The notes under the pieces were generated by a model. It had not been told where the DNA came from and searched no databases. It was given only the letters and a program-made list of their open reading frames with translations. Made by a program: the position numbers and the translations under genes. Positions 1 through 32,000 of a stretch of DNA of 32,000 nucleotides are shown one piece after another; positions within the stretch are counted from its first letter, which is position 1; the number at the start of each line of letters is the position of its first letter. The stretch lies in the NCBI GenBank assembly GCA_038858525.1, contig JAWCFL010000002.1, positions 89,987 through 121,986 of the forward strand, read 5' to 3'. Source of the stretch: Candidatus Jordarchaeales archaeon. Its GTDB lineage: Archaea > Asgardarchaeota > Jordiarchaeia > Jordiarchaeales > Freyrarchaeaceae.

Positions 1-507
1 CTTGAAAACTCTATGTACCCCAGCTACCCCAACGTCGTATGCTACATATACATCGCACCCCATACATTCAGCTATGAGCCTAGCCTCTTCGGCTACGGGT
101 ATATCTGCCGTCCCAGCAGTCAGGATGCCCACCTTGCCGCCTGTTCTAGCAGAGTCGTATTCTGGCTTCTTAATATAAATAGTCCCGGTCTCCTCCACAA
201 TTCTTAACTGAAAGACGCTTTCTGGAAATTCCTTTCTAAGAAGAGCTAACTGCTCATTGTTGCACTTGGTAACAATAACATAGCCTTTTTCCTCGACTAT
301 TCTTCTGGCGATCTCGACGAGATGTTTTTTGCGTTTCCCTCTAGCGTACACTATCTCAGGAATGCTTGAGCGAAGTTCCCTTTTCACGTCTATTCTGGCG
401 ATGCCGTCGAGCTCCAATATCTGAAATGCCCTAACTGCTCGTTCAGCATCGTCTATTCCGATTTCTCCCCTGACAAGTTTTTCGAGAACTTCTCTTAGCT
501 GTCTTAT
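1..507 (-). CDS. larB: Nickel pincer cofactor biosynthesis protein LarB (PurE/AIR-carboxylase-like), 3' end runs off the window
   Basis: Manual translation of the minus strand (not in the ORF track) gives IRQLREVLEKL...IARIDVKRELRSSIPEIVYARGK...VGILTAGTADIPVAEEARLIAECMGCDVYVAYDVGVAGVHRVFK. The TAGTxDIPVAEEA and DVGVAGxHR motifs are typical of LarB. The frame is closed by TAG at 531-529; the start is probably ATA at 507. Confidence 0.85.
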   Translation of the reverse strand, partial: MRQLREVLEKLVRGEIGIDDAERAVRAFQILELDGIARIDVKRELRSSIPEIVYARGKRKKHLVEIARRIVEEKGYVIVTKCNNEQLALLRKEFPESVFQLRIVEETGTIYIKKPEYDSARTGGKVGILTAGTADIPVAEEARLIAECMGCDVYVAYDVGVAGVHRVFK

Positions 508-577
508 CGGTTCTCCCTCCGCGGTCAGCTACTTTAAATATTCCAGATTTACCTTTAAAGCGTGATGGGGGTTTTTA

Positions 578-1315
578 ATGCAGACAAAGATTGGCGTTGT
601 GCTTCTTAGTGGTGGATTAGACTCGACCGTGGCTTTATGGTGGGCCAAAAAGAAAGGAGGATACGGTGAGGTTCACACGCTAACTTTTTTTTATGGCTCT
701 AGGGAAGAGAGAATTACGAGGAAAGTCTGTGAAATACTGGCGGCTCTTTCTAAGGTCGAAAGACAGATTTTCTTGGAGCTTCCTTGGCTTGGGGAGTTCT
801 CAATTAGAAGTGGAGCCACATTGGTGGAAGGGGGAGATACGCCGCCCAAAGTGTCTATTAGTATGCTTGAAGACAAGAAGATCATGAAAAATGCTTCTAG
901 AAGTGTTTGGATTCCTGCAAGGAATCTTTGCTTTGTCTCTATAGCTGCGTCTTACGCTGAATCGATTGGCGGCGAAGCAGAAATAATTACAGGGTTCAAC
1001 AAAGAGGAGGCTGAGACTTTCCCGGATAATTCTCCCATTTTCATCGAAAGAATGAATGCACTGCTAGAAGTTTCAACAATTAAGGCTAAGGTTGCCTTAA
1101 GAAGCCCTCTCATCCACTTAGACAAGAGGGGGATATGCGCGCTTGCAAAGTCGCTCGGCGTCCCTGTCGAGTATTCAAATTCTTGCTATGACCCAGCTGG
1201 CATCACCAAAAACGGTGAGCCCATTCATTGCGGCTTATGTGAGAGCTGCGCAAGAAGAAAACGCGCCTTCCTAGAAGCCGTGGGCTCAGACCCCACAATC
1301 TACGCACATAAATAG
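578..1315 (+). CDS. queC: 7-cyano-7-deazaguanine synthase QueC (preQ0 / archaeosine pathway)
   Basis: PP-loop SGGLDS, WIPARNLxFxSIAxxYAE, and C-terminal Zn site CY-x13-CGLCESC-x2-RKRAF. Confidence 0.92.
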   Translation: MQTKIGVVLLSGGLDSTVALWWAKKKGGYGEVHTLTFFYGSREERITRKVCEILAALSKVERQIFLELPWLGEFSIRSGATLVEGGDTPPKVSISMLEDKKIMKNASRSVWIPARNLCFVSIAASYAESIGGEAEIITGFNKEEAETFPDNSPIFIERMNALLEVSTIKAKVALRSPLIHLDKRGICALAKSLGVPVEYSNSCYDPAGITKNGEPIHCGLCESCARRKRAFLEAVGSDPTIYAHK

Positions 1316-1423
1316 AAGAAGGTTACACTACGTAAGATTCCCCCTAACAAAGCAAAAAGTCCGTAAATAATGAAATAGGAGGTTGCTACGTTAGAAGGCT
1401 GCCTTTGAATTTTATAGGTGCTT

Positions 1424-2767
1424 TTATGCTGTTCCTTCCCTCCATCCTTTAAGGTAGGCTAGTTGCTCTTCCGTGAGTTTCTCCAGCTCTATCCCTAAGG
1501 CTTTGCACTTCAGCTCGGCTACTGTCATGTCTATTTCTTTAGGTATGTCAAGCACTATGTTTCCCATCTTCTTAAGTTCGTCTCTATGCTTGACAATCCA
1601 TTCAACCGCTAATGCCTGATCGCTGAAACTCATGTCCATCACTGAGCTTGGGTGCCCTTCAGCAGCGACGAGATTTACCAGACGACCCTTGCCTAGCAGA
1701 TATATTTTTCTTCCGTCTTTCAGCCTGTACTCGTCGACGTTAGGCCTTATTTCCTCCTTGCTCACAGCCAAGCTCTCTAGGTCTTTCAGGTTTATCTCGA
1801 CGTCGAAATGCCCCGCATTAGCTAGAATGACGCCATCCTTCATCTTTTCCATGTGCTCCTTCCTGATAACGTCTTTGCATCCGGTTGCTGTGATGAATAT
1901 GTCCCCCACCTCGGCAGCCTTGGACATGGGCATTACATCTATGCCTTCAAGTGCTGCTGTAAGTGCTCTGTGGGGGTTAATCTCGACTGCTATCACTCTT
2001 CTAGCGCCGAGCCCCTTAGCCCGCAGGGCTATTCCACGGCCGCAGTGCCCGTAGCCGGCGACCACGACAACCTTTCCCGCTATTAGTTCTGACGTCGCCC
2101 TCATTATGCCATCTATGGTCGACTGGCCTGTCCCCCATATGTTGTCGAACTCCCATTTAGTTGGAGTGTCGTTGGTGGCTAGTATGGGGTATGGCAATGT
2201 TCCCTCTTCAGCCATAGCCCTAAGCCTTATAACGCCAGTGGTTGTCTCCTCAGCGCCCCCCCAAACGCTGCTCCACCAATCGCCTTTTTTCTCTAAAACT
2301 TTCTTGACTATTTCTACTTCTGCACCGCCTTCACCATGCTTAAGTTTGGCTATCGTCGAAACTAAGTCGGCGCCATCATCCAGCGTGACGTTTGGATGAG
2401 CCTTTATCACGTTTCCTATAGCTCTATAGTATCCCTCGGCATCCATTCCGTGCCAAGCGAACACGTGGATCCCGGCTTTAACTAGGGCGGCTGCTACGTG
2501 ATCCTGGGTTGAGAGGGGGTTAGAGGCGCATAGGTAAACAGTTGCTCCTCCAGCTTGCAGTGCTTTAACGAGGACGGCTGTTTCCTTCGTAACGTGGAGG
2601 CATGCCCCTACAGTGACTCCTCTTAGCGGTTTTTCCAGGGAAAATCGTTCCTTGATCATCCTTAACACGGGCATGTGATCTTCAGCCCATCTGATCGCCT
2701 TCTCGCCCTGAGCAGCCAAGCTTAAGTCCTTTATCTCGTATCTATCTCCAACCTGTGTTTGAACCAA
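1424..2767 (-). CDS. ahcY: Adenosylhomocysteinase (SAH hydrolase)
   Basis: Motifs ACLHVTKETA, SNPLSTQD, EETTTG, NAD-binding GYGHCGRG, NAGHF, EGHPSSVMDMSF. TTG start. Confidence 0.97.
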   Translation of the reverse strand: MVQTQVGDRYEIKDLSLAAQGEKAIRWAEDHMPVLRMIKERFSLEKPLRGVTVGACLHVTKETAVLVKALQAGGATVYLCASNPLSTQDHVAAALVKAGIHVFAWHGMDAEGYYRAIGNVIKAHPNVTLDDGADLVSTIAKLKHGEGGAEVEIVKKVLEKKGDWWSSVWGGAEETTTGVIRLRAMAEEGTLPYPILATNDTPTKWEFDNIWGTGQSTIDGIMRATSELIAGKVVVVAGYGHCGRGIALRAKGLGARRVIAVEINPHRALTAALEGIDVMPMSKAAEVGDIFITATGCKDVIRKEHMEKMKDGVILANAGHFDVEINLKDLESLAVSKEEIRPNVDEYRLKDGRKIYLLGKGRLVNLVAAEGHPSSVMDMSFSDQALAVEWIVKHRDELKKMGNIVLDIPKEIDMTVAELKCKALGIELEKLTEEQLAYLKGWREGTA

Positions 2768-2847
2768 TTAGACCACCTCTTCCCCTAAACCTTCAAGAAA
2801 CGGATTTTAAACCTTTACTTCTCCATTCGTTATTTCTATCATCTATC

Positions 2848-4530
2848 TTAGGCAACCATTCCCTCCTCTAACGCTTTCATTTCAGCCTTAACCTCGTCTT
2901 CCAATATCTTTCTGAAGAGAGGTTTTGGCTCATTGATCACGTGCCCGGCATTTATGCTGAAGCGTTTGGCGGAATCCCATGACGCGGATGTGTTCATCAT
3001 CTCGAACAGCCGTTCCATGGATGAGGGAATAATGGGATAGAGACATGTTGCCGCTGAGTAAAGGAAATTTATGCAGATATAGAGTGGGGTGGCAGCCTCA
3101 CCTTCTCTCGTCTTTCCACCTTTCTTTACGGCTTCCCATGGAGCCTTCGCAGTGAAGTAACTGTTCGCTTTTTTAAATGCTTCAATAATACGCCTGATGA
3201 CCTGTGAGAAGTCACACTTCTCGTACTCCTTCTCCACCTCTTCAACCATTTTCATGAAGCTGGACGCGAAATCGTTATCCTGCTCTTCCATGTCACCGGG
3301 TGCTGGCACCCTCCTATTAAACCACTTAGAAATGAACGTCAGGACGCGATGGGCGAAGTTCCCTATGTTGTCCACTAGATCCCCGTTTACCTTGCTCATA
3401 AATTCAAGCCAGCTGAAATCGTTGTCGCTAACACTGTTGGAAGCCTTGGAAGCCAAGTAGAAGCGAATGTAATCGGCAGGAAACTTCTCAAGGACGCGCT
3501 TAAGAGGAACAAGCCACTTTCTGCTCTTACTCATTTTCCGCCCTTCAAGAGTAAGATATCCGTTTACAACGTACTTGCCCGGAAGAGTGTATCCTCCGAC
3601 GCCCATCAGCATGGCCGGCCAGAAGAGGAGATGGTGATATACTATGTCTTTTCCTATGAAGTGAGTTATCAGGCAGTCCCCCATCCAGTAGTCTCTCCAA
3701 TCTCGCCCCGTCCTCTTGCTCCAGTTAACCGTCGACGCAATATATCCTATCGGGGCGTCAAACCAAACGTACACATACTGGTTGTCCTTAGCGTCTTTAT
3801 ATGGCAATTTAAATCCCCAATAGTCTTCTCTCGTTATATCCCAATCCTGCAGTCCTGATTTAATCCATTGGACAACATAGTTGACAACATCCCTCGAGAA
3901 GTCCTCATTACTCTTAGACTTTAACCATTCCAGCAATATGTCGGAGAAGGCGCTCAACCTGAATATGAAATGCTCCTCACTTCTGGTTGATGGAGGAGTC
4001 TTACAGAGAATGCAGTATGGTTCAAGTATCATTCCCGGCTCTATTGTTCTTCCACAAACCTCACAAGAGTCGCTGTATTGGTCCTCTGCCCCACAGTAGG
4101 GGCATTTCCCCTTAATCATCCTGTCAGGCAAGTATATCTTGTCGTTTTCGCAGTAGAAGAGAGTAACTTTCTTCTTGTATATGTAGCCATTCTCTCTGAG
4201 CTTTATCAAAAACTCCTCAGTCAACTCCCTATTTTCCTCACTATGTGTCCTATAGTAATTGTCAAAGCTTATCCCGAGACGTGCTAAGTCTTCCATCTGA
4301 CGTCTCCGAAAGTATTCGACGTGCTCCAGAGGAGTACGGCCAGCTTCTCTAGCCGCGACGGAGACGGGGGTCCCATGCTCATCGCTACCGCAAACGAAAA
4401 CCACATCCCACCCTTTAAGCCTACAGTAACGGGAGAATATGTCTGCAGGAATATACGTGCTGAAGGCGTGCCCAAGGTGGAGATCCGAGTTAGCATAAGG
4501 CAGCGCCGCCGTAACCAGTACTCTGCGCAA
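2848..4530 (-). CDS. metG: Methionyl-tRNA synthetase (short form, no C-terminal tRNA-binding domain)
   Basis: HLGH and KMSKS class I motifs, Zn knuckles, YVWFDAPIGY. TTG at 4530 follows a GGAGGG Shine-Dalgarno (the ORF track starts at 4548). Confidence 0.96.
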   Translation of the reverse strand: MRRVLVTAALPYANSDLHLGHAFSTYIPADIFSRYCRLKGWDVVFVCGSDEHGTPVSVAAREAGRTPLEHVEYFRRRQMEDLARLGISFDNYYRTHSEENRELTEEFLIKLRENGYIYKKKVTLFYCENDKIYLPDRMIKGKCPYCGAEDQYSDSCEVCGRTIEPGMILEPYCILCKTPPSTRSEEHFIFRLSAFSDILLEWLKSKSNEDFSRDVVNYVVQWIKSGLQDWDITREDYWGFKLPYKDAKDNQYVYVWFDAPIGYIASTVNWSKRTGRDWRDYWMGDCLITHFIGKDIVYHHLLFWPAMLMGVGGYTLPGKYVVNGYLTLEGRKMSKSRKWLVPLKRVLEKFPADYIRFYLASKASNSVSDNDFSWLEFMSKVNGDLVDNIGNFAHRVLTFISKWFNRRVPAPGDMEEQDNDFASSFMKMVEEVEKEYEKCDFSQVIRRIIEAFKKANSYFTAKAPWEAVKKGGKTREGEAATPLYICINFLYSAATCLYPIIPSSMERLFEMMNTSASWDSAKRFSINAGHVINEPKPLFRKILEDEVKAEMKALEEGMVA

Positions 4531-4705
4531 AACGATCCCTCCAAGCAACCAACATTAAACCCGGTAATTAAACATTACCGAAGAAAAGATAAATGATTAT
4601 TTTTTACCGTGCAATTGGAAAAACAAAGCTTTGAGAGTAGTGAAGTAATCGCCCCATTAACCTTTTAAATCCACTATCCGAAATATTATTCGAAGGGGAT
4701 GAAAG

Positions 4706-5110
4706 ATGCCTAAGGAGTTCACTTACAGAGGCTACACGCTGGATGAACTTCAAAAAATGCCGATGGATGACTTCATAAAAATACTACCCTCGAGACAAAG
4801 AAGAAGCTTGATCAGAGGGTTACCACCACGCCATAAGAAGCTACTAGAAAAAATTAGGAGAGCTAGGAGAGCTCTTAAAAAGGGGAAGAAAGTCGTCGTG
4901 AGAACGCATAACAGGGACATCGTAATACTACCGGAAATGGTAGGTTTAACCATCGCAGTGTATAACGGAAAAGAGTTCATACCAGTGGAGATAAGGCCGG
5001 AAATGATCGGGCACTACTTGGGCGAGTTCGCACTCACGTGCAAGAAGGTCTCGCACGGCGCTCCAGGCGTAGGAGCAACCCGCTCGTCAATGTATGTCCC
5101 CCTCAAGTAG
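4706..5110 (+). CDS. rps19p: 30S ribosomal protein uS19 (archaeal S19P)
   Basis: [14 protein letters not shown]...RTHNRD...HYLGEFA...[18 protein letters not shown]. Confidence 0.98.
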
Positions 5111-5157
5111 AGGGGAGCGTAGAAAGCTCGATGCTTCTACATCCAACTTGTTCTTTC

Positions 5158-6312
5158 CTATATTTTTGTCAGTGATTCTGTGCTTCGTATTTTTCCCACC
5201 AATTTTGAAACTCCGGGGTCAACTCCTCTCAGAAGAGCTAGGTAGAAAGCCTGCCACTCTAGGGGTATAGCGTACAGTGGAGGGGAAAGAAGGTTTTCTA
5301 CGTTACCTGGTGGAATTGATGCTTCTTCATCTATTTCTTGTGGTGAGACTTCGAGGAGCTTTTCTTTTCCCGCTTGTCTTTCCCAGAGGCGTTTGACGAG
5401 CTGAAATGTTTCTAGGGGTTTCGTCTGGTTGGGGGGTTTAAGCACTATGAGGGGCTTCTTTTCCTTGTTTTCTTCTTCAAGCGTTTCTACCAGTGAATGA
5501 ATGAATTCCTCCATTTTTGCGTCGCACGCATCCGCCTTGACTCCTTCCATAAGCATTATTAGGGCGTGTTTTCTTGCTATGGGATATCTCGGCCCGTCAC
5601 CCATAACGTAGAACATCTTGTCCACGTAATTGAGCCCCCACTCCGCGGCCGACTTCCCCCACTCGATAACCTTACCGGATTTGCTCAGCTTGTCAGTTAG
5701 ATCAGGTATTATTTCGGCTTGAAGCTTTAAAGCGTGATCGATCTCATCGTCACTTTGAGAGAAGGCAAGTAGTTCCAGCAGTAGGAGGTTTAGTAAAGCT
5801 AGAGTTGCGTGAAACGTACCAGTTGAGGGAAGAGGTTTTTCAGGGTAAGGCCTAGTTCGAGTTCTGATAACGTAGCCACCCTCCTCCTCGAGGACGAGTA
5901 GGGATCGACCCTCCGGCTTTTCCCATCTGTTAGTTATGGCTACGCATGTGCTACCTCTTGAGAGGCATAGCTCCATGGCGTCCAGCGTGTCCTTGGTCGT
6001 CCCGGACTGAGAGAGTAGTATGACGAGCGTGTTTTTTCCAACCCATCTTGGAAGGTTATCCGCCAGCGTCCTAGAATGCATTGTTTTTATCGGAATATCC
6101 GAGAAGTATTCCCAGAGATACTCTGAGATCATCGGTATTAAGTATTTGTCCCCTGCGCCAGTCATCAGAATGTTTTTGAACTTGACGCTTTCAGCCACTT
6201 CCAATATGGTTTTATGACTTTCCTTTATAGAAATCTTCACGCTTTCTCCCTGAAGCAGAATAGCTTCTTTCATGCCCGTTGAGTCAAGCGCTTCAAGCTC
6301 ACTCCAATTCAT
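5158..6312 (-). CDS. SIS-domain phosphosugar isomerase/deaminase (GlmS isomerase-domain-like, no glutaminase domain)
   Basis: LSQSGTTKDT phosphate-binding loop and two SIS-like halves. ATG at 6312 follows GGAGGGAG; the ORF-track extension to 6423 covers AT-rich promoter sequence. Confidence 0.75.
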   Translation of the reverse strand: MNWSELEALDSTGMKEAILLQGESVKISIKESHKTILEVAESVKFKNILMTGAGDKYLIPMISEYLWEYFSDIPIKTMHSRTLADNLPRWVGKNTLVILLSQSGTTKDTLDAMELCLSRGSTCVAITNRWEKPEGRSLLVLEEEGGYVIRTRTRPYPEKPLPSTGTFHATLALLNLLLLELLAFSQSDDEIDHALKLQAEIIPDLTDKLSKSGKVIEWGKSAAEWGLNYVDKMFYVMGDGPRYPIARKHALIMLMEGVKADACDAKMEEFIHSLVETLEEENKEKKPLIVLKPPNQTKPLETFQLVKRLWERQAGKEKLLEVSPQEIDEEASIPPGNVENLLSPPLYAIPLEWQAFYLALLRGVDPGVSKLVGKIRSTESLTKI

Positions 6313-6434
6313 GGTTCTCCCTCCAAAATCAGAAATCACTGGCAACTTAAAAATAATAATCTTTATATTAATGAATTTATATTCGAGTGATTTATTATCC
6401 CTTTTATGAAAAATGTTTTTCACGGTGATTCAAC

Positions 6435-7601
6435 TTGAAGGCTGTAGTCTTAGCGGCGGGGAAGGGGACGCGTATGCGCCCCCTCACGTTCACTCGGCCA
6501 AAGCACATGCTCCCCGTCGCCGGGAAACCGATCTTGGAGCACATAATAGGTTTCCTGCGTAATGCAGGAATAAATGAGGTAGTAATGGTGGTTGGTCCTG
6601 AAAGCGAGTACATAACGGATTACTTCGGTGACGGATCCCGTTTTGATGTAAAAATAGAATACGCTGAGCAAAAGAAGCCTTTAGGTCTTGCTCATGCGGT
6701 CTCTATGGCACGTTACTTATTGGAGGGGGAGGAGCGCTTCATTACGGTTTTGGGGGACGTGCTATTCAAGCTTAACCTAAAAGACATGTTGACATTTCAC
6801 ACTAAAAGGGAGGCAAAGGCTACCATAGCTGTTTCTGAGGCAGCCGACCCTACGCCCTTTGGCGTAGTCAAGGTTGTGGACGGCTTCAGAGTGGAGAGAC
6901 TGGTTGAAAAGCCAAAGGTTCCGCCTTCAAACCTCATAATCGCCGGGCTCTACATTTTTGAGAACGAGTTTTGGGACTGTTTAAAGGACCTTAAACCGTC
7001 TTGGAGAGGAGAATATGAAATTACGGATGCCATCCAGCTGATGGTGGATAGAGGTTATCCAGTGTACGGGTATCTCACCAAGAAGTGGTGGAAAGACACT
7101 GGAAGACCCACTGACCTCTTGGAAGCCAGCCAAAAGTTCCTGTCAGAGCTTTCGGAGTTTTACGTTTTAGGAGAGGTCCAGAGAGAAGTTGAGATACGTG
7201 GCCCGGTTCAGATAGGGCGCGACACTGTGATCTACGAGGGTGCAAAGGTCTTTGGCCCCACGGTTATAGGGGAAAGATGTGAAGTCGGGCCAGGATGCCT
7301 CATAGGGCCTAATGTCGAGATAGGAAACGATGTTAGGCTGGTGGAAAACGTTGAGCTACGGAACGCTATAGTAATGTCGCATACTCTCATATCGAATAAC
7401 GTTCAAATAACGGACAGCGTTATAGGGGAGAACTGCAAGATAGGGTCTGGCGTGAGGGCATGTGGTAACAGCAATGTTTTCGGCGTCGTAATAGGAGATA
7501 ACTCGGTTATAGGTCCCGGGATCTCGTTTTCACCGGGAAGCATGCTTGGTCCCAACTCCTCGATAAAGTTAAAGTGGGAGGAAACTGATAATGAAGGGTA
7601 A
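6435..7601 (+). CDS. Sugar-1-phosphate nucleotidyltransferase (long RmlA/GlmU-like) with C-terminal left-handed beta-helix
   Basis: VLAAGKGTRMRPLT-x3-PK, LVEKP, GEYEITDAIQ, WKDTG, then hexapeptide repeats. Confidence 0.87.
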   Translation: MKAVVLAAGKGTRMRPLTFTRPKHMLPVAGKPILEHIIGFLRNAGINEVVMVVGPESEYITDYFGDGSRFDVKIEYAEQKKPLGLAHAVSMARYLLEGEERFITVLGDVLFKLNLKDMLTFHTKREAKATIAVSEAADPTPFGVVKVVDGFRVERLVEKPKVPPSNLIIAGLYIFENEFWDCLKDLKPSWRGEYEITDAIQLMVDRGYPVYGYLTKKWWKDTGRPTDLLEASQKFLSELSEFYVLGEVQREVEIRGPVQIGRDTVIYEGAKVFGPTVIGERCEVGPGCLIGPNVEIGNDVRLVENVELRNAIVMSHTLISNNVQITDSVIGENCKIGSGVRACGNSNVFGVVIGDNSVIGPGISFSPGSMLGPNSSIKLKWEETDNEG

Positions 7602-8592
7602 AGTTGTCCTTGTGACTGGAGGAGCCGGCTTCATAGGGTCTCACCTGGTTGATTGGCTGATCAGAGACAATGATGTCGTGGTGCTCGACAACTTCTCAAG
7701 CGGCAAAATGAGCAACATTCAGCATCATCTGGGAAGTGATGGCTTTACGTTGATCAGGGGTGACATACTGGATAGGGAAGTTGTGAGGGAGGCTTTAAGG
7801 GATGTGGACGTCGTCATACACCAGGCGGCTGTTGTTGGCGTTAAAAAATACGTCGAAAATCCCTTGAATGTGTTGACAACAAACGTTTTCGGCACTCATA
7901 ACTTAATAGAGGAAAGCCTTAGGAGGGGAGTGGAAAGATTTGTTTTCGCTTCGACGAGTGAGGTCTATGGTAAGAGCGAAAAAATCCCTCTGAAGGAGAG
8001 CGGGGACAGGGTTCTTGGAGCGACGAACATAGCTAGGTGGTGTTACTCGACGTCCAAAGCGGTTGACGAGCACTTTCTCTTCGCCTACAACGAATCTTAC
8101 AGTTTTCCTATGGTTATATTACGCTACTTTAACGTGTATGGGCCGAGGCAGGAGACCAGCGATTACAGCGGGGTGATCCCGATCTTCATAAGAAGAATTT
8201 TGAGAGGAGAGCCGCCCCTGATACATGGAGACGGAGAGCAAACTAGGGCTTTCACCTACATTTCAGATGCTGTAGAGGCAACTGTGATAGCTGCCAGCAA
8301 GAGAGAAGCGGTAGGGCAAGCCTTCAACATAGGGAGCAGAGAGGAGGTTACGATAAATCAGCTTGCCAGAATGATCATAGAGCTCTCAGGCAATAACTCG
8401 ATCGAGCCTAAACATATATCCTACGAGGAGTTTTACGGTGAGAGTTACGAAGACATAAGGAGAAGGGTTCCGGACGTAGAAAAAGCTGAAAGGCTACTTG
8501 GATTTAAAGCGAAAACATCATTAAGGGACGGACTCAAAAAGACAATAGAATGGTATAGAAAACATTTAAACCGAAATGAACTCATGACTTGA
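7591..8592 (+). CDS. NAD-dependent nucleotide-sugar epimerase/dehydratase/decarboxylase (extended SDR)
   Basis: TGGAGFIGSH, STSEVYG, catalytic YxxxK (RWCYSTSK), RYFNVYGP. Overlaps the upstream gene by 11 nt. Confidence 0.87.
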   Translation: MKGKVVLVTGGAGFIGSHLVDWLIRDNDVVVLDNFSSGKMSNIQHHLGSDGFTLIRGDILDREVVREALRDVDVVIHQAAVVGVKKYVENPLNVLTTNVFGTHNLIEESLRRGVERFVFASTSEVYGKSEKIPLKESGDRVLGATNIARWCYSTSKAVDEHFLFAYNESYSFPMVILRYFNVYGPRQETSDYSGVIPIFIRRILRGEPPLIHGDGEQTRAFTYISDAVEATVIAASKREAVGQAFNIGSREEVTINQLARMIIELSGNNSIEPKHISYEEFYGESYEDIRRRVPDVEKAERLLGFKAKTSLRDGLKKTIEWYRKHLNRNELMT

Positions 8593-8594
8593 AT

Positions 8595-8810
8595 TTATAA
8601 CTTGCTGACTTCCTTCAGCATTTTCAGAATTTCCTCGGCTTCCTCCGGCTTAAGCTTTTCAATAGCGTATCCAGTATGGATCATCACGTAGTCTCCTATC
8701 TTAACGTCGTCTAGCAGTGTGATGAATGCTTCTCTTGTTACTCCTCCAAAGTCAACTAATGCTTTCTCGCCATGGATCTCTAGAACCTTTGCCGGAACAC
8801 CGAGACACAT
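8595..8810 (-). CDS. hypC: [NiFe]-hydrogenase maturation chaperone HypC
   Basis: N-terminal MCLGVPAKV and GDYVMIHTGYAI. Start at the ATG immediately before Cys2. Confidence 0.93.
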   Translation of the reverse strand: MCLGVPAKVLEIHGEKALVDFGGVTREAFITLLDDVKIGDYVMIHTGYAIEKLKPEEAEEILKMLKEVSKL

Positions 8811-8932
8811 GCGCACCACGCTCTCTTTCTTAACCTTTCACTATTAACTGAAACTTGAAGCCATTTAAGGTTTCCCAAAAGCCTTAGATAGGTGTTGAGG
8901 GGAAGGCTCACCGTGCAATTTCCCCCTTACAT

Positions 8933-9481
8933 TTATTTTCTAATACTATTTTCTAATACTATTTCCAAGTAAGACCTGAGCTCGAAGCCGTCCGCCGGGA
9001 TGCCCAGTTTCTCGGCCTTACTCAGCAACTCGTCACGCTTCTTCTCCACATCATTTTCATCCTCAACTATTGATTCAATTTCAACAAAAAACCCGATGCC
9101 GTTAATGTAGTCCAGATGAAGGAGGTTTTCACCCAGCTGGTAGGTTTTCCTCCTTTTGATGATCCTTGCAACTTGGAGGAAACCTAATTTCTCGAGAAGA
9201 AGCAAGATATCAGCGAAGCTTCCAACTTCAACCCTAATTTCTTCTCTAGTCTTTGATTTTGAATCAATTCTTGGCCCCTTATAGGTGACCTCCACCCGGT
9301 CTCCGACACACCTAACCCTCAGTGCTTCATCGGTCACCACAAAGTTTCTTGAGGGGTGCTGAAAGTAGACGTCTTCTTGAACCTCCTCGCCTAGAAGCAG
9401 CCCACCTATGGATAAAACCCGCGAAACTACACGGTCTGCATCCTCCTTTGAAACTTTATACTTAACCTCAACTTCTATCAA
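8933..9481 (-). CDS. cyaB: Class IV adenylyl cyclase / CYTH-domain triphosphate tunnel metalloenzyme
   Basis: EVEVKY (ExExK), QEDVYF, ALRVR, TYKGP, REEI, FVEIE. TTG start after GGAGGTG. Confidence 0.87.
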   Translation of the reverse strand: MIEVEVKYKVSKEDADRVVSRVLSIGGLLLGEEVQEDVYFQHPSRNFVVTDEALRVRCVGDRVEVTYKGPRIDSKSKTREEIRVEVGSFADILLLLEKLGFLQVARIIKRRKTYQLGENLLHLDYINGIGFFVEIESIVEDENDVEKKRDELLSKAEKLGIPADGFELRSYLEIVLENSIRK

Positions 9482-9511
9482 AAACACACCTCCCTTCAAA
9501 AAAGAAAAGTA

Positions 9512-9754
9512 TTAAGCTTCTTGGACGCTTACCTTAATCGCTTTGTTAGGACACGCCTCGACGCACCTGTAACATAGTATGCAGAACCTCTTAAAGGATG
9601 GAACTATTACGTAGCTCTCTGGTTCCTTATTGGGCTCTCTGTCCGTCGCATACCTAACAAAAACAGTGCATGGGCAAACTTCCAAACATTTTCCGCAATC
9701 TTGGGGTCTAGAACATTTGTCTCCAACCCATTCTACTGAAACCTTTACCGGCAA
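9512..9754 (-). CDS. Small 2x[4Fe-4S] ferredoxin
   Basis: Atypical C-x5-C-x2-C-x3-CP motif and a canonical CILCYRCVEACP motif. Confidence 0.85.
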   Translation of the reverse strand: MPVKVSVEWVGDKCSRPQDCGKCLEVCPCTVFVRYATDREPNKEPESYVIVPSFKRFCILCYRCVEACPNKAIKVSVQEA

Positions 9755-10594
9755 TCACCATTCCTCCTTTAATGCAGGTATGTTCTCCCTTGGAACAAGC
9801 GTGATGGCTCCTTCTGGGCATGCCGCTCTGCAAACCCCACACCCAAAACATTTCCAAGGGTCAATGTATGCTTTCTCCATCGTTGGGCGGAGCGTGGCAG
9901 CACCAAACTGGCAACGAATCACGCAGCTTCCACATCCTATGCATTTATCTATGTCTAAGAATGCGACGTAGTGCCCCTTCAAAAGGTGATGGACGTTAAA
10001 ATCGATTCTTGGCCTAAGGGCGATGCACTCGGGGTATTCGCAGTTACAGAGAGCGAAGGCGAAAGGAAGCGGGGTTCCAGCAATCGTATGAACGAGCCCT
10101 TTCTCGTCACATTCATCCAGGAAAGCTTTCGCTTCCTCCACGCTGAGAATTTCAACTCCATTAGGAGCGTGGTCAGGGAACACCCTTGCTGTTTCTCCAT
10201 GTAACCCCAATGGCATACACGTGTAAACTTTCTCGTTTCGATTCATCCATCGGCAGGGACACATCACTCTGTAAATTTCCCCAGAAATCTCGACGACCTT
10301 TTTAGCTTCTTCAACCGTAATAACTTGTCCAAGATGCCCTTCAGGAAAAACGCGTGTGCCTTCATCTTTCTGTATCATTGCCTCGATCATTTTCTTCGTT
10401 GGTTCCAGCAGGTTTGGATCATCGAAGACATCAGACAGCGTCTTAGCGGCGTCACCATAAACTTTATCGATCAACTTCCAATGGTCCAGCTCCCACACTT
10501 CGTATCCCAATTCCTTCGCTAACTTCACGGAAAGGTTTCTCTCATTTAGATACCACTTCTTCCCTCCACCATGCTTGTAGCAAAACTTGCACAA
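9755..10594 (-). CDS. Uncharacterised Fe-S protein (Cys-rich core plus C-terminal 2x[4Fe-4S] domain)
   Basis: CKFCxxHG, CPCR, LVHT, CNC-x4-C, CIGCGSCVIRC and CFGCGVCRAACP. TTG at 10594 follows GGTGGG. Confidence 0.8.
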   Translation of the reverse strand: MCKFCYKHGGGKKWYLNERNLSVKLAKELGYEVWELDHWKLIDKVYGDAAKTLSDVFDDPNLLEPTKKMIEAMIQKDEGTRVFPEGHLGQVITVEEAKKVVEISGEIYRVMCPCRWMNRNEKVYTCMPLGLHGETARVFPDHAPNGVEILSVEEAKAFLDECDEKGLVHTIAGTPLPFAFALCNCEYPECIALRPRIDFNVHHLLKGHYVAFLDIDKCIGCGSCVIRCQFGAATLRPTMEKAYIDPWKCFGCGVCRAACPEGAITLVPRENIPALKEEW

Positions 10595-10837
10595 TGTCCC
10601 ACCTTCGCTAAAACCAGCTGTATTATTAGTTTTATTTTTATCTAATGAGAAGAGAGAAGACACCTGAATAAAAGCATTGTTTCGTCTTCCTGCACAAGGC
10701 ATTTTGTGGAAAAAGTATTACACGTACACTTTGGTATAAACACTGACCTATTTTTTGGGAATCAATGCAGGTGTTTCATCGTTGAGAGAACACTTATATA
10801 TTCCTTGAAGTAAATTTAAGACTCGCCTTTTGGTAAT

Positions 10838-11635
10838 TTGAAGGAGGGGACTGAGATTTCAGGGAAAAATCATAGCGGAAAAGTGCTTCTCCTCGACCTC
10901 GACGGGACGCTTGGCTTATCTCTGATACCCGAAGAGGATGCTATATCTGAAACTCTTAAGTTTATTTCTGAGGAGCTCGCTAAGCGTCTCGGCAGGACTA
11001 TTGATGAGGAAGAGATGCGCACCCTCTACAAGGAAACGAAAAACGAGCAGTATAAAATATACCACCTTAACCCTAAAAGACATGACAAGAATTTGAGGTG
11101 GATGATGCTCCTCCATAAACTGGAAAATAAACTGGGTGTAAGGCTGCCTGAAAGTTTTTATGAGGAAGTTAAGGAGCGTTACTGGTCTGTTTTTGAGAGC
11201 AAGGCTGAACCATACCCGGACACGAAAGAAACCCTAGAAAAGCTAATGGAAAAATTCACTGTGGTCATAGTGACTAATAACGACTACGCGGAGGCTCAAA
11301 AAAAGATTAAGTTATTCGGCTTGAAAGAAGGGGAACACTACGATGCCTTAGTCACGTCAGAGGACTTTAACGTTTGTAAGCCATCACCGGAGTTTCTTAA
11401 AAAGCTCTTCCCCTTTCTCGAGCAGAAGTTGAGCCGCATAGTTAGACCCGAACATATCGTCATAGTAGGAGACGACCCTAAGAATGACATAGCATGGGCT
11501 CGAACTATCGGGGCCAAAGCTATAAGAGTCAAAAGGGATCTTCTCGCAAAACATGACCCTAGTAACGAGTCGGAGAAAGCTGACCACGTGATCGAAAACC
11601 TGTCCGAGTTGCTTAAAATCCTTGATAAAGTATGA
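10838..11635 (+). CDS. HAD-superfamily (subfamily IA-like) phosphohydrolase
   Basis: Motif I DLDGTL, motif II TN, motif III KP, motif IV GDDPKND. Confidence 0.86.
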   Translation: MKEGTEISGKNHSGKVLLLDLDGTLGLSLIPEEDAISETLKFISEELAKRLGRTIDEEEMRTLYKETKNEQYKIYHLNPKRHDKNLRWMMLLHKLENKLGVRLPESFYEEVKERYWSVFESKAEPYPDTKETLEKLMEKFTVVIVTNNDYAEAQKKIKLFGLKEGEHYDALVTSEDFNVCKPSPEFLKKLFPFLEQKLSRIVRPEHIVIVGDDPKNDIAWARTIGAKAIRVKRDLLAKHDPSNESEKADHVIENLSELLKILDKV

Positions 11636-12961
11636 GTGTCCGAGCAACGAAGGCCTTCTATTGGAGGTTTATTTATGGATGTGCTTGAGAAAGTTTTTTC
11701 CAAGATAGGGCTGGAGTTCGACGCGGAAATAGGAGCATATGTTCACGTAAAGACGAACATACCTCTCACAGTTCATTATGATGGAGAGAGCGAAGAGCTG
11801 GTTCTACTTGACCAAACTAAGCTTCCATTTGAAGTTACAGTTTGGAAAACAAAGGACTGGAGAGAAGCTGGAAACCCAGGAATAAAAGGAATGATAGTTC
11901 GAGGAAGCCAGGCTATAGGTTGTGCCGCCGGCTACGCAATGTTACTTGCAGCAAACAGCTTCAGAAACCTTAAAGAAGAAAAATTCATGGAAAAGCTTAA
12001 CGAGGCAGCGTTATTCCTGAATTCTACGAGGCCAACAGCTTCTCCTCTAAAATGGGCTGTAGAACTTTGCATAAAAGCAGCACAGAACGCTATTCGGAGC
12101 GGAGGCGTCGAAGAAGCCGTTGAAGCTATCAGAGAGACTGCAGACTACGTGCTTGCCTCCGACTTGATCATGAACTGGTACCTAAGGCAGGAGGGGAAAC
12201 CTCTCATAGAGGACGGCGACGTAATAATGACTCACTGCAATGGCGGAAGCCTTTCCTCGAGTTTTGGGGGACACGCCCTAGGAATGATAGAAGAAGCGTA
12301 CGTTGAGGGAAAAGAACTAATAGTTGTCTCCAAGGAGACCAGACCCAGAAGCCAAGGCTTCAAGCTTACGACGTGGGAGCTTAACAGGGCAGGTGTGCCG
12401 GTGGTGATCATAACAGACAACATGATCTCCTCAGCAATAGAGCGCTTCGGAGTCTCGAAAGTTATACTTGGAGTGGACAGGATTGCAAGAGACGGCTCAG
12501 TAGCTAACAAAATAGGCTCGGCCGACATAGCGCGCATTGCAACACTATACGGAAACATAGACTTCTACTATGCTACATCCTACAGCACCATAGACCTGAA
12601 AACAAGCGAAGGCAGAAGCATCCCTATAGAGGAAAGAAGCATAGACGAAATAACGTACCCATATATCCTTGAAGCAAAAGACAAAAAGGAAAAGGGGATA
12701 ATTTCGAGTAAAAGCCTAGAAGAATGGCCGCCCCAGAAAGTCATCGTCCAAGGAAAACCCGGGAGAGGGCAGATAATGATATATAACCCCGCCTTCGACG
12801 TCACGCCTCCGAAACTAATAGACTTAATCATAACGGACATAGGGATCTTCGCTCCTCAACAGATAAGAACACTAACAGAGGAAAAAATAAATCGGATCGT
12901 GAGGGAGCGACTAGAAAAACAAGGGGTGACAATGCCCAAGTACATATATGTGTGGAGCTGA
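11636..12961 (+). CDS. mtnA: Methylthioribose-1-phosphate isomerase-like protein (MtnA / eIF-2B alpha family), divergent
   Basis: LDQTKLP, MIVRG, TRPTA, THCN, ETRP-x2-QG-x2-LTxWEL, DRI, ANKIG, NPAFDVTP. Starts immediately after the HAD stop codon. Confidence 0.78.
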   Translation: MSEQRRPSIGGLFMDVLEKVFSKIGLEFDAEIGAYVHVKTNIPLTVHYDGESEELVLLDQTKLPFEVTVWKTKDWREAGNPGIKGMIVRGSQAIGCAAGYAMLLAANSFRNLKEEKFMEKLNEAALFLNSTRPTASPLKWAVELCIKAAQNAIRSGGVEEAVEAIRETADYVLASDLIMNWYLRQEGKPLIEDGDVIMTHCNGGSLSSSFGGHALGMIEEAYVEGKELIVVSKETRPRSQGFKLTTWELNRAGVPVVIITDNMISSAIERFGVSKVILGVDRIARDGSVANKIGSADIARIATLYGNIDFYYATSYSTIDLKTSEGRSIPIEERSIDEITYPYILEAKDKKEKGIISSKSLEEWPPQKVIVQGKPGRGQIMIYNPAFDVTPPKLIDLIITDIGIFAPQQIRTLTEEKINRIVRERLEKQGVTMPKYIYVWS

Positions 12962-12963
12962 GC

Positions 12964-12980
12964 GCAAAAACATTTATTAT
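12964..12980 (+). promoter_or_regulatory. BRE/TATA promoter of tRNA-Ser
   Basis: Purine-rich GCAAAAA followed by TTTATTAT about 30 nt upstream of the tRNA 5' end. Confidence 0.6.
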
Positions 12981-13010
12981 TCCTTCTCTGAAATAAGAAG
13001 GACTTGGTAA

Positions 13011-13173
13011 GCGGGGGTTGCCTAGTGGCTAGTTCCGGAGGAACCCATAAAAGGCGCTGGCCTGGAGTTTAAACCGCACCTGAAAGCCAGTGACCCGAAA
13101 AGGTGCATGACGCCGCGCGCCATCATGCGCTATCGGACGGGTCGCGTGGGTTCAAATCCCACCCCCCGCGCCA
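13011..13173 (+). tRNA. tRNA-Ser(GGA) with three introns: D-loop 13031-13050, canonical 37/38 13068-13084, variable arm 13101-13138
   Basis: Acceptor stem GCGGGGG/CCCCCGC, G73 and encoded CCA. Removing the three segments gives D-arm GCCU-AGUGGCUA-AGGC, anticodon arm CUGGC-CUGGAGA-GCCAG, variable arm GACCC-GAAA-GGGUC and T-arm GUGGG-UUCAAAU-CCCAC. Confidence 0.88.
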
Positions 13174-13281
13174 AACACAACGATTCCCCCCAAACGTTGT
13201 TTTATGTCCTTCCTCCAGGAAATTTAGAGGAAAGAGCCGAGTAAGGCTATGTTTTGTGTGAAAAAATAGCTTGCTTGTTTT

Positions 13282-13713
13282 TTATATGTCAAGGACGAAT
13301 ACTAAGCGAGTTTTATCTTTTTTAATGTCGATTTCCATTTCGTGATACGTTGCTGCTTTGACGTCAGTCTTTGACACGTGCTTCTTGTGATTGAACTTTT
13401 CACCCTTTGCTGTCGCCGTTAACCTGTAACGTCCATCTTTCTCTTTCTCTATTGCCTTAACTTTAACCTCGGAGAATACTAGGCCCTCAGCGTCTGTTAG
13501 GTAAATGAATTCTTCAAGCCAGTTGTAAAGGAGACTCTCTAGGTCTTCTCCTTCAACAGTTATGCTCCTTTCTACTTTAGGTTCGATCCTTGAGGTGTCC
13601 GTCATTAATTCGTAGAGTGCTTTAGCTGCCTCTTCGAAGGCTTCTTCGATGGTTTCCCCTTTTGCTTCTATTTTAGCATCAGCGGTGTGCTCGAGAAACC
13701 TAAAGCTGCCCAT
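13282..13713 (-). CDS. Archease (activator of the RtcB tRNA ligase)
   Basis: FRFLEHTAD, LLYNWLEEFIY, VKAATYH, FVLDI. ATG at 13713. Confidence 0.93.
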   Translation of the reverse strand: MGSFRFLEHTADAKIEAKGETIEEAFEEAAKALYELMTDTSRIEPKVERSITVEGEDLESLLYNWLEEFIYLTDAEGLVFSEVKVKAIEKEKDGRYRLTATAKGEKFNHKKHVSKTDVKAATYHEMEIDIKKDKTRLVFVLDI

Positions 13714-13896
13714 AGTTAACACCTCACTCCAGTTTTTATCATAAGTGAAAGAAAAGCTTTCCTGAGTTTTAGAGAAGCATTTCTTAGAGTTTCGAGGAAG
13801 CCATGTGAAAGATCCGAGGGTGTTCTCTGTAATACTAAGCTTCAAAATGTTGGGGGTGAAGGATGACTCGAGAAAGGTCTGGAGGATGAAGCTTGG

Positions 13897-14385
13897 TTGA
13901 AGTACGTTAAGGTTGTTTTTCTGGGGTTGCCCTCGGTTGGCAAGACGAGTATTATAACGCTCTTGAGCGAGAACAGGGTTGTTAAGAGCTACGACCCGAC
14001 GATAGGTGTTGACTTTGGTTCTTTGTCGATCGGCGAATGTGAGGTCTGCATGTGGGACTTCGCAGGGCAGGATAGATTCAGGTTCCTTTGGGACGACTTC
14101 ATAAAGGGGGCGAAGGTGATCTTCGCTGTGAGCGACTCGACCCCGAAAAACGTTCTGCAGACTAAGAGGATAATAGATGAAGTTAGGCAGAAAACTGATG
14201 CGGTTATCATAGGGATAGCTAACAAGCAGGATCTTCCAGGAGCCATGAAACCCAGTCAGGTGGAAAGCATACTTGAAGTTCCAACATACGGCATGGTTGC
14301 AATAGACCCTAGAAAGAGAGTTAAAATGTACAGCATTTTGAGGCAGGCTCTGGAACAGGTGGTTTTAACGGTAGCGAGCAACTAA
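13897..14385 (+). CDS. Ras-superfamily small GTPase (Rab/Arf-like)
   Basis: G1 GLPSVGKT, G2 PTIGVDF, G3 WDFAGQ, G4 NKQD; 162 aa single domain. Confidence 0.9.
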   Translation: MKYVKVVFLGLPSVGKTSIITLLSENRVVKSYDPTIGVDFGSLSIGECEVCMWDFAGQDRFRFLWDDFIKGAKVIFAVSDSTPKNVLQTKRIIDEVRQKTDAVIIGIANKQDLPGAMKPSQVESILEVPTYGMVAIDPRKRVKMYSILRQALEQVVLTVASN

Positions 14386-14458
14386 CCGGATTTTTTCCTT
14401 AGCGTTTTACAAAAAATTTATGTCTTTCTCCTTCAACCTGAATAAAAGGGGTTTCCGA

Positions 14459-14812
14459 GTGAGTTCATACAGTTTTGGACCGGCAGGAAAGTATTCGCCA
14501 AAACCACATGCTGCCCCTAAGGACATTAAGGAGATATCATTACTAGACCGCACTGTGAGAATTATGGGTGTGGTGGTGGAGTCAACTTCAAGTTATATTG
14601 TCGTTGATGATGGAACAGGGATTATTAAAGTGCTCCTGCCGAGTGAAACTTCTGTTCCTGAAGTTGGGAGGATCGTTAGGGTTTTTGGCTCAGTATCCCA
14701 AAATGGGAAAGGAAGCGTATACATAAATGCGGAGATCATACAGGACATGAGTTCCTTAGATTTGGGGCTTTACAGGAAAGTTAAGAAGATTAAAAAGCAT
14801 GGTTTAACATGA
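14459..14812 (+). CDS. OB-fold protein resembling the archaeal RPA small subunit (RPA14/RPA3-like)
   Basis: I-x-EI...V-x-I-x-G...DDGTG...P-x-VG-x-IVRV-x-G...AEIIQD-x-S-x-LDL pattern, recalled as similar to Thermococcales RPA14. GTG at 14459 is preferred over ATG at 14420, which sits in a TATA-like element. Confidence 0.65.
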   Translation: MSSYSFGPAGKYSPKPHAAPKDIKEISLLDRTVRIMGVVVESTSSYIVVDDGTGIIKVLLPSETSVPEVGRIVRVFGSVSQNGKGSVYINAEIIQDMSSLDLGLYRKVKKIKKHGLT

Positions 14813-14843
14813 AGATTAAGGGTGTTATGAAGGAGGGGAAAAC

Positions 14844-15599
14844 TTGCCGTTTAGAGCGAAGTTTTCAGACGCGAAAACTTGGAAGCGGGTCATCGACGCG
14901 ATAAGCGTACTTGTAGATGAGGCTGTCTTTAAGGCGAGTAAAGATGCCGTGAAAGTTAGAGCGATGGATCCAAGCCATGTCGCTATGGTGGACGTCTATC
15001 TTCCCGTCGGAATATTTGATGAATACGAGTGCAGTGGCGAGGTAGCTATAGGGATGAGCCTTGACGAGATGGGGAAAGTAATGCGTAGAGCAGGTGCAAG
15101 CGACGAATTGGAGCTCGTTCTTGACGAAGCTGCAGGCAGCCTTCGCGTGCATCTTAAGGGGGCCACCACACGAACCTTTAGGCTGTCCCTCCTAGATATA
15201 GGAGGGGAAGAGCCGCCTACGCCATCCATCAAGTTTAACGTTGAAGCGAAAATGCTGTCTGACGCCCTTGTTCAAGCGCTAAAAGACGCTGAGCTGTTCA
15301 GTGATCACGTGCAGATCTCAGCAACTCCTGAGGGGTTGCGTATTGCCGCTTCAGGCGACACGAGCGGAGTAGAAGTCAAGATAGACAAAGGAAGTGAGGC
15401 TCTCTTAGAGCTTAACGCGACGGAAAGTTCAAAGGCAATATATGCGCTAAGCTACCTTTCAGACATGATCAAGGCGGCTTCCGTGAGCGAAACAGTGACC
15501 ATCGCCTTCTCCACGGATATGCCTTTAAAACTTGAGTTTAGGGTTCTCGGAGAGGGAAAAGTAACATACTGGCTTGCTCCTAGGATCGAGGCAGAATAA
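14844..15599 (+). CDS. pcn: DNA sliding clamp PCNA
   Basis: AMDPSHVAMV, C-terminal YWLAPRIE; 251 aa. Confidence 0.97.
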   Translation: MPFRAKFSDAKTWKRVIDAISVLVDEAVFKASKDAVKVRAMDPSHVAMVDVYLPVGIFDEYECSGEVAIGMSLDEMGKVMRRAGASDELELVLDEAAGSLRVHLKGATTRTFRLSLLDIGGEEPPTPSIKFNVEAKMLSDALVQALKDAELFSDHVQISATPEGLRIAASGDTSGVEVKIDKGSEALLELNATESSKAIYALSYLSDMIKAASVSETVTIAFSTDMPLKLEFRVLGEGKVTYWLAPRIEAE

Positions 15600-15647
15600 G
15601 AGGGGACTTTAAAACATCAACCTCTCCTTTAAATTTATTAGAAGCTA

Positions 15648-16700
15648 TTGAAGAGGAGAGGGTGCAAAATAATTTCTCGCCATTTTATTGCGAAGTATCC
15701 TTTCACGCTTGAGGCTCAGACATGGCTTAAGGAGAGAAAAATAGACTTAGACGACTTAGTTAGGGAAGAATACCGTATTGTTCTAGAGAGGGGAAAGGAG
15801 AGGGTTTTAAGTGCCCTTGAGGAAGGGGTTGTTTCTCTTGGCCTAGACGACCCTGAAGCCGAGTTTCTCTCTTTCCCCGTGGCTAGATTGATTGTCGAGG
15901 TTGTTGGAGACCCTTTCTTACGGCACAGGTTCGCGGTGGCTGAGGCGAAGAGGGCTCAAGGCTTATTTAGAAACGAGGATGATGACACGCTGATCGCCAT
16001 AGCGACGCAAACCTTCGGTATTAATTGCAAGTTTGCTAGGAAGGATATTGGCGGAAGAAGGTACCCATTCAAGATCCACTTTGCAGATTACTTGAGGTAC
16101 GCATCCGGCTTTCATGACCCATACTGGAAGCTCGTTAACAGAGTCCTTTCGGGGGGATACGTCTTTCTCGTAAAGGAGGATTTTACGAGAATACTGGCTA
16201 GCGCTGTCGAGAAAAAGCTCTCAGAGCCACGAGAGCCACCCGTAAAGGTGCCTTCCGAGGTAAAGCAGATTGTAAGTGAGATTGCAATTAGAGTTATAGA
16301 TAAACGCGAGAAATACGCTTTCGAGAAGGTGGAGGGGGAGATTGTGGAGGAAGCGTTTCCCCCATGCATAGCAGCGCTTGTATCGGCGCTGCGGAGAAGC
16401 CAGTCTCTCTCTCACAATGCAAGGTTTACTTTGACCTCGTTTCTCCTCAACGTAGGCTACCCTGTCGAGAAGGTTATTTCGCTTTTCAGTGAGGTGCCTG
16501 ACTTCAAGGAGGACTTGACAAGGTACCAGGTTGAACACATTGCAGGCATGAAGAGTGGAACAAGGTATACGCCTCCAAAGTGTGAAACCATGAGGACATA
16601 TGGTTTGTGCCTGTCGCGTGAAGAATGCGGAAACGTGAAACACCCTCTCGAGTATTACAGAAAGCATAGACGACGCCACATGAAGGAGGCGGAAAGTTGA
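15648..16700 (+). CDS. priL: DNA primase large subunit PriL
   Basis: KYPF, WKLVNR-x-L-x-GGYV, FPPCI, HNARFTL, YTPPKC-x-TM-x4-LC Fe-S domain. The start codon is uncertain. Confidence 0.93.
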   Translation: MKRRGCKIISRHFIAKYPFTLEAQTWLKERKIDLDDLVREEYRIVLERGKERVLSALEEGVVSLGLDDPEAEFLSFPVARLIVEVVGDPFLRHRFAVAEAKRAQGLFRNEDDDTLIAIATQTFGINCKFARKDIGGRRYPFKIHFADYLRYASGFHDPYWKLVNRVLSGGYVFLVKEDFTRILASAVEKKLSEPREPPVKVPSEVKQIVSEIAIRVIDKREKYAFEKVEGEIVEEAFPPCIAALVSALRRSQSLSHNARFTLTSFLLNVGYPVEKVISLFSEVPDFKEDLTRYQVEHIAGMKSGTRYTPPKCETMRTYGLCLSREECGNVKHPLEYYRKHRRRHMKEAES

Positions 16701-17947
16701 GTCTAAATGACAGACAGACGAAAAACGAAGTTTTCCTTAAAAACCTCTTCAGAAAGTATTATCAGGAGAATAAGGTGGAGCCTCCCTCTTCAATGGAAAA
16801 GAGGGAGTTTGGTTTCATGTTCTTCGGTGCGCAAACCATGGTGAGGCACCTCGCATTCTCGGAGCCTGAAAGTCTTCAACGATTTCTGGTATCTAGAGCA
16901 CCCTCTAACGCTTTTCACTCCGCGGCATATTACGCAAAGCCAGATGCTACAAGAATGGATGAGAAGGTATGGGAAGGGTGCGATCTCGTATTCGACATTG
17001 ACGCAGACCACCTTAAAACCTCCTGTAAGGAGGTACATGATAAATGGATTTGCCAGCACTGCGGGCAAAGCGGTCCAGGAAAGAAGCCCGAGAAGTGCCC
17101 GGTATGCGGGGAGCAAAACATAGAAGAAAAAACATGGCTATGCGAAGAATGTCTGGAGACGGCTAAAGACGAGCTGACTAAGCTAATTGAGGATTACCTG
17201 ACGGCTGATTTTGGCATTAGCACAGATGAATTAAAAGTGGTTTTCTCGGGGCATAGAGGGTACCATGTCCACGTGACCTCAGAAGCACTGCTAGACTTGG
17301 ATCAGAACGCAAGACGCGAAATAGTGGATTACATAAAGGGCGTGGGTCTCGAGCCGCGTTATCATGGACTTGTTGAGGCACGTGATGGAAGAAGTAAGAT
17401 ACTAAGGGGACCAAGGGCCAATGAAGATGGGTGGAGGGGGAGGCTGACTAGGGGTGTAGTCAAAACCATATTATCTATGGATGAAAGCAGCATTCCTCAG
17501 GAAAGAAAAGTGAAGAATGCTTTACGAGTTTTACTGAAAGATAAGGATAAGGTGGCTGATTCGTTGAGGGAGGGAGTGTGGGACACTGTAAGGGGGGTTG
17601 GAATTGATGTTTGGGGGTATATAGCGAGGCTTGCTGTTGAGAAAGTTGGAGGGAGAATCGACGAGCCGGTAACGGCGGACATTAGGAGGTTAATAAGGCT
17701 CCCCACATCCCTGCACGGGAAAACCGGCTTTAAAGTTTGCCCCGTCCCACTAAGAGAGCTCTCATCCTTTGATCCCTTCAAACACGCGTTAGCATTCAGG
17801 GGAGAAGCGACCATCCACGTAGACGAAGCCCCAAAGTTCAGAGTTGGGGAGGAGGAGTTTGGCCCATTTAAAGATGAGGACGTGGAGCTCCCTCTTTCAG
17901 CAGCTGTTTTACTAATATGTAAAGGATTTGCGTACCTGAGGGGATGA
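16697..17947 (+). CDS. priS: DNA primase small (catalytic) subunit PriS
   Basis: REFGF, DLVFDIDAD, FSGHRGYHVHV, IDEPVTADIRRLIRLPTSLHGKTG. Confidence 0.96.
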   Translation: MSLNDRQTKNEVFLKNLFRKYYQENKVEPPSSMEKREFGFMFFGAQTMVRHLAFSEPESLQRFLVSRAPSNAFHSAAYYAKPDATRMDEKVWEGCDLVFDIDADHLKTSCKEVHDKWICQHCGQSGPGKKPEKCPVCGEQNIEEKTWLCEECLETAKDELTKLIEDYLTADFGISTDELKVVFSGHRGYHVHVTSEALLDLDQNARREIVDYIKGVGLEPRYHGLVEARDGRSKILRGPRANEDGWRGRLTRGVVKTILSMDESSIPQERKVKNALRVLLKDKDKVADSLREGVWDTVRGVGIDVWGYIARLAVEKVGGRIDEPVTADIRRLIRLPTSLHGKTGFKVCPVPLRELSSFDPFKHALAFRGEATIHVDEAPKFRVGEEEFGPFKDEDVELPLSAAVLLICKGFAYLRG

Positions 17948-17960
17948 ATGGGGGTTAAGA

Positions 17961-18461
17961 ATGTATAAGGAGATCCGCAAAGTGTGGTTCGCAGAACAAA
18001 AGGAAGAAGCTCTTCAGCCGCTGGGTGACGACTTCTTTGAGAGAGCAACAAGATACCTCAGACAATTAGAGAGCGCGGAGGAGAAAGCGCCTGAACTGAT
18101 TAGGGTAGAAAGGAGGCGAGTGAATTACATGTTAACGGACTTAACAGAGTTACGACTGGAAAAAATAATATTAAAAACCATGGCTAATGCCCCTCTCGAT
18201 GAGGGAGCACTATCTCAAGAGGAAAAAAGCGTCTATGATGCTCTCAAAAAGTTATTGACGATGAAAGAGAATAGACTGGAAGAAATAGAAGAAGGCGACT
18301 TTCTAGTTGTACGTGTACTCATAGACCTGCCAGAAATAGTCGGGGTAGACCTGCAAACTTACGGCCCATTTAAGGCGGAAGACGTAGCTACGCTCCCCAG
18401 GGAAAACGCTGTCGCTCTTATAAAGAGAGGGGTTGCCGCACCAATAATAACCGGCAAATAA
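17961..18461 (+). CDS. GINS complex subunit (Gins15/Gins51-like)
   Basis: Helical A-domain (LQPL...RLEKII) followed by B-domain VRVLIDLPEIVGVDLQTYGPFKAEDVATLP. Position after priS matches the known conserved context. Confidence 0.88.
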   Translation: MYKEIRKVWFAEQKEEALQPLGDDFFERATRYLRQLESAEEKAPELIRVERRRVNYMLTDLTELRLEKIILKTMANAPLDEGALSQEEKSVYDALKKLLTMKENRLEEIEEGDFLVVRVLIDLPEIVGVDLQTYGPFKAEDVATLPRENAVALIKRGVAAPIITGK

Positions 18462-18521
18462 AAGAACACTAATACGTAAAAAATGATATCCAGTGGCATG
18501 TTTCAGATGGCGGTTAAGCGT

Positions 18522-18540
18522 CGCAAAAAGTTTTTAAATA
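18522..18540 (+). promoter_or_regulatory. BRE/TATA promoter of the L11-L1-L10-P1 operon
   Basis: CGCAAAAAG followed by TTTTTAAATA in the intergenic region upstream of rpl11. Confidence 0.6.
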
Positions 18541-18626
18541 TTTAGACTCTTGTCCTTTCTCAATCACACGTGAACATATCCTCTTTTCGCTAATCTCTCG
18601 TAGAGTTCATTAAAAGGTGAACGAGT

Positions 18627-19112
18627 TTGGGCAAAGTTACTGTTGAAGCCCTTGTTGAGGGAGGAAAGGCGACAGCTGGTCCCCCAATAGGCCCAGCTTT
18701 GGGACCTACAGGAGTTAACCTTTACCAGGTAGTTCAGAAAATAAACGAGTTAACGGCTAAGTTTAAGGGCCTTAAAGTTCCAGTAAAAATAACAGTTAAT
18801 ACTGATGATAAGTCCTTCGAAGTAGAAGTAGGTGTTCCACCCACATCTGCTCTTATTCTGAGCAAGCTAGGTAAGGAGAAAGCTACAGGAAACCCTGGAA
18901 AAGAAGTTACGGGTGACATTTCAATGAAGGACATAATCGAAATAGCAAAAATGAAGCGTACCCAACTGTCAGCAAAGACTTTAGCTGGAGCTGTAAGAAC
19001 AGTCCTTGGGACATGTACTTCTATGGGAATTACAGTGGAGGGTAAGGATCCACGTGACGTTCAAAAGGAGGTGCTAGAAGGCAAATATGACGACATCATA
19101 TCCGAAAAGTGA
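18627..19112 (+). CDS. rpl11: 50S ribosomal protein uL11
   Basis: GGKATAGPPIGPALGP, VGVPPTSALI, GTCTSMGITV. Confidence 0.98.
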   Translation: MGKVTVEALVEGGKATAGPPIGPALGPTGVNLYQVVQKINELTAKFKGLKVPVKITVNTDDKSFEVEVGVPPTSALILSKLGKEKATGNPGKEVTGDISMKDIIEIAKMKRTQLSAKTLAGAVRTVLGTCTSMGITVEGKDPRDVQKEVLEGKYDDIISEK

Positions 19113-19152
19113 CCTTTCCTTCAAGTCAAATATCGAAAGTTGAGGGATTTCC

Positions 19153-19815
19153 ATGCCTGTTGATAAAAAGGAGTTAATTAAAGTATTAAAGAAGATCGAT
19201 GAGTCTTCTAAGAAGAGGAATTTTACGGAATCAGTGGAAATAGCGGTTAACCTTAAGGATATCGATCTTAAAAAACCCGAAAACCGCATAAACACAGAAC
19301 TGGTTCTCCCAAACGATATCGAAAAAGAACCAAGGGTCTGCATTATCGCTTCGGGGGAGGTAGCCGTAAAGGCCAAGGAGCTTAACGCAAACGTCTTGGA
19401 CAAGGATGAGCTTCAAAGCTTAGCAGGCAATAAGAAGGCTATGAGGAAGCTCGCCAAATCATTTGATTTTTTCGTCGCCTCAGTTGACCTTATGCCTCTT
19501 GTAGGGCGAATCCTCGGCGCCGTCTTAGGTCCTAGGGGAAAGATGCCCAAGCCTATACCTCCAAATGCGGATCTAAGGTCAATAATTGAGAATTACAAAA
19601 AGACTATTAGGTTGAGGATGAGAGATAACCCTTGTCTTCACGCTAAGGTCGGTATTAGAGGCATGGATGAGGAGAAGCTAGCTGAAAACATAAACGCGGT
19701 AATATCATTTCTCGAGGAGAAGCTTGAGCGGGGGCCTAATAATATCAAGTCCATTTACGTGAAGACAACGATGGGGTCACCTGTCAAGGTGCCATATGTG
19801 AGGGGCAAGAGGTGA
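19153..19815 (+). CDS. rpl1: 50S ribosomal protein uL1
   Basis: KKRNFTESVEI, LGPRGKMPKP, KTTMG. Confidence 0.98.
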   Translation: MPVDKKELIKVLKKIDESSKKRNFTESVEIAVNLKDIDLKKPENRINTELVLPNDIEKEPRVCIIASGEVAVKAKELNANVLDKDELQSLAGNKKAMRKLAKSFDFFVASVDLMPLVGRILGAVLGPRGKMPKPIPPNADLRSIIENYKKTIRLRMRDNPCLHAKVGIRGMDEEKLAENINAVISFLEEKLERGPNNIKSIYVKTTMGSPVKVPYVRGKR

Positions 19816-19821
19816 AGGAAA

Positions 19822-20838
19822 GTGCAGGTTGAGCTGACCGCCAGAGGAAGACGTGTTCCAGAGCATAAGGTAAGAAGAGCAGAGGAGATTCGGCGCCTCA
19901 TGGAGTCCTATGACGTGATAGGCGTCGCCAAGATAGAGGGTATAGGAGCAAAGCAACTCCAAGAGTTAAGAAACAAGTTGAGGGGACAGGCCTTAATAAA
20001 AGTGGAGAAGAACACGTTGGTGAAGAAGGCAATAGAGAAACTTGCCGGTAGCAAGAAGGGGATAAATCAGCTTGAAGAGCACATTAAAGGCCCCGTAATC
20101 CTCATTTTAACTAACATGAATCCCTTCAAGCTCAACTTGATACTTGAAAAAAGTAAAACAAGAGCGCCAGTAAAGCCCGAGACAGTTACTCCTGTTGACA
20201 TAGTTGTTCCAGCTGGAAATACAGGTCTCCCTCCGGGACCAGTAATAAGTGAGCTCGGAAGCGTAGGACTGCCTACGAGAGTAGAGTCAGGCACGATATG
20301 GATTACCAAGGACACGCTTCTCGCGAAGGCGGGGGATGTTGTCTCAAAACCTGTTGCAGACGTGCTGAGAAGGCTGGGAATAGAGCCGCTGGAGGTCGGA
20401 TTATCCCTGCTCGCAGCTTACGACGGTGGAATAGTGATCTCAGAGAAGAACTTAAAGATTAATGTTCAAGAAACCTTCGAGGAATTTAAGAGAGCGCACA
20501 TGGAGGCGTTCAACCTCGCCGTATCAGCTCAGATAACTGTTCCAGAAGCCATGCCATTCATCCTTCAAAAAGCGCACATGGAGGCGTTCAACCTCGCTAT
20601 AAACGCCGCTGTGCCTGCCAATGAAGTATTGCCGCACATTTTAAGGCTCGCCGAGAGCAGAGCGATAAGCTTAGCCGCAGTCATAGCAAGTAAGAGACCT
20701 GACGCTATACCAGAGGGAGTCCTCAAAACGCAGGCTGTGGCTCAGCAAGCTCCTCCTGAAAAGAAAGAGGAAAAAGCTGAAGAAAAAGAGGAGGAAGCAG
20801 AAGAGGAGATCGGAGGTTTAGGAAGCCTGTTTGGTTAA
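19822..20838 (+). CDS. rpl10: Acidic ribosomal protein P0 (uL10)
   Basis: QLQELRNKLR, KNTL, NPFKL, GNTGLPPGP, acidic tail ending GLGSLFG. Confidence 0.97.
   Translation: MQVELTARGRRVPEHKVRRAEEIRRLMESYDVIGVAKIEGIGAKQLQELRNKLRGQALIKVEKNTLVKKAIEKLAGSKKGINQLEEHIKGPVILILTNMNPFKLNLILEKSKTRAPVKPETVTPVDIVVPAGNTGLPPGPVISELGSVGLPTRVESGTIWITKDTLLAKAGDVVSKPVADVLRRLGIEPLEVGLSLLAAYDGGIVISEKNLKINVQETFEEFKRAHMEAFNLAVSAQITVPEAMPFILQKAHMEAFNLAINAAVPANEVLPHILRLAESRAISLAAVIASKRPDAIPEGVLKTQAVAQQAPPEKKEEKAEEKEEEAEEEIGGLGSLFG
20493..20597 (+). repeat. Exact 27-nt direct repeat (AGCGCACATGGAGGCGTTCAACCTCGC at 20493-20519 and 20571-20597) in the P0 stalk-binding helices
   Basis: Two identical copies 78 nt (26 codons) apart, each encoding AHMEAFNLA. 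Confidence 0.95.
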
Positions 20839-20896
20839 AATGTGAAACCTTTAAAAGTAGTTCTAAAGATTATGACTGATAAAGAGGTGAAACAAT

Positions 20897-21205
20897 ATGG
20901 AGTATGTATACGCTGCAATGCTCCTCCACCGTGCTGGAAAAAACATAAATGAGGAAAGCTTAAAGAAAGTCCTTTCCGCAGCAGGTATCTCGCCTGATGA
21001 GGTAAGAGTCAAGGCGCTGGTCGCCGCCTTAGAGGAAGTAAACATAGATGAAGCCATTAAGAGTGCTGCACCTATCCCCATGGCAGCACCAGTGGTAGCG
21101 TCACAAGTTGAGGCGGCAGCAGGAAAGGAAGAGAAGAAAGAGGAGAAGAAGGAAGAGAAGAAAGAGGAGGAAGCGTTGGAGGGGCTAGGTGCCCTCTTCG
21201 GCTAA
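20897..21205 (+). CDS. rpl12p: Ribosomal stalk protein P1 (archaeal L12p)
   Basis: [20 protein letters not shown], acidic hinge, GLGALFG. Confidence 0.98.
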
Positions 21206-21238
21206 AAATGTAAACTCGCCCTTCCAACTCTTCTCTCT

Positions 21239-23977
21239 TTATCCTTTCAGGGCTCTAAGAAGCAGTTCACGCGCTTTTTCTGTCGCCTCATCTATTTTCT
21301 CCACGAGATCCCCTCCACCCATAGCGATTTTTCCTTTTCCGCCGCCAGCACCACCCACTACACCCGCCACGTCTCTAACTATTGTAGAAAGGTCAACGTC
21401 CACAGCTTCCCCCTTCATCCCGACAACTTCCACCTTCCCGCTCTTCCCTAGAAGTATAACCGCTGCTTTCGCCTCTCTTCTAACTATTGAATCAGCTATC
21501 TTGATGAGCGTTTCTTTGTCAGTGTCAACCCGTCCCACGACGACAATATGCCCGTTAATAGTTATGCCCTTTTCAAGGAAACGTTCAGCCTCTCTCTCAG
21601 CCAAGTAATCCTTGAGTTTTTCGATCTCTTTTCCTCGCTCCTTCCACTCCTCGAAAAACCTTTCAGCTGCCTCTAAGACGCTTTCTCTTGGAACCTTAAA
21701 AACCGATGCAACGTCGCTCAAAACTCTATCCATGTCCTGTATGTGGCGAAGCGCGGCTTCGCCTGCCTTGAACTCCAGCCTTACAACTCCATCCTGTATC
21801 CTCTCAACTCTCACTATTTTAATGGGGCCTACTTCACCAGTATGGTCAACGTGTATACCTCCACACGCCTCTACGTCCCATCCCTCAATATCGATTATTC
21901 TAAGTTCGCCTCCAGGAACCGCTCCTCCTTGGTATATCGTAAATCCGAATTTAGCTTCAGCTTCATCTCTGGGCATAACGTACTTGTTCACTCGGCGGTT
22001 TTCCATCACGACCTTGTTTGCCAGTTCTTCTATCTTCACGATTTCGTCTCTGCTCAGGGGCTTATAGTGAGTTATGTCCAACCGTGCTTCGTCAGCCCTT
22101 TTCTCCGCTCCCGCCTGCCACACGTGTGGACCAAGCACTCTTCTAGCGGCGCCATTGAGTATGTGGGTTGCAGTGTGATGCCTCATAAGGGCAAGCCGCC
22201 TCTCCCAGTTCAGCTGCCCTTTGACTTCCTGCCCCAAACGAAACGCAGCAGGGTTACTTACTTGGTGGAGAATGGTGTTTCCAGCCTTCTCGACTTTAAC
22301 TACCATTTCCCCGTTGAGGCTACCAACATCGTAGAGTTGCCCTCCTCCAGTAGGATAAAACAATGTTCTGTCTAGAACCAAGTAAGGACCAGTTATAGCC
22401 ACAATTTTCCCAGTGAACTCTGAATCGTATGGCTTATCGTAGTATAGAGGGTAAGTTGGCGGAAAGTCTCCTTCAACTACACTCAAAGTTGTAGCGCTTT
22501 TTTCTCGCACTTCTTGCCTTCCACCAAGCTCCAGGTAGAAGCTGTTGGGAACGTCAACTTTGACCCCCATTTCTTCCCCTATTTCCTGAACCATTTCAGG
22601 AGTAATTCCGTTAGACTCGTAGAGTTTAACCAATGTTTCGAGGTCTAATGGCTCTCTCCTCTTCAAGAGGCGTTCAACTTGCTTGCGTCCTCTGTCTATC
22701 GTCTGCACATACCTCTCCTTTTCAACCATAAATATGTCATCTATGATTTCGGTTGCAACTTCTAAGTGAGGGTAGCTTCTCTTGAAGTAATCTATTTGCT
22801 TGTGGAAGAGTTCTATGAAGTCGATTTCGAAGCCGTGCAACTTATCTAGGCTCACCGCTCTCCTGAGAATCACGCGTAGGTTGTAGCCACCTCCAACGTT
22901 TGACGGTATACCGCCATCTGCCACCGCAAAGACCAAGGTGCGTGTGTGGTCAGCTATAGCGTAGAGCGCTTCGAGAGGGACAAGCTGCTTTCTAAGCTCC
23001 TCGACGTCAACGTTTAGCTTAGAAGCAGCTTCACGAGTAACCTTCTCAAAGTCCTGCATTTCACTTGCGTCGAAAACCCCGGCAAACGCAAAATACTTAA
23101 CGAGTAACTTCTCGTCAACGCTTACCCCAGTTTCCTTTTTCAGCCAATCGAGAACAGGGCCGAAGGCCGCTTCGTAGACAGTCGGTGTTCCCTGAGTAAA
23201 CCAGCCGATTCTCTCCACTCCCCAGCCTACATCTATCACTTTTATTTTGAGCTCCCTCCACCCTCCATCAGGGTTAAAAGCGTACTGCATGAACACGTTA
23301 TTCACTATTTCAAGCCCCTTCCCGAATGCCTCAAGCGAGGGGCCGAAAGTTCCACCACCACTCCAAACATCCTCCTTGTAAGTGACCTCATCCTTTCCAA
23401 GCCCAAGGATCTTAGTTAAAAACTCGAAGTTAAGCTCTATGCACCTATCCATCCAGTAACCTTCTTTATCGTACTTGAAGGCGTGCTGTCCTCCCATAAT
23501 GAAGAGGGAAAGGTGCCTCCCCGTCCTGCCGACGTTATCCACGTCGCAAAATCCCTTCCCTCCGAACCTTATGCACGGCTGCGGGACAACTAGGGGGTTT
23601 GCGGGGGGCTTAACGACGCCTTCAACTACGTAGGGCTGGAAGTCGGCTATCGAAGCTATAGTGAAAGCAATGTCATCCCTCCACCTAGCAACAACGGGAT
23701 ATGCTCTTATTCTCTTATGTCCTCTCTCCTCGAAAAACCTGCACCAGTTCTCTATGGCTTCATGGAAATCCCATCCCTCATCAACTCTTCTTCCCAGGAA
23801 AAGGTATCCTCCAACGCACTTCGTGTCGCCGCAGTCCCTCCGGTCAGGGTTTAACGTCCAGAAGTAGTCGCCGCACACCTCACACTTCTTCCTGACGAAT
23901 CCTTCCTGCCTGAAAAGCTCAACCTCGTACTTGTCCTTGCCAAAGCTTCTTTTAAGCTCTTCCTTCGAGACGGCCAA
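21239..23977 (-). CDS. alaS: Alanyl-tRNA synthetase (archaeal type)
   Basis: TIASIADFQP, QPCIRF, VGRTGRH, editing motifs RHHTATH and ACGGIH, C-terminal GGAGGG. Confidence 0.98.
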   Translation of the reverse strand: MAVSKEELKRSFGKDKYEVELFRQEGFVRKKCEVCGDYFWTLNPDRRDCGDTKCVGGYLFLGRRVDEGWDFHEAIENWCRFFEERGHKRIRAYPVVARWRDDIAFTIASIADFQPYVVEGVVKPPANPLVVPQPCIRFGGKGFCDVDNVGRTGRHLSLFIMGGQHAFKYDKEGYWMDRCIELNFEFLTKILGLGKDEVTYKEDVWSGGGTFGPSLEAFGKGLEIVNNVFMQYAFNPDGGWRELKIKVIDVGWGVERIGWFTQGTPTVYEAAFGPVLDWLKKETGVSVDEKLLVKYFAFAGVFDASEMQDFEKVTREAASKLNVDVEELRKQLVPLEALYAIADHTRTLVFAVADGGIPSNVGGGYNLRVILRRAVSLDKLHGFEIDFIELFHKQIDYFKRSYPHLEVATEIIDDIFMVEKERYVQTIDRGRKQVERLLKRREPLDLETLVKLYESNGITPEMVQEIGEEMGVKVDVPNSFYLELGGRQEVREKSATTLSVVEGDFPPTYPLYYDKPYDSEFTGKIVAITGPYLVLDRTLFYPTGGGQLYDVGSLNGEMVVKVEKAGNTILHQVSNPAAFRLGQEVKGQLNWERRLALMRHHTATHILNGAARRVLGPHVWQAGAEKRADEARLDITHYKPLSRDEIVKIEELANKVVMENRRVNKYVMPRDEAEAKFGFTIYQGGAVPGGELRIIDIEGWDVEACGGIHVDHTGEVGPIKIVRVERIQDGVVRLEFKAGEAALRHIQDMDRVLSDVASVFKVPRESVLEAAERFFEEWKERGKEIEKLKDYLAEREAERFLEKGITINGHIVVVGRVDTDKETLIKIADSIVRREAKAAVILLGKSGKVEVVGMKGEAVDVDLSTIVRDVAGVVGGAGGGKGKIAMGGGDLVEKIDEATEKARELLLRALKG

Positions 23978-24100
23978 AGGGAAAGCACGCCCCGTTCATT
24001 TTTACCGCTGATAAATCTAAAACAAAAAAATCTAAAAACCTTCCCTACAGATAAAGGAACACGCTAGACTGCTAAAAGAACCCAAAATAAGAAAAACGTC

Positions 24101-24793
24101 TTGAAGTTGAACGAAATGCCCGAACTGTTTGGGTTGAACAGGGAGAAGCTAGAAAAAGCAGCTGAGGAGTTCAGGTATCTCCTCGAAAGAGGATACAACC
24201 GTGAAGGCGCCTTAAACTTCGTCGTAAGCCACCACCGTCTCGACAAGACGCACAAATTAATACTTCTAAGAGGAGTATTTAGTAGTGAAGAGGTGGAGGA
24301 AAGGAGGAGAAAGACGGTATCCTTTAAGGAGCTCGGAGGAAGAGTTCTCGCACTGGATGGATATAACGTGCTGATAGTACTCGAAACAATGCTCAGAAAC
24401 CAGCTTCTCATAGAGGGAGACGACGAATACATAAGAGACGTATCAGGGATGCATGGAAAGCATAGGGTGACTTCCCTCACTACGACGGCCCTAAGCGTCC
24501 TTTTTGATGAGCTGAGAAAGGTTCAACCAAAAGAGGTCCTAGTATTCTTCGATAGGCCGGTGAGTAAAAGCGGAGAGCTGGCCGGAATAACGAGGCAGAT
24601 CATGAAAACTCACGGAGTTATGGGGGACAGTTTGACCGCAAGCCAAACCGATAATGCAGTGATAAGCACCGGAGAAATAGCGCTCACAAGCGACAGCGTA
24701 ATTCTGCAAAAAGCCAAAAAATGCTTCGACATAGCAGGACACATAGTTAAAGAAAAAGAATACGGAAAAATACTAAAGCTAAAGGCCACTTAG
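24101..24793 (+). CDS. DUF434-like protein with a PIN/NYN-type nuclease-like domain
   Basis: YLLERGY...ALNFV-x2-H-x2-L N-terminus, LALDGYNVLI, D-x2-IRD, FFDRPVSKSGELA, TSDSVIL. Confidence 0.72.
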   Translation: MKLNEMPELFGLNREKLEKAAEEFRYLLERGYNREGALNFVVSHHRLDKTHKLILLRGVFSSEEVEERRRKTVSFKELGGRVLALDGYNVLIVLETMLRNQLLIEGDDEYIRDVSGMHGKHRVTSLTTTALSVLFDELRKVQPKEVLVFFDRPVSKSGELAGITRQIMKTHGVMGDSLTASQTDNAVISTGEIALTSDSVILQKAKKCFDIAGHIVKEKEYGKILKLKAT

Positions 24794-24903
24794 CGTTGGA
24801 CAGCAAGAAGAAGGCGACTTAACAATTCACCGAAAACGTGGAAACACGTTTAAGGAAAAACGCAGCTACATGAGACGAGCACTAAAAATTAAAAAACATA
24901 ACA

Positions 24904-24912
24904 CATATAAAA
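24904..24912 (+). promoter_or_regulatory. TATA box of tRNA-Arg
   Basis: CATATAAAA about 30 nt upstream of the tRNA 5' end, in A-rich context. Confidence 0.55.
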
Positions 24913-24940
24913 CTCACAGAGAAATACCGTCTTGAATGGT

Positions 24941-25074
24941 GGTCCCGTCGCCTAGCCAGGAGAGAAAAACTGAGAGGGCGCCGACCAGTAGGCGTAAGCC
25001 TTCTAAGCCGGAGTTCCCGGGTTCAAGTGTTCCCGCCATCAGGGCCGGAACTGAAAATCCCGGCGGGACCGCCA
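24941..25074 (+). tRNA. tRNA-Arg(UCU) with three introns: D-loop ~24963-24974, anticodon stem 29/30 24984-24997, T-loop 59/60 25028-25057
   Basis: Acceptor stem GGUCCCG/CGGGACC, G73 and CCA. The spliced form has anticodon arm CCGGC-CUUCUAA-GCCGG and T-arm CCGGG-UUCAAGU-CCCGG. BHB motifs can be drawn for introns 2 and 3. Confidence 0.9.
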
Positions 25075-25094
25075 CAACTTCCTTTTAATAGCCA

Positions 25095-26060
25095 TTAAGA
25101 TGTAAAGTGCTCGTAGCCCTTCCAGCTGATTTTGACCCAGCCTTCCTCGGGATGCTTAAACTTTACTTCGTTTTCTTGGATTACTCGTCCTATCCTGTGC
25201 AGAGAGCCGCCTACTTTTTCCACGGCTTTCACGGCGTCTTCCCACTTTGCTTCTGGTATCGTGGCGACCAGCTCATACTCCTCACCGCCGTAGAGCGCAA
25301 GTTCATAGGGGTCCAGCCCGTTTCTCTGGGCGAAAACTAAGACTTCAGGTGGAATAGGAACGTTGTCTATGGCGAAGCCAACCTTGCTGGCTTTGGCTAG
25401 CTCATGAAGGGAGGCTGCCAGCCCATCGCTACTATCAATGCACGATGACGCGTAACCTCCTTTAGCTAGGGTTACACCCTCCCTTATCCTCGGCTCAGGT
25501 TGATACACTGTTTTTAAGCAACGGTCCTTTTCGCTCCCCGATTCCAGTCCCTCCAAGAGTATTTTCAGCCCGGCTGCGGTTAACCCGAATGGCCCAGTTA
25601 CCGCGACGACTTCACCCGGCTTAGCCCCCCCTCTCGGCACAAACTTCTCAGTCACACCTAACACTGCGCCGGAGACAACGACCTCATCAGATTCATTAAC
25701 GTCTCCTCCAAGGTAGCGTGCTCCGTAGAAATTCGAGGCTTCCTTTATTCCGCTTGCGATTTCAAGAGCATCGTTCACTTTAAACCACTTTGGAAGACCA
25801 AAAGCGTAAAGCCCTCCGATCGGCTCAGCCCCCTTAGCGGCTAGGTCACTTAGATTCATCACCACAACCTTCCATCCTACCTGCTTCCAAGTCATCCCTG
25901 GTGGGACATCTGTTCTTGCAACAAGCATGTCCGAGCTAAAAACCAGCGTGATACCGCCAATCTGGATTGCCGCCGCGTCTTCACTTGAAGAGTACCAGTC
26001 ATCTACGAAGCCCAAAAGACGCTCAACGAGCTTCCTCTCGCCTAAACCACTCAAATCCAT
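25095..26060 (-). CDS. thiL: Thiamine-monophosphate kinase
   Basis: LGE-x2-L, EDAAAI, SDMLV, NLSDLAAKGA, GGDVN, IDSSDGL, GGEEYELV. Confidence 0.95.
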   Translation of the reverse strand: MDLSGLGERKLVERLLGFVDDWYSSSEDAAAIQIGGITLVFSSDMLVARTDVPPGMTWKQVGWKVVVMNLSDLAAKGAEPIGGLYAFGLPKWFKVNDALEIASGIKEASNFYGARYLGGDVNESDEVVVSGAVLGVTEKFVPRGGAKPGEVVAVTGPFGLTAAGLKILLEGLESGSEKDRCLKTVYQPEPRIREGVTLAKGGYASSCIDSSDGLAASLHELAKASKVGFAIDNVPIPPEVLVFAQRNGLDPYELALYGGEEYELVATIPEAKWEDAVKAVEKVGGSLHRIGRVIQENEVKFKHPEEGWVKISWKGYEHFTS

Positions 26061-26136
26061 TATAACGTACACCCCACCTAAAAAAGACGGAGAAAAAAAT
26101 AAAGGTCACGAAAAAAGAGAAGCTAAAATGGAAAAT

Positions 26137-26580
26137 TTAGTAGCTTGGCTGTTCAACTCTCCAGACGCCATCCTCATCAAGTCTGACGAAGCACGGTACG
26201 GGCATTCCTCTCTCGCTACCATCTGGGTTCAACCTCTTGAAAAAGAACTTTCTCGCATTGGGGTAAGGCAGCTTCTCCTCCTTGAGGTATTCATAACGAA
26301 TCCCTAGTTGATCGACATACTTTCTTCCAGTCGACCACCAGAAGCTGGGACTACTACCACTCCTGTCAGCCACACTCTGAAGCCACTTTAGTAACGTGCC
26401 ACGCCAACCCTCATAATCACCCTTTTCTAAAAGCTCGTAGTGCAGTATTGCGATCTTTTTCGCCTCATCAGAGAGGCTTGCACCAATTTTTCCAGCTACG
26501 TCACTAGCAGTGTCCTTAATTGTTTCTTTAACTTTCTTTTCAAGTTTATCCTTAATACTTTTGATCCTTCCACTCTCCAA
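26137..26580 (-). CDS. Hypothetical protein
   Basis: Long open frame filling the gap between thiL and tRNA-Thr, with a plausible globular composition. TTG at 26580 is the likely start. No family recognised. Confidence 0.6.
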   Translation of the reverse strand: MESGRIKSIKDKLEKKVKETIKDTASDVAGKIGASLSDEAKKIAILHYELLEKGDYEGWRGTLLKWLQSVADRSGSSPSFWWSTGRKYVDQLGIRYEYLKEEKLPYPNARKFFFKRLNPDGSERGMPVPCFVRLDEDGVWRVEQPSY

Positions 26581-26718
26581 TTTTTTAAGAAAAAAAAGGG
26601 AAAAAAACAATACTTAAGTTTTCTGACAATTTTACACCTGAAAACGAGAAAAACGAGAAACCCGTCAAGCTTCACCTAAAAAGCCGTTAAGCTTTCGGCG
26701 AAAAGCCCTTTCATGCAG

Positions 26719-26838
26719 TGGAGCCCCGGGCGGGTGTTCCGCTGAAGACTCGAACCCGCGGCCTGCGGCTTACGAGGCCGCCGCTCTACCGGTTACCCGC
26801 CACTCCAGAAGAAAGAGGAAGCCCTGAGCTACCGGGGC
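26719..26838 (-). tRNA. tRNA-Thr(CGU) with two introns: D-arm 15/16 26823-26793, T-loop 59/60 26748-26736
   Basis: Reverse complement gives acceptor GCCCCGG/CCGGGGC, U73 and CCA, and anticodon arm GCGGC-CUCGUAA-GCCGC. Removing the introns gives D-arm GCUC-AGCCGGUA-GAGC and T-arm GCGGG-UUCGAGA-CCCGC. Confidence 0.9.
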
Positions 26839-26863
26839 TCTAATTCATCTTCCCAAGTGGAAG

Positions 26864-26880
26864 CATATAACTTTTTCTTC
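26864..26880 (-). promoter_or_regulatory. BRE/TATA promoter of tRNA-Thr
   Basis: Minus strand reads GAAGAAAAAG-TTATATG, 26-40 nt upstream of the tRNA 5' end. Confidence 0.6.
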
Positions 26881-27119
26881 ATGCTCTCCCCGCTAAGAGC
26901 CAAAAAAGAATCAATCTTAGCTTTATCTACGGATATCTATGGAGATTTACATGGGATTGGAATCCGCTGAGTCTACACGTCCTTTTCGTGACGGTAAATT
27001 TTCACGTTACAGCTTTAGATGTGAGAGATTAGGAGGGGACTAAAAAGAGTTAAATAGCTCGTATCCTTTCCCTTCTTTGAAGGGTTAATTTACTTACTTG
27101 TTTTTGAAAGGTGACTTAG

Positions 27120-28481
27120 ATGGTTTTGGAGGCGTTAGGTGAGGGGTTAAGGAACGCTATTAGTAAGCTTCTCCGCTCAACTGTTGCTGATAGGGAGACT
27201 GTTAGGGAGCTTGTAAGGGAGATTCAGCGCGTTTTGCTCTCTTCCGACGTTAATGTCGAGCTTGTGCTTCGTCTTTCAGAGAACATTGAGAGGAGGGCGT
27301 TTGAGGAGGAACTCCCCCCGGGCGTCAGTAGAAGGGAGCACATTGTCAAGATCGTTTACGAGGAGCTCGCGGAAATCCTTGGCAGCAAGCCGCGCGGCCT
27401 AAACATTAAGCCGGGACAATTAAACGTCATAATGCTCGTCGGGATACAAGGTTCAGGAAAAACGACTACCGCAGCCAAGCTGGCTAGATACCTAGCTAAG
27501 CGCGGATTTAAGACGGGGCTTGTGTGCGCCGACACTTTCCGTCTAGGAGCATATGAGCAGCTCAGCCAGCTAGCTGACGCTGCAGGAATCCCGTTCTACG
27601 GCGACATTAAAAGCAAGAGTAGCGTCGATGTGGCTAAGAAGGGGATCGAGTATTTCCGGGGAAAGGGGTACGATGTGGTCATAGTTGACACTGCGGGCAG
27701 ACATAAAAACGAGGCTGACCTAATGGAGGAAATGAAGGATATTGCCAGAGCGATCAAGCCCACCGAGATAATGCTCGTCGTTGACGGGACATTAGGGCAG
27801 CAAGCCATGGCTCAGGCCAGAGCCTTCAAGGAAGCCACAGATGTAGGTTCGATAATCGTGACTAAGCTTGACGGGACTGCTAGGGGTGGAGGAGCTCTCT
27901 CAGCTGTAGCCGCAACAAGCGCGCCTATAAAGTTCATAGGAGTGGGGGAAAAGCTAGACGACATAGAGGCATTCGACCCCGTCGGCTTCGTAGGCCGCCT
28001 CCTAGGAATGGGGGATTTACGGGCGCTTCTCGAGAAGGTGAGGGAAGCCGAGATCAAGCCTGAGAGGGAGGAAGCGTTAAGCCTGCTCACAGGGCGCTTC
28101 ACGCTAAAGGATTTTTACAAGTGGATGGAGCAGGCTAGAAAAATGGGGCCAGTAGGTAAGCTCTTCGAGCTGATGGGGCTATCCAGTGTTCCGAAGGAAC
28201 TTAGAGACGTCGCCGAGGCCAAGCTTGACAAGTGGAAGGTCATAATGCAGTCCATGACTATGGAGGAGCTGGAAGACCCCAAGATACTCAACAGGTCAAG
28301 AGTCAACAGAATAGCCAGAGGGTCCGGCACCACACCAAAGGAAGTAAAAGAGCTGGTAGACCAGTACTTCGCAGCCAAGAAAATGGTTAAAGCGCTAGGT
28401 AAAAGGAGGATGCGAGGAAAGGGGATGCCCATACGCGGCGTAACACCTGAACAACTGGAGAAGCTAGTGAGGAAGCTATGA
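27120..28481 (+). CDS. srp54: Signal recognition particle protein SRP54
   Basis: GIQGSGKTT, DTAGR, TKLDG-x-ARGGG, M-domain SRVNRIARGSG. Confidence 0.98.
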   Translation: MVLEALGEGLRNAISKLLRSTVADRETVRELVREIQRVLLSSDVNVELVLRLSENIERRAFEEELPPGVSRREHIVKIVYEELAEILGSKPRGLNIKPGQLNVIMLVGIQGSGKTTTAAKLARYLAKRGFKTGLVCADTFRLGAYEQLSQLADAAGIPFYGDIKSKSSVDVAKKGIEYFRGKGYDVVIVDTAGRHKNEADLMEEMKDIARAIKPTEIMLVVDGTLGQQAMAQARAFKEATDVGSIIVTKLDGTARGGGALSAVAATSAPIKFIGVGEKLDDIEAFDPVGFVGRLLGMGDLRALLEKVREAEIKPEREEALSLLTGRFTLKDFYKWMEQARKMGPVGKLFELMGLSSVPKELRDVAEAKLDKWKVIMQSMTMEELEDPKILNRSRVNRIARGSGTTPKEVKELVDQYFAAKKMVKALGKRRMRGKGMPIRGVTPEQLEKLVRKL

Positions 28482-29044
28482 GACACTTCTACATCATACT
28501 GAACAGCATCCCTAAGTTCTCAAGGAAAAACGTCGACTGCGGAGATGTAAGCGACGACGTGGCTGAGCTCTGCTCCTGTATCAGAGCAGCCCTCTTCCTC
28601 TCCCACGACATAAGAAGAGACGTTAAAGTCCACCTAGTCCTCCTTGAAGAAAAAAGAGAAGTTGTAATCGATGGTGGAAGCATCAGGTATCTTTCCCCCG
28701 ACGAAAGATCCATCTGTATGCTCCTGATCAAACTGAGCGAGAAGAGAGCCAGAAAACCCTGGAGAGGAGTTTACGTTAACGATCTCACATCTATCAGGGA
28801 CGTTTTCTCACCGGACGCCTTAATCATCACGCCCAGTAAAAGCGGAGCCGACCTGCGGCAAGTGAAAAACTTAAAGGAGGTAGCAGTAATTATTCCATTG
28901 ACTCCCTCAGACAATTGGATAGAACACCTAAATAATGCAAGAACACTGCACGTCAGAACATGGGGAAAGCTGCTTCCAAGCCACCTCATAACCATCCTGA
29001 ACAACCAAATGGACTTAGCGGAGGAACAAAAATGTACCCCCTAA
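28478..29044 (+). CDS. trmY: TrmY-like SPOUT protein (tRNA pseudouridine-54 N1-methyltransferase homolog), degenerate
   Basis: C-x-C-x3-ALFLSHDIRRDV, LSPDERS, H-x-ITIL-x-N-x2-D; lies directly upstream of pus10. Confidence 0.72.
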   Translation: MRHFYIILNSIPKFSRKNVDCGDVSDDVAELCSCIRAALFLSHDIRRDVKVHLVLLEEKREVVIDGGSIRYLSPDERSICMLLIKLSEKRARKPWRGVYVNDLTSIRDVFSPDALIITPSKSGADLRQVKNLKEVAVIIPLTPSDNWIEHLNNARTLHVRTWGKLLPSHLITILNNQMDLAEEQKCTP

Positions 29045-30387
29045 AGAAAGCACTCGAAATCCTCGAGAAGACACCGCTATGTAACAGCTGCCTAGGCAGA
29101 CAGTTCGCCCTCCTAGGAATGGGGTCAAACAACCCGAGCAGAGGACACGCCCTAAAACTAGTCCTCACAATGACAGCAGCATACACACTTAGAGAAAACC
29201 CTGATGAAGCAATAAGGATACTCAAAATCCTCGCCACTAACGGCATGTTTCAACCAGCAACTGAAACCCTACAAAAAGAAGGAATTGAACTCAAAGAGGA
29301 AACAAAGACATGCTACATATGCAGCGGACTCATGACGAAGAAAAAAGAGATAGCCGAGAAAATCGTGTCCGCCCTTAAAAACTACGACTACAGAAGCTTC
29401 CTCATAGGATGCCACGTCCCTCCAAGCCTAACAGAAAAAGACGACGAACTCAAAGCGTCACACCAAATAGACACAGGAGAATCAGTAAAAGCAGAGTTCA
29501 ACAGAGAAGTGGGAAAACTCGTCTCAGCCATAACGGGAAAAACCGTCGACTTCAAAAACCCCGACGTAGTCGCAGTAATAAACCTCGAAAACCTAGAAGT
29601 CACAGTCAACTCAAACCCAATATACATAGCAGGACGCTACCTCAAACACGTAAGAGGAATACCACAAACAAGATGGCCCTGCAGAGCCTGCAAAGGAGAA
29701 GGATGCCCCCGCTGCAACGGCACCGGCAAAATGTACACCGAATCAATCGAAGAACTCGTACTCACACCAATACTCGAAGAAACAGGAGGAGACGAAGGAA
29801 AATTCCACGGAGCAGGAAGAGAAGACATAGACGCAAGAATGCTCGGAACAGGCAGACCATTCATAGTAGAAATAAAAAACCCAAAAAAACGCAACATAGA
29901 CCTACAACAACTACAAGAAAAAATAAACACCCACGCCCAAGGAAAAGTAGAAGTCCACTCCCTACACTTCGCAGTAAAAGAAAACGTAAGACAACTCAAA
30001 GCCCTATCACAATTCGCACCAAAAACGTACAGAGTAAAAGTCCAACTAGACAGAGAAGTAACCCCACAAGAACTCGAACAACTAGAAAAACAACTCACAG
30101 GACAAACAATAAGACAAAAAACCCCAAGAAGAGTAGCCCACAGAAGAGCAATAAAAACAAGACTCAAAAAAGTATACCAAGTCCAAGCCAAACGGTTAGA
30201 CGCGCGGACGATAGAGCTAATAGTAACATGTCAGGGCGGGCTCTACGTTAAAGAGTTAGTTACAGGGGACAAAGGGAGAACACGGCCGAGCGTATCAGAG
30301 ATACTACAAACAAAAGCATCATGCGAAACATTAGACGTGATCGATGTGGGTGCGCCATTGCCGCAAGAAATAGAGCAGCGACAATAA
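29032..30387 (+). CDS. pus10: tRNA pseudouridine(54/55) synthase Pus10
   Basis: LCNSCLGRQFA, GRYLK-x-VRGIPQT-x-W, catalytic GREDIDARM, GGLYVKEL. ATG at 29032 follows GGAGG. Confidence 0.96.
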   Translation: MYPLKKALEILEKTPLCNSCLGRQFALLGMGSNNPSRGHALKLVLTMTAAYTLRENPDEAIRILKILATNGMFQPATETLQKEGIELKEETKTCYICSGLMTKKKEIAEKIVSALKNYDYRSFLIGCHVPPSLTEKDDELKASHQIDTGESVKAEFNREVGKLVSAITGKTVDFKNPDVVAVINLENLEVTVNSNPIYIAGRYLKHVRGIPQTRWPCRACKGEGCPRCNGTGKMYTESIEELVLTPILEETGGDEGKFHGAGREDIDARMLGTGRPFIVEIKNPKKRNIDLQQLQEKINTHAQGKVEVHSLHFAVKENVRQLKALSQFAPKTYRVKVQLDREVTPQELEQLEKQLTGQTIRQKTPRRVAHRRAIKTRLKKVYQVQAKRLDARTIELIVTCQGGLYVKELVTGDKGRTRPSVSEILQTKASCETLDVIDVGAPLPQEIEQRQ

Positions 30388-30683
30388 TTCGCACGGAGGA
30401 ACACGACACCCCTCACGTGACCCGCACAGCAGCCAAACTCTCACCCATTTTCCAGAGCTTTAAAGACCTCAACAGACATTCCCCTGGCCTAGCTTTCCGG
30501 TTTTTCTCGGCAAGAAGAGGGACGTATGCTCGCCGAGCAGCCAGCACCGCAAAGGAGACCACCAGACACCTTAAATACCACACAACCATACAACGCCCCA
30601 CCCTAAACCCACCAGCACTCTACGTGAAACCGCCAACAACGCGCGAACTAGCCCCCTCCCTTTTCGCCGGGCCTCCCCTACGT

Positions 30684-32000
30684 CTAGTCCGCCCCCTCAA
30701 GCATTTTCGTCATGTACTCTACGTCCTCCCTCGGCAGCTTAGAGGACGCCGCCTCCAGAAGCACAAGCTTCGCCTCTCTGCCAGCCAGCTCATCAATCAT
30801 TGCGGGGAGGTACAACCTGAGCTTCTCGGGCGGCAGCACCTTCACCGCCACCCCAGCAACCTCAAGCTTCGCCCCATCTTCCTCCAGCTCGCCCATCACG
30901 TCAAGGATTTTGCGCGCCAGCTCCTTCAGCGGCAACCCCTCCGCAACCTTCTCCGCGACCACCCTCGCAACCTCTATCTTCGCCTCCTTGTCGGGCATTA
31001 GTCGTATCAGGTCGTCCGCTTTGGCTGCCAGCTCGTCCTTAGACAACTCCTTCATAATGGTCTTCGCTAATTCCATCTTCGCCTCCTTGTCGGGCATTAG
31101 TCGTATCAGGTCGTCCGCTTTGGCTGCCAGCTCGTCCTTAGACAACTCCTTCATAATGGTCTTCGCTAATTCCATCTTCGCCTCCTTGTCGGGCATTAGT
31201 CGTATCAGGTCGTCCGCTTTGGCTGCCAGCTCGTCCTTAGGCAGTTTGAGTGACACCTTCAATACGAGCTCCAGTCTCTTCTCCTCCGGAATTGGGAGCG
31301 TCATGTTGATGATTTCGTTTGCGAGCACTTCTGGCGGCAGCTTTTGCGCTAGCTCCATTGCCAGCTTCACGGCCTCCTCTATCCTCTCCTTCCGCATCAT
31401 CAGCGTCTCTATTGCTAGGCGTGCCATCGCTGGGTTCCGCATGCAGCTTTCGAGGTAGTATTCATATGGAAGCACGGGCCATCCCCTCTCCTCAATGTAG
31501 CGGGCACCCATCCCTAAATCCTTATCTATTTCGCAGAGTGCTATAAGGGCATCGCTGGCCCTTTTCCTCTGCCCCCACGTCCTCGGCATCCCCGCCATGA
31601 CTGAAATTATTGTTGCGAGGGTGGACGCCAGGTCCCCCCTAGGCGCCCTCCAACAGTCCACTATCATGATGGCTGCCTTCATGTCCTTCATCTCCGCCCA
31701 CACCACGTAGTACCCGTTCTTCGGCTTGCCCCTGAGAGTTAAGGTTACGTCTCCGCTGGTGATGGTGGCGCCGGGCTCCCGCCCGAAAAACTTCCTGAGG
31801 TCCTCGCTGAATGCGCCCGCGTTCAGCATGACTGGGATGACAGCGCAGCGCCCCAATCTCCTTCTGAGCCCCTCCACCCTCTCAACCATCTTCCCAACTT
31901 CGCCTGGGTCGAGCCTGTCGCTGAAGGTCTTGACCTCCAGCGCGAAGGCGAGCAGGCCGCCCTCCTCGAGCACCACCATCTCCCCCCTCGGGAGGAAGCC
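30684..32000 (-). CDS. Hypothetical protein: PD-(D/E)XK-like domain followed by about seven 33-aa helical repeats; 5' end beyond the window
   Basis: The frame stays open to the window edge (GFLPRGE precedes the ORF-track Met). It contains GE-x14-EVKT followed by tandem KDELAAKADDLIRLMPDKEAKMELAKTIMKELS units. Confidence 0.65.
   Translation of the reverse strand, partial: GFLPRGEMVVLEEGGLLAFALEVKTFSDRLDPGEVGKMVERVEGLRRRLGRCAVIPVMLNAGAFSEDLRKFFGREPGATITSGDVTLTLRGKPKNGYYVVWAEMKDMKAAIMIVDCWRAPRGDLASTLATIISVMAGMPRTWGQRKRASDALIALCEIDKDLGMGARYIEERGWPVLPYEYYLESCMRNPAMARLAIETLMMRKERIEEAVKLAMELAQKLPPEVLANEIINMTLPIPEEKRLELVLKVSLKLPKDELAAKADDLIRLMPDKEAKMELAKTIMKELSKDELAAKADDLIRLMPDKEAKMELAKTIMKELSKDELAAKADDLIRLMPDKEAKIEVARVVAEKVAEGLPLKELARKILDVMGELEEDGAKLEVAGVAVKVLPPEKLRLYLPAMIDELAGREAKLVLLEAASSKLPREDVEYMTKMLEGAD
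30976..31240. repeat. Perfect 99-bp tandem repeat, about 2.7 copies, in frame within the CDS
   Basis: Units start at 30976, 31075 and 31174 (ATCTTCGCCTCCTTGTCGGGC...) and are identical as far as 31240. Confidence 0.97.

Follow-up and report, generated by a model that had tools for sequence, protein, structure and literature searches.

Analysis of a 32-kb window of an Asgard archaeal genome (the whole stretch of DNA considered here, 32,000 nt) confirmed, on comparative sequence grounds, that positions 13011-13173 on the plus strand are a real serine tRNA gene in which four exons are separated by three small introns. It is probable that this is a single tRNA-Ser(GGA) gene carrying three EndA-type introns, the transcript of which would be spliced by EndA and RtcB/Archease to 88 nt. 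Cuts were placed according to the archaeal rule, between bases 2 and 3 of the 3-nt bulge that lies 3' of a strand of the 4-bp helix, and excision of the three segments of 20, 17 and 38 nt (Table 1), exactly as a preliminary description of the locus had set them out, leaves an 88-nt sequence with an encoded CCA end that ARAGORN accepts as tRNA-Ser(GGA) with a standard cloverleaf. The spliced molecule, as drawn by ARAGORN, has acceptor and D stems of 7 and 4 bp, the latter with G18-G19; its anticodon loop reads C-U-GGA-G-A, its T loop UUCAAAU, and its discriminator is G73. Its variable arm is a 5-bp stem with a 4-nt loop (GACCC-GAAA-GGGUC), and the universal tertiary nucleotides are all present (U8, A14, G18-G19, U33, purine 37, G53-U54-U55-C56, A58 and C61).

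Table 1. Features of the tRNA-Ser(GGA) locus, in positions of the window.
Feature	Coordinates	Strand	Content	Basis or remark
Candidate promoter	12966..12981	+	Purine-rich BRE-like run and TATA box (TTTATTA, 12973-12979)	About 32-38 nt upstream of tRNA position 1
Exon 1	13011..13030	+	Acceptor 5' strand, U8-U9, D stem 5' strand, D loop to G18-G19-C-U	Invariant in five genomes; ARAGORN cloverleaf
Intron 1	13031..13050	+	20 nt, D loop, just before A21	BHB, orthologues
Exon 2	13051..13067	+	A21, D stem 3' strand, G26, anticodon stem 5' strand, loop C-U-GGA-G37	Invariant in five genomes
Intron 2	13068..13084	+	17 nt, canonical 37/38 position	Relaxed BHB, orthologues
Exon 3	13085..13100	+	A38, anticodon stem 3' strand, U44, variable stem GACCC, loop GAAA	ARAGORN, alignment
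Intron 3	13101..13138	+	38 nt, between last loop nucleotide and variable stem 3' strand	BHB, orthologues
Exon 4	13139..13173	+	GGGUC, G47-C48, T arm, acceptor 3' strand, G73, CCA (13171-13173)	ARAGORN, alignment

The decisive support for the predicted gene is the comparative pattern, not the BHB motifs. A permissive scan for such motifs (three to four central pairs plus any short flanking helix) over about 200 nt of the locus and its orthologues returned hundreds of chance matches, and BHB geometry was therefore set aside as evidence; that loose geometry of this kind is common by chance is also stated in the accessible part of a 2026 preprint (10.64898/2026.10.13.758758). Whole-genome searches provided orthologues from three other species of the same genus (G001, G002 and G003) and from a second genus of the same family (G004), to be set beside the genome of this locus (G000) and a published complete Freyarchaeia genome of the same order (G006). 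Among the four genus members, 83 of 88 exon columns are invariant, as against 20 of 75 intron columns (7/20 in the D-loop intron, 4/17 in the 37/38 intron and 9/38 in the variable-arm intron) and 5 of 40 flank columns. The inserts vary in length without disturbing the exon frame, and five orthologues spliced at homologous sites each yield an 88-nt tRNA-Ser(GGA) according to ARAGORN. In each relative the orthologue of this locus is the sole GGA-type match.

The comparison extends to the Freyarchaeia genome, in which our match ends at the same position, 1482542, as a published gene. The published tRNA table gives tRNA-Ser(GGA) at 1482398-1482542, called GGA by tRNAscan-SE, with two introns (PMC11291895); the sequence found there, 1391-1535 of the extracted stretch L014, is indeed this gene. 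Removing these two introns leaves 107 nt, which ARAGORN rejects, and removing in addition a 19-nt D-loop insert leaves an 88-nt tRNA-Ser(GGA) that it accepts. Because the third excision is needed to arrive at an 88-nt tRNA, the Freyarchaeia gene has three introns, one of them unannotated: a 19-nt D-loop insert, a 26-nt anticodon-stem intron and a 12-nt intron at 37/38. Its variable arm is plain (GAUCC-GUAA-GGAUC).

Upstream of the gene, the 16-mer AAAAACATTTATTATT recurs without change in all four members of the genus and with hardly any change in the sister genus, against a flank that otherwise diverges. From archaeal promoter architecture we infer that it is a candidate promoter, and conservation of this BRE/TATA element argues for an expressed gene. 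The DNA runs containing this locus are hot-spring metagenomes. The one metatranscriptome found to contain part of the stretch (run X12) is available as assembled contigs only; examined together with three DNA runs, it contributed one contig of the unspliced type, spanning about 12881-13126 and representing a strain variant. This contig also documents a polymorphism in the population, since the related strain carries a 6-nt insertion (AGGAAT) at 13043 within the D-loop intron, with unchanged exons. No exon joints were found among the X12 contigs, which cannot show absence. The thin RNA record and the incompleteness of the assembly are what could be said for a decaying or silent pseudogene, the working tRNA-Ser(GGA) then being encoded in the unassembled 7% of the genome. 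We judge this highly improbable, as neither exons nor promoter have given way across the four species and the sister genus, in contrast to the diverging flanks and introns, there is no flaw in the cloverleaf, which has every universal nucleotide in place, and each relative offers the orthologue as its only GGA-type match. Another intact tRNA-Ser(GGA), which the preliminary description had named as a finding that would count against the locus, was looked for and not found in the 92.7%-complete assembly. The locus is thus very probably the single tRNA-Ser(GGA) gene of this genome, with a small chance of a second copy at that completeness.

Of the three introns, the one in the D loop has a complete BHB motif. 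Its central helix, GUGG (13025-28) with CCAU (13045-48), forms 4/4 pairs flanked by CUA and AAA bulges, the features first noted for it, and a 5-bp inner helix (GUUCC/GGAAC) is stacked directly on it. An unconstrained MFE fold of the whole precursor recovers the same motif. The site is occupied in all five genomes of the family by an intron of 17-26 nt, and the 3' strand of the central helix varies between CCAU, CCGC and CCAC through one-sided changes that preserve pairing. At the canonical position 37/38, CUGG and CCUG form a central helix that stacks on the anticodon stem; it has 3/4 pairs and the U-U mismatch that had been pointed out earlier, and this BHB is of the relaxed class. The intron measures 13-17 nt in the orthologues of the genus and the second genus.

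In all five genomes, A38 is preceded by an xGAA run with which the 37/38 intron ends (window 13079-13085); the run is CGAA in G001 and UGAA in the others. Owing to this run, a wrong excision at the site always yields another serine anticodon, UGA or CGA, and the run is thereby a trap for intron-aware tRNA finders. Here, the alternative would be to excise 13064-13080, 17 nt at position 33/34, so as to obtain the loop C-U-UGA-A-A and a UGA in place of a GGA anticodon. ARAGORN accepts the product as tRNA-Ser(UGA), and the equivalent excision in G001, carried out by hand, gives CGA. The boundaries 13064-13080 nevertheless lack a BHB (2/4 central pairs and no stacked helix, by hand), and the xGAA run is explained by the canonical BHB, in which its G pairs with C32 and its AA forms the bulge. 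A separate tRNA-Ser(UGA) gene is found on contig C21, and the Freyarchaeia orthologue was published as GGA by tRNAscan-SE (PMC11291895). We rejected this excision, and a UGA anticodon for the gene is extremely improbable.

The intron at the tip of the variable arm is less regular. Its central helix, CCGA (13095-98) with UCGG (13133-36), forms 4/4 pairs with AAA and ACG bulges, and its removal restores GACCC-GAAA-GGGUC; to this extent the earlier account of it stands. The motif is relaxed, not textbook, however: the 9-bp inner hairpin is offset by one unpaired A (A13132, opposite the 5' bulge), and the outer helix stacks only with a 4-nt 3' bulge. The CCGA/UCGG junction is the best-scoring BHB of the variable region in G000 and G001, with 4/4 pairs in both, and in G001 it is canonical, a 7-bp inner helix stacking directly. 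It is the top motif in G002 too, with 3/4 central pairs. In G003 a 1-nt deletion has removed most of the central helix (1/4 pairs by hand) and the best motif is found about 2 nt away. Across the four-sequence alignment of the variable arm, 87% of cells pair at the given register as against 19-44% when the partner is slid, and compensatory changes occur at three pairs, one in the variable stem (A-U to G-C, in G003) and two in the inner hairpin; no covariation was seen in the central helix in this four-sequence alignment. Central helix and variable stem compete for two C residues, and the MFE fold favours the full stem over CCGA/UCGG. A C/D-box guide within the 38-nt intron was considered by eye and dismissed, as the intron is too short and has neither C nor D boxes.

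The 3' splice site of this intron sits within a run of three G, and its position is for that reason not fixed by geometry alone. The exact bonds are less certain than those of the other two introns, the junction being uncertain by about 2 nt. The same gene and mechanism might operate with the variable-arm cut displaced by 1-2 nt, leaving a slightly longer mature arm, such as one of 6 bp with a 4-nt loop. Apart from the looseness introduced by the three-G run, such a shift draws on other junctions, in which the flanking helices are longer and 3/4 central pairs form, giving stable arms in G000 and G001, and on the displaced best motif of G003. It is unlikely, given that in G000 and G001 only the proposed junction has 4/4 central pairs and that this junction produces a 17-nt variable region, as found in the G004 and Freyarchaeia genes, which lack this intron.

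Seryl-tRNA synthetase reads the length and orientation of the variable arm, and this property counts against a more radical alternative, namely that the 38-nt segment is retained in the mature tRNA. The gene would then have two introns only and a giant variable region of 52 nt, built from a stem, an internal loop and the 9-bp hairpin. The MFE fold of the precursor draws exactly such a continuous extended arm, and the hairpin is maintained with compensatory changes in four species. We consider retention very unlikely all the same. In the sister genus and the family relatives the tRNA is near-identical except that its arm is an ordinary one of 14 nt, and the insert drifts in sequence and length like the other two introns, with 9/38 columns invariant. 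Moreover, a bulge-flanked 4-bp helix is found at the boundaries that restore an ordinary arm in three of the four species, and the other serine tRNAs of the genome carry plain arms. An excised variable-arm intron, with its junction where Table 1 places it, remains our preferred reading.

The three introns differ in their distribution. The D-loop and 37/38 introns occur in the Freyarchaeia orthologue as well (19 nt at the same D-loop site and 12 nt at 37/38), and they are, as far as these sequences indicate, old and common across the order. The variable-arm intron is present in all four genus members (G000-G003), at 29-38 nt, and absent from the sister genus G004 and from Freyarchaeia, which have a plain arm of 5 bp and 4 nt. 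Since the arm is plain in both outgroups, the intron was most simply gained in the ancestor of this genus, and the two introns shared with Freyarchaeia predate the order. When each intron, boundaries included, was used as a BLAST query against the genome, only chance matches of 12-14 nt came back and no copies elsewhere; for none of the three introns is there a sign of transposition, and an origin by transposition or copying was rejected.

Class II variable-arm inserts may recur in this genome. Two tRNA-Leu genes (A73), one on contig C1 at 58834-58970 (+) and one of about 151 nt on contig C11 (reverse-complement position 8262), have 31 and 29 nt, respectively, between the anticodon stem and the T stem, compared with the usual 13-17; in both, excisions of 13-17 nt with 4/4 central pairs yield ordinary arms.

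Splicing of three such introns requires an enzyme that tolerates non-canonical sites, and the genome encodes a plausible one. It has two full-length EndA paralogues, encoded in the regions of contig C3 81835-82089 and contig C43 5978-6235. The one designated paralogue 1 is closest to the catalytic subunits of the (alpha-beta)2 enzymes of Aeropyrum and Pyrobaculum. This paralogue aligns without gaps over the Crenarchaea-specific loop, keeping the equivalent of Lys44 and replacing Arg46 by Lys, and the context of its catalytic Y/H/K residues is conserved. In Aeropyrum, the loop confers cleavage of D-loop and relaxed-motif introns (PMC3241643). The EndA pair is hence a predicted broad-specificity enzyme able to cut non-canonical sites. 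One RtcB gene is present, and a gene for Archease (PF01951, E 1e-48) lies directly downstream of the tRNA gene on the opposite strand (13282-13845, minus). Archease is a cofactor of the RtcB tRNA ligase; its adjacency to the tRNA gene may be coincidental.

Taken together, we propose that transcription from the putative BRE/TATA promoter would give a transcript with a 163-nt precursor body carrying three BHB introns. A heteromeric EndA, to which the loop lysine on one paralogue may lend broad specificity, would cut within the 3-nt bulges flanking each 4-bp central helix, and RtcB with Archease would ligate the four exons into the 88-nt tRNA. In the precursor, the central helix of the variable-arm intron would borrow two C residues from the variable stem, so that the full 5-bp stem, a serine identity element, would form only after excision.

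How such a gene is perceived by annotation tools is a separate matter. ARAGORN called no tRNA in the unspliced 32-kb window and none on the unspliced locus with its intron option, and the Rfam tRNA model did not detect the unspliced gene either, which bears out the earlier suspicion that standard scanners might miss it. In the whole genome (2.09 Mb, 92.7% complete), ARAGORN with the intron option reported 11 tRNAs and the Rfam model 8, of which 5 scored above the family cut-off; nearly the whole tRNA set of this genome is undetected by standard scanners. The other serine and the leucine genes that we recovered, Ser(GCU), Ser(UGA) and two Leu genes, are all multiply interrupted. tRNA-Ser(GCU), on contig C37 at 13237-13404 (-), has three inserts (D loop, 37/38 and T loop), and tRNA-Ser(UGA), at reverse-complement position 1781 of contig C21 (126 nt), is interrupted by a D-loop insert and by an anticodon-stem intron; the variable arm is plain in both genes. 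Pattern scans of the genome found no tRNA-Ser(CGA), which may be more disrupted or unassembled. As standard tools miss most of its tRNAs, automated annotations of this lineage will look tRNA-poor, and the gene described here, the only tRNA of the genome for UCC/UCU codons, is among those they overlook.

The only mildly new element of the locus is the extra-arm intron, which is confined to this genus. It adds a well-resolved case to the intron-saturated tRNA genes of Asgard archaea, one in which the loop of a class II variable-arm hairpin harbours a non-canonical intron, and the gain can be placed on one branch, that of the genus. Existing knowledge of the cleavage and ligation steps for such introns is not altered by this case. 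It is tempting to go further and to regard the variable-arm intron as a recent, datable gain that makes splicing a compulsory checkpoint before charging and offers a natural case of BHB-intron origin, a view that we hold to be rather unlikely. If it were true, the identity element read by seryl-tRNA synthetase would form only post-splicing, which would create the checkpoint, and the intron would be a clean natural case for asking how new BHB introns arise, clean because the genome contains no donor copy.

The novelty of an intron at this position depends on which literature it is held against. A review from 2015 knew of no translocatable intron or split gene in class II tRNAs (PMC4390854), in agreement with the rarity that had been assumed for an intron in the class II variable-arm loop. 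That assumption is weakened by the 2026 preprint, which, in its accessible part, already counts 'variable-region' insertions as a class and refers to insertions in class II variable arms, which its figure omits (10.64898/2026.10.13.758758). Apart from this undrawn category, we found no explicit BHB intron in a class II variable-arm loop in the accessible literature.

The systems that most resemble this one are those of Freyarchaeia, Thermoproteales and Aeropyrum pernix. Three-intron tRNA genes were first catalogued in Thermoproteales (PMC4033280, PMC4390854), and the preliminary description held that they are known mainly from there; this did not hold up, as multi-intron genes have been published as the rule in the Asgard group to which the host belongs (PMC11291895; 10.64898/2026.10.13.758758). 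The multi-intron genes of Thermoproteales are alike in having up to three BHB introns at non-canonical sites and a broad-specificity (alpha-beta)2 EndA with the Crenarchaea-specific loop. They belong to a different phylum, however, and in contrast to that literature it is here a class II tRNA that bears two non-canonical introns. Aeropyrum pernix provides an experimental parallel in a D-loop BHB intron that is cleaved by a loop-bearing EndA (PMC3241643). 'Variable arm' introns of its tRNA-Lys have been confirmed by cDNA (PMC3241643, PMC4307357), but these lie in the short, 4-5-nt variable region of class I tRNAs and not in a class II hairpin loop.

The host itself is a member of the Asgard order that holds Freyarchaeia (G006 is placed in the same GTDB order), not of Thermoproteales, and its family is probably the one named Jordiarchaeaceae in the 2026 preprint. 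In Freyarchaeia and Atabeyarchaeia, introns occur in 92-95% of tRNA genes, up to four in each (PMC11291895), and the accessible part of the 2026 preprint gives a clade average of 2.0-2.4 intervening sequences per tRNA gene and notes that scanners miss D-arm inserts in particular (10.64898/2026.10.13.758758). Kinship at the level of the order, the small number of scanner-detected tRNAs and the multiply interrupted Ser and Leu genes all place the present genome within the heavily interrupted tRNA pattern of these Asgard archaea (Jordiarchaeia), and three introns per tRNA gene are ordinary in this lineage. The likeness to Freyarchaeia, from the same order and with two to four BHB-type introns per gene (PMC11291895; Goswami et al. 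2026 preprint), extends to D-arm inserts missed by scanners, to two EndA paralogues and to the D-loop and 37/38 inserts of the orthologue. The Freyarchaeia orthologue differs in carrying an anticodon-stem intron instead of the variable-arm intron that distinguishes the gene described here.

Follow-up and report, generated by a model that had tools for sequence, protein, structure and literature searches.

Multi-intron tRNA genes in a hot-spring Jordarchaeia genome, a further case of a known Asgard phenotype

A 32,000-nt stretch of DNA from a Candidatus Jordarchaeales archaeon, referred to here as the window, contains three tRNA genes broken up by eight inserts, and removal of the inserts restores canonical tRNAs. 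We give a probability of about 90% to the reading that these are functional, single-copy tRNA genes of hot-spring Jordarchaeia, whose introns are removed by an (alpha-beta)2 splicing endonuclease (EndA) and whose exons are joined by RtcB. The multi-intron pattern is not specific to the window: tRNA genes are in this condition across the whole genome and throughout the Jordiarchaeia lineage. All of this has been published before, namely the multi-intron state itself, the lineages in which it occurs, its association with BHB motifs and the EndA architecture. The present analysis therefore adds confirmation, not discovery, in the form of a well-resolved case of extreme tRNA-gene fragmentation in Jordarchaeia/Freyarchaeia, which belong to the Asgard archaea, the closest prokaryotic relatives of eukaryotes. 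Orthologue comparisons are supplied as well and record intron presence and absence along with compensatory changes.

Reconstruction and intron geometry of the three window tRNA genes

Neither ARAGORN (default) nor Rfam (gathering threshold) reported a tRNA in the window, and the -i mode of ARAGORN and an Rfam E-value threshold likewise gave no usable tRNA call there. Three loci with GC-rich acceptor and T-arm pairs were located, with outer limits at 13011 and 26838, and an acceptor/T-arm scan of the window returned no tRNA beyond these. Removal of three, three and two inserts, respectively, yields tRNA-Ser(GGA), tRNA-Arg(TCT) and tRNA-Thr(CGT) (Table 1), all of which have an encoded CCA and fold into a clean cloverleaf in ARAGORN. 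An earlier parser, restricted to BHB-qualified jumps, overlooked the Arg D-loop insert as well as many genuine loci and was replaced by a motif-free parser based on stems and conserved bases without a BHB rule, which placed the same number of inserts at the same sites. A first-pass annotation of this DNA had proposed eight introns in three genes, seven of them non-canonical. With one canonical intron (Ser 37/38) and rebuilt tRNAs scoring 119-125 in ARAGORN, that proposal is borne out, as are its positions (two D-loops, 15/16, 29/30, 37/38, the variable arm and 59/60 twice).

Table 1. Interrupted tRNA genes, their inserts and the archease gene in the window. The BHB column lists central pairs (of 4), bp of the outer helix and bp of the inner helix, separated by slashes.
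Feature	Position	Strand	Length	Site	BHB	Remarks
tRNA-Ser(GGA) gene	13011-13173	+	163 nt genomic, 88 nt spliced			ARAGORN 121.7; orthologues in G001-G004
Ser intron 1	13031-13050	+	20 nt	D-loop, 3' side	4/0/5	relaxed BHB
Ser intron 2	13068-13084	+	17 nt	37/38, canonical	3/7/1	
Ser intron 3	13101-13138	+	38 nt	long variable arm, loop	4/1/0	
archease	13282-13713	-				PF01951, E 1.1e-48, residues 48-187 of long ORF
tRNA-Arg(TCT) gene	24941-25074	+	134 nt genomic, 78 nt spliced			ARAGORN 119.3; orthologues found
Arg insert 1	24963-24974	+	~12 nt (12-15 by placement)	D-loop	3/1/0	
Arg intron 2	24984-24997	+	14 nt	anticodon stem, 29/30	4/4/1	
Arg intron 3	25028-25057	+	30 nt	T-loop, 59/60	4/5/5	strict hBHBh'
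tRNA-Thr(CGT) gene	26719-26838	-	120 nt genomic, 76 nt spliced			ARAGORN 125.2; orthologues found
Thr intron 2	26736-26748	-	13 nt	T-loop, 59/60	4/5/1	
Thr intron 1	26793-26823	-	31 nt	D-loop, 15/16	4/0/3	

Most inserts lie at sites with bulge-helix-bulge (BHB) geometry, in which a 4-bp helix sits between two 3-nt bulges that contain the splice sites and one or more helices flank them. All four central pairs form in 6/8 inserts, 6/8 have a flanking helix of 3 bp or more, and five of the eight show both features. Outside this strict definition fall the Ser 37/38 intron (3/4 central pairs), the Ser variable-arm intron (inner helix offset) and the Arg D-loop insert (relaxed bulge-helix-loop). The per-intron geometry agrees with the earlier remark that several of the motifs are relaxed.

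Orthologues were compared in five genomes of two genera (G000-G004), with G001-G003 belonging to the same genus and G004 to the sister genus. In tRNA-Ser(GGA), the first intron has a complete central helix (GUGG/CCAU) and an inner helix but no outer helix, and its orthologues (17-27 nt) vary in sequence while retaining CCCAU/CCCGC. The central helix of the second intron contains a U.U mismatch and its outer helix is the anticodon stem; this intron is present in 5/5 orthologues (13-17 nt). The third has a complete central helix (CCGA/UCGG) and a 9-bp inner helix offset by one A.A mismatch, and its excision in silico leaves ACCC-GAAA-GGGU. A second placement is possible (13095-13133, 39 nt, BHB 4/2/2). 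Its inner hairpin covaries in G001-G003, and no such intron was found in the G004 orthologue, where the variable arm has the same 2+4+4+4+3 layout.

The anticodon-stem intron of tRNA-Arg(TCT) ranges from 14 to 28 nt among orthologues with 4/4 central pairs in every one, and the inner helix of the T-loop intron has been wholly replaced through compensatory changes in G001 and G004. In tRNA-Thr(CGT), the D-loop intron combines a complete central helix (GCUC/GGGU) and a short inner helix with no outer helix; it occurs in G001-G003 (26-33 nt) and was not found in G004, where the D-loop is compact. The T-loop intron, present in 5/5 orthologues (12-14 nt), has the central helix UUCG/CGGA with the T-stem as its outer helix and a loop on the inner side.

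The Arg D-loop insert is only bulge-helix-loop-like (CAGG/ACUG), and its boundaries are ambiguous by a few nucleotides. An insert occupies the same spot in 10/10 orthologues of the two families that were searched; its middle varies and its 3' CUGA(A/G)A is conserved. Conceivably this insert above all, and possibly other D-loop inserts without an outer helix, are not EndA introns and are either retained as an enlarged D-loop or removed differently, which we regard as very unlikely. A 22-nt D-loop would break the G18-G19/T-loop tertiary contact, which counts against retention of the Arg insert. The insert does have three of four central pairs and no flanking helix in the host genome, D-arm inserts have the weakest motifs genome-wide, and among D-arm inserts missed by tRNAscan-SE only 33% lie at canonical BHB boundaries (10.64898/2026.10.13.758758). 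However, the insert site is common to both families, the central helix reaches 4/4 (CAGG/CCUG) in the second of them, and relaxed bulge-helix-loop substrates are cut by EndAs with an L1 loop (PMC5829648).

Short inserts in the D-loop in which BHB geometry is slight or missing may represent a distinct substrate class. They would be either cut as a minimal bulge-helix-loop in an ordered manner, only once the other introns are gone, or handled outside the standard BHB rule; we consider this unlikely. An example of this class of insert is the one in tRNA-Arg(TCT), 12-15 nt long and at the same spot in Jordiarchaeaceae and Freyrarchaeaceae.

Across the five genomes the exons are near-invariant and the introns vary in length and sequence, with compensatory changes in the inner helices. 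A Thr 37/38 intron is present in G004, in which the Ser variable-arm and Thr 15/16 introns were not found. The inserts thus evolve like introns. It is extremely improbable that we are dealing with pseudogenes left by tRNA decay, or with artefacts of the assembly, and that the working tRNAs are encoded elsewhere. They are missed by standard tRNA finders and the host assembly is a metagenome-assembled genome (MAG) of 63 contigs, 92.7% complete, but the exons are cloverleaf-compatible and conserved at all three loci in both genera, and the loci lie in conserved synteny. Compact copies with the Ser(GGA), Arg(TCT) and Thr(CGT) anticodons were not found in a genome scan that recovered 28-29 of ~46 tRNA genes. 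Moreover, the window DNA recurs in hot-spring data of several studies, in no fewer than 13 independent runs, and the phenotype is lineage-wide. Part of the region occurs in metatranscriptome run X14 (27% of sampled words).

Genome-wide intron load

A genome-wide search keyed on a perfect acceptor stem and a T-arm starting TTC/GTC reconstructed 28 tRNA genes, 27 of which (96%) are interrupted and 21 of which have at least two introns. Together they carry 64 inserts (mean 2.29), counts that are approximate and probably lower bounds per gene given the recovery of 28-29 of the ~46 genes expected. Canonical BHB boundaries were seen for 33/64 inserts compared with 28/202 shifted controls. Some class II tRNAs are mis-assigned, such as an uninterrupted Leu(GAG) on contig C5 that was put in class I, and the anticodon calls at C1:109836-110027, C11:10765-10948 and C32:134-328 are doubtful. 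The count that the first-pass annotation had called for thus points to an intron-saturated tRNA set.

Standard tRNA finders return almost nothing from such genomes and recover none of the three genes in the window. With the Rfam tRNA model, genomes of the window's order give 4-11 matches each, compared with mostly 22-40 for other Asgard families. The three window genes and most tRNA genes of the MAG would escape automated annotation, which gives the reconstruction its practical value.

Splicing endonuclease, RtcB and archease

The genome encodes the splicing and ligation enzymes. A PF01974 search identified exactly two EndA paralogues, which lie on different contigs as ORFs of 191 and 198 aa; both are of one-unit size, and neither is an alpha'2 or epsilon2 fusion. 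The putative alpha subunit is closest to the structures of A. pernix alpha (3P1Z_B, E 1.6e-48) and P. aerophilum alpha, and its Y129, H137 and K168 align with the catalytic Tyr/His/Lys of A. pernix alpha, where the His is marked by the H-to-A mutant entry 3AJV. Its N-terminal loop insert, YGQPLGIRKPKTPQFNKPLELS, aligns without gaps with that of A. pernix (APE), the loop lysine K46 standing opposite the conserved K44. The role of K44 in A. pernix was reportedly described by Hirata et al. in 2011. In the putative beta subunit, Ala144 is opposite the catalytic His125 of M. jannaschii, Tyr134 and Lys175 are retained and there is no loop insert.

One catalytic alpha together with one beta that lacks the catalytic His implies an (alpha-beta)2 architecture, with the L1/Crenarchaea-specific loop (CSL) in alpha. 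This fits the broad-specificity endonuclease that had been anticipated from the introns, as judged from the protein sequences. For Asgard, the (alpha-beta)2 EndA that carries the L1 insert has been on record since 2018, and L1 is conserved there (PMC5829648). The epsilon2 EndA of ARMAN-2/Micrarchaeota is likewise of broad specificity and handles non-canonical introns (PMC3239211, PMC3488258). That architecture was rejected here, as the two EndAs are separate ~190-aa proteins rather than one fusion of three units and have an L1 loop in place of the ARMAN-specific L2.

RtcB, which was to be located, is present in one copy (PF01139, E 5e-181; C1:35280-36587) on a contig other than that of the window. 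The archease ORF is open up to 13845, with Met at 13713 as the likely start, and the gene ends at 13282, on the opposite strand and 109 nt past the CCA of tRNA-Ser, as compared with the ~110 nt first estimated. This adjacency is seen in 3/3 same-genus genomes (G001-G003), and archease was not found within 1.5 kb of tRNA-Ser in G004. Linkage of archease to rtcB or to its substrates that would be conserved beyond close kin was tested for and not found. Because the adjacency is conserved in the genus only and RtcB is on another contig, it has no evident functional weight.

Excision of the inserts, the enzyme responsible and the sequence of steps are inferred. Each tRNA gene would give a precursor transcript that contains two or three introns, all short and of the endonuclease type. 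At every insert, BHB motifs or relaxed forms of them would be recognised by the heterotetrameric (alpha-beta)2 endonuclease, which would cut within both bulges, with the L1/CSL loop of alpha allowing the relaxed substrates. The exon ends would then be ligated by archease-activated RtcB.

Lineage and published precedent

The SRP54 protein, one of the markers suggested for placing the genome, is 91% identical to that of Candidatus Jordarchaeum sp. LHC_1308 and 88% identical to that of a Jordarchaeia MAG. From this single marker and the kinship grouping of genomes, the genome can be assigned to the Jordarchaeia/Freyarchaeia lineage, in keeping with the Asgard affinity proposed at first. Freyarchaeia are the same group as Jordarchaeia, and GTDB Jordiarchaeia includes Jordiarchaeaceae and Freyrarchaeaceae (PMC11291895; 10.64898/2026.10.13.758758).

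Multi-intron tRNA genes have been published for Freyarchaeia/Jordarchaeia, the lineage of the present genome, which both papers place among those richest in introns, and for Atabeyarchaeia (PMC11291895; 10.64898/2026.10.13.758758). Valentin-Alvarado et al. (2024, PMC11291895) reported that 92-95% of Freyarchaeia tRNA genes contain introns and over half are multi-intronic. In the preprint of Goswami et al. (2026, 10.64898/2026.10.13.758758), Jordiarchaeaceae and Freyrarchaeaceae take the first and second places among 21 Asgard families, with 2.01 and 2.42 intervening sequences per gene, respectively. The first-pass annotation had proposed that, in an Asgard-related genome, the phenomenon would lie outside the well-described lineages. 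This claim of novelty fails because the genome's lineage is already known for multi-intron tRNAs, the circumstance that the annotation itself had named as speaking against it.

There is no substantive difference from the published Jordiarchaeia, and the present data add further loci or genomes of one phenotype. The burden is alike (~2.3 per gene here versus 2.01-2.42, and 96% of genes interrupted versus 92-97%), and so is the spectrum of positions: the T-loop has strict BHB motifs, inserts in the D-arm are weak or hidden, and others lie in the anticodon stem and variable arm. Here as in the published genomes there are two EndA paralogues. Close relatives differ in which introns they have, here and in published Jordiarchaeia, consistent with repeated gains. 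The archease adjacency, a local feature at the level of the genus, is absent from the discussion in PMC11291895 and 10.64898/2026.10.13.758758.

Thermoproteales also have multi-intron tRNAs (Sugahara et al. 2008), with 1.54 introns per gene in Pyrobaculum calidifontis (cited in 10.64898/2026.10.13.758758). They share with the present genome an (alpha-beta)2 EndA, here predicted, with the Crenarchaea-specific (L1) loop, as well as non-canonical positions and BHB motifs that are relaxed. However, they belong to another phylum, and the present genome is more heavily burdened, with numerous weak-motif mini-inserts in D-loops. For Asgard, there was no sign of introns having transposed from one tRNA gene to another (10.64898/2026.10.13.758758).

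Elsewhere in the window there is a low-complexity stretch at 21123-21173. When Pfam coverage was checked for every long ORF, no protein gene in the window was evidently split by tRNA-type introns; the check was not exhaustive. Weak microRNA-like Rfam matches at 21150-21250 were dismissed as being of no interest as structured RNA: here the gene of the ribosomal P-stalk (L12) has a purine-rich tail, coding for Glu/Lys, that pairs with a downstream CT-rich stretch.

Three interrupted tRNA genes in the window

Searches of the 32-kb window with ARAGORN and with Rfam at the gathering threshold reported no tRNA, and the sole tRNA trace in it at Rfam E ≤ 10 was an 18-nt T-arm fragment (13145-13162). 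In the intergenic stretches, three loci combine T-arms and an encoded CCA with GC-rich acceptor pairs of 7 bp. Bulge-helix-bulge (BHB) geometry was rated with our own scorer, whose model, for both strands of the motif, is h - H (4 bp) - bulge of 3 nt with the cut behind its second base - h'; deletions were enumerated, and the products were checked with ARAGORN. A second, motif-free parser relied on stems and conserved bases only. The two approaches gave an identical architecture for the three tRNAs, and the spliced products fold into clean cloverleaves.

The observation made in the first-pass annotation is thereby confirmed in every detail, as both reconstructions return the same eight introns, seven of them non-canonical, at the positions it had proposed, and the BHB triplets bear out that several motifs are relaxed. 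The Ser 37/38 intron has one U.U mismatch in its central helix. That in the Ser variable arm has a central helix CCGA/UCGG and a 9-bp inner helix offset by one A.A mismatch, and its removal leaves the arm ACCC-GAAA-GGGU; the other possible placement is 13095-13133 (39 nt, BHB 4/2/2). The boundary of the Arg D-loop insert is ambiguous by a few nucleotides.

Coordinates of the tRNA loci and their inserts. Each BHB triplet lists the central pairs formed out of 4 / base pairs of the outer helix / base pairs of the inner helix; spliced lengths and ARAGORN scores are for the preferred boundaries.
Feature	Position	Strand	Length	Score
tRNA-Ser(GGA) locus	13011-13173	+	88 nt spliced	ARAGORN 121.7
Ser D-loop insert	13031-13050	+	20 nt	BHB 4/0/5
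Ser 37/38 insert	13068-13084	+	17 nt	BHB 3/7/1
Ser variable-arm loop insert	13101-13138	+	38 nt	BHB 4/1/0
tRNA-Arg(TCT) locus	24941-25074	+	78 nt spliced	ARAGORN 119.3
Arg D-loop insert	about 24963-24974	+	12 nt	BHB 3/1/0
Arg 29/30 insert	24984-24997	+	14 nt	BHB 4/4/1
Arg 59/60 insert	25028-25057	+	30 nt	BHB 4/5/5
tRNA-Thr(CGT) locus	26719-26838	-	76 nt spliced	ARAGORN 125.2
Thr 15/16 insert	26793-26823	-	31 nt	BHB 4/0/3
Thr 59/60 insert	26736-26748	-	13 nt	BHB 4/5/1

The genome-wide tRNA set and the published record

The window occupies C2:89987-121986 of its source MAG (2.09 Mb, 63 contigs, 92.7% complete). The whole MAG yielded five matches to the Rfam tRNA model at E ≤ 0.001, and ARAGORN called five tRNAs, or ten if one anticodon-region intron was allowed. 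An acceptor/T-arm search followed by the motif-free parse gave a clear score break, with 28 loci at a parse score of at least 57, which were kept, and noise below. The spliced products of all 28 were called tRNA by ARAGORN (score 108 or more). Only a class II Leu(GAG) gene on contig C5 was uninterrupted: 27 of the 28 genes have at least one insert and 21 at least two, giving 64 inserts and a mean of 2.29 per gene, counts that are approximate because the search was incomplete (28 genes recovered against about 46 expected) and includes some class II errors. One tRNA-Phe had four inserts in an earlier parse. A canonical BHB, defined as all four central pairs formed and a flanking helix present, occurred within ±2 nt of 33 of the 64 inserts versus 28 of 202 control boundaries displaced by 9 or 12 nt. 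The 3' CCA is encoded in 17 of the 28 reconstructed genes, including all three of the window.

Among 31 related genomes, each of the 11 from the window's order gave 4-11 Rfam tRNA matches at E ≤ 1e-5, as against 22-40 in most other Asgard families, with a few low outliers. The suspected Asgard affinity holds, as SRP54 (27120-28481) is 91% identical to that of Candidatus Jordarchaeum sp. LHC_1308 and 88% to that of a Jordarchaeia MAG, with further relatives at no more than 60%. The window DNA is present in many hot-spring metagenomes.

The annotation had also placed this tRNA system outside the lineages where it is well described, which is contradicted by two reports. Freyarchaeia and Jordarchaeia are one group, and in complete genomes of Atabeyarchaeia and Freyarchaeia, introns, often non-canonical, occur in 92-95% of tRNA genes, with several in more than half of them (Valentin-Alvarado et al. 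2024, PMC11291895). A preprint focusing on Freyrarchaeaceae, Jordiarchaeaceae and Atabeyarchaeaceae gives 2.2 intervening sequences per gene (2.01 in Jordiarchaeaceae), at least one insert in 97% of genes, at least two in 71% and a maximum of five; tRNAscan-SE misses most D-arm inserts, the T-arm has the strongest BHB signal, repeated intron gains are inferred and most genomes have two EndA paralogues (10.64898/2026.10.13.758758). The figures of both reports are close to ours. Multi-intron tRNAs were thus already on record for this lineage, and the novelty reading is not supported.

Insert evolution and the splicing machinery

Orthologous tRNA loci were compared in three same-genus genomes (G001-G003) and one of the sister genus (G004), and for tRNA-Arg also in five genomes of the order's second family (G005-G009). 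In alignments and per-orthologue parses, exons are near-invariant, but the inserts differ both in how long they are and in sequence. In the Arg 59/60 intron, the inner helix is GUUCC/GGAAC in the window versus GCUUCC/GGGAGC in G001 and ACCACCAC/GUGGUGGU in G004, fully compensated in both, and covariation is seen in the hairpin of the Ser variable-arm intron as well. Invariant exons and variable inserts with compensated helices are the behavior of introns under structural splicing constraint, which the evolution of these inserts, as judged from the alignments, matches.

Compact relatives served here as they did in the published census of Asgard tRNA inserts. G004 lacks the Ser variable-arm intron, and its compact arm (UU-CCCC-GUUU-GGGG-AGC) has the layout proposed for the spliced arm of the window tRNA-Ser. 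The Thr 15/16 intron is missing from G004 as well, which has instead a 12-nt Thr 37/38 intron absent from the window's genus. The Arg D-loop insert lies at the identical place in both families, with a 4/4 central helix (CAGG/CCUG) in the second. Intron presence varies among genera of one family; the G004 Arg 29/30 intron is 28 nt, twice the window length, and second-family tRNA-Arg has inserts in the D-loop and at 29/30 and an intron in the anticodon loop, with none in the T-loop.

Exactly two EndA genes were found in the genome by a PF01974 search. EndA alpha (191 aa, contig C3, region 81835-82089) has its best match in the catalytic alpha subunit of the Aeropyrum pernix (APE) EndA (3P1Z_B, E 1.6e-48); its N-terminal loop aligns without gaps, with K46 opposite APE K44, and Y129, H137 and K168 are kept, the catalytic His of APE being marked by the His-to-Ala mutant entry 3AJV. 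EndA beta (198 aa, contig C43) most resembles the enzymes of M. kandleri and M. jannaschii, lacks the loop insert and has Ala144 opposite the catalytic His125 of M. jannaschii. The sequences of the two paralogues predict an (alpha-beta)2 architecture with an L1/CSL loop, the broad-specificity type, which is one of the two types (the other being epsilon2) that the annotation had anticipated. An (alpha-beta)2 EndA with an L1 insert has already been shown for Asgard archaea (Kaneta et al. 2018, PMC5829648). The EndA beta ORF (1189-1785 of locus L082, + strand) starts with about 28 extremely acidic, Glu-rich residues (MEEEREEQEEFFKEEEGFKEEEGEVEV) with no match in any solved EndA; the start may be mis-called, or the tail may be particular to this lineage.

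RtcB, which the annotation had suggested locating, is encoded by a single gene on contig C1. Archease (PF01951, E 1e-48) and tRNA-Ser are convergent, with 109 nt between the end of the archease gene and the CCA, in agreement with the earlier estimate of about 110 nt. The order eIF2B-like gene, tRNA-Ser, archease, Arf-like GTPase gene is kept in all three same-genus genomes, and no archease was found within 1.5 kb of tRNA-Ser in G004; we take this adjacency for local synteny rather than a functional unit. Gene content and sequence lend support to a processing route in which the broad-specificity EndA would cut the inserts and RtcB with archease would join the exons.

Other genes of the window

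Among the window's ORFs, judged from the Pfam coverage of the long ones, no protein-coding gene split by a tRNA-type intron was evident. Two 4Fe-4S dicluster ORFs of 315 and 80 aa (9512-10702, - strand) are in frame across a single TGA (9755-9757, ...KEEW-TGA-LPVK...), and could be two coupled genes or contain a read-through or selenocysteine site. Stop-codon recoding has been reported for Jordarchaeia.

MicroRNA-like Rfam matches on both strands of 21120-21280 were rejected as spurious. The ribosomal P-stalk (L12) gene has a purine-rich 3' end, which can pair with a CT-rich stretch immediately downstream (-50 kcal/mol over 160 nt) and so gives rise to these matches; this looks like a low-complexity effect and not a structured RNA.

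A small Arf/Rab/Ras-like GTPase gene (PF00025, E 1e-21) is first in a same-strand run of replication genes (13897-18461, + strand), followed by those for an OB-fold RPA-like protein, PCNA, the large and small primase subunits and GINS51; the GTPase has 91% identity and conserved synteny in the three same-genus genomes.

At 28478-30387 (+ strand), a gene for a PF04013 SPOUT RNA methyltransferase, which we take to be of the TrmY family forming m1-pseudouridine-54, adjoins and overlaps that for Pus10, which makes pseudouridine 54/55. The two would be a likely functional pair acting on the T-loop, and this putative target is also where the 59/60 introns described above lie.

Follow-up and report, generated by a model that had tools for sequence, protein, structure and literature searches.

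The window (the whole stretch of 32,000 nt that was analysed) contains at positions 24941-25074, plus strand, a 134-nt gene for tRNA-Arg(UCU) that is interrupted by three inserts (Table 1). The ends of the gene can be read directly: the acceptor strands GGUCCCG and CGGGACC are complementary, and a discriminator G and an encoded CCA close the 3' end. Neither ARAGORN nor Rfam calls a tRNA in the raw window, because the inserts interrupt the gene. When the three inserts are removed in silico, the 78-nt product is identified by ARAGORN as tRNA-Arg(tct), with a perfect cloverleaf and all stems intact. This product has a 7-bp acceptor stem, a 4-bp D-stem, a 5-bp anticodon stem and a 5-bp T-stem, together with a 7-nt anticodon loop with U33, G18 and G19 in the D-loop and the T-loop sequence UUC, and it has the features of a class I tRNA. 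A comparison that makes no use of splicing motifs, in which the gene was aligned to L012, an orthologue without introns from a different family of the phylum, returns insertions of 12, 14 and 30 nt that are the same three inserts. In-silico splicing and this alignment thus both bear out the initial annotation of the locus as a tRNA-Arg(UCU) gene with three introns. A weak Twister-P5 match in the raw window (E-value: 9.3) was dismissed as noise.

Table 1. Coordinates of the tRNA-Arg(UCU) gene and its flanking elements (window numbering; intron boundaries as predicted).
Feature	Length	Position	Strand	Description
TATA-box-like motif		24905-24912	+	ATATAAAA; seen in the sequence, approximately 30 nt upstream of the mature 5' end; probable archaeal promoter
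Exon 1	22 nt	24941-24962	+	Acceptor 5' strand, U8 C9, D-stem 5' strand GCCU, D-loop AGCCAGGAG; positions 1 to 20a
Intron 1	12 nt	24963-24974	+	D-loop, site 20a/21; relaxed BHB; boundaries placed by the BHB rule
Exon 2	9 nt	24975-24983	+	A21, D-stem 3' strand GGGC (22-25), G26, C27 C28 G29
Intron 2	14 nt	24984-24997	+	Anticodon stem, site 29/30; BHB core with 4/4 pairs
Exon 3	30 nt	24998-25027	+	G30 C31, anticodon loop CUUCUAA (anticodon UCU at 25002-25004), anticodon stem 3' strand, variable loop AGUUC, T-stem 5' strand, UUCAAG (54-59)
Intron 3	30 nt	25028-25057	+	T-loop, site 59/60; strict hBHBh'
Exon 4	17 nt	25058-25074	+	U60, T-stem 3' strand, acceptor 3' strand, discriminator G73, encoded CCA
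T-rich trailer		25079-25086	+	TTCCTTTT; seen in the sequence; probable transcription stop

The TATA-like motif lies at an equal distance from the gene in two orthologues of the same genus. The junction of exons 1 and 2 in the spliced tRNA is predicted to read CCAGGAG followed by AGGGCGCC (also written CCAGGAG followed by AGGGCGCCG).

The organism is Candidatus Jordarchaeum, a hot-spring Asgard archaeon, and belongs to a lineage of multi-intron tRNA genes. A 912-aa protein encoded near the gene shares 90% identity with a protein of Candidatus Jordarchaeum sp. LHC_1308, and its matches of 59-85% identity are from Jordarchaeia and Freyarchaeota genomes. In the whole genome (2.09 Mb), ARAGORN finds 5 plain tRNAs and the Rfam model RF00005 has 8 matches. 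A crude stem-based scan, which does not capture genes interrupted in the acceptor stem or in the early part of the T-loop, detects approximately 27 tRNA-like genes of 84-224 nt. Among the five tRNA-Arg genes, the number of inserts ranges from 1 to at least 5. Interrupted tRNA genes are the norm in this genome and make up nearly all of the set.

Two other interrupted tRNA genes in the window are missed by both ARAGORN and Rfam. By hand reading, the gene at 13011-13169 (plus strand; D-loop and 37/38 inserts) is probably a tRNA-Ser(GGA) and the gene at 26723-26838 (minus strand; D-loop and T-loop inserts) is probably a tRNA-Thr(CGU). Elsewhere in the genome, the tRNA-Arg(CCU) gene (L135; G000 C5:44863-44946, minus strand) has a sole insert of 10 nt at 20a/21, with the core CAGG/UCUG and a 3-nt loop, and is miscalled as tRNA-Leu(gag) by ARAGORN.

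BHB motifs of the three introns

Boundaries were assigned using the standard bulge-helix-bulge (BHB) geometry, in which each strand of a 4-bp core is followed on its 3' side by a bulge of 3 nt and cleavage occurs after the second nucleotide of the bulge. Intron 3 has the core UUCA/UGAA, the bulges AGU and AAU, the 5-bp T-stem as its outer helix and an inner helix of at least 5 bp, with a local motif energy of -21.0 kcal/mol (37 C). It is a strict BHB, as the initial annotation had claimed from the same core and bulges.

Intron 2 also has a BHB motif. The core GCGC/GCGU (24978-24981 and 24992-24995) forms all four pairs, the bulges are CGA and AAG, and the outer helix is 4 bp long (GAGG at 24974-24977 with CCUU at 24999-25002). 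The inner part is a loop closed by one C-G pair. This fold occupies bases 24974-24981 of the D-loop and D-stem, including the D-stem 3' strand at 24976-24979; the overlap of the GCGC/GCGU core with that strand, proposed earlier, is upheld by the geometry and has comparative support from one Freyarchaeia genome (G006, discussed below). Among the orthologues, 96.7% of the cells of the 29/30 motif are paired and two compensatory changes are present, one of them in the outer helix, which supports the fold. A competing register for this intron, preferred by ViennaRNA, was rejected (89% of cells paired, with zero compensatory changes or other covariation).

The motif of intron 1 is relaxed. Its core is CAG/CUG plus a G.A mismatch (3/4 pairs) and both bulges are AGA; the inner helix is absent and only one contiguous outer pair is present (C16-G22). 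If the D-stem is formed, the 3' bulge lies opposite A14-C16. The sequence GAGAG occurs twice, at 24960-24964 and 24972-24976, flanking the intron boundaries, such that six 12-nt segments (starting at 24960 to 24965) could be removed to yield an identical product; the core is present in only one of these six. The 3-bp core and the ambiguity introduced by the GA repeat had both been recognized from the start, and both hold. Random 12-mers placed at this site have at least 3/4 core pairs in 20% of trials, so the motif of intron 1 taken by itself lacks significance; it is the comparative data that are significant.

The 5' bulge of the D-loop intron begins with A20 (position 24961). In bacteria, A20 is a major identity element for arginyl-tRNA synthetase. 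Because of its place in the bulge, the unspliced precursor may be a poor substrate for charging.

Conservation and the case for excision

Orthologues of the tRNA-Arg(UCU) gene were matched in 11 related genomes besides that of the window, including an intronless one (L012), whose D-loop is equal in length to the predicted mature D-loop and differs from it at one base. All three introns occur at identical sites in the other three genomes of the genus and also in the sister genus. Five Freyarchaeia genomes share the D-loop and 29/30 introns and have a canonical 37/38 intron in place of the T-loop one, and a genome of another family (G016) has the D-loop intron only. An insert of 10-14 nt also fills this D-loop site in other isoacceptor genes: that for tRNA-Arg(CCU) in three genomes, and that for tRNA-Arg(GCG) in the present genome.

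In total, 15 tRNA-Arg genes from five genera have an insert of 10-15 nt at this one D-loop site. The core has 4/4 pairs in 10 of the 15 homologous inserts, compared to 3/4 in the gene studied here. In an alignment of 14 of these genes (one row was left out as identical to another), 89% of the core cells are paired; when the D-stem is included, the whole D-loop structure is 94.6% paired, versus at most 51% in slid registers. Covariation in the core consists of one A-U to U-A swap, and the fourth pair is G.A, G-C or G.U. These comparative data support the identification of very short tRNA-Arg D-loop inserts as genuine introns that are predicted to be excised, and we infer that the 12-nt insert is excised from this tRNA-Arg(UCU) as well.

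Metagenome and metatranscriptome contigs were scanned for the 22-nt sequence that would cover junctions 1 and 2 after splicing. All 22 matches are to long DNA contigs of other archaea, where the sequence lies uninterrupted in compact tRNA-Arg genes; the scan returned no match to RNA. The compact genes (L113-L134) have the anticodons UCG, CCG, GCG, UCU and CCU, and a few have a canonical intron only. Their D-arm and anticodon-stem 5' strand are identical to those of the predicted spliced product of the window gene.

Two features of the Freyarchaeia orthologues concern other parts of the molecule. Four of the five (L006, L007, L008 and L011) have the anticodon loop CCUCUAA, in which C33 replaces the near-universal U33, and the intron strand of their 37/38 core matches it (GAGG); the fifth (L009) retains U33 with GAAG. 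L009, from genome G005, also has a second, longer insert earlier in the D-loop besides the micro-intron, giving two D-loop introns in one gene.

The genome encodes proteins that may be suited to introns at non-canonical sites. It has two EndA paralogues (PF01974), in the regions C3:81835-82089 and C43:5978-6235 of G000. The first, an alpha-like protein of 191 aa, has the catalytic alpha subunit of Aeropyrum pernix as its best match (3p1z_B; E-value: 1.6e-48) and aligns without gaps over the Crenarchaea-specific specificity loop, with a Lys at the K44 position. Its Tyr, His and Lys residues are at the positions that we take to be those of the catalytic triad. The second paralogue (198 aa) lacks the His of the triad and would fit the role of a structural beta subunit. 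In A. pernix, the loop confers cleavage of D-loop and bulge-helix-loop substrates (PMC3241643).

A second tRNA-Arg(UCU) gene, for which the initial annotation had advised a check, was not found in the assembly (92.7% complete) by searches with the gene itself, a compact orthologue, D-arm and anticodon-loop patterns (the latter a scan on GC-rich context) or BLAST. Genes for tRNA-Arg CCU, UCG, CCG and GCG are present once each. When the three introns and the entire precursor were compared with the genome by BLAST, the sole match was to the gene itself. AGA had been described as very common in these genes, and it is common, at 19.4 per 1000 codons and 31.8% of Arg codons, but it comes second to AGG (40.8%). 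Decoding of AGA appears to depend on this single gene, and so all three cuts must work efficiently.

Two alternatives to this account concern what becomes of the transcript. The locus could be a decaying pseudogene, with AGA read by another tRNA: the incompleteness of the assembly and the failure of standard tools to detect the gene would both be compatible with this. It is nevertheless very improbable, given that the spliced form has no imperfect stem and retains the invariant bases, that the gene, the promoter-like box and all three introns are conserved in the genus and sister genus, and that no other UCU gene was found while the remaining four tRNA-Arg genes were, in a genome that uses AGA for nearly a third of its Arg codons. 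It is also possible that only the other two introns are spliced and that the 12 nt are retained, leaving the mature tRNA with a D-loop expanded to 22 nt that bears a small hairpin. The relaxed motif, which has 3/4 core pairs, lacks a proper outer helix and arises by chance at the 20% rate given above, would allow for this, and a 2026 preprint states that some D-arm insertions may be non-introns (bioRxiv 10.64898/2026.10.13.758758). Several lines of evidence make retention unlikely. Although insert length (10-15 nt) and loop sequence vary, the register of a 4-bp core and 3-nt bulges is constant at one site in 15 genes, and one core pair has undergone a compensatory swap. The 12-nt hairpin would sequester G18 and G19, which in a tRNA must contact the T-loop. 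Both the intronless relatives and the 22 metagenome genes have a 10-nt D-loop, exactly as predicted after excision, and A. pernix EndA cleaves a D-loop BHB intron in vitro (PMC3241643).

Overlapping folds and the order of splicing

The 29/30 motif and the D-loop motif make competing demands on the same exon bases. The stretch at 24974-24981 that enters the 29/30 motif includes both bases flanking the 3' cut of intron 1 (between 24974 and 24975). The motif also recruits C31-U34, which prevents formation of the anticodon stem. When intron 1 is presented, in the cloverleaf-like fold, intron 2 forms no more than a 14-nt bulge in the anticodon stem. As 24974 and 24975 are base-paired in the 29/30 fold, introns 1 and 2 cannot be cut in one conformer and at least two folds are needed. 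The mutual exclusion of these folds, put forward in the initial annotation, therefore stands as a matter of geometry (shared bases and a paired 3' cut site). Stepwise splicing would follow from this geometry alone.

A change in the complete Freyarchaeia genome G006 hints that both folds are under selection. In this orthologue, base 25 is U rather than C, and both of its partners are altered: G10 of the D-stem is replaced by A, and a G in the intron strand of the 29/30 core is replaced by A. This single event is as predicted if both alternative pairings of base 25 are needed; the orthologues are related, so the covariation rests on few events. The tRNA-Arg(GCG) gene of the Jordarchaeum genome (L136; G000 C4:38169-38340, plus strand) has at least 5 inserts, including a 14-nt D-loop intron and a 17-nt 29/30 intron. 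These are the two sites of the UCU gene, and the fold conflict thus recurs in a paralogue. Because these sites are common to several tRNA-Arg isoacceptors, introns may have spread, or gene conversion may have taken place, between the tRNA-Arg genes.

The order of cleavage is a separate matter. The GAGAG repeat restores the GAGG outer strand after removal of intron 1, so either order looks feasible; our preferred order (T-loop first, and 29/30 before D-loop) is a guess. ViennaRNA misfolds even the mature tRNA (no cloverleaf), which makes its thermodynamic numbers weak evidence either way: the explicit folds are nearly isoenergetic at 37 C (-43.6 versus -40.8 to -43.4 kcal/mol), the local motif energies at this temperature are -6.3 kcal/mol for the D-loop and -5.3 kcal/mol for 29/30, removal of the 29/30 intron increases the predicted D-loop core probability from 0.38 to 0.75, and the 29/30 core has a low probability (0.03 at 37 C and 0.15-0.27 at 70 C).

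It may be that all three introns are spliced in no meaningful order, either because the folds interconvert faster than cleavage at the growth temperature or because EndA needs only the core and bulges, in which case the incompatibility would have no kinetic or regulatory consequence. We regard this as rather unlikely, though it deserves more weight than retention of the 12 nt. The local energies of the D-loop and 29/30 motifs are approximately 0 kcal/mol at 70 C and the two global folds are within 3 kcal/mol of one another, the repeat leaves the 29/30 outer-helix sequence unchanged by removal of intron 1 such that either order works, and an EndA of broad specificity cleaves relaxed bulge-helix-loop substrates (PMC3241643). 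Against this, pairing of the two bases at the 3' cut site in the 29/30 fold means that each molecule has to be bound at least twice, in different folds. The orthologues conserve the 29/30 outer helix and show one compensatory change in it, and ordered removal of three BHB introns has been observed experimentally in Cyanidioschyzon merolae (PMC3728597).

The explanation that we favour for 24941-25074 as a whole, with a probability of roughly 0.8, is that it is a functional tRNA-Arg(UCU) gene with its own TATA-type promoter and three EndA-spliced introns, two of which need mutually exclusive folds. According to this model, a precursor of approximately 135 nt would be transcribed from the TATA-type promoter, and EndA (the alpha-like and beta-like paralogues) and an RNA ligase would have to excise the three introns. 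The T-loop intron, as a strict BHB that extends the T-stem, would be independent of the other two. The 29/30 intron would be presented only once exon bases 20a-27 (the end of the D-loop, the D-stem 3' strand, G26 and C27) have left their cloverleaf partners, and these freed bases would pair with the intron to form the core and with C31-U34 to form the outer helix. The D-loop intron would be presented as a minimal hairpin that locks G18 and G19 into a 3-4-bp core; its 5' site would lie within the loop and its 3' site opposite A14-C16, and bases 21-25 would have to be free or in the D-stem. The precursor would consequently pass through at least two folds.

A broader reading, which we offer tentatively, joins these observations. 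The 10-15-nt D-loop inserts may be a conserved family of minimal EndA introns at 20a/21, common to tRNA-Arg UCU, CCU and GCG in the order that contains Jordarchaeia and Freyarchaeia, and to UCU in one genome of another family of the phylum. They may be cut by way of a hairpin-type relaxed motif in which the 3' site is opposite a 3-nt stretch of the D-loop. Where the 29/30 intron is present, base 25 may be selected for two partners, and the pre-tRNA may be an evolved two-state molecule that refolds between splicing steps.

Comparison with known systems

Multiple BHB introns in one tRNA gene are known from other groups. In Thermoproteales, a single tRNA gene can contain as many as three introns, of BHB or relaxed-BHB type, which interrupt the D-arm, the anticodon stem and the T-loop and are cut by an (alpha-beta)2 EndA with a specificity loop (Sugahara et al. 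2007, 2008; Fujishima et al. 2010; reviewed in PMC4033280 and PMC4090602). Thermoproteales belong to another phylum, and Jordarchaeum has a higher genome-wide intron load per gene and very short D-loop introns (10-15 nt).

The A. pernix enzyme provides a biochemical precedent for intron 1. The D-loop BHB intron of pre-tRNA-Thr2(UGU) is cut in vitro by (alpha-beta)2 EndA in a reaction that depends on the loop and on Lys44 (Hirata et al. 2011, PMC3241643). This specificity loop aligns with the alpha subunit of Jordarchaeum, in which the Lys is conserved. The substrates differ: that of A. pernix is described as a BHB, whereas the 12-nt intron of Jordarchaeum has a 3-bp core and lacks a regular outer helix.

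Ordered splicing is documented in pre-tRNA-Ile(UAU) of the red alga C. merolae, in which the D-arm, the anticodon arm and the T-arm are likewise each interrupted by a BHB intron. RT-PCR of intermediates showed an ordered removal that tracked BHB stability (Soma et al. 2013, PMC3728597). C. merolae is a eukaryote, and its motifs "can fold independently" (PMC3728597); in the Jordarchaeum gene, two of the three predicted motifs share bases.

The closest comparison is with the lineage itself. Valentin-Alvarado et al. (2024, PMC11291895) report introns in 92-95% of the tRNA genes of Freyarchaeia and Atabeyarchaeia, with several introns in more than half. A census of 90 Asgard genomes (Goswami et al. 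2026, bioRxiv 10.64898/2026.10.13.758758) gives 2.2 inserts per gene and up to five, in families that include Jordiarchaeaceae, and finds that annotation systematically overlooks inserts in the D-arm, which often have no canonical motif. The tRNA genes of Jordiarchaeaceae, Freyrarchaeaceae and Atabeyarchaeaceae match the present gene in lineage, in multiple short introns at non-canonical sites, in D-arm insertions that software misses and in two EndA paralogues. Heavily interrupted tRNA genes in this lineage are thus already known (PMC11291895; bioRxiv 10.64898/2026.10.13.758758), and the UCU gene is unexceptional among them.

Beyond the dependence of AGA decoding on it and two points raised by the 2026 Asgard tRNA intron census, the gene adds no new kind of element. 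It is a clean and well-conserved test substrate for those two points, namely whether very short D-arm insertions with relaxed motifs are truly spliced, and how an enzyme that reads shape handles two introns that require incompatible shapes. Both studies of the lineage provide genome-wide counts, and the parts covered do not describe the UCU gene, the D-loop site shared by tRNA-Arg genes or the conflict between the 29/30 intron and the D-stem (PMC11291895; bioRxiv 10.64898/2026.10.13.758758). In comparison, what is added here is a case of two introns that share exon bases, with covariation that gives a hint of selection on both folds.

Follow-up and report, generated by a model that had tools for sequence, protein, structure and literature searches.

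The window, by which we mean the whole 32,000-nt stretch of DNA analysed here, comes from a 2.09 Mb Jordarchaeales genome (G000) and carries near its right-hand end the gene pus10 for the tRNA pseudouridine 54/55 synthase (29032 to 30387, + strand; 451 amino acids). The protein is identified as archaeal Pus10 by a full-length match to TIGR01213 (533 bits against a cut-off of 200), by matches to PF22023 and PF21238 and by gene calls in other assemblies; the called start is at 29032 and the open frame extends back to 28960. On the contig pus10 follows srp54 (27120 to 28481, + strand), whose G/T-rich 5' end adjoins a tRNA gene, and then a trmY-like gene (28478 to 29044, + strand; PF04013, and NF002560 with an E value of 1e-19, below the cut-off). 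An intron-bearing tRNA gene at 26723 to 26838 on the - strand, found by motif scan and sequence, has the anticodon CGT as read by eye and is a weaker focus of the kind described below. It is one of three intron-bearing tRNA-like genes in the window (the others at 13050-13180 and from 24935) that were missed by ARAGORN and Rfam; ARAGORN detected only 11 tRNA genes in the genome, and the Rfam search of the window gave no match at gathering scores. Behind pus10 lies the left part (30388 to 32000) of a cassette of about 4.2 kb, which runs past the window to the BRE/TATA box of a tRNA gene with the anticodon CAU.

The third positions of the 204 pus10 codons from 29581 to 30192 are A 132 times, C 68 times, G four times and T never, the G-ending codons being TGG at 29674, ATG at 29731 and 29839 and ACG at 30025, which reproduces exactly the counts of the preliminary description. 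The full run is longer, 219 codons from 29536 to 30192 (+ strand) with one synonymous G/T ending, and it is the longest such run in the genome; the same stretch is at 0.96-0.97 in the sister lineage. Conditioned on the amino acids and the genome's codon usage (mean chance of A/C 0.504), the probability of at most one synonymous G/T ending in 201 codons is about 1e-59 (log10 P = -59), so this is indeed far beyond ordinary codon bias, and the sharp reversion that had been placed at 30193 is equally real: the 58 codons after 30192 are 60% A/C (Fisher P = 4e-16 against the tract). On its left side the tract has no block edge; silent-site A/C on the + strand (G/T on the - strand) climbs as a ramp from about 28200 to 30192, across the end of srp54, the trmY-like gene and pus10, with third-position values of 0.65, 0.73, 0.71, 0.81, 0.96 and 0.99 per 300 nt. 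The pus10 tract is the saturated summit of a gradient of about 2 kb, sharp on its right side only. The bias also explains, as had been proposed, two spurious overlapping open reading frames, one at 29409-30251 on the + strand, whose first codon positions are the third positions of pus10 and so nearly lack T, and one antisense at 29637-30191 on the - strand with the same cause; both are stop-free because the absence of third-position T removes all stop codons, or two of the three, in those frames.

A genome-wide sawtooth in strand composition

Third positions, expressed on the + strand, were scanned over the whole genome with gene calls from our own ORF scorer in place of a standard gene finder, and relatives were sampled over 180-260 kb each. 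The scan confirms that the pus10 tract follows a DNA strand and also that it is not unique. There are dozens of A/C or G/T tracts, several of which cross genes of both orientations (for example C42:11099-13178), and they follow one DNA strand irrespective of gene direction, non-coding DNA included. In the strongest of them A/C climbs towards a focus and G/T declines away from it over 1-4 kb. The commonest strong foci are tRNA genes, where the A/C fraction is 0.64 in the 500 nt upstream and 0.38 downstream; the step from A/C to G/T reaches 0.25 at gaps with tRNA genes, against 0.08 at other gaps of more than 150 nt and -0.02 in mid-gene, and is slightly negative in operons too. At lone tRNA genes the two sides are nearly equal (+0.078 upstream, -0.103 downstream). 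Among gaps of 40-200 nt the step is 0.11-0.13 between convergent genes, 0.04 between tandem genes and 0.03-0.04 between divergent genes, and gene ends beside gaps are A/C-rich even at convergent genes, where no promoter is expected. Further strong foci are CRISPR flanks, the region upstream of 16S and the gap between EF-1alpha and eIF2-gamma; at CRISPR arrays it is apparently the leader side that is strong.

The ratios C/(C+T) and A/(A+G) shift together, by a logit of about 0.7-1.8 (a measure of composition and not of mutation rates), with no dinucleotide or neighbour-base preference, and in the most extreme windows T is also gained on the G/T strand. The same sawtooth is present in the relatives G003, G004 and G006 and weak in G002, and G011 does not have its asymmetry.

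That selection on codons or on the mRNA, through translation or structure, gave pus10 its A/C endings seems to us a very poor prospect. Gene ends are on average richer in A/C, which would suit it, but the bias runs with the DNA strand through oppositely oriented genes and non-coding DNA, as in the C42 tract, the pus10 orthologues range in A/C fraction from 0.6 to 1.0, and EF-1alpha and the thermosome are biased in the opposite direction to pus10. Simple transcription-associated mutagenesis is rejected as well: it is the coding strand of pus10 that carries A/C, the tracts cross genes of both orientations, and the ribosomal protein genes at C5:5205-8300 stay near 0.5. Deamination of the AID/APOBEC type is rejected on the A/G shift, which is as large as that of C/T, and on the missing motif. 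A replichore skew would share the polarity seen at the foci, but the residual skew of whole contigs is at most 0.06, autocorrelation vanishes by about 3 kb, and the region of cdc6, though of the same polarity, is modest and weaker than the tRNA foci. Upstream of the main cdc6 gene lie three ORB-like repeats (TTTCCAGTGGAAG; C11:46258-46840), and this is likely the canonical origin.

A probable replacement of the 3' end of pus10

The preliminary description had left the choice between a strand-specific process and a junction made by recombination or by assembly. The sharpness of the edge alone speaks for a chimera at 30192, an idea to which we attach practically no weight and which is rejected, as 16 other assemblies from NCBI, Logan, ENA and JGI carry the same edge: ten contigs match the pus10 DNA exactly and another six depart from it at one to three sites. 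Of the earlier alternatives the other two both stand, side by side, the tract being put down to a strand-specific process and the edge to recombination. The further notion of a join to DNA from an organism with A/C-ending codons is excluded; the A/C-rich part is native, at 6% from the sister, and the mixed tail is the likely newcomer.

Comparison with relatives locates the change. In the sister lineage (L092, run SRR25243437), whose Pus10 is 92% identical, the tRNA(CAU) gene stands 67 nt after the pus10 stop and third-position A/C is 0.96-1.00 from 29581 to that stop. Window and sister differ at 185 of 3073 sites before 30193 (6%) and at 47 of 174 after it (27%; P = 6e-17), and in transversions at 1.3% and 6.9% (P = 1e-5). 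The left junction falls in 30154 to 30193, the last stretch that is near-identical to the sister, with dense differences from 30194; by likelihood the break comes after 30186 (best range 30186-30194) with a likelihood ratio of 81 that was reached in none of 2000 permutations. The tail itself, 64 codons in frame at 30193 to 30387 on the + strand, is 27-29% different from every sampled relative, the other carrier of the cassette included, and has a branch length of 0.39 against 0.017 for the body of the gene; a tree of 53 tail codons gave it no supported placement. When G003 serves as the outgroup, 38 of the changes in the tail are assigned to the branch of this genome and seven to that of the sister. 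Between sister and G003 the difference is about the same in the tail (10%) as in the adjoining body (12%), and therefore the sister's tail is the inherited one.

An account in which the sequence changed in place would have the cassette inserted behind the stop codon, after which the last 195 nt evolved fast under a reversed, G/T-ward pressure, for instance from a new focus at 30192. We regard this as unlikely. It can draw on the 26 of 38 lineage-specific tail changes that are A>G or C>T, on the searches that yielded no donor allele and on the thermosome gene of several relatives, which has a switch inside the gene. Against it, transversions are also five times higher in the tail, 20 of the 47 differences lie at codon positions 1 and 2, relatives free of the skew depart from the sister in that direction as well (31 of 39 in G001), and the tail is still 60% A/C with A/C-rich DNA next to it, which is not what the right side of a true focus looks like. 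Import of the tail by replacement is the reading that we consider likely.

The DNA beyond the tail bears on where such an import could have come from. The first tRNA gene, with the anticodon CAU, is found 4229 nt past the pus10 stop in better assemblies of this species (L049:13586); judged by its acceptor stem, we take this displaced tRNA to be probably Ile2. The same assembly, L049, bridges contigs C2 and C12, the contig of the window breaking before the tRNA, and its raw skew runs at +0.3 to +0.5 ahead of the tRNA and at -0.74/-0.78 immediately behind it. The sequence again resembles that of the sister from the BRE/TATA box of the tRNA onwards, and the promoter past the TATA box is sister-like. 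The cassette is absent from the sister and from G001-G004, in all four of which a tRNA cluster lies directly behind pus10; it is present in this species and in a distant member of the same genus, a G002-like species (SRR32459161-3), 81-86% identical and at the same site between pus10 and the same tRNA. The pus10 of that species is 19-25% different from the one in the window, and therefore the cassette moves between species at this site; its pus10 end is ordinary and G002-like, and its tail is 29% different from the window tail, so that this species is not the tail donor and the donor lies outside the sample. A short-protein search for a donor with the tail region returned only a G001-like fragment (P0016), and a search of species genomes with an exact DNA motif gave no match. 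Close relatives have alternative content between conserved flanks here, as at a replacement genomic island. Directly 3' of the same tRNA the sister has a different, unskewed island with sugar epimerase genes (L092:3700-5693), and therefore both flanks of this tRNA have been swapped often.

Within the window the cassette holds a gene that runs in from beyond the window (30684 to 32000, - strand), in which a nuclease-like motif was seen by eye; family searches assigned its protein to no family, and an upstream cassette ORF has weak HTH matches. Inside the gene is a 99-nt tandem repeat of about 2.8 copies (30965 to 31243), the product being 257 or 290 amino acids in other assemblies. The cassette genes are variously fused or split between the window, L049, L050 and L093 (751; 290+457+345; 257+795 amino acids), and the number of 99-nt repeats varies. 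Paralogues of the cassette genes at C1:74287-75623 lie in the same orientation upstream of another tRNA gene (C1:75958), and a similar repeat-protein end was seen by eye beside a CRISPR-repeat flank (C42:14530-14672).

Integrating elements can supply a replacement 3' end to the gene that they enter, as e14 does for icd in Escherichia coli. A site-specific element of this sort in pus10, whose integrase and the old gene end were lost later, would account for an in-frame foreign 3' end that adjoins a mobile-looking cassette and for the paralogous cassette at the other tRNA gene. We think it improbable: the far end holds no relic of the old tail (score 24 against a shuffle mean of 25.7), the pus10 end occurs only once in the genome, the tail of the other carrier is an ordinary G002-like one, and a search for tyrosine recombinases (PF00589) found no match in G000 (92.7% complete), the family being present in all 14 control genomes. 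A duplicate or remnant of the pus10 end is rejected both for the genome and for the far junction, and a diversity-generating retroelement target is likewise rejected, as the genome has no second copy of the tail that might be a template repeat.

Replacement by recombination would instead have removed the DNA from about 30190 to the tRNA promoter and put DNA from a divergent donor in its place, the ends of the swap falling in a conserved part of pus10 on one side and in the conserved BRE/TATA box on the other. The incoming DNA would have brought a working but unskewed pus10 end together with the 4.2 kb cassette; the old tract would persist as a fossil, and a second gradient would now climb through the cassette to the tRNA. 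The joint claim, that the pus10 tract is the fossil of a tRNA-anchored gradient and was cut by a replacement from pus10 to the tRNA promoter, we hold to be probable, with somewhat more reserve than the import of the tail taken by itself. The junction is an ordinary kind of event, and the gradient is the surprising part.

At the contig end beyond the window, a long run of C (C2:123290-123349) has no counterpart in L049 and seems to be an assembly error in C-rich sequence. In this genome the ends of more than 20 contigs carry matches, at about 88-98% identity, to an IS607-like element (MerR-resolvase and TnpB; L141:6617-8390), which is the probable cause of most breaks in the assembly.

Proposed exposure of one strand at the foci

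The first layer of the account, the gradient, has as its foci tRNA genes, rRNA and CRISPR flanks and other boundaries of transcription units. The strand running 5'-to-3' away from a focus gains G/T and loses A/C whatever the direction of the genes, which is the pattern observed, and both transition pairs shift on the same strand and decay from a fixed start, as in a deamination gradient. We propose that the outward strand is left single-stranded, so that its C and A would be deaminated (C>T, A>G). When pus10 ended 67 nt upstream of tRNA(CAU), its - strand would have become saturated, leaving A/C only on the coding strand. Together with the later swap, this makes up the account in two layers that we favour as probable.

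What exposes the strand is a separate matter. R-loops of ribosome-free RNA, from tRNA read-through or from divergent or antisense transcription, might do so, and they might perhaps prime short strand-displacing DNA synthesis. Exposure by R-loops, with or without such synthesis, is our first choice, with our confidence about evenly divided for and against it. The effect is strongest at tRNA genes, rRNA, CRISPR and transcription-unit ends, and both the ranking of the foci and the sparing of translated operons fit; a difficulty is that the upstream side would need divergent RNA, since read-through alone predicts neither that side nor the leader side of CRISPR arrays. Other repair processes that act on one strand are possible causes, and to them goes the weight that R-loops and dispersed origins leave.

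Dispersed initiation of replication, in which helicases are loaded at non-transcribed gaps and tRNA loci, or are pushed to them, and fire bidirectionally with the lagging-strand template exposed near the starts, we consider doubtful, though it has several points in its favour. Bidirectional origins have this polarity, A/C followed by G/T on the + strand (PMC2817419), both sides of lone tRNA genes are affected, convergent gaps have the largest step among gaps of 40-200 nt, the cdc6 region with its ORB-like repeats shares the polarity, and replication without origins is reported for Thermococcus (PMC5663688). Against it, a decay over 2-4 kb would, with ordinary forks, seem to need hundreds of starts per round, the contig-wide skew is as small as given above, the cdc6 site is weaker than the tRNA foci, and a Freyarchaeum genome with the same sawtooth has been reported to have a bacteria-like skew with two replichores and bidirectional replication (PMC11291895). 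We speculate, with a shade less credence still, that in Jordarchaeales and Freyarchaeia DNA synthesis begins at many tRNA genes and at boundaries of transcription units, whether primed by R-loops or through a pushed helicase; the sawtooth would then be a mutational map of these starts and the pus10 tract a footprint stranded by recombination.

Two further sources of exposed strands, resection of breaks with 3' overhangs and stalling of forks at barriers, are rejected by reasoning, each predicting the opposite polarity. Heat is rejected as a requirement, as the pattern is present in G006, taken to be the soil Freyarchaeum genome of PMC11291895. Loss of repair genes is also rejected: UDG, NucS and RNase HII are present. 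Endonuclease V was not found in G000, at its 92.7% completeness, and is present in all 11 relatives searched, and G003, G004 and G006, which have it, also show the sawtooth. Searches for reverse gyrase gave nothing in G000, G003 and G006 (excess SD 0.089, 0.078 and 0.098); G002 and G004 have the enzyme (0.038 and 0.070), while G011 lacks both reverse gyrase and the sawtooth. G001 has the enzyme too, and in G001, G002 and G004 it lies in a region whose neighbours lack orthologues in G000. No gyrase was found in the order.

Relation to known systems

Replacement flexible genomic islands, for instance those of Alteromonas, are reportedly exchanged by homologous recombination between conserved flanks. 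The present locus is similar in that close relatives have differing gene sets at one tRNA-adjacent site with the junction in a core gene, and it differs in that the junction is visible only through the cut in a saturated gradient and in that the donor is unsampled. For the gradient, a parallel, cited also in PMC2817419, is vertebrate mitochondrial DNA, where deamination of single strands leaves C>T and A>G changes on one strand that are graded with distance from a start. The spectrum and the grading are alike, whereas the gradients here are chromosomal, short (1-4 kb) and two-sided, number in the dozens and lie at tRNA genes and gene gaps, and we know of no strand-displacement origin for these archaeal gradients. 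The replichore skew of bacteria and archaea shares the origin-like polarity of the switch but spans half-chromosomes and not kilobases, and at the present foci the cdc6 site is not the main switch.

Polak and Arndt described a bidirectional strand asymmetry at human CpG islands, with an excess of A>G on the 3' side and its mirror image on the 5' side, and the standard explanation of the combined C>T and A>G spectrum is a long single-stranded state of the strand (Polak and Arndt 2009, PMC2817419). The polarity is the same as here, as is the doubt between replication and transcription; the human flanks extend up to 1 Mb, whereas in this prokaryote silent sites saturate within 2 kb. In unicellular fungi GC skews are opposite at the two gene ends, C-biased at the 5' end and G-biased at the 3' end (McLean and Tirosh 2011, PMC3315797). 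There, too, the skew reverses along transcription units and extends to flanks and amino acid use, but the sign is opposite to the one seen here, where G shifts together with T and the tRNA loci are dominant.

Searches on keto or amino-keto skew in archaea returned replichore-scale work or nothing, most subscription journals lying outside their reach, and we found no published description of a kilobase keto-skew sawtooth in archaea in the literature searched. What is new at this locus is the before-and-after comparison: the edge is biological and not one of assembly, and the tract is probably a fossil. That silent sites on one strand become saturated within 2 kb of tRNA genes implies a local process of much greater strength than the usual replication skew. 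The locus amounts to a natural experiment in which the tRNA was displaced, the old footprint kept and a second footprint is present beside the tRNA, and therefore the effect is tied to position and not to gene function. If the starts were replication starts, Asgard starts would resemble eukaryotic origins in being positioned by transcription, which would bear on the origin of dispersed, transcription-guided origins in the closest relatives of eukaryotes. In such genomes, calls of codon usage, foreign genes and overlapping ORFs will mislead.

Cut gradients are also a means to spot and order recombination events. The thermosome gene at C42:13178 (L101) has a sharp switch at about codon 68, from mixed endings to 94-97% G/T, and its first 68 codons have fewer G/T endings in G003, G002 and G004 as well. 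A second swap is not supported for this edge, as there is no excess divergence from G003, and therefore not every edge is a swap; the thermosome switch may be a focus inside the gene.
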